A stretch of 64,000 nt of DNA, taken from assembly GCA_020057295.1 (NCBI GenBank), contig JAGVGF010000005.1:60357-124356 (forward strand), given 5' to 3'. Source of the stretch: an archaeon. Its GTDB lineage: Archaea; Nanobdellota; Nanobdellia; Woesearchaeales; UBA9642. A program made the position numbers and the translations under genes. Of this stretch, positions 1 to 64,000 are shown in pieces (positions within the stretch are counted from its first letter, which is position 1; each line of letters opens with the position of its first letter). The notes below the pieces were generated by a model. That model was not told the DNA's origin and made no database searches. It saw only the letters and a list, made by a program, of their open reading frames with translations.

Positions 1-1
1 G

Positions 2-571
2 CTTTTAGTAAAAACTGTAACAGGAAAGGTCCTTCCTGAAAAATTTATTAAAAAGATTAAGAAACCGGAACAAAAGATTCCTGAAAAGAAACATGAAGAA
101 TACGTTGCAGATGAAATTGATATAAAATTACTTAAATTATTATCTAATAATGCTAACATAAATAATATTGCGCTTGCAAAAAAGTTAGAAATATCCAAAG
201 ATACTGTGACATACAGAATACGTAAATTAGTTAATTCTGGATATATAATAAATTTTAGGCCTGCAATAAATTATGATTCTATAGGATTATCAATCGAAAC
301 AGTTCTTTTAAAACTAAACACTCAAGATGGCATTGAAGAACTTGAAAAATATATGCGCGGTAATGATAATATTTTGTGGGCTGCAAGAACATTCGGCTCA
401 TATGATTATATAATATATATTTTAAGTGAAGATATTTCAGAATTTCACAAAACATTTAATCTATTTAAGGATAAGTTCGGGAATATGATACGAGATTATG
501 AGTTATTATTTGCATACTCTCAAGAAAAATATTCATTCATGGCCGAGTGTATTGGCAAGGAAAAGGTATAA
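2..571 (+). CDS. Lrp/AsnC-family transcriptional regulator, 5'-truncated by the window edge (probably tandem-domain type)
   Basis: Frame is open from base 2. Reads DEIDIKLLKLLSNNANINNIALAKKLEISKDTVTYRIRKLVNSGYI (Lrp HTH), then a RAM-like domain (TFGSYDYII). Confidence 0.85.
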   Translation, partial: LLVKTVTGKVLPEKFIKKIKKPEQKIPEKKHEEYVADEIDIKLLKLLSNNANINNIALAKKLEISKDTVTYRIRKLVNSGYIINFRPAINYDSIGLSIETVLLKLNTQDGIEELEKYMRGNDNILWAARTFGSYDYIIYILSEDISEFHKTFNLFKDKFGNMIRDYELLFAYSQEKYSFMAECIGKEKV

Positions 572-575
572 AAAA

Positions 576-1769
576 ATGGATGCAAAAAAATATGTTGGGG
601 AAAATGGGAGAATAAGCTGTGAATTCATATTTGATGAGTATAATGGTAATAATTATCAAAGTGATTTAAAGAATTGGATAGCATATCAGGAACGAAGGAC
701 CGAGGAAAATCCTGAAGATTTAAGTTACAAATTTTTAGATCTTAAACATTATCCTATTATCCCTTATCAAACTTTCAAAGATGAGGTTGTAAGATTATTC
801 GGGATGTGTCTTACACAGATGATTAAGAATGATTCTCAATTAGTTAAAGGAGATAAATTAAATATACAGATAAAATTGCTTAGTGTAAAAGCTTCTGAAG
901 ATTATTTTAATTATGATGAAGATTCTTCAAATCCTGAAGTTGCATGTTTTACGGGGCCAGGAGGATGGTTTTTACAACATTTAGTCTCACAATGGATATA
1001 TTTGAAACGAATAGATTATAGAAATGTAGAACGTTTCTTTACGGAAAGGATAAGATTACATTATGGATATCAAGAAAAAGAATACTCGTTTGCAAATAAA
1101 TACGAGAAAAACTTTAAAGGACTTCCTGGAATTGCGCATACTTACTGTCTTAAATATCTTTATGCTTCAGTATTTTATTTGAAAGAAGATGGTTTAAAAG
1201 ATTTTATAGTTAAGACAAGAGATTTTGGTGCTTTTGAGATAAGACCTAATGCTATAGAAGCATACAGTTCACATATTGCGCATCTTGCAGAATTAACATC
1301 TAAATATGCTAAGACATATTATGAATCTTATCTTGGTGAGGGGAATGTTACTGCAGAAAGTGAAACTTCAATAGGAAGAGTTATTTGTACGATTATTGCA
1401 ATGCATATTTCTAAGACTCAAGGAAGAAATTATACTGTTGTTGTGAAATCACAAGAATTCAAGAATACTGATATCACAAGCTTTGATGCACTTTTCGCTT
1501 CTCAATATGCTCAGAAGATAATTATTAAAGATTTTCATCCAAAAGTCATAACTGAAACTATAGACACACTAAAGAATATTGATCAACCCATAATCTTTCT
1601 TAAAGTGTATGAGGAAGCATGTAAGAGTCTTGGAGTAAGTAATAAGAATATAGCACTTACTGCTACACAATTCTATTCGCTTGTTCGAAAAGCTATTTCT
1701 ACTGCTGAAGTATATTATGCTAGTAAAATGACTGAAAAAGGTTTTGATGGTACAGTCATGAAAAGTTAA
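576..1769 (+). CDS. hypothetical protein (~397 aa)
   Basis: Long ORF. ATG at 576 lies just after the Lrp stop. No family recognised. Confidence 0.7.
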   Translation: MDAKKYVGENGRISCEFIFDEYNGNNYQSDLKNWIAYQERRTEENPEDLSYKFLDLKHYPIIPYQTFKDEVVRLFGMCLTQMIKNDSQLVKGDKLNIQIKLLSVKASEDYFNYDEDSSNPEVACFTGPGGWFLQHLVSQWIYLKRIDYRNVERFFTERIRLHYGYQEKEYSFANKYEKNFKGLPGIAHTYCLKYLYASVFYLKEDGLKDFIVKTRDFGAFEIRPNAIEAYSSHIAHLAELTSKYAKTYYESYLGEGNVTAESETSIGRVICTIIAMHISKTQGRNYTVVVKSQEFKNTDITSFDALFASQYAQKIIIKDFHPKVITETIDTLKNIDQPIIFLKVYEEACKSLGVSNKNIALTATQFYSLVRKAISTAEVYYASKMTEKGFDGTVMKS

Positions 1770-1883
1770 TGTTTCTGTACGTATTTATAATCATTCTATC
1801 ATAGAAAATTTGTGTTACTACGCAAAAATTTATAAATAGATGATTACATACTTAAGGTATTGATAGTTTGAGGGTGTATTCGT

Positions 1884-2705
1884 ATGAATATGAAAAAATT
1901 CAAGAAATTTTTTGTTAACATTTTTCACGGTTTAAAGGGTGCAGCGATATTTTTTATGCTTAGTGTTATGTTCTTCGCATTCCTAAAGATATTATATATT
2001 TTACTTGATAGAAACTTATTATTATCTAAATATACTATCGGATGGATAATGGCCGCGTTTGTCGTTGTAGGATTCATCTATGGCTTGATTGCGTATAGAA
2101 AGAAGAATCATCATTATAAAGTTTATACGTTAACTGCAAAGAATTTTGTGATTAATCTTTTGTTGACTATAGTATTCACAGGATATTTCTGGTATGTTCT
2201 ACGTAATAAGATAATTCCATCTAATACAATATACTTATTTTTTGTATTAGCATTTGTTCTATTTTACGCGTTCAGTGCTCTAATAAGCAATATTCATCAT
2301 CACGTCAGTAAGAAACAGCATAAGAGAATAAGAAAGAGCACAATACTTGCTGCTATTGTTTTTAATCCTATATTTGTATTAATATATTTATGGCTATTCA
2401 GCATGGTCGTATATAATGCAGTATATGTTCCATGTGGTGTGAGTGCTGTAGGTGTGGATAGAAATGTTTATGCTACTAGTACTAAGAATTTGGGCATTAT
2501 GCCTCAGGAAAGAATTATTTCTATTGATAATGTTCCTGTGAAATCTTTACAAGATGTTAAGGATTATATGAATTCTTTACAAGTTACTAAAGAGGTTACT
2601 GTAGAAACAATTAATCAAACATATCTTGTTAAAACATATCAAGTTGATGATAAGCGTTACATGGGATTGTTGTTACAGGAAGAAGTTTGTCCTAGAACAT
2701 ACTAA
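1884..2705 (+). CDS. multi-pass membrane protein with C-terminal PDZ-like domain
   Basis: About 5 hydrophobic helices, then LGIMPQERIISIDNVPVKSLQDV, a PDZ-like signature. Confidence 0.7.
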   Translation: MNMKKFKKFFVNIFHGLKGAAIFFMLSVMFFAFLKILYILLDRNLLLSKYTIGWIMAAFVVVGFIYGLIAYRKKNHHYKVYTLTAKNFVINLLLTIVFTGYFWYVLRNKIIPSNTIYLFFVLAFVLFYAFSALISNIHHHVSKKQHKRIRKSTILAAIVFNPIFVLIYLWLFSMVVYNAVYVPCGVSAVGVDRNVYATSTKNLGIMPQERIISIDNVPVKSLQDVKDYMNSLQVTKEVTVETINQTYLVKTYQVDDKRYMGLLLQEEVCPRTY

Positions 2706-2763
2706 TTTTTTATTCTATTTCTTATAACAAACTATTTAAAGGAGTTTGGAGTATTTTATTTCT

Positions 2764-3345
2764 ATGAGTGGTGAGTTTGGTAGTTATAATAAGTTTTCTA
2801 TGCCTCCAGAGCATGTGAAATTAATTGAGATTAAGATTAAGAGGATTGGACAATTATTTAATTCATTTGATCCTAGCCCGTTTCTTGAAAAAGATCTTGA
2901 TGATGATGCATTCGAGTATATTGTTAGTAGTGTTTCTGAACATGCTCATAAAATTAAGCAGAAAATACTTATACATTTGCCTAAGAATCAGCGTACTAAA
3001 ATGTCTGAAGTTGAAATAAGGAGAGCTATTCATAATTATTTTGAGTATAAGAAGATTCTTGCTGAACGTGAAATTAAATTAAAATTACGTGAAGGAGAAT
3101 TTAGCCTAATAATTGGTATAATCTTTTTAGTGGCTTGTTTATGGATTAGGAATTGGCTTTTAGGAATTCCTGATATTGCACAAACTGTATGGACACATAT
3201 TCTTATTGAAGGTTTACTTATTGGTGGATGGGTTGCAATGTGGAAGCCAATCTCTGATATATTGTATGAATGGTGGCCATTATACAAAGAAAAAAGTATT
3301 TTCCACAAGATTTCTGATATGGATATAGAATTTAGATATACTTAA
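2764..3345 (+). CDS. conserved hypothetical membrane protein
   Basis: QLFNSFDPSPFLEKDLDDDA motif and two C-terminal TM helices (GWVAMWKP). Start codon uncertain. Confidence 0.7.
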   Translation: MSGEFGSYNKFSMPPEHVKLIEIKIKRIGQLFNSFDPSPFLEKDLDDDAFEYIVSSVSEHAHKIKQKILIHLPKNQRTKMSEVEIRRAIHNYFEYKKILAEREIKLKLREGEFSLIIGIIFLVACLWIRNWLLGIPDIAQTVWTHILIEGLLIGGWVAMWKPISDILYEWWPLYKEKSIFHKISDMDIEFRYT

Positions 3346-3357
3346 ATTAATATATTC

Positions 3358-4146
3358 TTATACTAGTCCTTGTAAAGCATATCCTATAAGATATGCTGCT
3401 CCAGAAGCAATTCCGCCAACAACGAGCATTTCCAATCCTGATAAGAACCAGTTCTTTCCTGTAACATACGTTTTTAACGCTCCTAGCGCGAAAAGTGTTA
3501 ATGCTGTAAGAATTATTGCAACCAAAAGCATATTTAGAACTATTCCAAAAAATATTGCTAGAACAAACGCAAGCAAAGGAATAAATCCGAATAAAATAAA
3601 AGATCCAAATGTTACTAACGCGTTTTTTATTGGAGATTCCTCGTCTTGTAAGATTCCTAATTCTTCAACCATCATTAAATCTACAAATGCTTTCTTATTC
3701 TTCTCCATAATCGCAACAACTTTTTCTGATTCTTCTTTTGTATATCCTTTATCCATATAAAGTTCGACCATCTCTTTATGTTCTCCTTCAGGATAATTTT
3801 CTACTTCCCACTCTTCTCTCTTACGCTCTTTCTTATGATATTCCTGTTCAGATTTAGTGCTAAGATAATCACCCACAGCCATGGATATTCCATCACCTAT
3901 AAGGTTTGCAAATCCTAAAATAAGAACTACTCCAGAAGATAATGATGCTCCTGCAGCTCCAGCCACGACAGCAAATGTTGTAATTATACCATCTAGACCA
4001 CCGTAGATTGCACTTTTTATGTATGTTCCTGAAGTCATGTGTGGTTCAGGAGGTTCTAAAGATTTAGAAGAATGTATTTTGATAGTTTCTTTAATATCTT
4101 TATGTTCGAATGCTTCTCTCGCCTTTTCTAGATTTCTTGTAATCAT
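3358..4146 (-). CDS. VIT1/CCC1 family Fe/Mn transporter
   Basis: YGGLDGIITTFAVVAG, ANLIGDGISMAVGDYLS and the Glu-rich cytosolic segment. Confidence 0.93.
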   Translation of the reverse strand: MITRNLEKAREAFEHKDIKETIKIHSSKSLEPPEPHMTSGTYIKSAIYGGLDGIITTFAVVAGAAGASLSSGVVLILGFANLIGDGISMAVGDYLSTKSEQEYHKKERKREEWEVENYPEGEHKEMVELYMDKGYTKEESEKVVAIMEKNKKAFVDLMMVEELGILQDEESPIKNALVTFGSFILFGFIPLLAFVLAIFFGIVLNMLLVAIILTALTLFALGALKTYVTGKNWFLSGLEMLVVGGIASGAAYLIGYALQGLV

Positions 4147-4157
4147 TGTTTAAGCAA

Positions 4158-4721
4158 TTATATTTTTCCAACTAAATTTAGTCCCGGCTTTAATGTTTTG
4201 CTTCCTGGCTTCCAACTTGCTGGACAGACTTCTCCACCATTCTTTTCAACGAATTGTGCCGCTTCTATCTTTCTTATTAATTCTTCAACACTTCGCCCAA
4301 TACTGTTATCATGTAACTCGATTGTTTTTATGAATCCTTTTGGATCTATGATGAATGTTGCTCTTAATGATAATCCTTCTGATTCGATTAATGTTCCGTA
4401 CGCGTTACATATAGTGTGTGTTGGATCTGCTACCATCGGAAATGCTATTTTCTTTATTGTTTCTGAATTATCATGCCATGCTTTATGTACAAATGTTGTG
4501 TCTACACTTACACTTAGAACTTCTGTATTTAATTTCTTTAAAGTTTCGTAATGATCTGCGAGTTCTCCAAGTTCTGTCGGACATACAAATGTGAAATCTG
4601 CTGGATAAAAGAATAGTATAACCCATTTTCCTTTGTAATCTTTTAATGACACAGTATTTATTTGCTCATTTTGAAATGTTTCTGCCGTAAATTCCGGCGC
4701 TTTCTCATTTATCTTAACCAT
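4158..4721 (-). CDS. ahpC: 2-Cys peroxiredoxin (alkyl hydroperoxide reductase C)
   Basis: FYPADFTFVCPTE and GEVCPASW motifs. Confidence 0.95.
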   Translation of the reverse strand: MVKINEKAPEFTAETFQNEQINTVSLKDYKGKWVILFFYPADFTFVCPTELGELADHYETLKKLNTEVLSVSVDTTFVHKAWHDNSETIKKIAFPMVADPTHTICNAYGTLIESEGLSLRATFIIDPKGFIKTIELHDNSIGRSVEELIRKIEAAQFVEKNGGEVCPASWKPGSKTLKPGLNLVGKI

Positions 4722-4753
4722 TTTTTCACCCTATATTTTATTAATCTAACAAA

Positions 4754-5650
4754 TTACTTCTTTGTTGATAAATAATCATATACTCCGAGTGATGCTGTGC
4801 ATCCTTGGCCTGCTGATATTGCTAATTGTTTGTATGGATTATTTACTACATCTCCTGCTGCAAACAATCCTTCTGTGCTTGTCATTCCTTTATTGTCTAC
4901 TGCTAAATATCCGAATGAGTCTAATTGTACTAATGCTTTTATTGGTTCTGTGATTGGAGTATAACCTACATTAATTATTATTCCTTGAACTTCAATTTCT
5001 CTATTATCTTCAAGAACTATTGATGTAACTAGTTTATCTCCCTTTATTTCCTTTACTCGAGCATTATTTATTATTTCTACTTTAGGATTTGATATTAATT
5101 TATCGGCAAGTATTGGATCTCCTTTTAATGAAGGATTTTTATTTATTAAATATACCTTGCTTGCTAAGTCTGCCATATATATTGCGCTTGTTAATCCGTT
5201 ATTTCCTGCTCCAACAACTGCTACAATCTTATTTTTGAATAATGGTCCATCACATGTTGAACAATATGTTACCCCTCGTGACTTGAATTCTTGTTCGCCT
5301 TTTGCTCCTAGTTCCCTATATTTTGATCCTGTCGCCCATAATACTGTTTTTGATTCGTATGTGTTTCCGTATGTTTTGATTATAAAGATATTATTTTCTT
5401 TCTTAACTTCTACTACTGCATCTTCTATTATTTCTACATTGAAACTTTTTAAGTGTTCTACATAATTATTTGCTAATTCTCTTCCATCAATACTTTTTAT
5501 TCCTGGCCAATTCTCTACATATGTAGTGTTTTGTATTTCTCCACCTAGTTCTGGACTGATTATTGCAAATTTCATTTCCTTTCTTGCGGCGTAGATTGCT
5601 GCAGTTATTCCTGCTAAACCCCCGCCAACAATTATTAAATCATATACCAT
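4754..5650 (-). CDS. trxB: thioredoxin reductase / AhpF-like FAD disulfide reductase
   Basis: GGGLAG FAD motif, GVTYCSTCDG redox centre, VVGAGNNG, GLFAAGD. Confidence 0.9.
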   Translation of the reverse strand: MVYDLIIVGGGLAGITAAIYAARKEMKFAIISPELGGEIQNTTYVENWPGIKSIDGRELANNYVEHLKSFNVEIIEDAVVEVKKENNIFIIKTYGNTYESKTVLWATGSKYRELGAKGEQEFKSRGVTYCSTCDGPLFKNKIVAVVGAGNNGLTSAIYMADLASKVYLINKNPSLKGDPILADKLISNPKVEIINNARVKEIKGDKLVTSIVLEDNREIEVQGIIINVGYTPITEPIKALVQLDSFGYLAVDNKGMTSTEGLFAAGDVVNNPYKQLAISAGQGCTASLGVYDYLSTKK

Positions 5651-5847
5651 ATCATCACCTTAATTGCGTAATATAAAAATGTTATCATGACGCTAGTGCT
5701 AGTTAATGCACATTCGTTTATATATCTACTGGAGAAGTGAATTTATGCTAAAATTTATGCACATCGCAAAAAAGTAGTCATAATTCATCATATTTAAAAA
5801 AGAAAGGGCATTACTGAGCTATAACAACAGTAGTAGAGGTAATTAAC

Positions 5848-6060
5848 ATGAAAGGAACAGTAAAATTTTATAACGAAGGAAAACATTTTGGATTTATAGC
5901 AGGAGAGGACGGTACAGAATATTTTGTACATGAGTCAGGACTTACTTCAGGAACAAGAATAACAGAGAATGATTCTGTAGAGTTTGATACTGAAAAAGGC
6001 GACAAAGGCATGAAAGCAGTACAAGTAAAGAAAGCAACTGCTGAAGTAACACAAATATAA
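5848..6060 (+). CDS. cspA: cold-shock protein
   Basis: KGTVKFYN..KHFGFI (RNP1) and EYFVHES (RNP2). RBS GAGGT upstream. Confidence 0.93.
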   Translation: MKGTVKFYNEGKHFGFIAGEDGTEYFVHESGLTSGTRITENDSVEFDTEKGDKGMKAVQVKKATAEVTQI

Positions 6061-6074
6061 ATTCTTTTTATTTT

Positions 6075-7001
6075 TTAATTAGTTATAGGCGGAGCTCTAT
6101 AGATTAATGATACTATTATCGAGATAGCTAATGCTGCAAAGACTACGCCTAATGAAATTGGTAAGGATATATGAATAAAGTCTTTGAATACCATTTTTGC
6201 TCCTATGAAGAATAGTATGAATGCTAGGCCGTAATTTAAGTATCTGAATAATTCATGCACTTTTGCAATTACGAAATATAACGATCTTAATCCTAATATT
6301 GCGAAGATATTTGATGTGAATACTATGAACGGGTCTGTTGTTATGCCGAAGATTGCAGGGATTGAATCTAGTGCAAATACTAAGTCTGTAAATTCTATTA
6401 CTAATAATGTAACGAACATTATTGTTACTCCTGATTTTACGAATAATTTGCCATTTTCATGATTTCTTGATACAGGGATTATTTTATGGATTGTTCTTAC
6501 AATCCAACTCTTGTGTGGATCATAATCATCATCTACTTTAAAGAGCATCTTTATTGCTGAATATATCAAAAACGCGCCAAATATGTAGAATAACCAATCA
6601 AATTTAGTTATTAACACACTTCCTGCACCAATTAATATTCCTCTTAATACTAACGCTCCTACAATACCCCAGAATAAGATTTTATGCTGATACTTTCCTT
6701 CTATTTTAAAAGATGCGAATATTAAGAATATTACGAAAATATTATCTATACTTAATGATTTTTCTAATAAATAGCCTCCTAAGAATTGTAAGCCTACTTC
6801 TGAACCAAACTCTAACCATACGAACAAGTTAAATATTAAAGAAACTGTAATCCATATAGTTGTCCACATTAAAGCTTCCTTAATTGATGGTGTGTGTTTC
6901 TTTTTATTGAAAATTCCTAAGTCTAAGAATAAGAATATTGCAATTAGTATTAGAAATCCTATCCACATGAATATTGGAGGAATGCCTGGAATATTTACCA
7001 T
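6075..7001 (-). CDS. TerC/Alx family membrane protein
   Basis: YLLEKSLSIDNIFV, DLVFALDSIPAIF and SNIFAILGLRSLYF motifs. Confidence 0.93.
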   Translation of the reverse strand: MVNIPGIPPIFMWIGFLILIAIFLFLDLGIFNKKKHTPSIKEALMWTTIWITVSLIFNLFVWLEFGSEVGLQFLGGYLLEKSLSIDNIFVIFLIFASFKIEGKYQHKILFWGIVGALVLRGILIGAGSVLITKFDWLFYIFGAFLIYSAIKMLFKVDDDYDPHKSWIVRTIHKIIPVSRNHENGKLFVKSGVTIMFVTLLVIEFTDLVFALDSIPAIFGITTDPFIVFTSNIFAILGLRSLYFVIAKVHELFRYLNYGLAFILFFIGAKMVFKDFIHISLPISLGVVFAALAISIIVSLIYRAPPITN

Positions 7002-7043
7002 AAGTTTAGAATAGGAAATTGTGTTATAAAGGTTATTGTTGTA

Positions 7044-7076
7044 CGGAAGGTTTACGCATACTTCGGAAAATTTACG
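7044..7076 (+). promoter_or_regulatory. tandem quasi-palindromic site (2 x CGtAAAnTTTACG-like, 20-bp period), copy 1
   Basis: CGGAAGGTTTACG-catactt-CGGAAAATTTACG upstream of a TA operon. Related copies at 8502 and 15764. Confidence 0.5.
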
Positions 7077-7162
7077 AAAATTCTTAAGAAATACTTATTA
7101 ATAATACTTAATTCTCTTTAATATAATAAAATTTATAATCTATAGCGTACTATATAGTTACT

Positions 7163-7396
7163 ATGGTAACAACAATACAAGTTAGTGATGATTTACTCAA
7201 AGAATTAAAGTCTATGAAACGTCATGACAAGGAAAGTTATGAGGATATCATTTGGGACTTAATCGAGGATAGGATGGAACTATCAGAAGAAACTAAAAAG
7301 AACATCAAAGAATCTGAGAAGCAGATTGCTGAAGGAAAAACAGTATCTCTTGAAGAAGTTAAGAGAAAAATCATGAGCAGGAAATGTACAAAATAG
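7163..7396 (+). CDS. antitoxin (RHH-type, RelB-like)
   Basis: MVTTIQVS...ESYEDIIWDLIE RHH-like N-terminus and a QIAEGKTVSLEEV tail. Overlaps the downstream RelE. Confidence 0.8.
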   Translation: MVTTIQVSDDLLKELKSMKRHDKESYEDIIWDLIEDRMELSEETKKNIKESEKQIAEGKTVSLEEVKRKIMSRKCTK

Positions 7397-7632
7397 AATT
7401 CTCAGAAAAGGCAGAAAAGCAATTGCAAAAACTCGAGGATGATACTGCTATAAGAATAGTGTCGTCTCTTGAAAGAACAACCGTCAGACCGTATTATTTT
7501 GTAAAAAGATTGGAAGGAACAAAATATTATAGATTCAGAGTAGGAGATTACAGAATAATTCTAGACATACAAAATGACAGATTAATTATTATAGTAATAG
7601 AATTAGGACACAGAAAGAACATCTATAAGTAA
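7384..7632 (+). CDS. relE: RelE/ParE family toxin
   Basis: YKIEFSEKAEKQLQKL...YRFRVGDYRII...GHRKNIYK. Confidence 0.92.
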   Translation: MYKIEFSEKAEKQLQKLEDDTAIRIVSSLERTTVRPYYFVKRLEGTKYYRFRVGDYRIILDIQNDRLIIIVIELGHRKNIYK

Positions 7633-7663
7633 ACTTTATAATTTCCTACAGATATGTTTTTTT

Positions 7664-8506
7664 ATGGGCTGGCTTAATAACATGTTTAGTTCTGATGAAA
7701 AACATGCTTCAGATATTGATGTTGATGAAGGATTAGTTCTAAATGGTTTGCAAGTGTATAAGGATACATTTCCTGAGAAGAAAAGACTCATTAATAATTT
7801 ACCTTACTTATTTGGTGAGAAGAATAATGTTATACTTAAATTAAGAAAGATAATTGAGAGTGAATTAATAGATTTAAAGCTAGATAAGGAAAAAGAGGTT
7901 ATTAATAATATTCATGCTCTTGAACATTCTGAAAAGATTAAGCGAGTTCAAAAATTAGAAACATGTTTAGGGAATGCTTCAACTAAGTATGAGCACGTTT
8001 ACGAATTAACAAGATACTTGTATAGTACACTTGTTTCTGAGATTGAATTACTTGATTCTAATTGCGATGTACGTAAGTTTAGGAAAATTACTTCATTATT
8101 ACAAAAAAATATATTAGTTGAAGAATCTATTTTAAATCAGATACAAGAGATTAGGACGTTTCATACACTATTTTTAGAACTACTTACTGGAGAACATGCT
8201 ATTCATAAGATGGATGCTGCTGAGAAAAGACTGATTAAGTTGTTTTCTAAGGAAATGCCTATTGACGGAATTACAGATAAATGGGTTATGGCTGTTTTTA
8301 ACGGAATGGAAGATAAGATACATGAGATGGTTGCTCAGGGTGTAATAGATAATCATCCTACAATGGATTTCGAATTTGTTAATCGAGCTGAATTTGTTTC
8401 CTTTGCTCGCGAGAAAATATTCCAATTGAAAGGCCGATCCGTTCCTGAAAGCTTTATTACTGCATTCGTCCATTCTTTCCGCGAGAAATATAATAGAGAG
8501 ATGTAA
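7664..8506 (+). CDS. hypothetical protein (helical)
   Basis: 280-aa ORF. No family recognised. Confidence 0.7.
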   Translation: MGWLNNMFSSDEKHASDIDVDEGLVLNGLQVYKDTFPEKKRLINNLPYLFGEKNNVILKLRKIIESELIDLKLDKEKEVINNIHALEHSEKIKRVQKLETCLGNASTKYEHVYELTRYLYSTLVSEIELLDSNCDVRKFRKITSLLQKNILVEESILNQIQEIRTFHTLFLELLTGEHAIHKMDAAEKRLIKLFSKEMPIDGITDKWVMAVFNGMEDKIHEMVAQGVIDNHPTMDFEFVNRAEFVSFAREKIFQLKGRSVPESFITAFVHSFREKYNREM

Positions 8507-8534
8507 GATTTACGGATTTCTCGAAAGATTTACG
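8502..8534 (+). promoter_or_regulatory. tandem quasi-palindromic site, copy 2
   Basis: TGTAAGATTTACG-gatttct-CGAAAGATTTACG. 8509-8538 matches 7051-7080 at 24 of 30 positions. Confidence 0.5.
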
Positions 8535-8581
8535 AAAAAAGATAAGAAGAAGATATATAGAATTCTTTTGTTATTATTAGA

Positions 8582-8740
8582 ATGACTAAGTTGCCAAAGT
8601 TCAAAGTATATACTGTTGATTTTAAATTACGACAATTTAGAATTGTCGACCTAAAAAATTCAAAAATAAAATTTATTGACTTTGATTCTAAAGAAGGAAA
8701 AACAATATTAAATGAGTTTAGAACTCAATACGAGAAGTGA
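8582..8740 (+). CDS. small hypothetical protein (52 aa), absent from the ORF track
   Basis: MTKLPKFKVYTVDFKLRQFRIVDLKNSKIKFIDFDSKEGKTILNEFRTQYEK*. TATA-like GATATATA starts 30 bp upstream. Confidence 0.65.
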   Translation: MTKLPKFKVYTVDFKLRQFRIVDLKNSKIKFIDFDSKEGKTILNEFRTQYEK

Positions 8741-10589
8741 AAAAGTTTTCTGTATTCTTATCTAAGAAATAAACATAACAACCTTTCATTCCTCTTGTTA
8801 GTAATACTCTATAAACATTTTTTATAAATCTTGTAAATTCTTCATCAGAAGCTTTTTTTACCATACTATCGGCAGAATTTTCTTTTTTACCAATCCATTC
8901 GCTTTTTTCTGGATTATAAACTAAGTCTCTTCCAAATATTACTCCAACATATTCAAATTCAAATCCTTGTATAGTATAGATGCTTCCACATTGGCTTACA
9001 CCGTTAGGATCATAAGCCCATAAAGATGCCTTTACAACTCCAGGAGCTACCTTTTTAGAATCGCTCTTAGCTTCCCAAGTCATTCTGAAATCTCCTATAA
9101 CAACATCTTCTACTAATGTTCCGTCTGGTTTCGTATCGCTCCATTGCCAACAAAATCCTGCAGCCATTCTTGCACTATTTGGTTTTTCTTTATTTTTTTC
9201 TTGTATTGCTTCATATAGTGCTTTAGGAGAATTAAATATTTTGAAATCCATTTTCTCACTTTTATCTAATATTCTATTAGCAGTTTCTCTAACACCTAAA
9301 GTATTATCAACCCATAGCAAATATCCGTCAGAACCGCTACATCTGAATTGCGTTTTAAGTTCAAATTCAAATATTTCAGCACCTAATTTCTCAGCGTGTT
9401 TTTTAATCATATCAGTGCTTCCTATCTCATCAGGTCTAACACCTTGATAATCATCAATAAAAAATATACATAGCTTTGCAACTTTTAATAATTCGTCTAT
9501 TTGAGGCAAGTCTGTTCTAAATTCTGCTTTAGTATATCTATTATTACTTGTTTTTCTTATTCTATGAGCTTCATCACATATAAGAACATCTAAGTCGTTC
9601 TCTTTAGCTGTCGCAAAACTATTAAAGTATTTGAATAAATTTGCAATTCTTGCACCAACAATTTTTCTTAATGTTGACGTGAATGCTGCAGAACCTGTTG
9701 CATGATAAACTTTATGACCTTTTTTTAGCAACTCCGCTAAAACATTTAGAGCTATAACAGATTTTCCAGTTCCTGGTCCACCTTGAACGATTATAACGGA
9801 TTTTTTATTTAATGAAGCAATCTTTTTCGCACGGTCTACAATGGTATTGTATGCTGTTATCTGTTCATCAATCAATGTAAATGCTTGATTGCCTTCCATT
9901 GTGCTTCTTGTATGTTCTAATAATTTTTTAGAAGGAGTTATAGGACTATTAGAGAATCTATTAAATATATCTAAACCTTTACCTTTCTCTAATTTTTCTT
10001 TTAGGTATTCTCCTAATTGACTAAAATCTTCTTTTGCGAAAAGTGGAAAATCTTTTAGTATATCTTGAAATTTTTGCCTGAATAGAACAGCATCTCCATC
10101 TCTAGAATAATTGTGGCAATATGCGCAAGAGTATAAATCCATTCCTTGTTCTTCGAATACCTGTATGAAATCTTTTAGGAAGAAATGATATCCTCTTACT
10201 TGAATACAAGGATGTGGTTCCATCCTTTTAGCTCCGCCAACAAATGTTAAAATATTGCCTTCTATTTCTGAATCATCAACCGATGACCATTGTTTTAGTT
10301 CTATAACAACAACATTGTCTTCGCTATCTCTACCTTTACCAAAAAGTAAACAATCAATTCTATTTGTAGAGTATGGTATTTCATACTCTAAGATAATCAT
10401 ATTATCTAATAATGCGTTTTCCTGAATTGCGCTTTTTACAAATTGTAAAGAATTATTCCAAGAAGTATATTCTCCAGGAGAAACTTGCCTGCCATAATAA
10501 TCATGAAAAGATCTCTTTAATTTTTCCGCTATTTGATTTTGAACAGTATCTTCTATAAATTGTTTAGACGTTCCTGCGTATAATCTCAT
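8718..10589 (-). CDS. DUF2075-type (Schlafen group 3-like) nuclease-helicase
   Basis: N-terminal PD-(D/E)xK-like region (RIDCLL...VIELKQW), Walker A GGPGTGKS, Walker B ICDEAHR, QFRC, IYTIQGFEF, YRVLLTRG. Confidence 0.88.
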   Translation of the reverse strand: MRLYAGTSKQFIEDTVQNQIAEKLKRSFHDYYGRQVSPGEYTSWNNSLQFVKSAIQENALLDNMIILEYEIPYSTNRIDCLLFGKGRDSEDNVVVIELKQWSSVDDSEIEGNILTFVGGAKRMEPHPCIQVRGYHFFLKDFIQVFEEQGMDLYSCAYCHNYSRDGDAVLFRQKFQDILKDFPLFAKEDFSQLGEYLKEKLEKGKGLDIFNRFSNSPITPSKKLLEHTRSTMEGNQAFTLIDEQITAYNTIVDRAKKIASLNKKSVIIVQGGPGTGKSVIALNVLAELLKKGHKVYHATGSAAFTSTLRKIVGARIANLFKYFNSFATAKENDLDVLICDEAHRIRKTSNNRYTKAEFRTDLPQIDELLKVAKLCIFFIDDYQGVRPDEIGSTDMIKKHAEKLGAEIFEFELKTQFRCSGSDGYLLWVDNTLGVRETANRILDKSEKMDFKIFNSPKALYEAIQEKNKEKPNSARMAAGFCWQWSDTKPDGTLVEDVVIGDFRMTWEAKSDSKKVAPGVVKASLWAYDPNGVSQCGSIYTIQGFEFEYVGVIFGRDLVYNPEKSEWIGKKENSADSMVKKASDEEFTRFIKNVYRVLLTRGMKGCYVYFLDKNTENFFTSRIEF

Positions 10590-10948
10590 TGTTCGTTATA
10601 TTTCTTTCCAGAACCTTTGAATTTTTCTATAGGGTATTTCTCGTGATTCTCTCTCATCTTAGTTTCTAACGCTTTTGTTAAATCCACATCGTACCTATCT
10701 GACATTCTTAGTAAGAAGTAGAAAACATCAGCCATTTCATCTTCTATTTTTTGTCTCTTTTCTTTGTCTGTGAACATCTCATCTACTTCTTTATCTTTTT
10801 TCCACCTAAAATGTTCTAAAAGTTCAGAAGCTTCTATATTCATAGCTATTGCTAATTCTTTAGCATTATGAAATTGGTCCCAATCTCTCTCATCACAGAA
10901 TTTCTTTATCTTCTCTTTCAATTCTTGAATGTTTGTTGAGTTGTCCAT
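10586..10948 (-). CDS. MazG-like nucleotide pyrophosphohydrolase (dCTPase-like)
   Basis: ERDWDQFHNAKELAIAMNIEASELLE...EDEMADV...KYP. ATGA overlap with the helicase. Confidence 0.9.
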   Translation of the reverse strand: MDNSTNIQELKEKIKKFCDERDWDQFHNAKELAIAMNIEASELLEHFRWKKDKEVDEMFTDKEKRQKIEDEMADVFYFLLRMSDRYDVDLTKALETKMRENHEKYPIEKFKGSGKKYNEQ

Positions 10949-10996
10949 CAGGATAACACAAGCATTGTTCTTTATATTGTTATCGATTGTATTTGC

Positions 10997-11659
10997 CTAG
11001 AATTTATCACACAACTCTTTAATTGCAACGGTCCAAAATGGGAGTTGATAGTTAATATCCGAAACTTCCACATTGGAAAGATAATCATGAGCAGCCGAAT
11101 CACATAAAAACTTAATTCCAGATAATTCTTTGACTGTTTTGGGTAACAAAATTGGAACTCCCTTAATCTTTTCTTGCGAACATAAGTTTAACATATCGGT
11201 CAATCCTATAAAAGAGTTTCCGTCTTTTAGTAATTCTATTTTATTATTTTTAGCAAAAACATAAAAAATAGATTTTTCTAATATTTTTCTCAAGAGAAAA
11301 GCTGCAGAAGTACCGCAATCATACTTTATAGCGGTATGCAATTCTCGCACCTCTTGTCTAAATTTATCTCCCAGTTTACTGATAGTTACCTCTGAAAGCA
11401 CTTTATTTAATTCACCAATTTCCTGCGCTCTTATTTTTATTTGCGGTGGTTCTTTTTGAGAGAAACTAACCCGCCCAGTCACCGTCTTTCTAGATAAAAT
11501 GCCTTTTTTGGCAGCATTAGCCATAGAAAACAAAACTAATTGATCGCTGAAATTAAATCCGTCTCTTTTTAATTTTTCTTGGACATCTCTGACTGTTTTC
11601 CAATCACTAAAAAAACCTTCAGTATACAACATTTTAATTAATTCTATAACTGTAATCAT
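10997..11659 (-). CDS. winged-helix (EGFF type) plus HEPN/DUF4145-like protein
   Basis: N-terminal LYTEGFFSDWKT domain. C-terminal SAAFLLRKILE...KFLCDSAAHD resembles HEPN/DUF4145. Confidence 0.6.
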   Translation of the reverse strand: MITVIELIKMLYTEGFFSDWKTVRDVQEKLKRDGFNFSDQLVLFSMANAAKKGILSRKTVTGRVSFSQKEPPQIKIRAQEIGELNKVLSEVTISKLGDKFRQEVRELHTAIKYDCGTSAAFLLRKILEKSIFYVFAKNNKIELLKDGNSFIGLTDMLNLCSQEKIKGVPILLPKTVKELSGIKFLCDSAAHDYLSNVEVSDINYQLPFWTVAIKELCDKF

Positions 11660-12039
11660 TTCAAAAGTAGTTCTTTTATCTTCCTCAAATTATGATTAAG
11701 AACTATATATCCCTCTTTTTCTTTTTTGAGAAATTTATTATAATGTGTGCATAAAGCATTTTTAGCACTACTAATACTTATAAATGCTCCCTTACTTACT
11801 TCTGCTGGTCCGGATGGCTCCACAAAACCTTCAATTCCTCTCAATAAAATAGCTTTCTTACAAACTAAATAAATCAAAGCTTTTTTCATCTCATCTAACG
11901 AATTATATGCATCTTTAAACGAAATATTTCCTTGATTGTCGATAGTCACCAATGGTTTTAATATATCCACAACTAACTTCTTATCTTCAGTTTCGTTTTT
12001 TTCAACAAAAATTTCATCCAATTCATCAACTTTATTCAT
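11656..12039 (-). CDS. hypothetical winged-helix-like protein
   Basis: Start MNKVDELDE gives an ATGA overlap. GPAEVSKGAFISISSAKNAL is HTH-like, followed by a KEGYIV wing. Confidence 0.65.
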   Translation of the reverse strand: MNKVDELDEIFVEKNETEDKKLVVDILKPLVTIDNQGNISFKDAYNSLDEMKKALIYLVCKKAILLRGIEGFVEPSGPAEVSKGAFISISSAKNALCTHYNKFLKKEKEGYIVLNHNLRKIKELLLK

Positions 12040-12902
12040 TTTTTCTTCACATAGTTCCAAGTCTTATTCTTTTTTTCTCGAATCAATAAGCCTCTAGCTT
12101 TTGTTAGTGTCTGTCTAATGTATGCATCAATGTCTTGTCGCCTATTAAAAAATGTTCTTTTATTCAATTCATCACGAACATCGGTTATTGTTTTAAAAGT
12201 ATCGAAAAAACCTTCGTTATAAAGCGTATCTATTTCTTTAGGCATCCCGGAATTGGTAGATTTACCTCGAGAAACTGAAGGGGTGCTCTCAGCGGATATT
12301 TTCTCTCCAGACAAAATTTTCTTAATGTATTCGACTCCCTTATTATATCCATCAATAGTCAACTTATATGAGGTGTTTGTGCTTCCTTTCTTACCTGATT
12401 TATGAATAATAAACTGAGAATATTTTTTTAAGTTTGTGCTTAAATTAACAAGTGATTTAATGCCTTTCGATTTTGCCATATCTCTCAGATCTGCAGAATT
12501 TAATTCTCTTTCATCAAATGCTATTTTTTTTAAAGTCAGAATTAGTATAGTAAACATCAGATGCTCCTCGGCACTACTTCCCATAGAGATAGGACACAAG
12601 ATTTCGAAATTGGTTCCGTTCACTTCGAAATAATCTTCAATTTTCTCAGGAGATACATTAAATTTTTTACTAAGAATTGTAATTGAATTGGACAAATCTC
12701 TCTTTTTTTGAATAAGAGCATTCTTTTTAAAACCTGACAAAACATGTTCCGAAGGTTTAGATTCGACATTAGATGTTTTTTCTCCGATTATTAAACTATT
12801 GAGAACAATTTCGTATGTTTTTTCTCTCTGCTGCAAGTCTTTTATGTCTGAAACCGATTCTTTTGCAATTCCGATAAATTCCTTAATCTTTTCGCTATTC
12901 AT
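12036..12902 (-). CDS. hypothetical protein with two winged-helix-like domains (C-terminal EGFF type)
   Basis: Central wHTH-like region ending YKLTIDG. C-terminal LYNEGFFDTFKT...WNYVKK. Confidence 0.7.
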   Translation of the reverse strand: MNSEKIKEFIGIAKESVSDIKDLQQREKTYEIVLNSLIIGEKTSNVESKPSEHVLSGFKKNALIQKKRDLSNSITILSKKFNVSPEKIEDYFEVNGTNFEILCPISMGSSAEEHLMFTILILTLKKIAFDERELNSADLRDMAKSKGIKSLVNLSTNLKKYSQFIIHKSGKKGSTNTSYKLTIDGYNKGVEYIKKILSGEKISAESTPSVSRGKSTNSGMPKEIDTLYNEGFFDTFKTITDVRDELNKRTFFNRRQDIDAYIRQTLTKARGLLIREKKNKTWNYVKKK

Positions 12903-13264
12903 CGTTTAACGTACACCCATTTTAGATTTTCTTTTAAGCGGCCAAGCTCTCTATTTTGTATCAATCGAACAAGAGTTGGCTGAATTGATGTAATAGGATA
13001 AATGAGAGTTTTTCTTGCCAATTCATTCTTTATCTGTACCAAATCTTTAGGTTTATCAAAAAAACCTTCTTCCTTGAGTTCCCTCACATAATCTGTTAAT
13101 CCGGATTTAGTTTTCATTTTAGATTTTTTTATATCCTTAGGAACAGTTCGTTCGATGTGAGGTTCTTGATGATTTATCGCTTTTATTATTTTAGCTATTT
13201 CGTCTTCATTACCGTCAATAGTAATTTTTGTACCATTTGTTGTTTCAATATTTGCCTTTGCCAT
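12899..13264 (-). CDS. hypothetical protein with EGFF winged-helix-like domain
   Basis: LKEEGFFDKPK...KWVYVKR. First gene of a coupled operon, with TTTATATA about 35 bp upstream. Confidence 0.7.
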   Translation of the reverse strand: MAKANIETTNGTKITIDGNEDEIAKIIKAINHQEPHIERTVPKDIKKSKMKTKSGLTDYVRELKEEGFFDKPKDLVQIKNELARKTLIYPITSIQPTLVRLIQNRELGRLKENLKWVYVKR

Positions 13265-13501
13265 AATATACCTTAAAAGTTGGAAACGAATACCAGTATA
13301 TAAACTTTTCGATAAGATGTATTATCTATAGATTCATCTTAGTGTCATGTCATATATCCTATTTATATAATACGTATATATTAATCCAACCTATTTCTAT
13401 TATTTCGAGCACAAAACCACTGGACACCCATGCCTAAGGTATTTAAAGCAGTCATTAGCTTTAAAAACATGGATACTGTCACATTGATTGCTGAGGAGTA
13501 T

Positions 13502-15769
13502 ATGAAGAAGGACAGAGTTGTTAATTATCTTATGGACTTTACACCTAGACTCTATCAGGAGTCTATTTTCAGTACGTGTACGAATAATAATACTATGGTT
13601 GTTCTCCCAACAGGAGTAGGAAAAACTGCGATTTTTCTTATGATGGCAGCATACAGGTTAAGTATGTATCCTAAATCTAAAATTCTATTATTAGGACCAA
13701 CAAGACCGTTAATTGAACAGTATGCTGAAGTTTTTAAGAAACATTTCAATCTAGAAGCTGCTAAAATGACTATATTTACAGGATTTGTCAGTCCAGAAAA
13801 GAGAGCAGAATTATGGAAGACAAGTCAGATTATCTTTTCCACTCCTCAAGGTTTAGAAAATGATATCTTATCAAATAAGATTGATATCTCTGATATTTCA
13901 TTATTAGGATTTGACGAGTCTCATAGAGCAACTGGCGAATACTCGTACAATTTTGTTGCTAAACAATATATTAAACGTGCACTTCATCCAAGAATATTAG
14001 CGTTAACAGCCTCCCCTGGAACTGATCATGAAACTATTAATGAAGTCTGTAAGAATTTATTTATTGAAAAAATAGAAGTTAGAACAACAACTGACGAGGA
14101 TGTCAAGCCGTACATTAAAGATGTTGACATAAAAAAAGTTTTTGTTGAACTTCCAGATGAATTTATTGATATTAAAAAATATCTTGATGCATCTTATAAG
14201 TCTAAATTTGTTGAATTAAAAAATTTAGGATTCACAACTGAAGGAGTAAAATATTCTAAAAGAAATATTCTTGGAATGCAAGCAGAAATACATGCAAAAA
14301 TAGCACAGGGAGAACGTGATTTTGAAACATTAAAAGCACTCAGTCTTTTAGCAGAAGTGATTAAGATTCATCATGCAATAGAACTTGTTGAAACACAAGG
14401 TCTAGACTCGTTAAAAGAATATATGGATAAATTACAGAGTGAAGCACGAACTGGAAAAACAAAGGCAAGTATTAATTTAGCGCGAGATATTAATTTTAGG
14501 AGTGCATACGTAAAACTCGAAAAAGTTGTGGGAAAATTTGAACATCCAAAACTTACTGAATTAAAAAAGATAGTTACAGAAGAACTCGATAAAAATAATT
14601 CAGAAAATATAAAAAAGAAAATTATTATTTTTTCACAGTATAGAGATTCTGGAAGTAAGATTACAAAAGAATTAAACGCATTAGGATTTAAAACAAAGTT
14701 GTTCGTAGGTCAAGCAAAGAAGAAAGATACAGGTTTAAGTCAAAAAAAGCAAAAGGAAATGTTAGAAGAATTTACGAATACTGATTTTAATGTTTTAGTT
14801 TCAAGCTCTGTTGGGGAAGAAGGGCTAGACATCCCCCAGGTTGATCTAGTCATCTTCTACGAGCCAGTTCCAAGTGCAATAAGAAAAATACAGCGTTCAG
14901 GAAGAACAGGAAGATTAGATGATGGAAGAATCATAATGCTTATTACTAAAGATACTGTTGATGAAGTATATTATCATGTTGCACGAAATAAGGAAAAGAG
15001 AATGTATAGAACCATAGGCGAGATAACTAAGAATTATAGTACGAGTAAGCAGAAAGATAATGATGGCAATCAAGTTGCTAAAACGTTAATGGATTTTGAA
15101 GAAAAAGTGGAAGAGCAAAAACCGAAGACTAACAAGTTAAGAATCATTGCAGATTATCGTGAGAAAGGATCTAATGTTCTAAAAGAATTATTTGATAAGA
15201 CAGAATTAGGTTTAGAAAAATTAGATATAGGAGATTTTCTACTCAGCTCACGTGTTATTGTTGAATATAAGACTGTTCAAGATTTCGTTGATTCAATTAT
15301 AGATGGAAGACTTTTAACTCAATTAAGAGAATTAAAGAAATATGAAAGACCGCTTATTATTGTTGAAGGAACTGAAGATATCTATAATGTAAGAAAGATA
15401 CATCCAAATAGTATTAGAGGAATGATTGCAACAATTACAGTTTCATACGGTATTCCATTAATTCAGACCAGGAATAGTAAAGATACTGCAGAATATTTGA
15501 TGGCAATAGCAAAGCGTGAACAGGATGAAGGAAAATCTGAAGTTCAACATCATTACAATAAGCCAATGTCAGTTAAAGAACAACAAGAATATTTTATCAG
15601 CGCTTTACCAAATATTGGAATGGGGGGCGCTAGACCGTTATTAAAACATTTCAAGAATGTAAAAAATATAATCAATGCATCTGAAGAAGACTTAAAGAAA
15701 GTTGACTTGATTGGTCCTAAGAAGTCTAAGACGTTAAAAGATATATTCGACAAGGATTGGGAAGAATAA
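13502..15769 (+). CDS. hef: Hef/FANCM-like SF2 helicase fused to an ERCC4 (XPF) nuclease with HhH domain
   Basis: PRLYQE, LPTGVGKT, DESH, LTASPG, GEEGLDIP, QRSGRTGR, then GDFLLS..VEYKT and HhH. Start could be 13430, 13502 or 13532. Confidence 0.93.
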   Translation: MKKDRVVNYLMDFTPRLYQESIFSTCTNNNTMVVLPTGVGKTAIFLMMAAYRLSMYPKSKILLLGPTRPLIEQYAEVFKKHFNLEAAKMTIFTGFVSPEKRAELWKTSQIIFSTPQGLENDILSNKIDISDISLLGFDESHRATGEYSYNFVAKQYIKRALHPRILALTASPGTDHETINEVCKNLFIEKIEVRTTTDEDVKPYIKDVDIKKVFVELPDEFIDIKKYLDASYKSKFVELKNLGFTTEGVKYSKRNILGMQAEIHAKIAQGERDFETLKALSLLAEVIKIHHAIELVETQGLDSLKEYMDKLQSEARTGKTKASINLARDINFRSAYVKLEKVVGKFEHPKLTELKKIVTEELDKNNSENIKKKIIIFSQYRDSGSKITKELNALGFKTKLFVGQAKKKDTGLSQKKQKEMLEEFTNTDFNVLVSSSVGEEGLDIPQVDLVIFYEPVPSAIRKIQRSGRTGRLDDGRIIMLITKDTVDEVYYHVARNKEKRMYRTIGEITKNYSTSKQKDNDGNQVAKTLMDFEEKVEEQKPKTNKLRIIADYREKGSNVLKELFDKTELGLEKLDIGDFLLSSRVIVEYKTVQDFVDSIIDGRLLTQLRELKKYERPLIIVEGTEDIYNVRKIHPNSIRGMIATITVSYGIPLIQTRNSKDTAEYLMAIAKREQDEGKSEVQHHYNKPMSVKEQQEYFISALPNIGMGGARPLLKHFKNVKNIINASEEDLKKVDLIGPKKSKTLKDIFDKDWEE

Positions 15770-15796
15770 ATCTTCGGAATTCTCGTAAACTTTGCG
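15764..15796 (-). promoter_or_regulatory. tandem quasi-palindromic site, copy 3 (inverted)
   Basis: Reverse complement reads CGCAAAGTTTACG-agaattc-CGAAGATTTATTC. Lies upstream of the second relE. Confidence 0.45.
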
Positions 15797-15843
15797 ATTT
15801 TTATTGAGAACGAGATATAAAGAGTCGCATATTCTATTAGTAG

Positions 15844-16158
15844 ATGTATAATATTTACAAGACAGAATTATTCGATAAAAAATTCAAGAAACTTATCCCA
15901 CTAAACAGGCAAGAGGATATTTTACGAAGAATAGAAAATCTCGCAAATAATCCTTATGCCGGAAAACCTTTAGGCTACTCGTTCATAAGAGAGATGAAAT
16001 TGGACAAGTATAGAGTATATTATGCTGTATTTGAAAGAGAACTTGTGGTTTTAGTAATGACTGTAAGTGATAAGAAAGAACAGCAAAAAGAGATAGATAA
16101 AATCAAAGAGAAAGGAGCCTTACAAACATACTTCAAAAAATCCGTAAAATTTAAATAA
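15844..16158 (+). CDS. RelE/ParE family toxin
   Basis: YKTELFDKKFKKL...NPYAGKPLGYSFIREMKLDKYRVYY. Confidence 0.8.
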   Translation: MYNIYKTELFDKKFKKLIPLNRQEDILRRIENLANNPYAGKPLGYSFIREMKLDKYRVYYAVFERELVVLVMTVSDKKEQQKEIDKIKEKGALQTYFKKSVKFK

Positions 16159-16178
16159 TTCGGCGAGGTAACATCACT

Positions 16179-16286
16179 ATGAAGCGAAAAGAAGTACTAA
16201 TAGAAGAACAGAACAAACTATTAAAAGAATTAGTAGAGGGAATGGAAGATATAAAAGCTGGAAGAATAAAACCCTTAAGAGAATAA
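16179..16286 (+). CDS. putative 35-aa minimal antitoxin, absent from the ORF track
   Basis: GAGGT RBS, then MKRKEVLIEEQNKLLKELVEGMEDIKAGRIKPLRE*. EDIKAGR resembles antitoxin C-terminal toxin-binding helices. Confidence 0.65.
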   Translation: MKRKEVLIEEQNKLLKELVEGMEDIKAGRIKPLRE

Positions 16287-16330
16287 TTTTTTATAAGTAA
16301 ATTAATAAATACTTTAATTCTTAAGTTATT

Positions 16331-16999
16331 ATGGATATATTGAAACAATATGACGGAATAATTGGAAAAAAATATATTTCTCAACAAAAACAATTCTTTA
16401 GTAGTCGAAAAGATAGAGCAACTAATGCAATGCAAAAGTTATTGCCAAATATTAAAGGAAAAATTGTTCTAGATATTGGATGCGGTTCTGGCAGAGACAT
16501 AATACTTTACGAAAGTCTTGGAGCTAAAGAATGCTGGGGCATAGATACATCAAAATATATGATTAAAGAAGCAAAAAAGAACATTACACATCCTGAACGT
16601 GCAATTTTATCTAACATAGAAAAAACTTCATTCAAAAATAAACAGTTCGACGTAGTTGCAGCAAGATTCTCGATGCATTATCTGAAAAATTTTGAAAAGG
16701 CATATAAGGAAATATCAAGAATACTTAAACCAAAAGGAGTATTAGTTATGGCTGTTGATCATCCGATACGCGAGCTAGCATCAAAGAAAAAAGCATATAA
16801 AGTTCAGGAAATAATTCATATAGGATTATATCATGGTAAAGTAGATCTTAAATTCCCAACACACACCGTTGATGAATATTTTTCTCCAACATTTTTCAAA
16901 TATTTTTATCTAGATGGTTTTTTAGAGGATAGAGATTATGAAAGTTCCAATCCAAAGAAGACAGCGGATTTTATGACTATAAAAGCTATAAGAAGATAA
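16331..16999 (+). CDS. class I SAM-dependent methyltransferase
   Basis: VLDIGCGSG, WGIDTS, FDVV, RILKPKG. Confidence 0.9.
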   Translation: MDILKQYDGIIGKKYISQQKQFFSSRKDRATNAMQKLLPNIKGKIVLDIGCGSGRDIILYESLGAKECWGIDTSKYMIKEAKKNITHPERAILSNIEKTSFKNKQFDVVAARFSMHYLKNFEKAYKEISRILKPKGVLVMAVDHPIRELASKKKAYKVQEIIHIGLYHGKVDLKFPTHTVDEYFSPTFFKYFYLDGFLEDRDYESSNPKKTADFMTIKAIRR

Positions 17000-17587
17000 T
17001 TATTTCTTCGTTATCTTTCTATATATTTCGTTTACATCACGATATAGTTTAGAATCTTCAAGTCTTGTAAAATCTTCATCATTATTGATTAAGAAATCTG
17101 CATGAACTAGACACATTCCTACTTGTTGACCGTCTAAAGGTTCATTAAAGCCGCGATCACGTGCATCATCTATTACAAACTTGTCATGATCTATCAAGTC
17201 TGAATCTACATTTCTCTTCTTTATACGTGCCCATCGAATTTCGAATGGTGCATCAACTCCGATTAATACAAAGTTTGAATGTTCTCTTAAATAATCTGCT
17301 TCACCCATATTTCTTAAACTTTCAATTATTAATGGAGAATCATACGATTTATACTTATCTAAAGCTTTTTGCATCCAATATCCTTGACCAAACTGTTTTC
17401 TACGCAAATTACCAATATCCTGCATAGTTTTTCTTGTTAATGCAATATTATCTTTTATTAATTCTTCTCTGATTAATTCTCTTATAGAAACATGATGCAT
17501 ACCTTTAGATTTTAATATTTCAGTAACTATGCCTTTCCCTGCTAGAAGTGTTCCTGTCAATCCGATTACTAACTTTCCAGTATTCAT
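17000..17587 (-). CDS. P-loop nucleotide kinase (dephospho-CoA kinase-like, archaeal type)
   Basis: VIGLTGTLLAGKG, IESLRN..E, DAPFEIR..R, ADFLINND. Confidence 0.75.
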   Translation of the reverse strand: MNTGKLVIGLTGTLLAGKGIVTEILKSKGMHHVSIRELIREELIKDNIALTRKTMQDIGNLRRKQFGQGYWMQKALDKYKSYDSPLIIESLRNMGEADYLREHSNFVLIGVDAPFEIRWARIKKRNVDSDLIDHDKFVIDDARDRGFNEPLDGQQVGMCLVHADFLINNDEDFTRLEDSKLYRDVNEIYRKITKK

Positions 17588-17588
17588 T

Positions 17589-17801
17589 TTAATGTTTCTT
17601 TGCAGCAAGCCTTACATCTTCAGCCTTGATAGTCTTTCGACCAGCATGTACTGAAAATTCTGCAGCAACTTTTGCAAGTTCGATGCCTTTCTCTTCTAAA
17701 TATTCACGCAAAACTTCCTTTGCAGGCTCGCTTACACGAATATCTGCTGAACCCTTTTTCAGAATTTTTTCCATAGCCGCTAACGGTAGAATTTTATTCA
17801 T
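17589..17801 (-). CDS. archaeal histone (HMf-like)
   Basis: LPLAAMEKILK...RVSEPA...HAGRKTIKAEDV. Confidence 0.95.
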   Translation of the reverse strand: MNKILPLAAMEKILKKGSADIRVSEPAKEVLREYLEEKGIELAKVAAEFSVHAGRKTIKAEDVRLAAKKH

Positions 17802-17917
17802 AAAATATCACCCACACGAATAAGAATTCAGTAATGTTGTTGTATATAAAGTTTTTTACTAATCCATAAAACATATAAATAACACAGTCTATAGAGGTAA
17901 TAGTTTCGGGTGATATT

Positions 17918-18793
17918 ATGCCACGTAAAGCTGTATATGCGGATCAATTTTATGAAAAGAATGAACAGGCTCTAGAGAGACAACTAACAGAGTGTTTTGA
18001 AGGAAAAAACGGGCCAGGAGCATTACCATTACTTAAACGTACAAAGAATATTCAAGCAGTAATCGCACCACATGCAGCATATCAGTTTTCTGGAGCATGC
18101 GCAGCATGGGCATATAAAGAAATAGCTGAATCAGAATTTGCAGACATATACATTATCCTAGGACCAAATCATGCCGGTACAGGAAACGCTGTAAGCATGG
18201 CAGGATATGAAACACCATTTGGCTTAGTACGTGTAGATCAAGACTTTGCGAAAGCGTTGTTAACTAAAAATTCTGAGTTAGTAGTTGATGAAGTTGCACA
18301 TGAAATGGAACATAGTATTGAAATGCAATTACCCTTCTTACAATTTGTTACTAAAGATAAGATGCATGAATTAAAGATACTGCCAATAATATTAAGCAAC
18401 ATAGATTATAACAAATTAGGACTTGACTTAAAGGAAACAATTGTCGAAAGTGGAAAAAAAGTTGTAATAATTGTAAGCAGCGACTTTACGCATTATGGAC
18501 ATAATTATCATTATATACCGTTCAGTGTAGATGTTCAAAAGAATATTTATGCAATGGACAGGAAAGCAATTGATTTTATTGAAAATCTTAATTCAGATGG
18601 TTTCATGGGATATATTGATGAAACGCAAACAACAATATGTGGCTTATATGCTATAGCAACCCTTCTTAAAACTTTGAAAAAGTCCAAAATAGAATTATTA
18701 CATTATTATACGTCAGCAGACTTAGAGGAAGATCTTCCAGAAGGAAAACGATACAAGAATTCAGTAAGTTATGCAGCCATCTTATTTAATTAA
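17918..18793 (+). CDS. MEMO1 family protein (AmmeMemoRadiSam protein B)
   Basis: IAPHAAYQFSG, ILGPNH, EHSIEMQLPFLQ, SSDFTHYG, TICG, VSYA. Confidence 0.93.
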   Translation: MPRKAVYADQFYEKNEQALERQLTECFEGKNGPGALPLLKRTKNIQAVIAPHAAYQFSGACAAWAYKEIAESEFADIYIILGPNHAGTGNAVSMAGYETPFGLVRVDQDFAKALLTKNSELVVDEVAHEMEHSIEMQLPFLQFVTKDKMHELKILPIILSNIDYNKLGLDLKETIVESGKKVVIIVSSDFTHYGHNYHYIPFSVDVQKNIYAMDRKAIDFIENLNSDGFMGYIDETQTTICGLYAIATLLKTLKKSKIELLHYYTSADLEEDLPEGKRYKNSVSYAAILFN

Positions 18794-18846
18794 TTATTTT
18801 TTTATTATTCAATTAGTTTTTTATATAAGTTCTATCAAATAAGATT

Positions 18847-20235
18847 GTGAAACGTCCTAAATTAACAAAGGAACAAATTAAGCAGACTGAAAATGCATCC
18901 ATAGCTGAGGGTGCTTCATGGAGTGTCATGTATGGTTGTGGTGAACAATATGTTACACCATATGCTATAAGACTTGGAGCAAGCACATCAGAAATAGGAA
19001 TAATATCTACAGTACCATCATTCTTAGGAGCAATATTTCAATTATTAGGTGCAAAGATTGTTGATAAGTATAAGACACGTAAGAATCCTGTAATATTATT
19101 TTCAATTTTACAATCATTAACATTACTGCCATTATTCTTAATCCCATTATATACTGATAGTGTATTATGGCTTACAATAATATTCACACTATACTTAATA
19201 TTCTCAAACCTCATTGCTCCAGGATGGAATTCATGGATTGGAGAAGTTGTTCCTGATAAGGAGCGTGCAAGATATTTTAGTAAAAGAAACAAGATAACAT
19301 TAACATATATGCTAGTAACCATAATACTTTCTGGAATATTATTGAATTATTATGAAGGAATAAATATTTGGATAGGGTTCGGAATATTATTCACTGTCGC
19401 ATTTATCGGAAGAGTAGTATCAATATATTATTTCTATAAACATTACGAACCAGAGTATATTCCTACAAGAGATAGGAGTTATACATTTAAACATTTTTTA
19501 GAACATATTAACAATAATAATTTTGGACATTTCATAATCTATAGATCCATAATGGGTTTAGCAGTAATGATTGCTTCACCGTTTTTTGCAGTATATATGT
19601 TAAAGAGTGTACATTTCTCATATCTACAATATAGTATTATAGTTTTAATTCCTATGATTGTAAAAATTTTTACGTTTAAATATTGGGGGAAATATAGTGA
19701 TAAATTTGGAAACAAGAATATTATGTTCATATCATCATTTTTAGTATCAATCGTACCTCTAGCATGGTTCCTTACAGGATATTTTATACATGAAGTATCT
19801 ACAATATTTGTAGTATTATTATTTGTAGAAGTAATTACAGGATTTGCATGGGCAGGATTTGAATTAACAACATTTAATTACGTTCTAGAAACAGTTCCTG
19901 TTGATAAACGTGCTAAAGGCATAGCATATTACAACATAATATTTGGATTCACCGTATTAATCGGCGGGTTACTTGGTGGATGGCTTATAGAGAGCAATGT
20001 CATAAGCGCAGATACAGTGGCTAATGTGTTATGGATATTTTTAATATCTGCAATCACGCGTGCTATAGTAACATTTTATTTCTATCATACATTAAAAGAA
20101 CTTACAGTAAAAAAGAATGTTGATGAAAAGAAACTATTTTACGAAATGTTAATTGGAAAACCATTACACTCAGCAATGCATCAAACGAGACACATGATAT
20201 TCTTAGTAAAAGACAAGACAGGAATGAAAAGATAA
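18847..20235 (+). CDS. MFS transporter
   Basis: About 12 TM helices. WGKYSDKFGNK motif-A-like loop. Confidence 0.85.
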   Translation: MKRPKLTKEQIKQTENASIAEGASWSVMYGCGEQYVTPYAIRLGASTSEIGIISTVPSFLGAIFQLLGAKIVDKYKTRKNPVILFSILQSLTLLPLFLIPLYTDSVLWLTIIFTLYLIFSNLIAPGWNSWIGEVVPDKERARYFSKRNKITLTYMLVTIILSGILLNYYEGINIWIGFGILFTVAFIGRVVSIYYFYKHYEPEYIPTRDRSYTFKHFLEHINNNNFGHFIIYRSIMGLAVMIASPFFAVYMLKSVHFSYLQYSIIVLIPMIVKIFTFKYWGKYSDKFGNKNIMFISSFLVSIVPLAWFLTGYFIHEVSTIFVVLLFVEVITGFAWAGFELTTFNYVLETVPVDKRAKGIAYYNIIFGFTVLIGGLLGGWLIESNVISADTVANVLWIFLISAITRAIVTFYFYHTLKELTVKKNVDEKKLFYEMLIGKPLHSAMHQTRHMIFLVKDKTGMKR

Positions 20236-20236
20236 C

Positions 20237-20905
20237 TTAAGAATGAGATTTCATAATAAATGATTCTTTATAGATATGTTCTTCGGGCACACCTATTATT
20301 TTCAACTCAGAAACTAATTCACTCATCATAACTTCAGGACCACAAACGAAATAATCATAGTCTAAAAATCCTTTTACAGATGTTACATCTTCTATCTTAA
20401 ATCTCTCTTTACTTCCTTCACGCGTAAAATATAATTTTACGTGAATATTATTTTTGTTTAAATACTCTAGCTCTGAGCGTAATGCCATCTCGTTTTCATA
20501 GCGACACGCATAATATACTCTTAAATCATTAAATCCTTGACCGTTAACTAATGAGTTTATCATGCTATACAGTGGAACTATTCCTATCCCTCCTGCAATA
20601 AACATTAATTTTCTATTTTGTCTTAATATGAATTTACCATACGGGCCGTAAACGAATAGATTATCTAAAATTTTTAATGAAAAAAGTTTGTGTGTGAATT
20701 CTCCGGCCAACTTTATGTAAAGAGTGATGGTTTTGTCCATTGCATTATATGTTGATACACTATATGCTTTTCTGAATTTAGATTTATCTTCAAACATTAA
20801 CATCATATACTGTCCAGCAATAAATCTTATTGGTTGATCTAACTGTATCTTAAACTCACGAATATCTTTAGCAACTTCTCTTATAGAAACAATCTTACCA
20901 TTCAT
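20237..20905 (-). CDS. ferredoxin-NADP reductase-like FAD/NAD(P)-binding oxidoreductase
   Basis: FIAGQY, RKAYS, GPYGKF, IAGGIGIVP, FVCGP, ESF. Confidence 0.9.
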   Translation of the reverse strand: MNGKIVSIREVAKDIREFKIQLDQPIRFIAGQYMMLMFEDKSKFRKAYSVSTYNAMDKTITLYIKLAGEFTHKLFSLKILDNLFVYGPYGKFILRQNRKLMFIAGGIGIVPLYSMINSLVNGQGFNDLRVYYACRYENEMALRSELEYLNKNNIHVKLYFTREGSKERFKIEDVTSVKGFLDYDYFVCGPEVMMSELVSELKIIGVPEEHIYKESFIMKSHS

Positions 20906-20983
20906 AATTCAAAGAATAAATCAGTATTTTATAAATTTTGATATGAAAAGATATTTAAATAAACTAAAACTTCCGAGAGTCCA

Positions 20984-21289
20984 ATGACAACGATAGTACA
21001 AACAGACAAAAGCAACGTAGCAGACAAAACCAAGAAAACACCAAAAATTCACACAGTATTGGATCAAACTGTCCAAGAAAATATTGGTTCTCAAGGAGTA
21101 TATAATATATTGTTGGATTTTCTTAATTCCGACAGAAAATTAACTCAATATGAAGAAGAAGAGTTTCTTAGAACTTCTGGTTTTGCAGTTTCAAGATTTG
21201 CAGATGATACTATTATAAGATTAGAGTATCAAGGTAAGAATCATTTCTTCTTTAAGCCAAACGGACACTACAAAAGATGGCCTGGCTAA
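20984..21289 (+). CDS. hypothetical protein
   Basis: 101-aa ORF filling the gap between neighbours. TATA-like sequence upstream. Confidence 0.55.
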   Translation: MTTIVQTDKSNVADKTKKTPKIHTVLDQTVQENIGSQGVYNILLDFLNSDRKLTQYEEEEFLRTSGFAVSRFADDTIIRLEYQGKNHFFFKPNGHYKRWPG

Positions 21290-23062
21290 TTATCTCTTAG
21301 ACTTCTTTTTAGGTTTAGAATGAACTTTCTTATGAACTGGCTTTTGTTTCTTTGATTCTTTTTTCGAAACAGTCTTTTTTGAATGTTCTGTAACTTCTAC
21401 CTTATCGTTTGGAAAGTTCATTAGATTAAATAATTCTGTAACATTTAATTCAAGTACTGCTACAGGCATTTCTATCCCCCAATTCATTAATACTTGAGGA
21501 TGTAGCTCTCCAACATATGCTATCTTAGAATTACTTAACAAGACTCGTGCAACTCTTCCTTTAATGAATGAACCATGTTCTGTCTCTGTCAAATCATATT
21601 TTAATTCTAAAGCTTCAGCAATTACATCTAATATTTGTTTTATTTTTGTAAAGTTTGCATCACTACCACATAAACCTATAGCTAGTCTATCTGTTTCCTT
21701 AACTCCAGTATCGTATGAATCGTCGAGTTTGAATACTGTTCCTATCTCAAATATATTTTGTGGATACTCGTAATGTTTATTGTATCGTAACGTTTCCATC
21801 AAGTTAGGAGTTACCCATGCTCTTAATACAGTATATTCTTGTGTAACACTATTCTCTAATTCTACTAAGTCTATATTATAATTCATTAATTTAGACTGAT
21901 TATCTTTATTTGTTAAATGATAGTTCTTAACTTCGATTAATCCTAGACCTATTAGTATTGATCTTAGTTGATTCTTGAATATGCTTATTGGCTTTTCTTG
22001 AGCTACTGTTGAAAATTCAGATAATGTTCCTTTAAAGTTTTCGTAACCGTGCGCTATTGCAATATCTTCAACTAAATCTATTGGATGTAAAATGTCAGCT
22101 CTATAGTTTGGAACTAGTGCTTTCTTATTCTTATAATCGTGACCCATTCTTCCTAAATATTTTTTAACATCTGACTCTTTTAGTTCTAAACCTAAAATCT
22201 TATTTACATATTCAACATCTAACTTTAATTCTCTACCACTAAGTTCTGGAGTTACATGTTTCTTATCAGGATATGATAAATCAACACTGTAAATGTGTCC
22301 ACCCATATCAGCAAGTGCCGTAACTATGATGTTCAAACATGTGTGTAAGTAATCAAATTCGAATCCTGAACATTCAATAAATACATCTTTAGTTGTTACA
22401 GCAATTTTTCCAACATTATTACTGTTAATTATTGGTGGCATACTCATTATTGATTGTTTAGCATCAATAAATACAGGATATTTTTCCTTACCATCAAGCA
22501 AGTAACCATACTCTCGTCCTGTTGGATGAATTGCTAGAATTTGTGAGCCAGTTAAATCTTTGTTTAAATCTAATGGCTTGAATTTTATCTCTTCAGGATG
22601 TAATGCCTTATAATATATTGGTGTCTTAATATGTTCTAGAGGATATATTCCTATAGCTGCCTTTTTCCTGTTACGCCCGTATGTTATATGTAATTTTTCT
22701 TGAATTTGAATTAATTCCTTAATCTTTTCATCAGTTAATTTTAATCCTTTAACGATTGCACATGCTGTAAATGGTCTTATACCTTTAACAGATTTATCTA
22801 CTACAACCTTAACACCACTTTTCTTAACATCATATTTTTTGAATCCTAACTTAATATCCATGAATGAACTTAATGCACGTGCAAGCCCCTGTTCTGATAA
22901 TAAGTCTGGTCTGTTCGGGAATACTTCTACCGTAACTTCATTCTCATCTACTCCTTCACAGTTTGCACCAAGATAGTTTATCCTATTAGAAAGTACTTCA
23001 TCGGAAACTTTTCTTCCAAGTAATTCCATTAAACTTTTCTTGTTGTATTTTACAGTTGGCAT
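21290..23062 (-). CDS. pheT: phenylalanine-tRNA ligase beta subunit (archaeal type)
   Basis: MPTV start, NRPDLLS, MPPIINS, YRADILHPIDLVEDIAIAHGY, GELHP. Confidence 0.96.
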   Translation of the reverse strand: MPTVKYNKKSLMELLGRKVSDEVLSNRINYLGANCEGVDENEVTVEVFPNRPDLLSEQGLARALSSFMDIKLGFKKYDVKKSGVKVVVDKSVKGIRPFTACAIVKGLKLTDEKIKELIQIQEKLHITYGRNRKKAAIGIYPLEHIKTPIYYKALHPEEIKFKPLDLNKDLTGSQILAIHPTGREYGYLLDGKEKYPVFIDAKQSIMSMPPIINSNNVGKIAVTTKDVFIECSGFEFDYLHTCLNIIVTALADMGGHIYSVDLSYPDKKHVTPELSGRELKLDVEYVNKILGLELKESDVKKYLGRMGHDYKNKKALVPNYRADILHPIDLVEDIAIAHGYENFKGTLSEFSTVAQEKPISIFKNQLRSILIGLGLIEVKNYHLTNKDNQSKLMNYNIDLVELENSVTQEYTVLRAWVTPNLMETLRYNKHYEYPQNIFEIGTVFKLDDSYDTGVKETDRLAIGLCGSDANFTKIKQILDVIAEALELKYDLTETEHGSFIKGRVARVLLSNSKIAYVGELHPQVLMNWGIEMPVAVLELNVTELFNLMNFPNDKVEVTEHSKKTVSKKESKKQKPVHKKVHSKPKKKSKR

Positions 23063-23076
23063 TTTATTCTCCTGAA

Positions 23077-23319
23077 TTATAATCCTTTAATCTTTTTACT
23101 TAATTCTTTCATATGTTGGTCGATGTTAAACATCCCAATCAAACCAGTTATTACAAGTACAATTGATATTAACATCAACTGGAAACTGTACGCGTAAACA
23201 TTGTATATGTAAAGTAACAATCCTGCGAATGTTACAATCATTACACCAATCATGAATATTAATTGTTTATTGTATGCAAGTTCCAAGCGTTTCAGCTCGA
23301 ACACTTTCTTATCATCCAT
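23077..23319 (-). CDS. small two-TM membrane protein
   Basis: 80 aa with two hydrophobic helices. GGGAG RBS. Lies between pheS and pheT. Confidence 0.65.
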   Translation of the reverse strand: MDDKKVFELKRLELAYNKQLIFMIGVMIVTFAGLLLYIYNVYAYSFQLMLISIVLVITGLIGMFNIDQHMKELSKKIKGL

Positions 23320-23356
23320 TCTTGCTCCCTAAACCTCTTTTACTGTAACTTTGCGT

Positions 23357-24901
23357 TTATTGTGGCTGTAATAACCATTTCTTCATACTTCGTAATTGTT
23401 TCAAATCATTTCTATTGAAATCTCGTAAATCTTGAATCTTATAATATGGAACTGCAACTCTTCCTAATCCTAAACCCCATGCGAGTACTGGACACTCAAA
23501 TCCTAGTAATGTTTTTGTAACTTCTGGCCTGAATATTCCTGCTCCGCCTAACTCAATCCATTGCTGTTTTTCTGGACTGTATGCCATTATTTCAGCACTT
23601 GGTTCAGTGTATGGAAAGTGTGATGGTCTTATCATTACTTTGGTATAACCCATTTTTTTGAAAAATTCGTTTAAGTAACCTTTAAGATTGTCAAAATTTG
23701 CATTTGGATCTACTACAATTCCTTCAACTTGGTAAAACTCGAATAAGTGATTCCAATCTACAGCTTCATTTCTGAAACATTTACCTACACTAAAGAATTT
23801 CAATGGTAAATCTTCTTTCTTTAATTTTGATAATGTGTGTGCAGATAGGACTGTTGTATGAGTTCTTAATAATAATTCTCTTGCTTTATCTTCATTCCAT
23901 GCACTCTTCCATCCTGTACTTCCTGTATCTCCACCATTCTCATGTACTGCCTTGACTTTCTTCTTTAAATCTTCAGGAATCGTTCCTTTAGATGGTTTCT
24001 TAATGTAAAATGTATCTTGCATTTCACGTGCAGGATGATCTTGTGGAACGAATAATGAATCTAAATCCCAGAATGCTGTTTGAACCATTTGACCGGACAT
24101 TTCCTTAAATCCTAGGTTTAACCAAATAGATTTTATATAATCTATTGCTTCATTCTCAAAATGTTTCTTACCATAATTAATTCTAGGAACAGGAAATTTC
24201 ACATCATATGATCTGAACTCTTTATTATTCCAACTCTTGTTTCTAATAACATCTTGTGTTAATCCATCAATTACATCTTTTGTCAATGTATCAACATTTT
24301 GTAATAATGATATCCCTACAGGAGTTAATGTTATAGTCTTAACTTTTTGTACTTCAACTTTTAAAATATTTTTTCTCTTGTTTAATTCGTTAAACGCGTA
24401 AATCTCTTCTGATGATAATATTTTTGGATCTAATGGGAATGATTTTTTTAGGAAAGTTTCTTCAATCATCTCTTTTTTTAAGATATTTCTACCAACATCT
24501 GTTAAAGAGACTAGAACATCATTGCCTTTCTTTCCAATGTTTATAGCATTCTTTCTCTTTAATAAACCTAAACACACCGATACTTCTTCTTTTGAAAGTT
24601 TTGAAGTCTTTTCAATTTCCTTAATTGACATCTCTCTGTTTAAAGAATTAAGGAACACTCTTTCTGGAAGTCCGCTTTTTAGATAGATTTTACCATTCTT
24701 ATCAAGAAAAACTAATTGCTTAGAATCTTCTTTAGAGTCTATTAAATTCTTATTTCTAAGCCACTGGATTGCTCTGATTACTTCTATCTCTTTTAAGCTA
24801 GAATTATCTACTAAATTAGGAATAGAGGAATATTTAGTCAGTAAAGGAAGTATTTTTCTTTCTAATGGATGAAGTCCGTCTATTATCTTCTGTATATCCA
24901 T
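23357..24901 (-). CDS. pheS: phenylalanine-tRNA ligase alpha subunit (archaeal type)
   Basis: PQDHPAREMQDTF, LRTHTT, FRNE, FPYTEPS, GAGIFRPE. Start MDIQKII follows a GGGGG RBS. Confidence 0.96.
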   Translation of the reverse strand: MDIQKIIDGLHPLERKILPLLTKYSSIPNLVDNSSLKEIEVIRAIQWLRNKNLIDSKEDSKQLVFLDKNGKIYLKSGLPERVFLNSLNREMSIKEIEKTSKLSKEEVSVCLGLLKRKNAINIGKKGNDVLVSLTDVGRNILKKEMIEETFLKKSFPLDPKILSSEEIYAFNELNKRKNILKVEVQKVKTITLTPVGISLLQNVDTLTKDVIDGLTQDVIRNKSWNNKEFRSYDVKFPVPRINYGKKHFENEAIDYIKSIWLNLGFKEMSGQMVQTAFWDLDSLFVPQDHPAREMQDTFYIKKPSKGTIPEDLKKKVKAVHENGGDTGSTGWKSAWNEDKARELLLRTHTTVLSAHTLSKLKKEDLPLKFFSVGKCFRNEAVDWNHLFEFYQVEGIVVDPNANFDNLKGYLNEFFKKMGYTKVMIRPSHFPYTEPSAEIMAYSPEKQQWIELGGAGIFRPEVTKTLLGFECPVLAWGLGLGRVAVPYYKIQDLRDFNRNDLKQLRSMKKWLLQPQ

Positions 24902-25437
24902 AAATAAACCCCCGAAATTTATGGATTTAATACATAAGACATATATAAAACTTACTATTATTAATAGACCATTCCCCGAGGACAAAAGCACAAAATAAGA
25001 ACGAATAATTACCACACAGTAACTAAACACTCATAACCTTACTCAAAACAGAATAAGACACAAAAGAGAAAGATTAAGTAAAAAAATAGAGAAAGATATC
25101 CCAAAACCGGAAAAAAAACACTAAAAAATAAATCAAACAAAAAAGTTTGAAAAAACTAAATAGTTTTTTATAAAAAAATAAAAAAATTTAGAAAATCAAA
25201 TTATAAGTATAATAAAAAAAATAAAAAATAATTATTGCTCTTAATAAAAAAATATTTTTCGAGACGGAAATATAATCTAAATTCATCCCTGCTCACAAGT
25301 AACATTTCTATAACTATTATATAAGGGTTAAAAACCGTAACATATATAAAGTAGTATTCATATTTCATTTTCAAGTGATAATAATAGTTGAGTAAAAAGG
25401 GGTGATTTACCGACTAAGTAATTGTCGGGGGGTTAAA

Positions 25438-26256
25438 ATGATAGTTAAAGACGAATTTTTAAGCAAGCTACGAAGATACTTCGGTCTTAACTTATACGAA
25501 GTAAAAATTTGGACAGCTCTTCTTTCAAGAGGCGTGTCAACAGCAGGAGAATTATCTGATATAGCAAATGTTCCAAGAAGCAGAAGTTATGACATTCTAG
25601 AATCTCTTGAGAAGAAAGGATTTGTTGTAATGAAAATTGGTAAACCAATCAAATACATTGCAGTATCTCCTAAAGAAATTGTTGAACGAGTCAAGAAAAA
25701 CGTTAGAATAGAATCTGACGAAAGAATAAAGAGATTAGAAGATCTTAAAGGAACTGACGTTGTTGAAGAATTAAATAGTTTACACACTCAAGGAGTAGAA
25801 ATTATTGAACCTTCAGACTTGTCAGGATCACTAAAAGGAAGACACAATCTATACAATCATATGGAACTAGTTATTAAGAGTGCTGAAGAAACAGTAACTA
25901 TAATGACTACAACAGAAGGATTATTAAGAAAAATAGAAGGTCTAAAACCGGTGTTTGAACAATTAAAGAAACGTGGTGTTAAAATAAGAATTTCTGCACC
26001 ATTAAACAAGGATGCTATACCAGCAGTTAAAGATTTAGGTAGTGTAGCTGAATTAAGACACACTGACAGCAAGGCAAGAATTATTGTTGTTGATAGGAAA
26101 GAAATATTATTTATGATCAACGATGATAAAGATGTACATCCAACATACGATGTTGGCATATGGGTAAACACTCCATTCTTTGCTAACGCACTTGAAGATT
26201 TATTCGAATTAGCATGGAAAGAGATGAAGCCTGCAAAGACTGTCTTGAAATTATAA
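25438..26256 (+). CDS. TrmB-family (TrmBL2-like) regulator or chromatin protein
   Basis: GLNLYEVKIWTALL...VPRSRSYDILESLEKKGFV wHTH plus PLD-like C-terminal domain. Confidence 0.9.
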   Translation: MIVKDEFLSKLRRYFGLNLYEVKIWTALLSRGVSTAGELSDIANVPRSRSYDILESLEKKGFVVMKIGKPIKYIAVSPKEIVERVKKNVRIESDERIKRLEDLKGTDVVEELNSLHTQGVEIIEPSDLSGSLKGRHNLYNHMELVIKSAEETVTIMTTTEGLLRKIEGLKPVFEQLKKRGVKIRISAPLNKDAIPAVKDLGSVAELRHTDSKARIIVVDRKEILFMINDDKDVHPTYDVGIWVNTPFFANALEDLFELAWKEMKPAKTVLKL

Positions 26257-26323
26257 ATTAATTTTATTTTTTATTATTTTAATTATCTTTAAAAACTGTT
26301 GGTGAGTTCTACCAGGTGTGATA

Positions 26324-26716
26324 ATGTATAATATACTTATAGCAGATGACGATAACGCAATAGCAGAAATGCTTAAAGAATATCTTTTACAAAAAAGACC
26401 ATCAAACACATATAATGTAGAGATAACAAATTCTGGAGATAGTACTGTTGCGCGAATATCTACAGGCGGTTTAGACTTCTTAATACTAGACGGTAGAATG
26501 CCTCCCGGACCAAAAGGTAGCGATATAGCTATAATGGTAAGACAGTCAGGAAATAATGTGCCTATAGCACTGTTTACAGGAAATCCTAACGATTACACAG
26601 ATTTGAAAGAAAAAGTATCTTTATGTGAAGTGTTTGCAAAACCTGCAGAATATGAAAAATTATTAGAATACGTGGACAGAATATTACTTACGAAACAAAT
26701 AAATCCTAAAAATTAG
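26324..26716 (+). CDS. stand-alone response regulator receiver (CheY-like)
   Basis: ILIADDD, LILDGRMP (phospho-Asp), FTG, AKP. Confidence 0.85.
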   Translation: MYNILIADDDNAIAEMLKEYLLQKRPSNTYNVEITNSGDSTVARISTGGLDFLILDGRMPPGPKGSDIAIMVRQSGNNVPIALFTGNPNDYTDLKEKVSLCEVFAKPAEYEKLLEYVDRILLTKQINPKN

Positions 26717-27630
26717 TTTTTTCTTACAACATATAATAATTCTTGACTGATATCGAATTTCTCAAATTCCCAACCTAATTTCTCTAATAATTTTTCAAAC
26801 CACCATCGTTTATTCATAGCAATATCTTTACTCCCACTAATGCTTACTGTTGGAAAGGTTATTGCAAAATATTTTGTCGAGATATTTTTAAGTAATTCTT
26901 CTGTAATATTCCGCTTTATTCGTTCTATACCATCAAGTGTTTTGAATATGAAACATATATCTACAGCTATTTTTTTTAATTTAGGAAAATTATCTTCTTG
27001 AGTTAAGTCTAAGGGAAATATTATTGCATCAACAGAAGTTTTATCAAAATATTCTTTTAAAAATTTGCAATCTTCAGAAGAGATATCGGAAGCGTAATAA
27101 CGTTTGATTTTATCTCTAAAAAATATGTTGCTTACAGGATTTAAGCCACACGCTAGATCCATAAAAATATATTTATCGCTTGTTAAAACTTTCTTTTCAT
27201 TCTCAAACTCTTCTATACGCTCAAATATTGTAGCATATAATTCCTCATAGTGATGCATTCTCTCTTTCGTAGATTTATGTAACAACAATAGTTTTGTGTG
27301 TACTTGTAATTCTTGTTCAGAATCTAACTCTTCATCTAATAAAGTTAATAGTTTCTCTTTGTTTTGATAACCATCCATTATAAAAACACCGTATACTTTT
27401 CTTAATTCTGCACGTATCTGTTTAATTAAGAAATCATGTTCCTTACTTTTCGTGAATTGTTTGTATGTTTTAGAATCTTCTAATTTATCTAGAGCTTTTT
27501 TCTTTTCCTGCTCGTAACTTTTACTTTTTAGAAATACTTCAAACTTTTGCAGAACGAATTTATCATCTAATGCTCTTAATTCCTTCTTGTCCTTGATATC
27601 AGCAATTAATTCGTTAGTATATTTTACCAT
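26713..27630 (-). CDS. ArmA/RmtB (FmrO)-like 16S rRNA m7G1405 methyltransferase homologue
   Basis: HKSTKER, DLACGLNP, YYASDI, FKTLD.IE and TFPT.SISG match FmrO-family motifs (HxSTxER, DxxCGxNP, SFPxxSL.G). Confidence 0.75.
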   Translation of the reverse strand: MVKYTNELIADIKDKKELRALDDKFVLQKFEVFLKSKSYEQEKKKALDKLEDSKTYKQFTKSKEHDFLIKQIRAELRKVYGVFIMDGYQNKEKLLTLLDEELDSEQELQVHTKLLLLHKSTKERMHHYEELYATIFERIEEFENEKKVLTSDKYIFMDLACGLNPVSNIFFRDKIKRYYASDISSEDCKFLKEYFDKTSVDAIIFPLDLTQEDNFPKLKKIAVDICFIFKTLDGIERIKRNITEELLKNISTKYFAITFPTVSISGSKDIAMNKRWWFEKLLEKLGWEFEKFDISQELLYVVRKN

Positions 27631-27659
27631 CGTTCCTCAATATAATTTTAATCCTTGTT

Positions 27660-28712
27660 TTAAGAATAATTTTCTCTCCATCTTTGTAATGCTGCAATTC
27701 CAGTCAAGCCATCTAATTTTTTCATTGCATCTTCTGAACTGATTATCTTTACTTCTGAAGTTAATGCTTCAACTCCAGACATTATAGCTTCTACGACTTC
27801 ATAGCTTCCTTCCTTTTTCATTCGAAGAATTAAATTTTCTGAAATTAATAGAATACTAACATTTCCAGACTTGATTTTTTCATCTACTTCTCTCAAACCA
27901 TAGACGGCATTATCTTTGCTTATTTGACCTAATAATTCTTCTACAATCTTTAATTCCTTAGTGGCTCTGTCTTTGTCTAATACTGTTTTCAGTTCTGGCC
28001 TCTTTAATATCTCATTTATTGTTCCATCGTCTATGCTTGAACATGTTGCAAGGACGATTTTCTTTATTATAGGATCATCTTTCATCTCTTTTAGCACATA
28101 TTCTTTCCAGAATGCTGGACTTGCAAGTATAATATTATCAAATAAATATTTTTTATCATACTCTCTTAATTGTAAATGTATCTCTTGATAGAAATTTGTT
28201 TTCTTCTCTTCCATGTCTTTTTTAGATACATCTCCTTTTAGTACCGATAATGTTTCATGACCATTATTTTTTAGTATTGCAAATATTGCTTCTTCCCTAT
28301 CAAAAGCTACTATAAGTATATTTGCAAGCTGATTTGTTACTGCCTCATCTAATTTTTTTAAAGAGTAAGTTGTCCATTTAACTTTAGATATTTCTACTAT
28401 TGTTCCTTCATTAATATCAAATGTATGATAATCTCCTCTAGGAATATCTTCCGGAGCCTCAGTAATCTTTCCAGAAACTCGGAGTGATGTATCATAATCT
28501 ATCTTTTCTACAATTATTTTTAAGAAAACATTTCGTCTTGTAACTTTCGACTTCTCATCCCCACTTCCGCCACCAATTTTTACTTTTCTCTCAGTCATTC
28601 CAGAAATCGAATCCTCAATCTCTATGATATTAGATAAATACCATAAATCTTGTCCGCTATCTACTTTAACCTTTAAAGTTCCGTGCTTTAAGTCCTTATG
28701 TATCATCTTCAT
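27660..28712 (-). CDS. pelA: mRNA surveillance protein Pelota
   Basis: DLWYLSNII, LRVSGKI, GDYHTFDI, LASPAFWKE, AVYG, LDGLTGIAAL. Confidence 0.93.
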   Translation of the reverse strand: MKMIHKDLKHGTLKVKVDSGQDLWYLSNIIEIEDSISGMTERKVKIGGGSGDEKSKVTRRNVFLKIIVEKIDYDTSLRVSGKITEAPEDIPRGDYHTFDINEGTIVEISKVKWTTYSLKKLDEAVTNQLANILIVAFDREEAIFAILKNNGHETLSVLKGDVSKKDMEEKKTNFYQEIHLQLREYDKKYLFDNIILASPAFWKEYVLKEMKDDPIIKKIVLATCSSIDDGTINEILKRPELKTVLDKDRATKELKIVEELLGQISKDNAVYGLREVDEKIKSGNVSILLISENLILRMKKEGSYEVVEAIMSGVEALTSEVKIISSEDAMKKLDGLTGIAALQRWRENYS

Positions 28713-28886
28713 GAAATTACAAAATCATCATAAGATTTTAAATTTAACCCTTTAAACACATTTAGACATATTTTATTCATTGTCTATAACAATAGCAAGA
28801 TTTATAAATAAGAATACTAAGATTTATGGTTATAATCCGAGTATAGGTATACTGCATCTATGAGTGCATGGTTTAGGGTGAATCTT

Positions 28887-30563
28887 ATGAGTCAAAAAAA
28901 GGCACAATATGCTAGTAATGCTGCAGCATTTGTCGCAATACTAACCGTATTAATAATATTGTATATACTATTTCTACCACCAGATATAAGAACAGATTTA
29001 CTGGGTGATAGGACTGGTAAAAATGTTAATGGTACAGGAAGTACTGATACTTCTGTATTGCTTAAACAAAATGTTGGCCTAGTTAATTATATTAATACTA
29101 ATGAGAAAGTGTATGACTTACCGGCAACTAGAATTCTTTCACCAACATCTGGACAAATACTTAAGAGTGTTCCAAGCATCTCACTGTTACACGCATTATT
29201 TGATAGAGAAAAAGCAAAATATGATATTGATTTTAATATTAACAAGGCAGGAACAAAAAATGTACTCCTATCATTTAATATTAGAGAACATAAAGGACCA
29301 ATTAGTGTTGTATTAAATGATCGTGAAATATTTAGTTCAGAAATAACTGCTACAAATCCTAAACCAATAGTTTTGGATACAGAATATTTAAGTGATACAA
29401 ACAGATTAAGCTTAATTGTTCCATCACCAGGATGGGCTTTCTGGAGTGTTAACAAATATAGTCTAGAAAATTTACAAATAACAGGAGATGTTACTGATTA
29501 TAGTAATTCTGAAGCAGTACAATATTTTAGTTTAAGCCAGACAGAAAGAGATAATCTTGAAGCTATAAGATTATACTTCTATCCTAACTGTAATTTTAAA
29601 GATACTGGAGCATTAAGAATCGATCTTAACAAGCGTACAATATATAATTCAATAGCTGATTGTGGTTCTAGAACATTTGCAGCGCTTAATAAAAACGATT
29701 TACTTACTGGTTCTAACGAATTAAGATTTTCAAGTACTAAAGGTTCGTACACTCTAGATAATATGTATGTAAAAGTTACGATGAGTAAACCTGCATATAG
29801 GACTTACTTCTTTGAATTAAAAGACGATTACTTTAATGTAAAAACCAATACAGCACGATGTGGAGATTATGATGGAACATGTCCTTCTGGATGCGATGAA
29901 ACTGTTGATGCAGATTGTTGTTTCAGTAGAAATGGATTCTGGTGTTCATTACCAACATTAAATGCTAATGATAGATGCAGATTCTATGTTGCTACTGATG
30001 ACTGTAATATTTGTAAAACAGGATTCTATGATAGTTATAGTAATGCTCCAACTAATTGTCAAAATAAGTATGGAGATAATACTGATAATTTATGTCCTGC
30101 AAATACTCCACAACCATCAAAATATTATGATAAGGACTGCTGCTTTGCGGCAAGTGTAGATAATTATTGGTGTAAGGAAGTTCCTGTAACAGGTATTGTT
30201 GATAAATGTAAACCATCAATCGCACCTAGTGAATGTGAGTTATGCTCTTCAGGATATGTAAAGAAAGATGGTTCCAGACCTTTGTCATGCAACGTTGCTG
30301 GAATAAATAACAATAATGATGAAGATACTTTGATGAATAGTTATGAAGTTAAAATGTTTGTTAGATTTGTTGATGGCAGTAAGAGAAAACGTGTAGATAT
30401 GAATGTTAATGGACACACTTTCAGAATAGATACAACAAGCATTGAATATAGCAAAGTTATCAGTGACTTTTCGCGTAGAGGAACTAATAGTATAGAAATA
30501 GTCCCTGTAGAAACCGATGTCGATATTGCTGAAATAAGAGTAGAGTTTAAACAAGTAAGATAA
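28887..30563 (+). CDS. class III signal-peptide (pilin-like) surface protein with Cys-rich insertion
   Basis: MSQKKAQ followed by a hydrophobic helix. GGTGA RBS. Repeated beta-sandwich-like segments. Confidence 0.7.
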   Translation: MSQKKAQYASNAAAFVAILTVLIILYILFLPPDIRTDLLGDRTGKNVNGTGSTDTSVLLKQNVGLVNYINTNEKVYDLPATRILSPTSGQILKSVPSISLLHALFDREKAKYDIDFNINKAGTKNVLLSFNIREHKGPISVVLNDREIFSSEITATNPKPIVLDTEYLSDTNRLSLIVPSPGWAFWSVNKYSLENLQITGDVTDYSNSEAVQYFSLSQTERDNLEAIRLYFYPNCNFKDTGALRIDLNKRTIYNSIADCGSRTFAALNKNDLLTGSNELRFSSTKGSYTLDNMYVKVTMSKPAYRTYFFELKDDYFNVKTNTARCGDYDGTCPSGCDETVDADCCFSRNGFWCSLPTLNANDRCRFYVATDDCNICKTGFYDSYSNAPTNCQNKYGDNTDNLCPANTPQPSKYYDKDCCFAASVDNYWCKEVPVTGIVDKCKPSIAPSECELCSSGYVKKDGSRPLSCNVAGINNNNDEDTLMNSYEVKMFVRFVDGSKRKRVDMNVNGHTFRIDTTSIEYSKVISDFSRRGTNSIEIVPVETDVDIAEIRVEFKQVR

Positions 30564-30650
30564 AACAACAAGTAATAGTATGCAATAATAGCTATAATAA
30601 AAAGATAATAATTACAATATAAAAGAGGGTTAGATTCTTTTAATTTCAAA

Positions 30651-32393
30651 ATGGGAATAATAAGCGCAGCTGCAAAGATTGGAGCAAAAAAAGATTTAGC
30701 TAAAGAATCAATAAGCAGTACTGTTGCAGCTGCAAAGGATAAAGTTTCTGATATTAAAACAAAAGCTTCTGCTATTAAAGAAGATCCTAAAGCATATTTT
30801 GCAAATAAATATTCTGCTGCAAAAACTAAAGCCCTAGAAGAAGCAAGAAATCCTAGTACAAGTTCTACAGTCGTAAATAATAATGCTGCTGAAGATAAAG
30901 AGAAAGAAAAACTTGAGAAGAAAGAAGAGAAACTTGCTGATGAACGTTTAAAACAATTACGTAATGATGGAAAAGCTATTGGTGGAAGAGGATCAGGCGA
31001 TAGTAGTTCAGATAATGGACATCTAACCATACTTTTCTGGATTGCATTATTAACTCATTTCGTTGATGCGATGACTAAATTTCAAAGACCAGGATTTATG
31101 GTTTTCGTATATCTTGGTATGATGATTTACGCAGTGATAGTTGTTTACAAGATGGGCAGACCTGATATTGAAGAAATGGAATTTTTCGGATTTATGGTCC
31201 TAGCGTATTTCTTACCTTTCTTGCCTAATTTCTTCCCTGATAATAGATGGATACTTGCAATATCTGGTGTGATATTCTTATTCCCATTATTACCGTTATA
31301 TTTAGGAATTAGATTTCCTGAAAATAGTTCGATTAACAAATGGTCTAAAAGATATTTCGTATTATGGGCAATAATATTAGTCTTTTATCTTATTGTGACT
31401 TTTGCTCCAGACCAAAATACAAAGACATTAATTAAAGATCCTATGGCAGGAGTAAAATATGTACTTTCTGGTGTAATGGGTACTTTCGAAAAAACATACA
31501 AGACTTTTGACACGTCTATTAAACGTGCCATAGCTCAAGCTACAGGCCAACCATATGAAGGGCAGGAAGAAAGTCAAGTAGGAATATATATTACGGATGT
31601 GAAACCCCTCGAGTCTAAATATAATACTAATTCAGAAGTTTATGTAGAAGCTAAAGTGTCTGCAAAGAATGTTAAGCAAGCCGTACCAATAATAAGTTTA
31701 TTCTGTTACATCCCAGATGTTAAATCTGGAAGTGTATCACCCTCACAATTACCGAATATGCGTGAGAATGATGAAAACATTGTAGACTGCAATCTGGGGA
31801 AATTAAAAGAGGGAAGTTATGATGTTAAAGTCAAAGCAAATTTCCAATTCGAAACAACATCAGATATTGAATATACATTTGTTAGTCAAGGAGTAAGAAC
31901 AGATCAGTACAAGGCATTAGGAATAGATGAGAAAACTATTGCAACATACACAGGAGGACCTGTAGAATTAGGACTACCATCATTACAACAACCATTAAGG
32001 ATTCTAATTGATGAGACCAACAAAAATGTTCAACTCAGTAGTTATCCTTTTGGAGTAAGCTTAAAGAATAAATGGCCTCAAGGAAAAGTTGTTAGGGGAA
32101 TAAGATATATTCTTGACGTTCCTGATGAAGTAAAACTAGTAGGATGTAGTAGAAATCCCATATATGTTAGGAATACTACTGATGGAAGTACGTATAGAAA
32201 CATTTATTCATTTAATATTAATACAGCTAATGCACAGGATGTATTTGATGCAGTTAGTTGTAGAATGCAATTCGATGATGTTAAAAAATTATTAGGAAAT
32301 GATTTAAAGAGTGTTAAAACGTTCGCTGCAAGAGCAGTTTATGAATATAGTATTGAAGAAAGCACTTTGGTAGTTGTGGAAAAGAATCAGTGA
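30651..32393 (+). CDS. multi-pass membrane protein with large extracellular domain
   Basis: Ala/Lys-rich N-terminus, about 5 TM helices, then a beta-rich domain with GGPV and YEY motifs resembling the downstream lipoproteins. Confidence 0.75.
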   Translation: MGIISAAAKIGAKKDLAKESISSTVAAAKDKVSDIKTKASAIKEDPKAYFANKYSAAKTKALEEARNPSTSSTVVNNNAAEDKEKEKLEKKEEKLADERLKQLRNDGKAIGGRGSGDSSSDNGHLTILFWIALLTHFVDAMTKFQRPGFMVFVYLGMMIYAVIVVYKMGRPDIEEMEFFGFMVLAYFLPFLPNFFPDNRWILAISGVIFLFPLLPLYLGIRFPENSSINKWSKRYFVLWAIILVFYLIVTFAPDQNTKTLIKDPMAGVKYVLSGVMGTFEKTYKTFDTSIKRAIAQATGQPYEGQEESQVGIYITDVKPLESKYNTNSEVYVEAKVSAKNVKQAVPIISLFCYIPDVKSGSVSPSQLPNMRENDENIVDCNLGKLKEGSYDVKVKANFQFETTSDIEYTFVSQGVRTDQYKALGIDEKTIATYTGGPVELGLPSLQQPLRILIDETNKNVQLSSYPFGVSLKNKWPQGKVVRGIRYILDVPDEVKLVGCSRNPIYVRNTTDGSTYRNIYSFNINTANAQDVFDAVSCRMQFDDVKKLLGNDLKSVKTFAARAVYEYSIEESTLVVVEKNQ

Positions 32394-32397
32394 GCTT

Positions 32398-35103
32398 ATG
32401 AAAAGTATTAATTTAATATTAATAATATGTTTAGCAGTTTTAATCACTGCATGTATGCCTGGAGGCAGTACTGATAAGTATCGTATAGGAACCGAGGGTT
32501 TAAGGATTGAATTTGCTACTTCTAATGCTAAAGATCTTTACGAAGGAGATTACTTCGATATGAGTCTATTTATTAAAAATCTTGGTGCAGGAACAGTAAG
32601 CAGTAATAATCCCGGAAATCTAAAAATTGTTTTTGATGATTATCGCGTAATGCCTATAAGTAATAATGCTAAGGTAGGAAATGTTCAAAGTATAGCGTTA
32701 AATGGTAGAAGTGCAGAATATCCTGCTGGTGATGAGGAATATTATACGTACTCATTTAGAGCTAAACCATTGACTAAATTAAGAGAATCTTCCAAAACTT
32801 CTATAACATATAATCTTTGTTATCCCTATAAAACCGAATTTACAACATTTACATGTATAGATACTAAAAGTTCGACTCAGAGCAATACAGAAGCAGTAGC
32901 ATGTAAGAGCGAACCATACAACGGCGGTTCTGGACAGGGAGCTCCTATTACTGTTACAAAAATTGAACCTGAAATAATGATGCAGGGAAGTTTTATTAAA
33001 CCACAATTTAAGGTATATCTTGCAAATAATGGTGGAGGATATGTAACTAGTGCAATATCATGTCAAGATACAAATATTAACGATAATACTCAGATGAGTA
33101 GAGTTAATGTTTTTGCTAAGCTTTCTGGAGAATATCTTCTTTGTGGCAGAATTTATGAAAATGGTACCGAGGATAACAGTGTAAGAATTAAAGATGGTGA
33201 AGATACATATATTAGATGTGGTTTAAGAGAAAATACTACTAATAGTAAATATTTACGTAGCAATAAAAATTTCGAATCGCCATTAACAATAACAATATTG
33301 TATACTTATACGACTATTGAAAAACAAGAAATTGAAATTAAAAGCAATAATGATATAGATCAGCCAGTAACACAAGGAATATGCGCTTCATATCAAATAG
33401 AATATAATGGTAGATGTTATACAAAATGCGAATATTGTGCAGCACACCCTACAGACATAGTTAATTGTGTTCCATCAAATTTTACTCAAGGATTTAGTTT
33501 TGAAAATTTTGGATGTAGTTGTACATTAACTCAATGTAATGAAAAAGAAAAGAAAGGAAGTTGTATTAAGAATTATTGTCCTGGAGAATTATACTGTTGT
33601 AGCGATGCGCAGTGCGATCAATGGCAAGTAAATTATAATGGACAGTGTATCGACAAATGCGAATACTGTTCTAAAATAAATCCTAATGATACCGCAACAT
33701 GCAAAAAAGGTTTTGACTTTACAGGATTTACATGCACTAAATTAAACTCTAATGCAGATACAGCAAGCCAAAATTGTGATAATTATGCACAAAGTGGTGC
33801 ATGCATTAAAGGATATTGCGGGGGAGATAATGCAGATACATATTATTGCGCAAATATTGATAAGAAAACTTGTCCTCCTACAGATAATCCTGCTGCAATC
33901 TATAATTACGGCGGTAAATGCATAACGCTTTGCGAATATTGTTCCAAACCAGAAGCAGCAAACTCAGACAATTGTGTTGCTAAGAACTTTAATGATATAA
34001 ATATTAGAGTTAATACTTCTTTTGAATGTTGTGATGGAAGATATTTAAACAGATTATTTAATCTTAATTTCACAGTTAGTGATTCTAGATTCTGCGGTAA
34101 CGATAAATATTGTTGTAATCCTAAGATATTACCTGAAATGACGGCAGTGCCAACTACAGACATCTCTCTATTATTAAGAAACACAACAGCACCACGCACT
34201 GATCAAAATCTTACAGGAGTAGATTTCAGCACAATACCATGTCCTTCAGATAAACCAATAAGAGTTGGCTCGGAATGTTATGAAATATGTGAATACTGTT
34301 CTTCTAATCCTACAAGTCCTAATTGTACGGCATATCAAAGCAGTACATTGAAATTTAATGGAAACTTTAGATGTATTGGAACAATGTTAGATCAATACAA
34401 AGGATATGTAATTAATAATGAAGCCGGAAGATGTTTCACAGACACAAAATATTGTAATATAGGAAGTGCTGGAATAGTTTGTTGCGATACAACAGTATGC
34501 CCTGCAGGTTCTAAATACAATAACGGAAAATGCGAAGAATTATGTGAGTATTGTAAAAACGGACGTTCAGATTCTTTGTGTAATAGTACAAAACTACTGC
34601 CAACAATGATTTGTCAATCAACGTTTTCATGTACGGGTACAGCTTTATTAAGAGAAAATTGTGTTCCGGGATATTGTAGAGAAGGACTGGGACAATCATG
34701 TTATGCGTATAAAGCTTGCGCAGCATATGAAGTATTATTTCGCGGAGATTGTGTAAACAGATGTATGTATTGTAAAGAACATCCAACAGACACAGATGCT
34801 TGTGGTGCTAATTCTGTAAGTTTATTTAATTTAGGAAATAATGATTTTGCTTGTAAGGATGACATATCTACTAGTTCTTGGTTTTACAGAAAATTAGTAA
34901 ATGATAATATTAAACCTTACTGTCCAGGAACTAACAAATGTTCGTCAAGTTGTATATCAGGAACATATTATTATCCTTCTAATAACAATAATGGTGCGTG
35001 TTATACTCCTCAACAATTATGTCCTTTACTTAAACAAAACGGAGTAGATCCAACAGATATGCCTTCAGGAGCTAGATGTTGCGAAGATCACATTACATGC
35101 TAA
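32398..35103 (+). CDS. lipoprotein with GTEGL/GQGAP domain and C-terminal Cys-rich repeats
   Basis: Lipobox LITAC. GTEGL, CYPYKT, GQGAPI. Six CxxxC(E/M)YC repeats. Confidence 0.8.
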   Translation: MKSINLILIICLAVLITACMPGGSTDKYRIGTEGLRIEFATSNAKDLYEGDYFDMSLFIKNLGAGTVSSNNPGNLKIVFDDYRVMPISNNAKVGNVQSIALNGRSAEYPAGDEEYYTYSFRAKPLTKLRESSKTSITYNLCYPYKTEFTTFTCIDTKSSTQSNTEAVACKSEPYNGGSGQGAPITVTKIEPEIMMQGSFIKPQFKVYLANNGGGYVTSAISCQDTNINDNTQMSRVNVFAKLSGEYLLCGRIYENGTEDNSVRIKDGEDTYIRCGLRENTTNSKYLRSNKNFESPLTITILYTYTTIEKQEIEIKSNNDIDQPVTQGICASYQIEYNGRCYTKCEYCAAHPTDIVNCVPSNFTQGFSFENFGCSCTLTQCNEKEKKGSCIKNYCPGELYCCSDAQCDQWQVNYNGQCIDKCEYCSKINPNDTATCKKGFDFTGFTCTKLNSNADTASQNCDNYAQSGACIKGYCGGDNADTYYCANIDKKTCPPTDNPAAIYNYGGKCITLCEYCSKPEAANSDNCVAKNFNDINIRVNTSFECCDGRYLNRLFNLNFTVSDSRFCGNDKYCCNPKILPEMTAVPTTDISLLLRNTTAPRTDQNLTGVDFSTIPCPSDKPIRVGSECYEICEYCSSNPTSPNCTAYQSSTLKFNGNFRCIGTMLDQYKGYVINNEAGRCFTDTKYCNIGSAGIVCCDTTVCPAGSKYNNGKCEELCEYCKNGRSDSLCNSTKLLPTMICQSTFSCTGTALLRENCVPGYCREGLGQSCYAYKACAAYEVLFRGDCVNRCMYCKEHPTDTDACGANSVSLFNLGNNDFACKDDISTSSWFYRKLVNDNIKPYCPGTNKCSSSCISGTYYYPSNNNNGACYTPQQLCPLLKQNGVDPTDMPSGARCCEDHITC

Positions 35104-35148
35104 TTAAAAACAAAATCTTTATATATTATAGATACGAGGTTAACTAAA

Positions 35149-36459
35149 ATGATGCGTGAGTTTAGCTTAAATAAGTTGTTCTTATTATTTTTAGGAATTA
35201 TTACATTGATTGTTGCTTCTGGTTGTACAAGCACTTATGGTAATACTAAATATTATACAGGCTATAATAGTGTAGAGATGAAATTTTTATCAGATAGTCC
35301 TCCAGCAATATTCTACTATGATAGTCAAGCTGCAGAAGAAGGACGAGATCCTACAGTTAATACTATTCCTATTAATGTTCAGATTCAAAATCTTGGTTCT
35401 TCTGATAGTTATGGGGCCTTATTTATTCACGGATTTGATCCTAATATTGTAGCTGTTGATGGATATACTCGACCTTATAGTATTGGCGGATATATGCGTG
35501 GACCAGTATTTGGTGGATGGTATCAGGGAGGTCAAAATTATGGTTTTAATCTTGGCGGTCTTGATATTGGTAAAGGATATAATCTTAATTTCGGGTTTCA
35601 AAAAGTTGGTGACAGAAACATAATGTCATTCTCCACATTTAATGGAGGAGTTAACGATAGATCTGCATTATTTAGTTCTTTAGGATTTACTATAGCAACT
35701 AGTAGTCATGGATTGACAGGAATTAGTACGCAAGTTGCTCAAGGTAGAGTAGGTTCTGTATTGAGACCTATAACTATGGGTATGTTTAATAGTTTTGGAT
35801 GGAGAGGAGGATGGCTTAAATTGTTTGATCTCGAAGGTAGAAATCCTAATAATCCTGGCGGTGCAATGGATGTTGTAGAATTCCCAGCAACAATATTAAC
35901 GCTTCCACCATCACTTGAAGAGTTTAGACAAAGAATAATGGTTACATCATGTTTTGATTATGCAACGCATGCTTCAACAATGGTTTGTATAGATCCAGAA
36001 CCATATTCTAATGTTAGAAAGTCATGTATTCCACAAACAGTTAGTGCTGGAGGGGGACAAGGCGCTCCTGTAGCTATAACAACAATAGAACAAAAAGCAG
36101 GAAAGGGCAGAACAGTATTTACTATTAATATACATTTAAACAAAAAAGATTCATATGATGAACTATACGATTACTTTAGTTTATACAAATGTGATCCTGC
36201 ATCTGGCGCAACTGTTAAAGTAACGGATAAAAATATAGTTTATGTTGGTTATGTTTATTTGTCAGATTATGATATTACAATGAATTGCATACCAGATCAA
36301 ATCATAAGATTAGATGAGGGAGGTAATGGACAAATTACGTGTTCAGTAACATTCCCTCAAGGCACACCAACAAGTGCATACCAGGCACCATTAGAAGTTG
36401 AATTATGGTATGGATACTCTAAATCTATTTATAGAGATATAATAGTTAAAAAGATATAG
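35149..36459 (+). CDS. lipoprotein, paralogue of its neighbours
   Basis: Lipobox ASGC. FLSDSPP, CFDYAT, GQGAPV, PLEVELWYGY. Confidence 0.8.
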   Translation: MMREFSLNKLFLLFLGIITLIVASGCTSTYGNTKYYTGYNSVEMKFLSDSPPAIFYYDSQAAEEGRDPTVNTIPINVQIQNLGSSDSYGALFIHGFDPNIVAVDGYTRPYSIGGYMRGPVFGGWYQGGQNYGFNLGGLDIGKGYNLNFGFQKVGDRNIMSFSTFNGGVNDRSALFSSLGFTIATSSHGLTGISTQVAQGRVGSVLRPITMGMFNSFGWRGGWLKLFDLEGRNPNNPGGAMDVVEFPATILTLPPSLEEFRQRIMVTSCFDYATHASTMVCIDPEPYSNVRKSCIPQTVSAGGGQGAPVAITTIEQKAGKGRTVFTINIHLNKKDSYDELYDYFSLYKCDPASGATVKVTDKNIVYVGYVYLSDYDITMNCIPDQIIRLDEGGNGQITCSVTFPQGTPTSAYQAPLEVELWYGYSKSIYRDIIVKKI

Positions 36460-36476
36460 TATTGAAAGGTGATATT

Positions 36477-37484
36477 ATGAAACAAGTATTGGTATTATTA
36501 ACCATTTTGGCCATGACTGTATTCCTAACAGGATGCGGCGATCAGGTAACTGTAGGTAAAACATTTATTGGTGGTACAGAAGGATTGAAGACAAGCTTCT
36601 TGCCAGGAAATCCTCCAGATAAAACAACTGATGGCGGTACAGGAGGATTCAGCATTGTAATGAAATTAGAGAATGTTGGAGAAAATACCATACCTGCAAC
36701 TGAAGGTTATGTACAGATTTGGGGATTAGATCCTGGAACATACAGTTCTAACATTCCAGATTTTAAGAAATACTTTAATCAACAATCAGGATTTGGAACA
36801 GATCTTAAAGGAGCTGTAAAGAATTTTGATGGAACAGTATTAAATGGTGGAACAGCAACAGTAGAATTTGGTAACCTCAAATATTTACCTGCAATTCAAG
36901 GAGATTTACAGCAGAAGATATGGGCTAATGTTTGTTACAAATACAAGACTAGAATGGCAACACAATTATGTGTCAAAGGAACAACAGAGCAGGCATTAAA
37001 CAATAAGGATATCTGTGAAGTTGAAGGAGAAAAGAATCCACAGAACAGTGGAGGACCAATATCTATAGCATCATTAAAAGAATCTTACGCAGGAAACGGT
37101 AAGATGGGTTTAACACTAACACTAAAACATGTTGGCAGCGGAGATAACTTCTTTAAAGATGATAAATTAGAGTGTAATGATGTGGAAAGTAACACAGACC
37201 GTGGTAAGGTATGGATAGGATTCAAGCCAGTATTGGTTGGTGGACAAAATGTCCCTGTAACTTGTCAAGGAATGGATGGCACAAGTACTAAAAATGGTTA
37301 CGTGGGCGGATATGTTAGATTATTCAAGGACGGATCTGGTAAGGAAACAACAACATTATACTGTACAGTAGATGTTAGTAGTTCAAAGACTGTTGTAGAA
37401 GTACCATTAGAAGCACAACTAGGCTACACATATTTACAACACATAACATCAGACCTAACCATAAGACATATTGGCACAGGCTAA
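36477..37484 (+). CDS. lipoprotein, paralogue of its neighbours
   Basis: Lipobox LTGC. GTEGLKTSFLPGNPP, CYKYKT, NSGGPI, PLEAQLGYTY. GGTGA RBS. Confidence 0.8.
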   Translation: MKQVLVLLTILAMTVFLTGCGDQVTVGKTFIGGTEGLKTSFLPGNPPDKTTDGGTGGFSIVMKLENVGENTIPATEGYVQIWGLDPGTYSSNIPDFKKYFNQQSGFGTDLKGAVKNFDGTVLNGGTATVEFGNLKYLPAIQGDLQQKIWANVCYKYKTRMATQLCVKGTTEQALNNKDICEVEGEKNPQNSGGPISIASLKESYAGNGKMGLTLTLKHVGSGDNFFKDDKLECNDVESNTDRGKVWIGFKPVLVGGQNVPVTCQGMDGTSTKNGYVGGYVRLFKDGSGKETTTLYCTVDVSSSKTVVEVPLEAQLGYTYLQHITSDLTIRHIGTG

Positions 37485-37520
37485 ATAAATTTTTTATTTT
37501 TTTATTTTAATTTATATATT
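37485..37520 (+). terminator. T-rich archaeal-type terminator after the lipoprotein operon
   Basis: TTTTTTATTTTTTTATTTT run directly after the stop, between convergent operons. Confidence 0.45.
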
Positions 37521-37582
37521 TAATTCTAAATATCGTTTCTAAAAATATCTAGTTTACTACAGATATATTATTAAATAAGATC

Positions 37583-38821
37583 TTAGAATATGCTTCCCAT
37601 AAGCATTTGAAACATGCTGAACGACACATAGTAGATTATTATTGATACTATTATAAATAAGGGAATGGTTTTGACTCCTTCTTTTACACTGCCTTTTCTT
37701 ATAACGCTTATTATTGATGCTGAAAAGAATGAAGATATTACTAGAACCATTATTGCAAACCTTTGGAAATTTCCTATAGTAATACTTTCTGATGAGAAAT
37801 TAAAAGAGAATAGTGCTGAAGAACCTACACTCTTATCTATATGGATTGTACTAAAGATTTTTTGAATAATTAGTAATAGCTCTGTGCTTAGTGCAAAAAG
37901 TAATGGTGCAGCAACTACTGTAGCGATGCCTATAAATATAGCATATGTTGTTACACTTGCACTTATTTCTTTACGCATTAATTGTGTTTCTTTAATATTT
38001 ACAGATAGTTTATTTAATAATTGTGCCATCTCTCCACCGCTAGATATTCCTTCAACGATTAAGTTTATAGTTTCCTTTAATATTCTAGAATCATACTTTC
38101 CACCAAGCTTTACTAGTGCTTTTTCTAAATCTTCACCAGCAATTGTTGCTTTAGCCACATTTTCCATCTCTACAGCAAGTATACCGAATTTAGGTCTTAT
38201 AGCATACCATAAAGATCTATCTATAGTCATTCCTGCACTAATATTTGCTGAAGCTAACTGTAAAAAGTCTGGGAGAGATTCTTCTATCTCACGCACACAT
38301 TGATACATCCTTACATCTAAATACATGAAAATTCCGAACAACACTATCAAATATATTATTGCAAAAACTAGTGTCCATAATACTATAAGAAAAGTTATCA
38401 ACACATCGAGAGATTTGTGATTTACAAAAACAATAATCATTAATAATAGAGATAATAATATTTGAAAATAAGACACATACTTTAAAATTTTAGTGTGTGT
38501 ATTTCTAGGATTCTCATCATAACCTAATTTTGATGTAAAATCAGATAATAATCCGATGATTTTTCTAGATTTTACTTTCTTCTTATCAAATCTTGTAGTA
38601 ATTTTATTAGAAATTTTAACTTTCTCCTTTACACGATCCTTTCCTTGATCCTTTAGAGCTTCTGGATTAAAATGTTCATTAAATAGGTTATTAATTATAT
38701 TTTTTGCATTTTTAATTCCGGAAAGATCTTTAAATGTGTGTTTGTCTGAACTATGTGAATCTAATAATTCCTCCTTAAATTTATTTTCGTGAAATCTTTC
38801 TTTTTTTATGTCTAGTTTCAT
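37583..38821 (-). CDS. type IV pilus / T2SS-F inner-membrane platform protein (TadC-like)
   Basis: IEESLPDFLQLASANISAGMTI, EGISSGGEMAQLL, multiple TM helices. Confidence 0.88.
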   Translation of the reverse strand: MKLDIKKERFHENKFKEELLDSHSSDKHTFKDLSGIKNAKNIINNLFNEHFNPEALKDQGKDRVKEKVKISNKITTRFDKKKVKSRKIIGLLSDFTSKLGYDENPRNTHTKILKYVSYFQILLSLLLMIIVFVNHKSLDVLITFLIVLWTLVFAIIYLIVLFGIFMYLDVRMYQCVREIEESLPDFLQLASANISAGMTIDRSLWYAIRPKFGILAVEMENVAKATIAGEDLEKALVKLGGKYDSRILKETINLIVEGISSGGEMAQLLNKLSVNIKETQLMRKEISASVTTYAIFIGIATVVAAPLLFALSTELLLIIQKIFSTIHIDKSVGSSALFSFNFSSESITIGNFQRFAIMVLVISSFFSASIISVIRKGSVKEGVKTIPLFIIVSIIIYYVSFSMFQMLMGSIF

Positions 38822-38855
38822 TTTCTAATTTATTTGACTGTGTTTTAGTTTTATT

Positions 38856-39650
38856 TTATGTACTTATTGAAGGTCTTGAAGCCCTTACTAGTGATAGGAA
38901 CATGAATTGTACAAATGCAATTAGTATGGCTAGTACTATCAATATAGGCATACCTATTTTTAATCCTATAAATGATGCAAGTATAACTAGCATAGTTATT
39001 CCTAATGATGGAACGATTATAGATATAGTCATATAGAACATTGCTAAAGGATTTAATTTTTTACCATATTCTTGTACAGATATTGCTTGTTCCCGCACTA
39101 TTTGTTCGATCACAGAATTTAATGCTCCACCAACTTCCGTTCCTGTCTTCATTGAATTCATTACTTGCCATAAAATTCTACGTAAATTTGGTGATGGAGA
39201 AATAATTAATGTTTCATTAATGGCATCTTCCATGCTTGTTCCAAGATATACTTTATTTAATATTTCGCCAAAATAGTAACCGATATAAGCGTAATTTTTT
39301 TCCATATCCTCGAATATTTTGTGTATCGGAACACCAGATTCTAAACCTATAATTAAAAATCTTCCAGCAAAAATTATTTCTTCGTCAATTCTTTTCTTAA
39401 TTTTTTCAATAGCTACATCTACAAATTTTACAAAATACATAAATAACAAAGGCAGACTCAAAGGGATAACTAATGTAGCCCATCCTGAAAGTGTAAAAAA
39501 GAAGAATATAAAAAATATTCCTATAGACATGAATAGTGAAGTCATAAATGTAGAACGTACATATTCTTCAGGCTCCTGCAATATGCCTGCCTGTTTAAGT
39601 TTTAGTCTTAATCCAGGAATATTTTTAGCAATATACGAGTATAACGACAT
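38856..39650 (-). CDS. type IV pilus / T2SS-F platform protein (TadB-like)
   Basis: LESGVPI, GTSMEDA, SMKTG, EYGKKLNPLAMFYM. Confidence 0.85.
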   Translation of the reverse strand: MSLYSYIAKNIPGLRLKLKQAGILQEPEEYVRSTFMTSLFMSIGIFFIFFFFTLSGWATLVIPLSLPLLFMYFVKFVDVAIEKIKKRIDEEIIFAGRFLIIGLESGVPIHKIFEDMEKNYAYIGYYFGEILNKVYLGTSMEDAINETLIISPSPNLRRILWQVMNSMKTGTEVGGALNSVIEQIVREQAISVQEYGKKLNPLAMFYMTISIIVPSLGITMLVILASFIGLKIGMPILIVLAILIAFVQFMFLSLVRASRPSIST

Positions 39651-39677
39651 TTTATTATTAGATAAAGGTTATCTTAA

Positions 39678-41381
39678 CTATTTTTTATTGACTGTTTTTT
39701 CTTCTTTGATGTTTGTTTCCTTAATAGCAGTATTTTCTGATTCTGGTTTTAGTACTTCGTTTTTCGTTGCGATGTTTTGTTCTAAAACTAGTTGTGATGC
39801 TAGAGGGAAATCTTTATTATTATTCACATACTTCATTAACTCATCTTTATTAGTGTAATATTCTGCAACTATTCTTCCTACACCATCTACATCATCGATT
39901 CCTTTTTTTACAAGATAGTTTAGTACCTTAATTTTTTCTTTTAATTCTTTATTTATTTCATTAACACTCATTCCTGTGAATAATGAAATATTATCATATA
40001 ATGCTTTAGATTTTGATATAGAAACAAGAACATCTTTCTTTATATCGTACTGCATCATCACATTAGAATCTCCATTAGGAAGTATTTCTGCAATTTGAAA
40101 AGTTCTTCTATATCCTGTCCTTCTATTTCTGAATTGTACAATTATTAATGATATTGCCGGAAGCATTATTTTTGGTACTTCAATAGGAGCATTTGTTAAC
40201 CTTTCTACGGTTTCCTTGGCACTGTTAGCGTGAAATGTTGCATATACTGAATGTCCTGTATGAATTGCTTCGAATAATGTTTCAGTCTCCCTTTTTCTTC
40301 TAACTTCTCCTACAAGAATTCTATCTGGTCTCATTCTCAAACTATTTACAAGCAAATCTCCCATATTTATTTCTCCTTTGCCCTCAGCATTTGGAAGCGT
40401 AGTATTTAATGGAACCCAGTGTAAAAATTTTGGCAGAACAATCTCTCTAGTATCTTCAATACTTATTATACGTTGATTAGGTGGGAAAAAGTTACTAAAA
40501 ACGTTTAATGCAGAAGTTTTACCTGAAGCTGTACCTCCAGCAATTATTGCAGATAATTCATATTGTATGGCAGTCCATATCAATGCAGCTGCTTCTGGAG
40601 AAATTGTTCTTGTTTTCAAAAATTTAGTTATAGTCCAAGGATCTTTAGAGAATTTTCTTATGGTTATAGTGTTACCGTTAGTTGATACAGGACTCAATGT
40701 TGCATTAACCCTGTCTCCACTACCTAAATGTGCATCTAGTAAAGGAGTTAATACAGTTATTTGTCTTCCTACTTTTCTACCAATTATACTTGCGTAATGT
40801 TTCGTTTGTTCTTCACTTTTCAAGTAAACATTTGTTTTAAGCCATCCGTGTTTTTTATGATACACCCACACTGGCTCGGATGCTTGGTTAACAACTAATT
40901 CTTCTAGATTCTCATCATTCATTACTAATTCAAGATTTCCTAAACCTAAACTATTAATTTTTAAATAAGATCTTAGAAAATTTACTGTATCTTGATCGCT
41001 GTCTGGAAAATATTTATCTATTAATATATCTATTAACTGATTAAATTTGTCCTCGACTAAATCGGTTTTTTTAGTATCTCCAATATCTTCAGCGCCTAGA
41101 CTTACTCTGCGTATTAATTCTAATCTTACTTTTTCTAGAATCATTTCAGTAGTCTTACTGATTACAGAAATTCTTAAATCATATGTAGGAACAAATTCTC
41201 CAGGTTTTTTTAGTATGGTTACATTTATAGGAATACGTTCTGACCTGAACTCATAACTATCTATAATATTTTCTCCGAAGTTATTTTCTGCCTGGGTAGA
41301 AATGCTCCCCTTAGAACTAATACTATTTCTATCTTTATGTCGACTAATGTTTGTTTTTTTACTCGTCCTCTTTTTTTTCAC
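39678..41381 (-). CDS. type IV pilus assembly ATPase (CpaF/TadA/VirB11 family)
   Basis: GDRVNA, TIRKF, GGTASGKT, SIEDTRE, LRMRPDRILVGEVR, TGH...TFHA. Confidence 0.95.
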   Translation of the reverse strand: MKKKRTSKKTNISRHKDRNSISSKGSISTQAENNFGENIIDSYEFRSERIPINVTILKKPGEFVPTYDLRISVISKTTEMILEKVRLELIRRVSLGAEDIGDTKKTDLVEDKFNQLIDILIDKYFPDSDQDTVNFLRSYLKINSLGLGNLELVMNDENLEELVVNQASEPVWVYHKKHGWLKTNVYLKSEEQTKHYASIIGRKVGRQITVLTPLLDAHLGSGDRVNATLSPVSTNGNTITIRKFSKDPWTITKFLKTRTISPEAAALIWTAIQYELSAIIAGGTASGKTSALNVFSNFFPPNQRIISIEDTREIVLPKFLHWVPLNTTLPNAEGKGEINMGDLLVNSLRMRPDRILVGEVRRKRETETLFEAIHTGHSVYATFHANSAKETVERLTNAPIEVPKIMLPAISLIIVQFRNRRTGYRRTFQIAEILPNGDSNVMMQYDIKKDVLVSISKSKALYDNISLFTGMSVNEINKELKEKIKVLNYLVKKGIDDVDGVGRIVAEYYTNKDELMKYVNNNKDFPLASQLVLEQNIATKNEVLKPESENTAIKETNIKEEKTVNKK

Positions 41382-41431
41382 AGAAACTCCGTCAAATAAT
41401 TTATGTAATAATTATTAATATAAAGACACAT

Positions 41432-42583
41432 TTACTTTCCCTTAAATGTGGCAATTAATTTCTCAATTTTATATTTTATTCCGACTTTTTTGTGTTCATA
41501 ATTCTTTAATATCTCTTCTATCTCTTTGATCTGAGATTTTACATTTGAATTTGTAGCTAGTATATTAAATGTCAATATTTTATTTTTCATCGTCTCTAAT
41601 TCTTTTTTTAGTCCTTCTTTGTCATTTTCTATTTCAGCAATTAATTTTTCTGTATTAATGTTTTTTAAGAAAAATCCCTCGAACGATTTATGTATTTTAG
41701 AACTCACATCGTCATAACTCTTTAATCCTTTAATTTTTTCACGTAAATCTTTATCCATTTCTTGTTGATTCTTAAATAACCTTTCATAATCAGATTTTAG
41801 AGAATTAACTTTTTGCATAATTGCGCTTTCTTTTTTTTCGGATAAATCTTTATCTAATTTATCTAGTAAGTCTTTGAAATTTTGAATATTTTTTGTTGAC
41901 GTATCTAATTTTTTAGATTGATCATATAATATGTTGTTAATATTTTTTAGAGATTCGTTTAATGTGTTTATTGTTCGTTCATAATCTGTACGCACTGCTT
42001 TTAACTCATTAATTTTTTGTGAAAACTGTTCTATATTTTTATGCTCTTTAGAAATAGCTACTCTTAATTCATCATATTTTAGACTTTCTAACTTTAGTTT
42101 TTCAGCCGCATCCTTTACAACCTTATCATATTCATCTTTCTGTCTAGATATTTCCTTATCTAAATGACTTTTTAACGAATCATATTTTTCTAGTTCAGAT
42201 AATTGACTTTTTACCGTGTCTATCTCTGATTTTATGTGACTTTGTATATTTACAAATTCTTTTCTTACTTCCTCAAATCCTGACGTTTCTTGATCTAAAG
42301 ATGTTATTGCTACCTCTATTTTTCTAGCAAACGCATCTCTTTGCGAAGATAATTCTTTACCGCCTGTTATTACATCTTCTTTGGTTATTTTCTTTTCCAT
42401 AATCCATGCTTTAGATAAACTGTACTCTATAGTTACTAAACCTTCTTCCTCTAAGAATTCCGCCCACTCCTGTACTACTTCCTTTCCTACACCTAAAGTT
42501 TTTGCAGATTCATCTACGCTGATCTTCTTTTTTTGCGATACAAGATCTACTAACTTATCTACGCCTGTTTTGATATTATTCAT
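41432..42583 (-). CDS. N-terminal wHTH-like domain plus long coiled coil
   Basis: TGVDKLVDLV...AKTLGVGKEVVQEWAEFLEEEGLV, then about 300 aa of heptad-rich sequence. Confidence 0.75.
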   Translation of the reverse strand: MNNIKTGVDKLVDLVSQKKKISVDESAKTLGVGKEVVQEWAEFLEEEGLVTIEYSLSKAWIMEKKITKEDVITGGKELSSQRDAFARKIEVAITSLDQETSGFEEVRKEFVNIQSHIKSEIDTVKSQLSELEKYDSLKSHLDKEISRQKDEYDKVVKDAAEKLKLESLKYDELRVAISKEHKNIEQFSQKINELKAVRTDYERTINTLNESLKNINNILYDQSKKLDTSTKNIQNFKDLLDKLDKDLSEKKESAIMQKVNSLKSDYERLFKNQQEMDKDLREKIKGLKSYDDVSSKIHKSFEGFFLKNINTEKLIAEIENDKEGLKKELETMKNKILTFNILATNSNVKSQIKEIEEILKNYEHKKVGIKYKIEKLIATFKGK

Positions 42584-42702
42584 ATTTTCTTACAACACTC
42601 ACCTATTAACACAATCTATTTATAAATAAATTCGACTACTTATATAATTTTGTTACGACTACGGAATATATACACTATTATTCTCTTTAATCAACTACAT
42701 AA

Positions 42703-43680
42703 TTAAGGGCATGCTGGTGTAACAGAGTAATTCAAGCCCGAAATTTCGTATAAATTAACTCTATCAACAGATATTACGAAATTCATATCTGTAGGCATGT
42801 TTTGAACAGCACATACTTTATTTACGGTTATATTATTAAAATAAACATAATCTATTTTTGGTCGCGAGGAATATACCTCTATTCCTTGATCGGATATTGT
42901 TTGAATATTTACTATGCTTTCTATTCCTTGAGCGCTCGAGTCCGTCTTCCCCTCAAATCTCATAAGAAAACTAGGAGCGTCTGATGATTCTAAATAATAA
43001 GACTCGTTAATCAGTGCTTTAAGATTAGTGGTATCTGTTCCTGAAACTAGTGGTGTTTGATTGAATTGTCTTATAGTGTTAGGAATTTTGTTGTGTGTAT
43101 TGACGCCGTATAAAGGATCTCTTAAATTATATATAGGTATGTTTGTAATAAAATCTTTTGTAGTATACCATGACGCTAAATTTTTCACATCACTGACGTT
43201 TAACACGATATATACATGTACATCTATAGACCAAGGATCTGGTTGTGTTAATGTTATTTGTGTAACGGTTGCATTGACATTCATACCGAGAGACTCTGCT
43301 AACGAATGCACTTTAAGTATATAATCTTTAAAACTTGAATTTTGCATCAACTGAATGTTTGTACCATTTAGTGTTCCATTATAAAATGTTTCTTCGAATG
43401 CTTGTGTAATATTTGGTAAATATTGGCCGTTCGAAGCTACATTGTCTTCTAAAGAAATTAAAGCTCTAAATGCAGAGGTATGGGTTGCTCTATGTACATC
43501 ATTATTAAAATTATTAACAAAATCATTCATCGCTCTTATTCTGATGGATTGAGACTCTATTTGATCTTGATATTTATATTGATTAGAAACAAAAAAAATC
43601 CCTAATAAAACTACTATGATTAAACTAGAAACTAACAAATAAGTGAATCCTTTTTTTCCAAACAGTTTTATTATTGCCAT
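42703..43680 (-). CDS. class III signal-peptide (minor pilin-like) protein
   Basis: KKG|FTYLLVSSLIIVVLLGIF. Later LRDPLY and APSFLMRFEG. Confidence 0.75.
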   Translation of the reverse strand: MAIIKLFGKKGFTYLLVSSLIIVVLLGIFFVSNQYKYQDQIESQSIRIRAMNDFVNNFNNDVHRATHTSAFRALISLEDNVASNGQYLPNITQAFEETFYNGTLNGTNIQLMQNSSFKDYILKVHSLAESLGMNVNATVTQITLTQPDPWSIDVHVYIVLNVSDVKNLASWYTTKDFITNIPIYNLRDPLYGVNTHNKIPNTIRQFNQTPLVSGTDTTNLKALINESYYLESSDAPSFLMRFEGKTDSSAQGIESIVNIQTISDQGIEVYSSRPKIDYVYFNNITVNKVCAVQNMPTDMNFVISVDRVNLYEISGLNYSVTPACP

Positions 43681-46346
43681 ACTTCTAACCTTATTATTGA
43701 GGGTCCCCAAAGATAAGGCACTCCTCCTATAACTGTAGTTATTATCTCTAAATCTAAATTATTTATGTTAACTAAAACCTTGCCTGAATTTTCTGTATCT
43801 AGCTGTTTTAATAAGCTATATGTTGCTACATCATAAGTATCATCTAAATCGTAACTAATATTAACTGAAGTATAAGTGCAATTTTTTGTTCCCGCATATG
43901 CTGCTGGAACTTTAATAGTATTTATTTCTCCATCAACATATTCGACCGTCCAAGTACATCCGACATTTTTTTCTTTTATGTCTGTTCTTGCTACGGATGC
44001 TGTGACTAGTGCTGTATAAATTAAAGTATTATTATTTGAACAGTTCGAGCTATTTGTTGTGCTATCTCCTACGCGTAGAGAGATATTATTCGACTGACCC
44101 GGATAAAGCAATAATGAAGGTATTTGTATTAAGAAAGGATCTCCAAGAAGATCATAAGAAGAATTATATTGTGATAGATTGAAAACAACGTTTTCATTTA
44201 TTTTCAATAAATCTGTCCAATGATTACTTGAATAAGAAGCAGCATATGCGTCCTGAATTACTATGCCTGAAGGAATATCTATACTAACATTACAACTATT
44301 AAATTGCGGAGATTCTATAAGAACCGAAATCTTATTCTGTGTATCAATAGGATTTAAATCCTGATAATATAAATCTATATATGAATCTGTATGAAGTTTT
44401 GTGGGGCTAAAATTTCCGACAAGATTTATTGTTTGGGATGAAAAATTAGCTGCAATAAGTATTTGTTCAGAAATATTTCTATACACATCTTCAAGTTGCG
44501 ATGTATCTGTGACATTATAGTATAAAGAAGCATTGCACGCAATCTGTTTCATTATATTGTGTCCGGCTGCAGTCATAGCCGTACCAAAACCTATGGCGTA
44601 AACAGTTATATTGTTTTGACAAGCTAAAATACTAGCATTTATAGCCCAACTTTCAGATAAAGAATCGCTACCGCTTGTGCCTGTATAATCGTTGTAATTC
44701 GAACAATAATAATTTGGTTCTCCATCACTTAGCACAATCATAAATTTTTTATTAGTCGAAGAATTAACAAGATTTCTTGCATAATTTATACCACAACAAG
44801 TACATGTTCCTCCATTAGGAGAATATGTATCAATCTCGCTATCTAAAACACTCTCCACGTTAGTTAAATTTGTTGGTGTGTGCGCATCATTAGAAAAATC
44901 TATCAAGCCAACTCTATGTAGAGAAGATGCACCTAATACCACTTCGACAAATAATTTATCAGCATCTTTGGCTACATCTAGAAGCGTTTTTGAACATACA
45001 CTTTGATTAATTATACTATAACTTCTTGTAGAATATATTGGAGATATTCCACATTCGTTGTTATTGCATGAAACATTGTTGTATGCGCAAGTCGTTGTCA
45101 GCCAGAACCACCACCAAGATGCCTGTTTGTATTGATATCTGCACATTGTTTGATTGACATAAACGGCGCAATCATTCATGCTTCCAGATACATCTGTAAC
45201 CAAGAAGGAATCAGATGGAACCCCTGCATCTAAGACACTAATATTAGATAAATTTGTGTGAGCCATTCTTATAGGTATAGTGCTTGGAGGTATAGATAGA
45301 TTATTTTTTACAATAAATATGTTTCTAGTTGTATTTTGACCCGGATCTATAAACAACGTTTCGTTTCCAAAAGTAAAAAATGTAGAATATATACTGTCAT
45401 AAGTTATATTTAATGTTATATCTGTAATTATGCCTTGTACAGATACTGCGTCATAAAGATTTATGAATCCTGTTACTGAAGGGAGATAAACTCTTTTGTA
45501 TCCTGTTGCAACATTTTCTACTAGTGTATCAGTTATATATGTTGCTTTTATTAATCCTCCAGAGACATAAGAAATATTTAGGGGAGAAATAAAGGCAAAA
45601 GTAAAATTATTTGTTCCGGATATTAAAGAGGCATTGCAGGAAGTAATTGTCCAAAGATTTACCTGACCCGCTGCTCCAGAATAATTAGTTCCACACTGAT
45701 TTCCATTTATAAAAATTTCAAAAGATCCGGGAGTCTCTATCTTTATGTATGAATCAATGAGCTTAGTCGAATTAAAATCTGCAGGCAAATCTAATCTTAG
45801 AGTAATATTACCTTGTCCGATAAAGCCGCCGAAATAAGCGTAAGAAGAAGTTTTCTTATCACGAATTTTTTTCAGATAAGCGGACGAACTATATCCTGTT
45901 AAAGGAGCTCCTTTAACTATTCCAGAAATCATTCTATTAAATGTAAATAAACTCTTTTTTGAAGAATAATTTTTTATATATATCTCCTCATTATCTATTG
46001 ATAGTCTTAAACCACTACCAGTTATCAATTCCTCCGACATAACCGAACTAAATAGTTGTTGAGCCTTTACAGTATTGTTTAAAGCCCAATATTCTCCTAT
46101 CTGTTCTAATAATGTGTTGTTTAAGTTAGTGATATTTCCATTATCGAATTCTTGAGTAATAAAAGAATTATTTATTTCAGAAAGAGTTATTCCAGAAAAT
46201 ACTGTGAGTATATCTTGTGTCAAGAAGATTTTTTGTTCTACACCGGAAGAATTTTGTTCATATGTCGAGTAAATTAACAGTACAGCACCTATTAAGAGCA
46301 TTGATGCTAGCAAAGCATCCATTGTATAAAATATTGCTTTCTTCAT
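43671..46346 (-). CDS. pilin-like vWA-domain adhesin
   Basis: MKKA|IFYTMDALLA signal. MIDAS DVSGS, GGT, VLSDGEPN, VYAIGFG. Confidence 0.85.
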   Translation of the reverse strand: MKKAIFYTMDALLASMLLIGAVLLIYSTYEQNSSGVEQKIFLTQDILTVFSGITLSEINNSFITQEFDNGNITNLNNTLLEQIGEYWALNNTVKAQQLFSSVMSEELITGSGLRLSIDNEEIYIKNYSSKKSLFTFNRMISGIVKGAPLTGYSSSAYLKKIRDKKTSSYAYFGGFIGQGNITLRLDLPADFNSTKLIDSYIKIETPGSFEIFINGNQCGTNYSGAAGQVNLWTITSCNASLISGTNNFTFAFISPLNISYVSGGLIKATYITDTLVENVATGYKRVYLPSVTGFINLYDAVSVQGIITDITLNITYDSIYSTFFTFGNETLFIDPGQNTTRNIFIVKNNLSIPPSTIPIRMAHTNLSNISVLDAGVPSDSFLVTDVSGSMNDCAVYVNQTMCRYQYKQASWWWFWLTTTCAYNNVSCNNNECGISPIYSTRSYSIINQSVCSKTLLDVAKDADKLFVEVVLGASSLHRVGLIDFSNDAHTPTNLTNVESVLDSEIDTYSPNGGTCTCCGINYARNLVNSSTNKKFMIVLSDGEPNYYCSNYNDYTGTSGSDSLSESWAINASILACQNNITVYAIGFGTAMTAAGHNIMKQIACNASLYYNVTDTSQLEDVYRNISEQILIAANFSSQTINLVGNFSPTKLHTDSYIDLYYQDLNPIDTQNKISVLIESPQFNSCNVSIDIPSGIVIQDAYAASYSSNHWTDLLKINENVVFNLSQYNSSYDLLGDPFLIQIPSLLLYPGQSNNISLRVGDSTTNSSNCSNNNTLIYTALVTASVARTDIKEKNVGCTWTVEYVDGEINTIKVPAAYAGTKNCTYTSVNISYDLDDTYDVATYSLLKQLDTENSGKVLVNINNLDLEIITTVIGGVPYLWGPSIIRLEVWQ

Positions 46347-46354
46347 ATAATTCG

Positions 46355-46858
46355 TTAACTCCAAACGTAAAAAGTCATTCGTAATATTTGATTATCGTAA
46401 AAAACTATTCTATCGATCTTTGCTAAATTGGAATAAGTCAGATTTGATATTATTGGTTCGCAATCACTCGTGACAGGAACATTAAATCCGTAAATACATT
46501 GCGTAACATTAAGTATGCTTGTTCCGTTACTAAAGTAGAACAAATATTCTCCTGTTATTTGATAAGCGATTTTTGTTTTATTATATTCTAATAAAGAGTA
46601 ATTGAATAATTTCTCAGCATTTATTTTGTTATCTAAAGCTATTCCGGGAATTATAACATCGCTCGTTGTCCAGGTTTTAGGATATCCTTCCGATAGAACA
46701 TTATCTGAAAGATATACTGCTTCTCTATATGTTAAATCGTATGGCTCTGTAGTATTCATTGTTAATATTATCCTTACTGAGAGAAGCAATACAAATAAGA
46801 AAAGCATCATACCTATAATAAAATCAATACTCCACACTTGTCCTGTTTTTTTTATCAT
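46355..46858 (-). CDS. minor pilin-like protein
   Basis: KKTG|QVWSIDFIIGMMLF class III signal. SEGYP..W. Confidence 0.8.
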   Translation of the reverse strand: MIKKTGQVWSIDFIIGMMLFLFVLLLSVRIILTMNTTEPYDLTYREAVYLSDNVLSEGYPKTWTTSDVIIPGIALDNKINAEKLFNYSLLEYNKTKIAYQITGEYLFYFSNGTSILNVTQCIYGFNVPVTSDCEPIISNLTYSNLAKIDRIVFYDNQILRMTFYVWS

Positions 46859-46859
46859 T

Positions 46860-47273
46860 TTAGTTAATATATAATGTGTTATTCATTTTTCTTATGATAT
46901 TTTTTCCTTTTATGAAACTTCCATTTACTGATGGAACAACAAAAAATGTTTCCGTTGCCTTATAAGATAATATAAGATAGCCCGTACTATTATATGTCCC
47001 TGTTGTTATATTAAAATCTAAACCATTCACTGTTAAAGGAATATTTATTGGCCGTATATATCCGTCTTCCAAATTTGATGCTAATAATAATTCTTGCTGT
47101 AATGATCTACCAAAATCCATCAAGTCAGTATATGTTTTACGCGTAGTATTATCTTCAGAAAGATAAAAGACAGAAATCATGAGTATTATGATTATTGCGA
47201 AGCTTAAACCTACTAGTAACAAAAATTCTATTGCTATCTGACCACGATTTTTATTTGTCTGTAATGTTGACAT
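46860..47273 (-). CDS. minor pilin (class III signal peptide)
   Basis: NRG|QIAIEFLLLVG. Confidence 0.85.
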   Translation of the reverse strand: MSTLQTNKNRGQIAIEFLLLVGLSFAIIIILMISVFYLSEDNTTRKTYTDLMDFGRSLQQELLLASNLEDGYIRPINIPLTVNGLDFNITTGTYNSTGYLILSYKATETFFVVPSVNGSFIKGKNIIRKMNNTLYIN

Positions 47274-47694
47274 AGTTTTTTTCAGCTTTAAACGCTATTA
47301 CGTGCTGCCCGGAGAATGATCTTATAGATCCGGTTAGATTTGCCGATGTTTCTTTCACAACCACATAATTAAGGTCTGCTGTGGTGACATTAAATATTAT
47401 TAATGTATTATTTAATGTTACTGAGGTTATTCCTTCTGGAAAAGATATTATTAGTGTTCTTTGTGATGGCTCTCCAGCATAGTATACTTCTTCAGCATAA
47501 TCTGAAATTTTTGATGAGACCCTAAATATTTGTGCATTAGTTACATCTGCTTGAATGTTGGTTATCTGTTTAGCATATATTATTATTAATGGAAAAGTCA
47601 TCATAAATGCTATCCCAAATATTATTAGATATTCTATGCTAACTTGCGCTTTAGTGCACATTCTACAAGTATTACTAGAATTTTTACTCACCAT
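47251..47694 (-). CDS. minor pilin (class III signal peptide)
   Basis: TKA|QVSIEYLIIFG. Confidence 0.85.
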   Translation of the reverse strand: MVSKNSSNTCRMCTKAQVSIEYLIIFGIAFMMTFPLIIIYAKQITNIQADVTNAQIFRVSSKISDYAEEVYYAGEPSQRTLIISFPEGITSVTLNNTLIIFNVTTADLNYVVVKETSANLTGSIRSFSGQHVIAFKAEKNYVNITDK

Positions 47695-47879
47695 CTTTTA
47701 TCAATATAATTCTGTTATAGGTATTATATAAAGATAGTGTAAAAATCTTGTTTTAAAAAAATAAATATAAATTAATTGTGCTTAAAAAAAGAATAAAAAC
47801 AAAACATTTATATATTAGTATAGATAAAGGTATACTAACAATTTGTGTTTAATAGAAATTATAGACGAGGTGAATTAGT

Positions 47880-48365
47880 ATGAGTAAAAGAGGTCAAGCA
47901 GCCATGGAGTTTTTAATGACTTATGGATGGGCTATTGTAGTAGTTCTAGCAGCAATCGGTGCATTAGCGTACTTCGGTGTGTTAAGTCCGCAGAAACTAT
48001 TGCCAGAAAGAACAACTTTCCAAGCACCATTACCAAATGTAGATAACGCTGTCATCAGTAGAACAGCTAATAGTGTAGAAATTGCTTTCAGAAATAACAA
48101 GGGAGTATCAATCAATATTCCAGGCGGAGCAGGTAACTTTACATTAGTTGCATCAAGCCCAACAGTATGTGCAAATGCAGTAATGACTGGAACAGGCACA
48201 TTCGCAAATGGTGGAAATTTCCTATTAAAATGGGACTGTGATGATTTGAATCCTTTACCAGCAGTAGGAGACAAGTTTAAGGCAGACATCAGCTTTGCTT
48301 ATGTAAATACTGAGACTGGCCAAACGCTTCAACAAACTGGTTCCGTAGAAGGAAAATACAGCTAA
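47880..48365 (+). CDS. probable major type IV pilin
   Basis: MSKRG|QAAMEFLMTYGWAIVVVLAAIGALAYFGV. Strong GAGGTGA RBS, divergent TATA-containing promoter region and T-rich terminator. Confidence 0.88.
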   Translation: MSKRGQAAMEFLMTYGWAIVVVLAAIGALAYFGVLSPQKLLPERTTFQAPLPNVDNAVISRTANSVEIAFRNNKGVSINIPGGAGNFTLVASSPTVCANAVMTGTGTFANGGNFLLKWDCDDLNPLPAVGDKFKADISFAYVNTETGQTLQQTGSVEGKYS

Positions 48366-48417
48366 GTAATTAGCTATTTTTATTTTTTCTTTTTGATTTT
48401 ATAATTCTATAATATAC

Positions 48418-49380
48418 TTATTTAAGATTTATTAGAACAAACTTAGCCAACAAACTTTCTAATTGTAGATACTCATCAGATCCTTCAACCATCCTAAATT
48501 CACATTCTCCACAATCTTTAACCATTTCAAGTTTTTTATTAGGATCTATCTTTAGAGCCCATATCTCTTTCTGTACTTGTTTTATCGTATCTAATCCAGA
48601 TAATCCGTAATTTAACATTGTATCGAGTAATTTTGATTTTGCTTTAGGAAAGTCTTGCTTGACGCATAATTCTAATATTTCTAGAACTTCTTTTGGTCTT
48701 GCAAATGCTGCAACTTCAAAGACTATTTCTTCTGTTATTTTAGCATTTAATACAGCACATGATTGCATTATATTCTCTAACTTTCTGCAATCTCCTTCTG
48801 AAACTTCTACCAACGCGTCTTTTGCTTTTTCATCTATTTTTAACTTCTCTCTGTCAGCAATTTTATCTATTATTTCAAATAAGTCTGCTTTTTCTAATGG
48901 TTTAAACCTAAATACTGCACATCTTGATTGAATTGGCTCAATAATTTTTGAAGAATAATTACAACTTAAAATAAATCTACATGTCTGTGTATAATTCTCC
49001 ATTGTTCTTCTTAATGCTTGCTGTGCCTCTCTTGTTAATGCATCACATTCATCTAAATAAATTATTTTGAATGGAACGTCTCCTATTGCTTTTGTTCTTG
49101 CAAATTCTTTTACTTTTACACGAACAACATCTATTCCTCTTTCATCTGAAGCGTTTAATTCTAAGAAATTTTCTCTCCACGAGTCTCCGTAGAGTTGTTT
49201 TACAGTAACTAAAGATAGAGTTGTCTTTCCAATGCCTGCAGGTCCTGCGAAAAGTACGTGAGGCATATTTTTATTTTCAACAAATGCCTTTATTCTTTTA
49301 ACGATTTCCTTCTGTCCTTTAACATCCTTAAAAGAATCTGGCCTGTATTTCTCTGTCCATAAAGAATACTCATCTAACAT
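48418..49380 (-). CDS. rfcS: replication factor C small subunit
   Basis: WTEKYRP, GPAGIGKTT, LELNASDERG, LDECD, AQQALRRTME, IQSRC. Confidence 0.96.
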   Translation of the reverse strand: MLDEYSLWTEKYRPDSFKDVKGQKEIVKRIKAFVENKNMPHVLFAGPAGIGKTTLSLVTVKQLYGDSWRENFLELNASDERGIDVVRVKVKEFARTKAIGDVPFKIIYLDECDALTREAQQALRRTMENYTQTCRFILSCNYSSKIIEPIQSRCAVFRFKPLEKADLFEIIDKIADREKLKIDEKAKDALVEVSEGDCRKLENIMQSCAVLNAKITEEIVFEVAAFARPKEVLEILELCVKQDFPKAKSKLLDTMLNYGLSGLDTIKQVQKEIWALKIDPNKKLEMVKDCGECEFRMVEGSDEYLQLESLLAKFVLINLK

Positions 49381-49449
49381 AATTATAGAATAGAAATACT
49401 GTTTAAAAAGGTTATTCTAAAAAATGATAGAAGATAAAACCGCTTTAAA

Positions 49450-50484
49450 TTATCTCTCAAATCCTCCATTAAGCCAATCATCATCGCCGCATACTCCGTC
49501 TTTACCATTCATAGAGGAGGCATTATATGTTGGAAAAGATTTAACGATGTTCCATCTTGAAATATCCCATGCAGGAGGAATAATTGCGACGATATTTCTA
49601 CAATAATCGTCGTTCATATCTATCTTGCCGTTGTTATTATCATCAATACCGTTATTGCAATTAAGCTCATTACCGCCACAAACAGTTCCATCTATTTTTG
49701 TCACACCAAGGCAAGAAGGATCTGCACAATCAACTAATCCGTCATTATCATTATCAACAACATCACTGCATACTGCAGAATTATCTTCTATAGTTACTCC
49801 GCAACAATAAATCGCATCTAAACGATCATTTCTTCCACCACCATTTTGTCCGCCACAAACAACGGGATGTGCTTCTGGACAGAACATGTGAAGCCAAGAA
49901 TTAGTTCCAACATAATATTGATCATATTTACCCACATAGTCAGAATAGTTTACAATAAATCCTTGAGTTTTACAACACGTCAACATGTCAATTCCATTAC
50001 CCCATCCTAAAAGAGCTATACCACAAACAGTAGAATTGCTTCCAAACACACCACCATTACAAAAAAATGATCCTCCAACAGTCGCACTATCAATAGTATA
50101 TGCACTAGTACGATTTACATAAACATTTGGTCCTCCGAGATTAGAACAACGTAAATAACGAGGAAGCCACGCATGATCATTACTATTCATTCCACCAATA
50201 GCAGCTTGACCATCATCACATTGGAAAATGGTTTCTCCTATTTCTTTAGTAAAATCTGGAACAGAGAACAGAGAAGCATTGTATTTTTTTATAACACAAG
50301 ATGCTGCATTCAAAACATTATCACACGTATAACCTGCATCACAAGGAAAAGAACCAACGAAGTCTACAGCACTATAGCAGCCTCCGCGATCATAACAGTT
50401 GTATGGGCAAGGACCAGTTAATGCTGTAACAAGCGCCATCGATAATAACATACCCGTTACTATAAGAATTAATAATTTTTTCAT
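49450..50484 (-). CDS. secreted Cys-rich protein A' ending in CGDDDWLNGGFER
   Basis: Signal peptide, Cys-rich lectin-like core and two CxDxxDNDxDGxxD-type repeats. Confidence 0.8.
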   Translation of the reverse strand: MKKLLILIVTGMLLSMALVTALTGPCPYNCYDRGGCYSAVDFVGSFPCDAGYTCDNVLNAASCVIKKYNASLFSVPDFTKEIGETIFQCDDGQAAIGGMNSNDHAWLPRYLRCSNLGGPNVYVNRTSAYTIDSATVGGSFFCNGGVFGSNSTVCGIALLGWGNGIDMLTCCKTQGFIVNYSDYVGKYDQYYVGTNSWLHMFCPEAHPVVCGGQNGGGRNDRLDAIYCCGVTIEDNSAVCSDVVDNDNDGLVDCADPSCLGVTKIDGTVCGGNELNCNNGIDDNNNGKIDMNDDYCRNIVAIIPPAWDISRWNIVKSFPTYNASSMNGKDGVCGDDDWLNGGFER

Positions 50485-50485
50485 A

Positions 50486-53400
50486 TTATTTCACTCTTAG
50501 AATATTTGTGAAGTATTGCCAAATACTTGTTGTCTTGTTTGTAATTATAGTTATATCTTGACCAGAATTACTTATATTAGTTTTCAATAGTCCTATTCCG
50601 ACTTCATTCGATACTGTTTTGTTTATATCATATTCATGTAACGGATTGGTGTTTGTATTTGTTCCTTGATAATTTATTAATACTGTTTTTAGTATTTGCC
50701 TTTCGTTTTCATCATACTTCATATCTTCTATTGCGCGTACTTCTAATCCTGTTCCGTTATTTAAGATATATATTTTGTCATAACTTGTCGTATAATTTAT
50801 GGCGTTGAATATTTTAGTATTGTATATAATATCTTTGGTTCCGAATATAGTTTGAAAGAAACCTTTAATTTTTTCATATACGAACGCAAATCCTGTTCCT
50901 GTATCTATAGATAATATTTTGTGGCTTGATATTATAATATAATTATATTTTTCATTATAATATATTCTGAAGTCAGTTCCTGAAGCGCAACGAGTATAAT
51001 TTGAATTAATATTCATACCTGTTGTGCTGCAATCTGCTAAAGAAGCTAATGAACCTGGAGAAATAGTTTGTTGCATAATTCCACTATAATCTGAAATTCT
51101 TCCATTAATGAAAGTTTTAACATCTTCTGATGATTGATCTTTTAACACTATTCCCGTCATTATTCTTGTGTCATTCGGACCATGTTTTGCTGTTAAAATA
51201 CATGCAGATAAAACATCGCTTGATGTCAAACCATATAATTTAACAGTGTCTGTGTCACAATATAGTGTGTAAGGCTTTCCTTCTGATAAATTTTGTAAAG
51301 CCACTGCAACAATATAAGATTTGGTTGTCCAATTTCCAGAATAACAATAATGATTTCCCGTATGTATTGTAAACGGAGAATCTGATATTATTTGCCCGTC
51401 ACGTATGCATCCTTTATTACTATCATAAGTAGAACTAACAAAACAATCTGTCTCTTTTGCACAATATCCTGAAGTCTTATAATTCCAATCATACTTTATA
51501 GAACTCAAAGTCCATGATGCATTACCATCTGAAGATTTTATACATCTATAACCAACAGTTTTATCTTGCAAACTAGTGTTTACATGTCCATAATATAATC
51601 CGTATTTTGTTGCATTCAATATTTGATTCCATATAGGAGAATAAGTAGCATTATTAGTCCATAAATCACTACTAACACAAGTTGTTCCATCCCAACAATA
51701 ATCAGCAGGACAGCAACCTGTTTGTGTTGAAAGAGATTCTGGGAATTCTGTCTTGTAAATGTTATCTATATTTGCTTGTGTTTCAGTTAAAGAGATATCA
51801 TCAAAGAATACACCGTTAGAAAGTAATGTGTTAGCTGGAGAACATCCATCAACAACTAATCGTAAATGTACTTTTTTAAAATATGGTTTTTCGCCATTAA
51901 CTCCTGCTGTTGCTTTTGAATTATAAGATATATTGAAAGTTGTAGAGACAGCTTGCCATGTTCCAGGATTGCTCTTGACAGGAGCTCCTAAACTAATATC
52001 TGTAAAACAAGCATCTTCATTCCAATTCAATGAGCTAGTACATTTTCCATCATTAAAATCTATATATGCATTACAATTTTCTCCGTTAATAATTTTTGCT
52101 GAAATAGTATAATTAGTATCTGCTTTTAAATCGAACTCTATGGATGTTACAGCGGAACCATCTTTAATATCTTTTAATGTTCCAGAAGTAAGACCCCATC
52201 CTTGCATACCATTCGAATTCCATCCATTAATATTTATTCCGCAGTCAAGAGAACAAGAAGCTGTTGTCTCTAAATAATCGCATATGTCGTCTCCACATCC
52301 ACGAACCATACAAGGTTTTGCTTCTAGACGTCCATAACAAGTAGAATTACCTATATCTGTTGCATTATCACACTGTTCACCAGTGCCTATGTAACCATCA
52401 CCGCAAACATTTAATTTACAAGATCTAGAATCAGTCTGACCAAAAAAACTAGAACCTGTACAAGTGCCATTTGGAGAAACGCCTGAATCACATTGCTCAC
52501 CAGAGCCCAGATAAGTGTCACCACAAGCATTTAATTTACAAGATCTAGAATCAGTCTGACCAAAAAAAGTACAAGAAGAACCACTAACAGTTACACCTTT
52601 ATCACATTGTTCAAGTACACCATCACTATTACTAATAAAAGAAGTATTCCAGTAATTATCTCCACAAATATTATTTTTACAAGATCCTGCGCCGAGTGTA
52701 TTACTAGTACATCTAGGACCTCCAAGTGGACCGCTATCACATTGTTCTAAAATCGTCGGATCCAATGATGAACCGGATGTGTGAATAACATAATCACCAC
52801 AACGCGTACATTCAGAGTCAGGATTAGAAAGCGAACTGTCGACATTTCCATCTAAATCATTATCTATGCCATCATTGCATGCAGAGAGAGTGTTCTCATG
52901 TGATACTGTTTCCTCTTGAATAATTTCCCATCCAGGGGACCAATAATTTCCTATAGCATGATATTTTTTTTGTGTGAAATGCATAGAACTAGATTCAAAA
53001 ACTCTTAGACCCGCAGTGCCTCCTGAAGTTAAGTTAACCCATAACGCGCAAGGAACTCGTGGCTCTAAAGCATCATTAGTTCCTATAGAATTACTCCAAC
53101 TATGCCATGCACCATCATAATATTGTTGATATATCTTGTAATCATTGCCAGAACCAAAAATATCTAAACGATTAACACCATTATTTGTAATTGTTAAACC
53201 AGAACTAAATTGTCCGTCTGATGCGTCCGTAATATGTACTGGACCACCCCATGTTGCTCCACCATCATTAGAATATAATTGAAAAGCTCTAAACGGAGGA
53301 GTTCCTAGAGCAACAACATCAATTCGATTGGTTCCCCAAGAAGTCGCTGAGGGTGCAGAAGAATAAACTCCACCACCAGAAACAGTGAGCCAATTATGTA

Positions 53401-54064
53401 CACCACCACCAGAAGCGGCTTGTGCAATTGCAAATTCATTATACCACATTGAACCACTATTATTTACTGCTAATAAAATTATATTATTACCACCAGAATA
53501 AACTGCAGCTATTCCTCCGGATTTAGCGTCTGCTCTTCCAGAAAAAGTCATAGAACCTGATGGACCATTACCAAGGTTGGTATTTGTCGATTTCCATGAC
53601 GACCAGTCATCAAAAATTCTGCTACTTAAAGGAGCATAACGATAATATACACGTGTTGATGTTGCAACAAATATAAATTTCTTATCAATAGTTGTCACAG
53701 CAGAAATTTGACTTAAAAGAGGAGTAGATAGTATATCAGGATTTCCTAAATCTTCAACTTTCCAAACCGAGCCAAGCATAGTGTGATCTCCTCGACCATC
53801 TGCACCAATCCATCCATCATCTAAAACCATTCTCAGAACGCGATATTCGGAAGAGCTAATATTTCTAACAAAATATACTTCTGTAGCACGTAGAGAAAAT
53901 GCAGGATAACCCAGACCAGTTACGGCATCGTCTGAAGAAGTGGAATACGTTTGTATAGCACTACATCCTAAAACTGAAGAACTCCAAGCAGGTATTGCAA
54001 CTCCGATAGGAAAAGACAACAACATAACAAATAGTAAAACAACAAACAATATGTTTTTCTTCAT
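50486..54064 (-). CDS. large secreted protein C: lectin-like beta-propeller, Cys-rich CGD/EQCD repeats, jelly-roll domain, Cys-rich tail
   Basis: Signal peptide. SAPSATSWGTNRIDVVALG and NRLDIFGSGND repeats. CGD..EQCD repeats. VFFDDISL. Confidence 0.8.
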   Translation of the reverse strand: MKKNILFVVLLFVMLLSFPIGVAIPAWSSSVLGCSAIQTYSTSSDDAVTGLGYPAFSLRATEVYFVRNISSSEYRVLRMVLDDGWIGADGRGDHTMLGSVWKVEDLGNPDILSTPLLSQISAVTTIDKKFIFVATSTRVYYRYAPLSSRIFDDWSSWKSTNTNLGNGPSGSMTFSGRADAKSGGIAAVYSGGNNIILLAVNNSGSMWYNEFAIAQAASGGGVHNWLTVSGGGVYSSAPSATSWGTNRIDVVALGTPPFRAFQLYSNDGGATWGGPVHITDASDGQFSSGLTITNNGVNRLDIFGSGNDYKIYQQYYDGAWHSWSNSIGTNDALEPRVPCALWVNLTSGGTAGLRVFESSSMHFTQKKYHAIGNYWSPGWEIIQEETVSHENTLSACNDGIDNDLDGNVDSSLSNPDSECTRCGDYVIHTSGSSLDPTILEQCDSGPLGGPRCTSNTLGAGSCKNNICGDNYWNTSFISNSDGVLEQCDKGVTVSGSSCTFFGQTDSRSCKLNACGDTYLGSGEQCDSGVSPNGTCTGSSFFGQTDSRSCKLNVCGDGYIGTGEQCDNATDIGNSTCYGRLEAKPCMVRGCGDDICDYLETTASCSLDCGININGWNSNGMQGWGLTSGTLKDIKDGSAVTSIEFDLKADTNYTISAKIINGENCNAYIDFNDGKCTSSLNWNEDACFTDISLGAPVKSNPGTWQAVSTTFNISYNSKATAGVNGEKPYFKKVHLRLVVDGCSPANTLLSNGVFFDDISLTETQANIDNIYKTEFPESLSTQTGCCPADYCWDGTTCVSSDLWTNNATYSPIWNQILNATKYGLYYGHVNTSLQDKTVGYRCIKSSDGNASWTLSSIKYDWNYKTSGYCAKETDCFVSSTYDSNKGCIRDGQIISDSPFTIHTGNHYCYSGNWTTKSYIVAVALQNLSEGKPYTLYCDTDTVKLYGLTSSDVLSACILTAKHGPNDTRIMTGIVLKDQSSEDVKTFINGRISDYSGIMQQTISPGSLASLADCSTTGMNINSNYTRCASGTDFRIYYNEKYNYIIISSHKILSIDTGTGFAFVYEKIKGFFQTIFGTKDIIYNTKIFNAINYTTSYDKIYILNNGTGLEVRAIEDMKYDENERQILKTVLINYQGTNTNTNPLHEYDINKTVSNEVGIGLLKTNISNSGQDITIITNKTTSIWQYFTNILRVK
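52408..52568. repeat. exact 41-bp direct repeat at 120-bp period inside protein C
   Basis: catttaatttacaagatctagaatcagtctgaccaaaaaaa at 52408-52448 and 52528-52568. Encodes FFGQTDSRSCKLN twice. Confidence 0.9.
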
Positions 54065-54315
54065 TTTCTTACCGTCCGATAAATTCCTTGTATTAAATCT
54101 GTTCCCGCATATCCTGCAAGTAATGCAATTCTATAATCTTCAATTGTTAGTAATGCACAAAACATTCCTATTAGGCCTGATATAATTATTGTAAACCAAA
54201 ATTTTGTACTATTAAATTTTTCTTTACCTGTAAAAACCTTATGTTTAAATAGACCAACTATTGCACGTACAATTCCACCAAAAATTCCGAATAAAGTTAA
54301 TAATAAGATTTCCAT
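54061..54315 (-). CDS. small 3-TM membrane protein
   Basis: GIFGGIVRAIVG...LAGYAGTDLI. Abuts gene B and overlaps gene C by ATGA. Confidence 0.75.
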   Translation of the reverse strand: MEILLLTLFGIFGGIVRAIVGLFKHKVFTGKEKFNSTKFWFTIIISGLIGMFCALLTIEDYRIALLAGYAGTDLIQGIYRTVRK

Positions 54316-57012
54316 TTAATTGAAACCTCCGTTCTTAACTAAGTTAGGACCGGGAGGAACTGTCTTAATAGTTATTACCGGATAATTTGTTTTTAATTTC
54401 TTCATTTCAACGCCACCAGTTGTGTTGAGTATTGTTACATACTCTCTCCATGCACCATTTGCACAATAATAATCATTCACAATAACACACTGTCTATTGA
54501 TTGATTTCTGAACAAGAGGTTTGAATTGATCTCCAACAGCAGAGTCATAGCTACTTCCTGAAAGTTTTCCATCGTAAGTTGTATTCAATAATTTAGTTTC
54601 GCTACCAGTGGGAATCTGACAACCGATAAATTCATTAGATAGATTATATAATACTCCACGATAATTATAAATTTCAAATAGATTTTTGTCATCTTTCTCA
54701 TCTATGTTTTTGCTCTTAGAAATAGACCATCCAGGCAAAACTATAGAACCGTTAAAGCATCCGTTGTCTGTATCATTATAAAATTCTCCATAATTTCCGC
54801 TTCTAGTATTATACCCGCAACATTGATGTCCTGTCCAAGTAAAAGAGGCATAAGAATTACATGTTTCTACATATTTTCCATAACCATTCATCCAAGCATC
54901 CGGAGCTGTAAAGAACAAACTACTGAAAGGATATAATGTTAGATTAGGAGATAATGAAGATATCCATGAACCAAATCCTCCAGTACAATAATAATTTTTA
55001 GAATTATACTGAAGATTTGCTTGTGTATCGGCGGCATCTGTAGAAACAGGATTTAGGAAAACGTTATCTAAAGCAACATAAGTATTTACTGTAGAAGTAA
55101 AAGATAATTTTGTAAATTTCTGCGATTTCTCAGAAGATCTTATGGGAATTATTGTGTGGTGCCATCGCTGTGAAGCATTTCCATTTTGAACATAATTCAA
55201 CAAACGTCCGTAATCAACGCCGTTGATAAACACATTATTTATAGTTGTATCACTGCTATACATAATATCAAACTCAATTGTTGCAAAGTGTGTCATGTAT
55301 AGTGGATTGTCTGTGGTTTCATCTGACCCTGCAGGGTACACCGTTAATAATCTTACCCAATCAATAATTTTTTTACTCGAAGAATCATATGCATCATATG
55401 TTAATACGGTATTAGGTGTGACTCCTGAAGAAGTTACACGAGATTTTCCGGCAGCAATAGAAAGTGCATCAAACACCGAGACAGTTCCTGTTGAGAAATC
55501 CTTATTAGAACATCCGAAGCCGTAGCAGCATTCACTAAATATGCTCTTTCCATCCTGCTTAAAACACATAAATGAATCGTTAGACACTTGATTAAATGCT
55601 GTAAAACTAAATAAGGAATTTCCAGTATCAGAAATTTTTCCTAAGCAACATTCTCCAGAAGCAGTTGTAAAATGTCCTGAATCACATTGTTGTCTTATAG
55701 AATCGTAAATGATTCCTGCAGAGCAGTCAAGAGGAACAGAAACACAATCAGTTGTGCCTGGCTCTCCAAAACAGCAATCTTCCGAGCCACTAGATGTTTT
55801 TAAAATAATTCCGTTCTTACATAATGGTTTTGCTGGATCGTTACAAAGTTTACCTCTATTACCTGTTTGTGCAGCGCAAGATTTTTGAGGATCGTAATAT
55901 GTTCTATTAATACATATCTGAGCATCCTTACAAAAACGCTTTTCAATAAATGAAGAACTACTTCCGAATTTATTATTTGAACAGACAGGATCTAATTGTG
56001 GAAATTTTGCTCTGAAAGAAGCATCTGCAAGATATTTTGCACATATATCATTAACAGGAACAGGACTTCCACTAATTAAAAAATTACATCTACAATTACT
56101 TATTCCTGAAGGATCATCTAAATTAATATTGTTTTTACAACAAGGAGCCGCTCCTCCATTAAGATTACAATCTACATAAGACTTAGATAAATCGGCAGGA
56201 TCTGGGAAAGGATCTATGTTATTAAATATTTCATAACAAGGTATGCTTGTTCTCTGATATTTCATATTAAAAGTGTTATATTCTAGAACAGCATTCGCGC
56301 CGGAACCATCAACACCCATGGCGTCGCAATAATACCAGTTTTCAGAATTTGAAATATGATCGGAAATTCCAAAAGGAGTATTCACAGGAATTATTTTGTA
56401 TGAGTTAATTCCTTTGACAGCAGAAAGCCAAGTATAATTTGTTTTATCAGAATTTTTAGGATTCCATATATTATAATCATAACATACATATTGTTTTGTA
56501 GTATCAACAAATCCGTAATCTTGCAATGCTGAAAAAGGATCATATACGTTTAATGAACTAACTTTTTCTATTCTCACATTATCAAAGATTGCAGAAATTG
56601 TTGGATCATTATTGTTTAAACTTATAGTTACTGATCCCTCGCTTGTGATATTAAAAAAACCTTTTAATAAAGTCCATGTACCGGTTCCATAAACCTCTAA
56701 CCATTTGTAACCGTTGTAATCGGCCTGTACTGTGTCTCCTGTAAGATATAAATAAGAATTAGAACTTCCATAAATCCATACGGAATACATATACCTTCCT
56801 ACTGGCAACGAGATAGTTTTAGTAGCAGCAGTTGATCCTGAAACCGCTCTAGTAATATTAGCTGCACACAAACCTGTTTTAGCAACAGAAGTATAAGTAC
56901 ACTTTCCAGCATTGTTACAAGTCCACTCTTTAACATCTCCCACAGGACATGCTGCATACGCAAAACTAATACTAAGAATGAATATAACTGTAAAAAGTAA
57001 ATATTTACCCAC
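54316..57012 (-). CDS. large secreted Cys-rich protein B, N-terminal jelly-roll, ending PNLVKNGGFN
   Basis: GTG start and signal peptide (SFAYA|A). YMYSVWI...WTLL...AIFDNVRIE. Confidence 0.8.
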   Translation of the reverse strand: MGKYLLFTVIFILSISFAYAACPVGDVKEWTCNNAGKCTYTSVAKTGLCAANITRAVSGSTAATKTISLPVGRYMYSVWIYGSSNSYLYLTGDTVQADYNGYKWLEVYGTGTWTLLKGFFNITSEGSVTISLNNNDPTISAIFDNVRIEKVSSLNVYDPFSALQDYGFVDTTKQYVCYDYNIWNPKNSDKTNYTWLSAVKGINSYKIIPVNTPFGISDHISNSENWYYCDAMGVDGSGANAVLEYNTFNMKYQRTSIPCYEIFNNIDPFPDPADLSKSYVDCNLNGGAAPCCKNNINLDDPSGISNCRCNFLISGSPVPVNDICAKYLADASFRAKFPQLDPVCSNNKFGSSSSFIEKRFCKDAQICINRTYYDPQKSCAAQTGNRGKLCNDPAKPLCKNGIILKTSSGSEDCCFGEPGTTDCVSVPLDCSAGIIYDSIRQQCDSGHFTTASGECCLGKISDTGNSLFSFTAFNQVSNDSFMCFKQDGKSIFSECCYGFGCSNKDFSTGTVSVFDALSIAAGKSRVTSSGVTPNTVLTYDAYDSSSKKIIDWVRLLTVYPAGSDETTDNPLYMTHFATIEFDIMYSSDTTINNVFINGVDYGRLLNYVQNGNASQRWHHTIIPIRSSEKSQKFTKLSFTSTVNTYVALDNVFLNPVSTDAADTQANLQYNSKNYYCTGGFGSWISSLSPNLTLYPFSSLFFTAPDAWMNGYGKYVETCNSYASFTWTGHQCCGYNTRSGNYGEFYNDTDNGCFNGSIVLPGWSISKSKNIDEKDDKNLFEIYNYRGVLYNLSNEFIGCQIPTGSETKLLNTTYDGKLSGSSYDSAVGDQFKPLVQKSINRQCVIVNDYYCANGAWREYVTILNTTGGVEMKKLKTNYPVITIKTVPPGPNLVKNGGFN

Positions 57013-57060
57013 CCATAACCACCATCTTTTGATTTAACGCGTTATTCATATTTATAAATC

Positions 57061-58521
57061 TTACCTCTCGAATCCTCCATTAAGCCAATCATCGTCACCA
57101 CAACAACCATCATAACCATTTGATGCTGATCTATAAGCAGAATTAATTCCTGTTGAAATATAACCATTATTATTAACTGAAGCATATGAAGAAATGTAAT
57201 TACTTGATGGACATATTCCTTTGTATATTAAATCTGATTGTAAATTATAACAGTCCGGATCTTCCATATCTATCAGACTATCATAATCATTATCATATTC
57301 ATCATTACAGGCATTTGGTATCTCTAATTTTGTTATAAAATCAATATTTTCTCTAGTATCTAATACTGTTCCAGTCATTGTCGTTTGGGAAGCTGTTCCT
57401 GCACCACCATCTGATCCTCCTTCACTCCAATCACATCCATCATAGTGTCTCCCACCACCTGCACCGCTTTTTAAGAAAAATATTAAAGGAGATATTCCTG
57501 ATATGTCAATATGCGTCATATCTATTTTAGGATCTATTTTTTGTGCGCTAAATATTATAGTTCCTCCGTTCCCTCCTCCTCCACCGCCACCAGTACCACC
57601 ATGATCTGTAGATGATCCACAATCACAATCTTCTCCGCCACCTGCACCACCAGATCTTCCTGCACCACCATTGGCTTGATATTGTCCTGTTCCATTAATT
57701 ATTACAGCAAAAATTGATAGCGCTCCACCGCCACCACCGCCACCGCCACCAGTACCTGTATTACCCCATTCTCCTGAACTATCACACGCATCTTCTCCTC
57801 TCTGTCCATAACTTCCACTCTCTCCTTCGACAGACAAAACACCATAATTATTTAGTACTTCTTTAACATTTAAATTTACGTTGGCACCTGCCTTTCCTCC
57901 TGCACCACCCGCTTTATTTCCCCCATGACAATCAGCACTTCCACAACCGTTATGATCTCCGCCACCTTTCGTGCCTGCCTTTAGTTTGGCACCGCCTGTA
58001 CCTCCAGCTCCACCTGCACCACCAGAATCTTCTTTGTCTCCGCCTGTTCCTGCAGAACCTCCACCGCCAGAGGAAGCTAAGGAATTATAAAACCATAATT
58101 TTGCTGCGGCATTAATTGTTAAATTTTTAAAATAATAATTTACGGTTGTGTCTTTACCAGTATCTATATTTTGCGATGAGGAAACAATACATGCTGCAGA
58201 TAATTTTGTCTGATCTTCGGAAGTAATACACATTCCTCCATCACAATAAATACCTCTTTGTGTAGTACATTGACTTGGTGTTATCCCCACATAACAATAT
58301 CCATTTTCACAAGTATATCCCGTATCGCACGCATCTCCAGGATCTGTCCAATCAGGAGCACAATATCCTCCGGTTCTACATTCAGAACTATCATCGTGCA
58401 TAACTATTCCACACGCGCTAGAATCATAACATACTCCTTCCGGACAAGAACCGGCAATAGCATAAACCGCAACAGGAATTAACAGAATACAACCTATTAA
58501 TAGCACCCACCCTTTATTCAT
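57061..58521 (-). CDS. secreted Gly/Cys-rich protein A ending in CGDDDWLNGGFER
   Basis: Signal peptide, poly-Gly GGGGG.GG repeats and CNDEYDNDYDSLIDMEDPDC. Confidence 0.8.
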   Translation of the reverse strand: MNKGWVLLIGCILLIPVAVYAIAGSCPEGVCYDSSACGIVMHDDSSECRTGGYCAPDWTDPGDACDTGYTCENGYCYVGITPSQCTTQRGIYCDGGMCITSEDQTKLSAACIVSSSQNIDTGKDTTVNYYFKNLTINAAAKLWFYNSLASSGGGGSAGTGGDKEDSGGAGGAGGTGGAKLKAGTKGGGDHNGCGSADCHGGNKAGGAGGKAGANVNLNVKEVLNNYGVLSVEGESGSYGQRGEDACDSSGEWGNTGTGGGGGGGGGALSIFAVIINGTGQYQANGGAGRSGGAGGGEDCDCGSSTDHGGTGGGGGGGNGGTIIFSAQKIDPKIDMTHIDISGISPLIFFLKSGAGGGRHYDGCDWSEGGSDGGAGTASQTTMTGTVLDTRENIDFITKLEIPNACNDEYDNDYDSLIDMEDPDCYNLQSDLIYKGICPSSNYISSYASVNNNGYISTGINSAYRSASNGYDGCCGDDDWLNGGFER

Positions 58522-58660
58522 ATTGCTTTCTCAAGGTTTTTTTAATATAAATCTTTCGATTTTCAAGCATAAAATATGCTTAAATAACTTCTATCTGGGT
58601 TGTAATGATATACACCTTTATATATTAAAAAGTATTACTCGTTTTATGGAAGGTGCTAAT

Positions 58661-60829
58661 ATGAAGAAAATATTGTTTATCATGTTATTAATTATAGGTC
58701 TAGCAGGATTAACTGCATGTAACATTAATACTGCTCCTGAACCAACCAATACTATAAATACCTTTTCTAATCTTACAAGTTCTCAGGATTTAAAAAAATT
58801 CAATAATATTGACGAATTCAGATCTTTTCTGTCTTCGCAATCTCCTGATCAAGTTCAAAATACTCGTGGAGGAATGATGTTTAAAAGTTTAGGTGCATCA
58901 GTAGATATGGTGCAGTCAAATTCGGAAGTCGCACCTGCTGCTAGTGGAGCAAATGATTATTCGCAAACAAATGTACAAATTCGAGGTGTTGATGAAGCAG
59001 ATTTTGTAAAAAATGATGATAAATATATTTATATGATTGCAGATAATAAACTAATTATAATAGATGCAATTAGTGGAAAAGATAGTAAGATTGTTTCGGA
59101 AACAAATTTGTTAGATAAAAAGGTTCAACAATCTACTGTTAAAGAATTATTTTTGAATAATAATCAAGTGATTGTTTTTTTAGATTCTTATAGTAAAACA
59201 TATTATTTTGAAAAATATAATATTATGCCTATAGAAACCTACACGCAAAACACGTTAGCTTATGTTTATGATGTTACTGATAAAGTAAATCCTAGACTAA
59301 TACAAACATACACTATTAGTGGCGCATATTATGATTCTAGAATGATTAATGATACAGTATATATTATTAGTCAAGATAATCTTTATGACTTCATACATTA
59401 TAATGGTCCGATGATTACATATGCAGAAAAATCTATAAGACCTACAATTTATTATTTTGATAATCCTGAGCAAAATTATCAGATGAATACCATTACTTCA
59501 ATTAATTTGGATAATAAGGAAGTTGTTGATAGTGAATCATTTATGCTTGGCTACGGTAGCACGTTAATGGTTTCTGAAGATAATATCTACATCGCATATC
59601 AAAAGCAAAGATATTGGTGTTGGAGCTGGAGATGTACTACACAAGAAAACGATAATAAAGAGAGATTTATGGAAGTAATTCTTCCAAGATTACAAGGAGA
59701 GATTAAAGATAAGATAACAGCAATTGTTAATAAGAATCTTGATGCTGAGACAGAATGGAAAGATATATCTACAGAGTTCTCAAAATTTTACACAGACTTA
59801 AAAGATAATGAAAGTGCGCAGGATAAATATGATGAGATGTTTGGCAACATAGAAACTGCACTTAGTGAATATGATGCAAAAAAAGCCATAGAAAATAGTA
59901 AAACAATAATACATAAAATAAGTATTAATAAAGGATTAATAGAATATTCTGGTAAGGGTTCTGTTGATGGAAGATTATTAAATCAATTCTCAATGGACGA
60001 ATATAATAAAAATTTACGTGTAGCTACGAGTGTAGATTTGTGGTTAAATGGTGGAAGAAAGCAATATAATAATGTGTATGTACTAAATAATGATATGAAT
60101 ATTGTTGGTAGTTTAAAAAATCTTGCTGAGAATGAATCGATATATAGTACAAGATTTATGGGAGATAAATTGTTCTTGGTAACATTTAAACAGATTGATC
60201 CTTTCTTTGTAATAAATTTGAGTGATCCATCAAATCCTAAAGTTTTAGGATATTTAAAGATTCCAGGATATAGCTCATATCTTCATCCAATAAATAATAC
60301 CCTAATCGTTGGTGTTGGTAAAGAAACGGGAGAAAATGAGAATGGTGGAACAATAACTACGGGTGTTAAGATATCTTTATTTGATGTGAGTGATTTTAAT
60401 AATCCTAAAGAAGTAGATAAATATGAGATAGGATTACAAGGAACAGATAGTCCTATATTATATGATCATAAGGCATTCTTATACAGTTCTACAAAAAATA
60501 TTTTAGTAATTCCTGTTACAGAGATAACTTCTAAAATAAAGAGTGGAGAGTATAGTTATAAAACAACAGTATGGAATGGTGCTTACGTTTTTAAGGTGAG
60601 TGCTGAAGGATTTTATCTATCTGGAAAAGTAAGACATTCCAGTGCTGAAACACAATATTATTACTGGTTTAATCAAGCAAGTGTAAGAAGAAGTCTATAT
60701 TTAGATAACAACCTATTTACAATATCATCTAAATACGTTAAAGTAAATGATTTGAACAACAGTTTAGCAGATTTAAACACAATACTGTTGCCATACAGTG
60801 ACGAAAACCCTTATCCTTTACTACGTTAA
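58661..60829 (+). CDS. secreted beta-propeller-domain lipoprotein (Beta_propel family)
   Basis: Lipobox LTAC. YSQTNVQIRGVDEADFVKND, LNQFSMDEY, IYSTRF, LVTFKQIDP, LKIPGYSSYLHP. Confidence 0.9.
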   Translation: MKKILFIMLLIIGLAGLTACNINTAPEPTNTINTFSNLTSSQDLKKFNNIDEFRSFLSSQSPDQVQNTRGGMMFKSLGASVDMVQSNSEVAPAASGANDYSQTNVQIRGVDEADFVKNDDKYIYMIADNKLIIIDAISGKDSKIVSETNLLDKKVQQSTVKELFLNNNQVIVFLDSYSKTYYFEKYNIMPIETYTQNTLAYVYDVTDKVNPRLIQTYTISGAYYDSRMINDTVYIISQDNLYDFIHYNGPMITYAEKSIRPTIYYFDNPEQNYQMNTITSINLDNKEVVDSESFMLGYGSTLMVSEDNIYIAYQKQRYWCWSWRCTTQENDNKERFMEVILPRLQGEIKDKITAIVNKNLDAETEWKDISTEFSKFYTDLKDNESAQDKYDEMFGNIETALSEYDAKKAIENSKTIIHKISINKGLIEYSGKGSVDGRLLNQFSMDEYNKNLRVATSVDLWLNGGRKQYNNVYVLNNDMNIVGSLKNLAENESIYSTRFMGDKLFLVTFKQIDPFFVINLSDPSNPKVLGYLKIPGYSSYLHPINNTLIVGVGKETGENENGGTITTGVKISLFDVSDFNNPKEVDKYEIGLQGTDSPILYDHKAFLYSSTKNILVIPVTEITSKIKSGEYSYKTTVWNGAYVFKVSAEGFYLSGKVRHSSAETQYYYWFNQASVRRSLYLDNNLFTISSKYVKVNDLNNSLADLNTILLPYSDENPYPLLR

Positions 60830-60871
60830 TCACAAAAAATATAAACTAGTAAAGTTATTTTATTTTTTTAG

Positions 60872-61345
60872 ATGAACCAAAAAAGTTATTCTACAATTTA
60901 TTACATTTTTAGAGATGGTGCTAGAAGATTTTTGAGTGATACAATAAATGCGTTGCATGAAGAGCAAATAGCTGAATGGGAGAAAAAAATTAATGTTTTA
61001 GGTCAAACCATAGTCGGTAAGATTAATGAAACTAATCAAGATGATGAAATAGTATATGAGGGTGCTACATGGATTAAATATCCTAGAAAGTATAGGAACG
61101 ATATATTTTTTTCAATATCTCCTTTTAAAAAAGGTTTTCGCGGAAAGGCAGTTCTTTCATTAAGACAACAACATAATGGTGTCCCTGACGATAATATAGA
61201 AGTAATATTACAAACAACAGATAGATATTTATCAGTTATTGCTGAAGATGCTATAAGAGAATTTAATGCAAGAGAACACGGAGCGTTTGTAATCAAACAT
61301 TATGATGGTTCTAGAATGACAGATATAAAATATGGAAGAGGGTAA
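60872..61345 (+). CDS. hypothetical protein
   Basis: 157-aa ORF that fits the gap exactly. Confidence 0.6.
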   Translation: MNQKSYSTIYYIFRDGARRFLSDTINALHEEQIAEWEKKINVLGQTIVGKINETNQDDEIVYEGATWIKYPRKYRNDIFFSISPFKKGFRGKAVLSLRQQHNGVPDDNIEVILQTTDRYLSVIAEDAIREFNAREHGAFVIKHYDGSRMTDIKYGRG

Positions 61346-62032
61346 CTATCTTACTTTATCTCTCCTGAAATCTTCTTTTTTTATTAGTTGTAATAATTCT
61401 TTTTCATGACCTGCTCCAATAACAACCAATATTTTCTTTTCAATGTTTTTCGACATAATATTATAAATATTTTTAGCCATTACTTCATTACGTTCTTCAA
61501 TCAATACTTGATAGATGCTCGGATATCTGTCTTTAACTTGTAACATTAATTTGTTTATTAGCGCATTTTCTGGAACTTCATTTAAGTTAATATGCATTTT
61601 TTTACCAAATGGTGCTTTAAAAATATCAATGACTAGACGTATTTTTTCTTTAAAAGTAAAAGTTTTGGAAAATCTTTTTAATGTTATATCTATATTTTGA
61701 TCAATTAGTTGTAATTCTTTATTATTTGTTCTCGCAAGATTTACTGCTGTTAGCATATCACTTCCTGGCTTAATTCCGACAACGTTTCCGAGTTTTTCTT
61801 GAATATATCCTCCAATAACTGCAAATAAATAGCCTTGAAGTCCATAATGTTTAATTCCTTTTAGAGATCTATCTGGTTTCTGATTTGTTAATAAGGCATG
61901 TAATCTTTTATGATCTAATTCTACGCAGACAATGTCGGGATTTAAATTATTAAATGTTTTTGTTATAGTATCAATAGAACCTTTTGCTATATGTGATGTT
62001 CCTATAATTGTCGTATTTTTATATGTTAACAT
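61346..62032 (-). CDS. TraB/PrgY (GumN) family protein
   Basis: IIGTSH, PDIVCVELD, PGSDM, LIEERNEVMA, VIGAGH. Confidence 0.9.
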   Translation of the reverse strand: MLTYKNTTIIGTSHIAKGSIDTITKTFNNLNPDIVCVELDHKRLHALLTNQKPDRSLKGIKHYGLQGYLFAVIGGYIQEKLGNVVGIKPGSDMLTAVNLARTNNKELQLIDQNIDITLKRFSKTFTFKEKIRLVIDIFKAPFGKKMHINLNEVPENALINKLMLQVKDRYPSIYQVLIEERNEVMAKNIYNIMSKNIEKKILVVIGAGHEKELLQLIKKEDFRRDKVR

Positions 62033-62062
62033 AGTATTAAGAATTCGTTCCTATTTTTATGT

Positions 62063-62434
62063 TTATCTAAGTTTAAATGGTGTTTGCTCTAGTTTCTTTT
62101 CTAAAGCTTGTTTAGAAGCAGCTACAATACAAATTATTTGTGAACCTGCTCGTTTAGGTTGTGATTGTAAGTCTACAGCCATATCGGCATCAGTAATCAT
62201 AATCTCTATTCCCTCAACATCAAAATGTTGTTCCACATCTTTAGGAGTAACTATTTGTGCAGAATGTATATAAAATTTCGAGGATTCTAGTTGTAATAAT
62301 ATTTTTTGAATATTTTCCTCGTGCGTTTTATACACTCTTAACTGATCTGATAAATATTGAAAAGAAACTTCGCATGCGCGCTCTTGTTCTTGCAAAATTT
62401 TATACACATAATATTCTGCCATTAAAACCTTCAT
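62063..62434 (-). CDS. hypothetical protein
   Basis: 123-aa ORF co-oriented with its neighbours. Confidence 0.55.
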   Translation of the reverse strand: MKVLMAEYYVYKILQEQERACEVSFQYLSDQLRVYKTHEENIQKILLQLESSKFYIHSAQIVTPKDVEQHFDVEGIEIMITDADMAVDLQSQPKRAGSQIICIVAASKQALEKKLEQTPFKLR

Positions 62435-62451
62435 TAATAATATAATTATAA

Positions 62452-62486
62452 CCCGAGTAAAGCCAAGAATCTCGGCCTTACTCAGG
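62452..62486 (-). other. GC-rich intergenic RNA hairpin (minus-strand transcript)
   Basis: Minus strand reads CCUGAGUAAGGCCGAGA-U-UCUUGGCUUUACUCGGG. All arm mismatches are G-U on this strand. Confidence 0.6.
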
Positions 62487-62512
62487 AAAAAGAGGTGAGT
62501 TAGCGTAATTTT

Positions 62513-62947
62513 TTATAAATTAGATATTAGTGCTTGAAATGTATCTTTATACATCATATTAAATACTTCTTTTGAGAAATGATATCTCTCACCAGCAATA
62601 GGAAGATTAAATTGCCCGTCTATGTTGTTATAATATCTTTCTGCTTCTCCGAATCCTTCAACACTTCTTAAGACTTCTGCATGTGCTCTTCTTTTTTCTA
62701 CTAAAACTCCTCTGAACGGATGTTTAAGTGTTCTGTTTTTTGAATATAAAATAAAATTTATATGATCCATAGAATATCCTTCTTCAGTCTGTGTGATTAT
62801 TCTTACTTCAGGTATTAACAATCCGTAATCGGTTTTTACTCCTGTTTCTTGACGAGCAAACTTTCCAATAGAAACTAGTTTAGTTTCACTGTCAAGAACA
62901 TCTCCTAAATCTCCTGCTATATCGCCAATAATAATGCTTTTGTTCAT
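62513..62947 (-). CDS. hypothetical protein
   Basis: ORF with an AGGTG RBS before MNKSIII. Confidence 0.6.
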   Translation of the reverse strand: MNKSIIIGDIAGDLGDVLDSETKLVSIGKFARQETGVKTDYGLLIPEVRIITQTEEGYSMDHINFILYSKNRTLKHPFRGVLVEKRRAHAEVLRSVEGFGEAERYYNNIDGQFNLPIAGERYHFSKEVFNMMYKDTFQALISNL

Positions 62948-62979
62948 GTAACACACCTATAATCACATAATTCAATAAT

Positions 62980-63771
62980 TTATTTTCTTTTCCAAACCAT
63001 TTCGAAGAATCCTTTTATGGATTCTGCAAAGAAGGATGTTTCTATCCATACAGCTACATCATATGTAGGATGTACATCCTTATCGTTTGTTATAAAGAAT
63101 AATAATTTATCATTATCTACTAATATAAATCTTGATTTAATATCTGTGAAATTCTTTACTTCGACAATTCCTTTTAATTCCTTCTCTAATTTTTCGGTTT
63201 CTTTATTGTGAGGAACTAATATTTTTATTGAAACTCCCCTATCGGATGCTTTCTTTAATGTTTTTTCTAGATGTAAAATTTTTCTGATCATCCCGTCAGC
63301 AGAAGTCATTATATATACTGATTTATCTGCTTTTTTAATCATACTTTCCATATAATCATAAACGTTATCTCTGTTCTTAATCATTCCTACAAGATCTGTT
63401 GGTTCTACCATATCAATTCCTGTTGTATGTAATTGTGTTAATTGTTCAAGAACATCGGATTTTCTTAACTCATCCATTGATAATTCTTGTCTTACAGATT
63501 CCTGTTGTATTTTTTTCTTAATTATATCAATAACTTCAGTTGGTGAAATTGCCATATATTTTATAGGTTTGCCAAGCTTCATCATAACAAATCCTTTCTT
63601 CTCAAGTGATTCTAAAACATCATATGTTCTTGATCTTGGAACATTAGAAATATCTGATAATTCTCCTGCGCTTGAAATTCCTCTTGAAAGAAGAGCTGTC
63701 CAAATCTTAGCTTCGTAGCTGTTTAAACCGAAATCTTTTATTTTTTTTAATAAATCTGCTTGTACGATCAT
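62980..63771 (-). CDS. TrmB-family (TrmBL2-like) regulator, paralogue of 25438-26256
   Basis: GLNSYEAKIWTALLSRG...VPRSRTYDVLESLEKKGFV and DVHPTYDV shared with the first copy. Confidence 0.9.
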   Translation of the reverse strand: MIVQADLLKKIKDFGLNSYEAKIWTALLSRGISSAGELSDISNVPRSRTYDVLESLEKKGFVMMKLGKPIKYMAISPTEVIDIIKKKIQQESVRQELSMDELRKSDVLEQLTQLHTTGIDMVEPTDLVGMIKNRDNVYDYMESMIKKADKSVYIMTSADGMIRKILHLEKTLKKASDRGVSIKILVPHNKETEKLEKELKGIVEVKNFTDIKSRFILVDNDKLLFFITNDKDVHPTYDVAVWIETSFFAESIKGFFEMVWKRK

Positions 63772-64000
63772 TTTGTAACCCCCAACTGTAAAATATATTA
63801 AAATAATTATTTTGTTACTTCTGGAAAGTAAATAGTATTTATAAATGTTTTTATTTTGTTGTTATTGTTAAGTGAGAACTAATTTTTCTTTAAATTGAAA
63901 ATATTTACTTCTATAAAAAAACAAGTAGATCAAGAATAAAAAATTAAGACACACCCTTATTACGTATAGAAAATAAATTTAAGCTTAAAAGTTGTTCTTT

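Follow-up and report, generated by a model that had tools for sequence, protein, structure and literature searches.

An archaeal surface protein cut inside a CBM4_9-like jelly-roll, and a possible rejoining of exchangeable heads to its stalk by strand complementation

In the chaperone-usher pili of bacteria, the tip adhesin is fixed to the shaft by donor-strand exchange; the subunits have an Ig-like fold, assembly depends on a chaperone in the periplasm and an usher in the outer membrane, and the adhesin accepts its strand from an N-terminal extension of the next subunit. Nanoarchaeum equitans and other DPANN archaea have split protein-coding genes whose products presumably reassemble, but these encode cytoplasmic enzymes and are mostly cut between domains. 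Donor-strand complementation has also been published for archaeal threads, bundling pili, Tat-fimbriae, and Ca2+-dependent jelly-roll cannulae, so that a first-pass annotation of the present locus, which took such assembly to be undescribed in archaea, is outdated on this point. The jelly-roll subunits of the archaeal cannulae polymerize without a chaperone, their N-terminal strand A docking in a Ca2+-reinforced groove between strands B and K (bioRxiv 10.1101/2024.12.30.630787).

Here we describe a locus, found in a 64,000-nt stretch of archaeal DNA (the window), in which a giant secreted surface protein has been cut inside a sugar-binding-type domain and whose heads may snap onto a common stalk, B, outside the cell. 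The cannulae (CanA, CanX, Hyper2) and the TasA/AbpA-type bundling pili are likewise archaeal Sec-secreted jelly-roll systems with no usher or chaperone, and in the cannulae too the first strand (A) is given in trans, between the second and last strands, with Ca2+ at the joint. In the cannulae each subunit donates its N-terminal strand to another of the same kind, which yields a homopolymer filament, whereas here a different protein would donate its C-terminal tail, giving a 1:1 head-stalk joint, in an arrangement that arose by recent gene fission; the likeness implies no claim of sequence homology to CanA. Chaperone-usher pili are similar in that one β-strand completes an incomplete β-sandwich and thereby joins a tip module to a stalk, but they differ in their Ig-like rather than jelly-roll fold and in their N-terminal donor. 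As with the split genes of N. equitans and other DPANN archaea, a small-genome archaeon encodes in two genes what is one protein in its relatives, but here each half has a secretion signal of its own, the cut falls within a β-sandwich, and there are several alternative first halves.

The locus is one tight operon of five co-oriented minus-strand ORFs: A, B, S, C, and A' (Table 1). The first-pass annotation had recognized A, B, C, and A' as co-oriented proteins with their own signal peptides and had placed a type IV pilus locus nearby; the four ORFs were borne out, each N-terminus having by eye a K-containing n-region, a hydrophobic core, and a small-x-small site, and Pfam confirmed the pilus locus. 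The order in relatives is Beta_propel, one big ORF, S, a C-like gene, and RFC, with the Beta_propel gene adjoining the locus in 10 of 12 genus loci and RFC coming next after the C-like gene in eight of the nine relatives that possess one.

Table 1. Features of the operon and its surroundings (positions in the window)
Feature	Position	Strand	Description
Beta_propel (PF09826) secreted protein	58523..60829	+	Divergently transcribed; Pfam E 1.4e-151
A	57061..58521	-	Secreted Gly-rich head protein, 486 aa; C-end ...CCGDDDWLNGGFER, then stop
A tail	57061..57102	-	CGDDDWLNGGFER + stop; conserved CGDD hinge with strand 1 (the proposed donor) of the split jelly-roll
A-B spacer	57013..57060	-	48 nt; three further in-frame stops; GGTGG Shine-Dalgarno-like element 6 nt before the GTG of B
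B	54316..57012	-	898 aa, GTG start; C-end ...PPGPNLVKNGGFN, then stop
B signal-peptide-like N-terminus	56953..57012	-	MGKYLLFTVIFILSISFAYA; missing here in fused relatives; judged by eye
B N-terminal domain (residues 21-165)	56518..56952	-	CBM4_9-like jelly-roll without strand 1; proposed acceptor
B core (residues 166-885)	54358..56517	-	Cys-rich stalk common to all genus relatives
B tail	54316..54357	-	PPGPNLVKNGGFN + stop; ancestral C-terminal element, family-wide
S	54061..54315	-	Small membrane protein, 84 aa
C	50486..54064	-	Secreted Cys-rich protein, 1192 aa
C jelly-roll (residues ~610-764)	51773..52237	-	CBM4/22-like, own first segment ININGWNS
A'	49450..50484	-	Second secreted head, Cys-rich class, 344 aa; C-end ...VCGDDDWLNGGFER, then stop
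A' tail	49450..49491	-	CGDDDWLNGGFER + stop; repeat family D6
RFC small-subunit gene	48418-49380		Between type IV pilus locus and operon
Archaeal type IV pilus locus	37583..48365	.	Pfam: two T2SSF genes, T2SSE ATPase, VWA protein, class III signal-peptide pilins

What are two genes here is a single polypeptide in relatives. Head and B core form one stop-free ORF in all 12 same-genus loci (G001 to G012), with 27-38% identity to the B core by BLASTP, and the metagenomic protein P0003 (1421 aa) is collinear with A plus B. Protein A, for which a Pfam search found no family, matches the N-terminal part of the fused relatives (40% identity to P0003 residues 232-484; 36% over 435 aa to the G005 head), and its tail aligns to ...CCGDDDYWLNGNFE in P0003 and ...CCGDDVLNGDFE in G003, both of which run as ...CCGDD..LNG(N/D)FE straight into a CBM4_9-like jelly-roll. 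The stretch in B that had been noticed as jelly-roll-like with no NGGFE at its start is homologous to that complete jelly-roll (P0003 residues 508-647, E 4.9e-6) and retains the final FDxxxxEK strand (alignment A2). Judged from these alignments, the uninterrupted passage from LNG(N/D)FE into the domain in fused relatives shows that A|B is a true gene fission of one CBM4_9-like jelly-roll between strand 1 and strand 2. The likeness to CBM4/CBM9/CBM22 (PF02018) includes the final FDD/FDN strand and, in G003, a Pfam CBM_4_9 match that starts at LNGDFE, profile position 4 (E 1.2e-4, sub-threshold at 22.9 bits against a cut-off of 25.9); elsewhere Pfam scores fail to reach the gathering cut-off or are missing, a Pfam search of B finding no CBM, and the domains here differ from those families in extra disulfide-type Cys and, in B, in a first strand encoded by another gene. 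AlphaFold2 (AF2) confidently modelled a β-sandwich in the B core (residues ~535-655, 55048-55410; blocks 550-650 with pLDDT 70-86), and in the N-terminal domain pLDDT was ~30, so that the model supports neither an open groove nor a fold for that part of B.

The same fission, stop, spacer, GTG, and signal peptide are found on an independent metagenome contig, L025, of a sister strain, the split being carried by only these two closely related strains. No paralogous source for the signal-peptide-like N-terminus of B was found in the genome; it shows two synonymous and no non-synonymous differences from that of the sister strain. B is 96% identical between the strains, with a dN/dS of 0.058 over its whole length (144 synonymous, 37 non-synonymous) and 0.076 over the strand-less N-terminal domain (14 synonymous vs 4 non-synonymous); it has been under strong purifying selection since the two strains diverged. 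At the A site, the DNA identity of ~93% breaks off 26 nt after the start of A and returns ~17 codons short of its stop, and the sister-strain head A'' (400 aa), only 39% identical to A, over the last 144 aa, has the same tail. A tail and spacer are identical at 98 of 100 nt between the strains and lie inside a conserved recombination flank, so this pair provides no independent evidence of selection on the tail.

The ancestor would have been a single secreted protein consisting of a signal peptide, a variable head, a CGDD hinge, a CBM4_9-like jelly-roll, and a Cys-rich stalk. Fission in this lineage fell exactly between strand 1 (WLNGGFE) and strand 2, the upstream product A retaining strand 1 as its C-terminal residues, whereas the downstream product B acquired GTG as start codon together with a Sec-type signal peptide and begins with the strand-less jelly-roll. 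We infer that, after separate secretion, the C-terminal strand of the head may insert beside the last jelly-roll strand of B, a β-strand (donor-strand) complementation that would re-attach the head to the stalk non-covalently and possibly close a CBM-type Ca2+ site. Since the plug would be the 13-residue tail, one socket could accept different heads (A or A' in this genome, A'' in the sister strain), and a single stalk would carry interchangeable tips; the surface protein so formed would be fast-evolving and is probably adhesive. We regard fission followed by such rejoining as tentative, with a probability approaching an even chance; complementation of B by the head tail is nevertheless the most economical reading.

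The tails themselves bear on this reading. NGGF occurs eight times in the 1.2 Mb genome (3605 stop-to-stop segments of at least 60 aa), and three of the eight sit 1-2 residues ahead of the stops of A, B, and A', so the NGGF tails pointed out at first pass are not a matter of chance. A' belongs to another head class than A (33% identity over 224 aa to the G011 head) and lies at a different operon site, with the same 13-residue end and stop. Above the tail only 8 of 32 residues are identical between A and A', and the last 13 codons differ by five synonymous and no non-synonymous changes (Fisher p 3.6e-5), three of the five falling in the CGD hinge codons and the strand proper resting on two (last eight codons, 2 vs 0, p 0.036). 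Two or three different heads (A, A', and A'') bear the same tail, with WLNGGFER invariant. The A'-type extra head gene is found only in this genome and in none of the fused family members, and an A'-sized gap between the C-like gene and RFC is absent in all eight relatives having both.

A less probable alternative is fission without reassembly, A, A', and B being independent secreted proteins, the B jelly-roll folding without strand 1 either as it is or after remodelling, and the tail being kept as part of the CGDD hinge module of the head or for some other role. Fused members share the hinge and a C-terminal NLIxNGxF element, and their heads and post-hinge modules vary by genome; the DG.CGDD hinge is kept family-wide irrespective of a following jelly-roll, so for this part of the tail conservation has causes other than B. 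By inspection, the post-hinge site holds a Cys-rich linker in six relatives and nothing in G005, and the lack of a jelly-roll at this place in several relatives indicates that it is dispensable for the family. What this alternative leaves unexplained is that the reading frame of A', a head of a different class encoded elsewhere in the operon, closes exactly one residue past the same strand, that WLNGGFER is invariant across three heads, and that the rest of the B jelly-roll is maintained at its low dN/dS of 0.076.

It is improbable that the 3' end of the tail is instead a DNA homology handle for recombination of head cassettes, with A' a spare or displaced cassette and protein complementation irrelevant. 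Recombination has clearly exchanged the head between the sister strains; one breakpoint lies in the signal peptide and the other ~17 codons ahead of the stop. At their 3' ends, A and A' have 23 identical nt in a row and are 80% identical over 60 nt. However, no 5' homology block between A and A' was found within the genome, so two-sided exchange is not set up, and five synonymous against no amino-acid changes in 13 codons denote a peptide-level rather than DNA-level constraint; A', moreover, possesses a start and a signal-peptide-like N-terminus of its own, and its 344-aa frame is intact and abuts the stop of C.

The similar C-terminal motif of three proteins of one operon, together with the family-wide conservation of the B tail, could suggest that the tails are not structural strands but C-terminal tags recognized for sorting or processing, of the archaeosortase or PGF-CTERM-like type or of another. 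In known archaeal sorting signals of this kind the motif must be followed by a transmembrane helix and a basic tail, whereas A, B, and A' end 1-2 residues beyond it, and the fused relatives have these residues in the interior of the protein, at the start of the CBM_4_9-like domain; on both counts sorting is very improbable. The shared reading frame of A and B might suggest a decaying pseudogene or an artefact of assembly or annotation, but such a reading of the A|B split is effectively refuted by the four in-frame stops between them (that of A and three in the spacer), the identical arrangement on the independent contig L025, and the dN/dS of B.

The first-pass annotation had further proposed that the same domain was split twice at the same point, C having a jelly-roll-like stretch that lacks its first segment and receives a strand from B. 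The stretch in C indeed models as a β-sandwich (AF2: pLDDT 71.8, pTM 0.67), with CBM4/CBM22 as best PDB matches in Foldseek (3p6b_A, E 5.4e-5) at TM scores of only 0.43-0.56. It has its own first segment, however: ININGWNS directly precedes the domain, its I and WN lie in β-bridges in the model (pLDDT ~63), and GW(N/T)(S/T)...GW stands at the domain start in all 10 C-like proteins, with G and W invariant (alignment A5). The B tail element is recognizable in all 13 family members whose C-end is complete, unsplit ones included (canonical N(G/S)xF in 10 of 13), and was found continuing into a jelly-roll in no relative examined. Donation of a strand by B to C is thus not supported, and only the A|B split can be shown; as for homologues encoding A, B, and C in one ORF, which had been suggested as a check, the 12 genus loci have head and B core fused, with the C-like gene, where present, separate. 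C also contains weak DUF4215 repeats (Pfam), and its C-terminal ~740 aa are common to the C-like genes of relatives.

The fifth ORF of the operon, S, was missing from the first-pass list. Its Pfam matches are sub-threshold only; it is 69-79% identical in G004, G010, G002, and G005, with a partial match in G001, and 98% identical to its sister-strain counterpart with a dN/dS of 0.04, a conservation far above that of the neighbouring genes.

The genome encoding this locus (1.2 Mb, 31% GC, six contigs) belongs to a small-genome, probably host-dependent and presumably DPANN-like archaeon. Five co-oriented ORFs are tightly packed at the locus: two heads, A and A′, a stalk, B, a small membrane protein, S, and a large protein, C. 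Both A and A′ end in CGDDDWLNGGFER and B ends in PPGPNLVKNGGFN, each followed directly by its stop codon. Among all 3605 stop-to-stop segments of at least 60 aa in the genome, the NGGF motif occurs eight times, and three of these eight are the C-termini of A, B, and A′. For A, B, and A′ Pfam returned no match, and for C a DUF4215 repeat below threshold was all it gave; the site of that weak match is a run of tandem 120-nt (40-aa) Cys-rich repeats, FGQTDSRSCKLNxCGDxYxGxGEQCD, with 85% DNA identity.

Coordinates of the locus features (window positions unless another contig is named)
Feature	Position	Strand	Description
Five-ORF cluster	58521 to 49450	minus	A, B, S, C, A′
A		minus	486 aa
B		minus	898 aa; GTG start 48 nt after A stop
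S	54061-54315	minus	84-aa membrane protein; start directly after B stop
C		minus	1192 aa; 4-nt overlap with S
A′		minus	344 aa; start 1 nt after C stop
Gly-rich region of A	57400-58050	minus	A residues ~150-370
Replaced head allele	58496-57113		counterpart L025:8776-9900
Second beta-sandwich of B	55048-55410	minus	B residues ~535-655
Tandem Cys-rich repeats of C	52367-52686	minus	C residues ~460-565
VWA-domain protein	43671-46364	minus	897 aa
Cys-rich knot copy	G000:C3:212881-213018		~48 aa, on another contig of this genome
B-like and C-like ORFs of G011	L014 8539-14259		same frame, one stop codon between

A full HMMER scan with B residues 1-169 against 1.84 billion representatives gave seven matches, of which two are relatives: P0001, a B ortholog at 98% identity, and P0003 (E = 4.9e-6), a 1421-aa fused metagenome protein collinear with A plus B (40% identity in the A-like part, 35% in the B-like part). 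P0004, P0006, and P0007 are repetitive proteins matched over short stretches, and the sequences of P0002 and P0005 were left out of inspection. P0003 reads NGYDACCGDDDYWLNGNFE and continues, with neither stop nor signal peptide, into a stretch that aligns with the B N-terminus and ends LFDDLRVEK. A word-index search with B found a 96% ortholog alone; the same search with the P0003 junction region gave seven matches, one being P0003 and the other six extending over 7-23% of the query, and yielded no further jelly-roll relatives.

The syntenic locus was compared across the 12 remaining genomes available for the genus (G001-G012). Each contains a big secreted ORF of 1047-1565 aa, a divergent Beta_propel gene is found in 10 of the 12, S in five of the nine loci reaching that far, a C-like gene in nine of 12 (the remaining three contigs end earlier), and the RFC small-subunit gene in eight of the nine loci with a C-like gene. 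The eight relatives' loci carrying both the C-like gene and RFC have no room for an A′-like gene. Head and B core occupy one open frame at 12 of 12 loci; together with P0003, the orthologs are thus a single collinear ORF, as gene fission predicts. By inspection, the heads and the module following a conserved DG.CGDD hinge differ from genome to genome: six have a Cys-rich linker after the hinge, two have another roll-like module, and G005 has nothing. In G003, CCGDDVLNGDFE is followed by a jelly-roll that Pfam CBM_4_9 matches at E = 1.2e-4 and 22.9 bits, below the cut-off of 25.9, starting from LNGDFE at profile position 4, where P0003 has WLNGNFE. The (N)L(I/V)xNGxFE strand starts the domain in G003 and P0003 and, in the genome studied here, lies outside B at the ends of A and A′. 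Because the relatives are contiguous across the jelly-roll, the domain has been cut between its first and second strands. Across the 13 genus genomes, the LNGGFE pattern occurs twice in this genome (A and A′) and at one site each in G012 and G008, within unrelated proteins.

The insert at the A|B boundary spans ~39 codons. It begins with the stop and a spacer holding three additional in-frame stops, continues with a GGTGG element and the GTG, and includes a segment resembling a signal peptide. The four in-frame stops led us to reject a link between A and B by stop-codon readthrough or recoding. Duplication of the B signal peptide from elsewhere in the genome was also rejected, since a search there for a paralogous source of the insert or signal peptide gave matches at chance level only.

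By sequence comparison, B is without the strand that its fused relatives possess, and a strand homologous to jelly-roll strand 1 forms the C-terminus of A, of A′, and of A″, the head encoded on the sister-strain metagenome contig L025. From these sequences we tentatively favor, as the most economical explanation, strand complementation that re-attaches the heads to B: the tail would keep its role in the fused protein, as strand 1 of the B jelly-roll, supplied in trans after separate secretion, and the donated strand would re-attach interchangeable heads to one stalk. The jelly-roll is outside CBM_4_9 by the Pfam gathering threshold, though apparently of that fold class. Neither the B N-domain nor the C segment matched CBM_4_9 (PF02018) at E ≤ 10, the ESM Atlas placed the B N-domain mostly in unnamed clusters, with a weak CBM_4_9 lead at rank 19 (score 0.92, 11% of members), and a PDB sequence search with the G003 jelly-roll returned nothing meaningful. 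An AF2 model of full-length B from a 15-row family alignment had a mean pLDDT of 45.1, with the N-domain at ~30 and the tail at ~25, too low to read a groove or the fate of the tail. Complex prediction with the 45-aa A tail (alignment A3) and B residues 21-175 (alignment A2), run without controls, gave ipSAE values of 0.00 and 0.01, which speak neither for nor against docking. The leading rival is that the domain underwent fission and its parts do not reassemble, which we regard as rather unlikely. The sole confidently modelled part of B is a second beta-sandwich in the conserved core (pLDDT 70-86), containing FATIEFDIMY and YVALDNVFL.

The ~93% DNA identity between this genome and L025 breaks off after the first 26 nt of A and returns 17 codons ahead of the A stop. 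The whole head allele has been replaced between these points, one breakpoint lying within the signal peptide at codon ~9 and the other ~17 codons short of the stop. A swapped head between two flanks that are ~93% identical indicates that head exchange at the locus is driven by recombination. A″ is a 400-aa head of the Gly-rich class that ends GLDGCCGDDDWLNGGFER and shares no more than 39% identity with A over its last 144 residues. The Gly-rich region, in which GGxGG-type runs alternate with short beta-like stretches, is of a class common to A, P0003, G005, and the L025 head that has no Pfam family; in A it is possibly a beta-solenoid.

A′ is of a different head class, being 33% identical over 224 aa to the head of G011. 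Although it is encoded at the opposite end of the operon, its last 13 residues and stop are the same as those of A. Over these 13 codons A and A′ differ by five synonymous and no non-synonymous changes (Fisher p = 3.6e-5), three of the five lying in codons of the CGD hinge, which is conserved family-wide for other reasons; the eight codons of WLNGGFER contain two synonymous and no non-synonymous changes (p = 0.036). Only eight of the 32 residues upstream of the shared tail are identical. A caveat for A and A″ is that their shared tail falls within the conserved recombination flank. Querying the word index with the 60 C-terminal residues of A′ recovered A′ alone; it did not recover A, which the collection contains, and is therefore uninformative. 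The common 3′ end might serve recombination at the DNA level, as a handle, with A′ being a spare cassette, but this seems improbable given that A/A′ divergence is synonymous-only and that no 5′ repeat is shared between the two. A two-sided cassette repeat was likewise rejected, as the A-A′ repeat is confined to the 3′ end. We consider it very unlikely that the tails are a sorting signal: a PGF-CTERM/archaeosortase signal consists of a motif, then a transmembrane helix, then a basic tail, whereas A, A′, and B stop one to two residues after NGGF with neither helix nor basic tail.

Comparison of L025 with the window gave amino acid identities of 95% for Beta_propel, 96% for B, 98% for S, and 92% for C, the last over the 857 aa that precede the contig end. 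L025 retains the A stop, spacer, GTG, and signal peptide as found here, and the A tail plus spacer is identical at 98 of 100 nt. Nei-Gojobori estimates between the two strains gave a dN/dS of 0.058 for whole B (144 synonymous and 37 non-synonymous changes, dS 0.30), 0.076 for its strand-less N-domain (14 and 4), and 0.04 for S, and the B signal peptide has two synonymous and no non-synonymous changes. Both fission products are under purifying selection, B by its dN/dS and the heads by their tails, the head bodies being too diverged or replaced. Judged from these substitutions, the A|B fission is old enough for selection to have acted. The arrangement being repeated in L025 and dN/dS being low, an assembly artefact and a decaying pseudogene are excluded, leaving either account of the split a negligible prospect. 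The first-pass annotation, which had allowed that the stops and signal peptides might be assembly artefacts, was therefore right in proposing a split between A/A′ and B, which is real and under selection.

The same annotation had proposed a second split, with B donating a strand to a C roll that lacked its first segment, and here it is not supported. The first roll segment of C is ININGWNS, and all 10 C-like proteins open the roll with GW(N/T)(S/T)...GW at a W-to-W spacing of 7-8, in agreement with the distance from F to W in the canonical NGGFExGxxGW. The AF2 model for C residues 598-791 (10-row alignment; pLDDT 71.8, pTM 0.67) has the I and WN of ININGWNS in beta-bridges. Foldseek with this model gave 10 matches at E ≤ 0.001 (TM 0.43-0.56), the best being CBM4 and CBM22 structures; the top matches, 3p6b_A (CBM4, E 5.4e-5, TMq 0.43), 1ulo, and 4xup_B (CBM22, TMq 0.50), constitute a fold-class match with modest TM. 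From the ININGWNS start and these modelling results, C appears to be a CBM4/22-like roll owning its first element. When the C-like rolls were aligned with the G003 roll by hhalign (probability 43%, E 2.5e-4), only the core aligned and the N-termini remained unaligned.

In all 13 family members with a complete C-end, the B core terminates in an (L/I)K..PPGxNLIxNGxF-like element, with canonical N(G/S)xF in 10, and 11 of the 13 have the tail without any split. It is followed by nothing (G002, G005, and L025), by a few residues, or by a small Cys-rich knot, and in none of the 13 by a jelly-roll. On this family comparison, the B tail is not the product of a second split. Of the single A-B-C polypeptide to be looked for among relatives, the A-B part exists, and the B tail never continues into a jelly-roll. 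The sole point favoring a B-to-C step is the C-type roll in all 10 loci reaching that far, including this one. In CBM4/CBM22-like jelly-rolls, the motif Glu and the last-strand Asp have a role in Ca2+ binding. We give little credence to the fuller scheme in which horizontally exchangeable heads snap onto the stalk and the NLIxNGxF tail of the stalk also plugs a further jelly-roll, that of C or of another B; the result would be a possibly Ca2+-locked, non-covalent head-stalk-base chain, letting a host-dependent, small-genome archaeon re-tip its adhesin with the stalk unchanged.

The first-pass annotation took such strand donation to be undescribed in archaea, a statement now outdated: published accounts of donor-strand complementation cover Pyrodictium cannulae, Sulfolobus threads, and Tat-dependent bundling pili and fimbriae. 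According to the cannula preprint, the subunits are jelly-roll proteins exported through the general pathway; strand A, at the N-terminus, inserts into a groove of the next subunit that strands B and K flank, the joint is reinforced by Ca2+ sites, and assembly proceeds without a chaperone (bioRxiv 10.1101/2024.12.30.630787). On that account, cannulae are mechanistically the nearest precedent for the proposed A/B joint, which would differ in being heterotypic (head to stalk), in using a C-terminal donor rather than the N-terminal strand A described there, in having several alternative donors, and in originating by recent, traceable gene fission. The subunits of donor-strand filaments bear both donor and acceptor and self-polymerize, a feature not shared by A and A′, which would be donors only; B would have a candidate acceptor and a tail. 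The split genes of Nanoarchaeum are a further parallel to the A|B fission.

If the heads re-attach, the locus would represent a natural instance of one beta-sandwich divided between two proteins that are exported independently and come together again extracellularly, and a heterotypic, one-to-one use of donor strands, the archaeal cases so far being homopolymer filaments. It would also offer a simple way of pairing a conserved stalk with adhesin tips swapped horizontally at a fast-evolving surface locus, and protein engineers would gain a peptide and its matching domain ready for use. Should docking fail, the locus still records a gene fission within a domain, kept under selection and accompanied by a secretion signal acquired de novo, as well as the replacement of one head allele by another between strains whose flanks are ~93% identical.

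S is conserved at 69-79% across the genus and 98% in L025, compared with 27-38% across the genus for B and C, and has sub-threshold holin-like Pfam matches only. Where S is present (G002, G010, G005, and G004), the B-like protein stops with NGxF or shortly beyond it; in G011, G012, G006, and G008, which lack S, a GGxCP... tail of ~12-15 aa follows NGxF. The B-like and C-like ORFs of G011 share a frame, probably by chance; elsewhere among the relatives these ORFs either overlap or lie in different frames. A Cys-rich knot of ~48 aa, found at the end of P0003 and of the G001 protein, has a copy within a 5642-aa open frame of the present genome and occurs in tandem in many order-level genomes. The window also encodes the RFC small subunit and class III signal-peptide pilins, in keeping with a small-genome archaeon, and the type IV pilus locus reported to adjoin the cluster is real. 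The pilus locus includes the gene of a VWA-domain protein, possibly a pilus-associated adhesin, which has two T2SSF genes and one for a PilB-like ATPase as neighbors.
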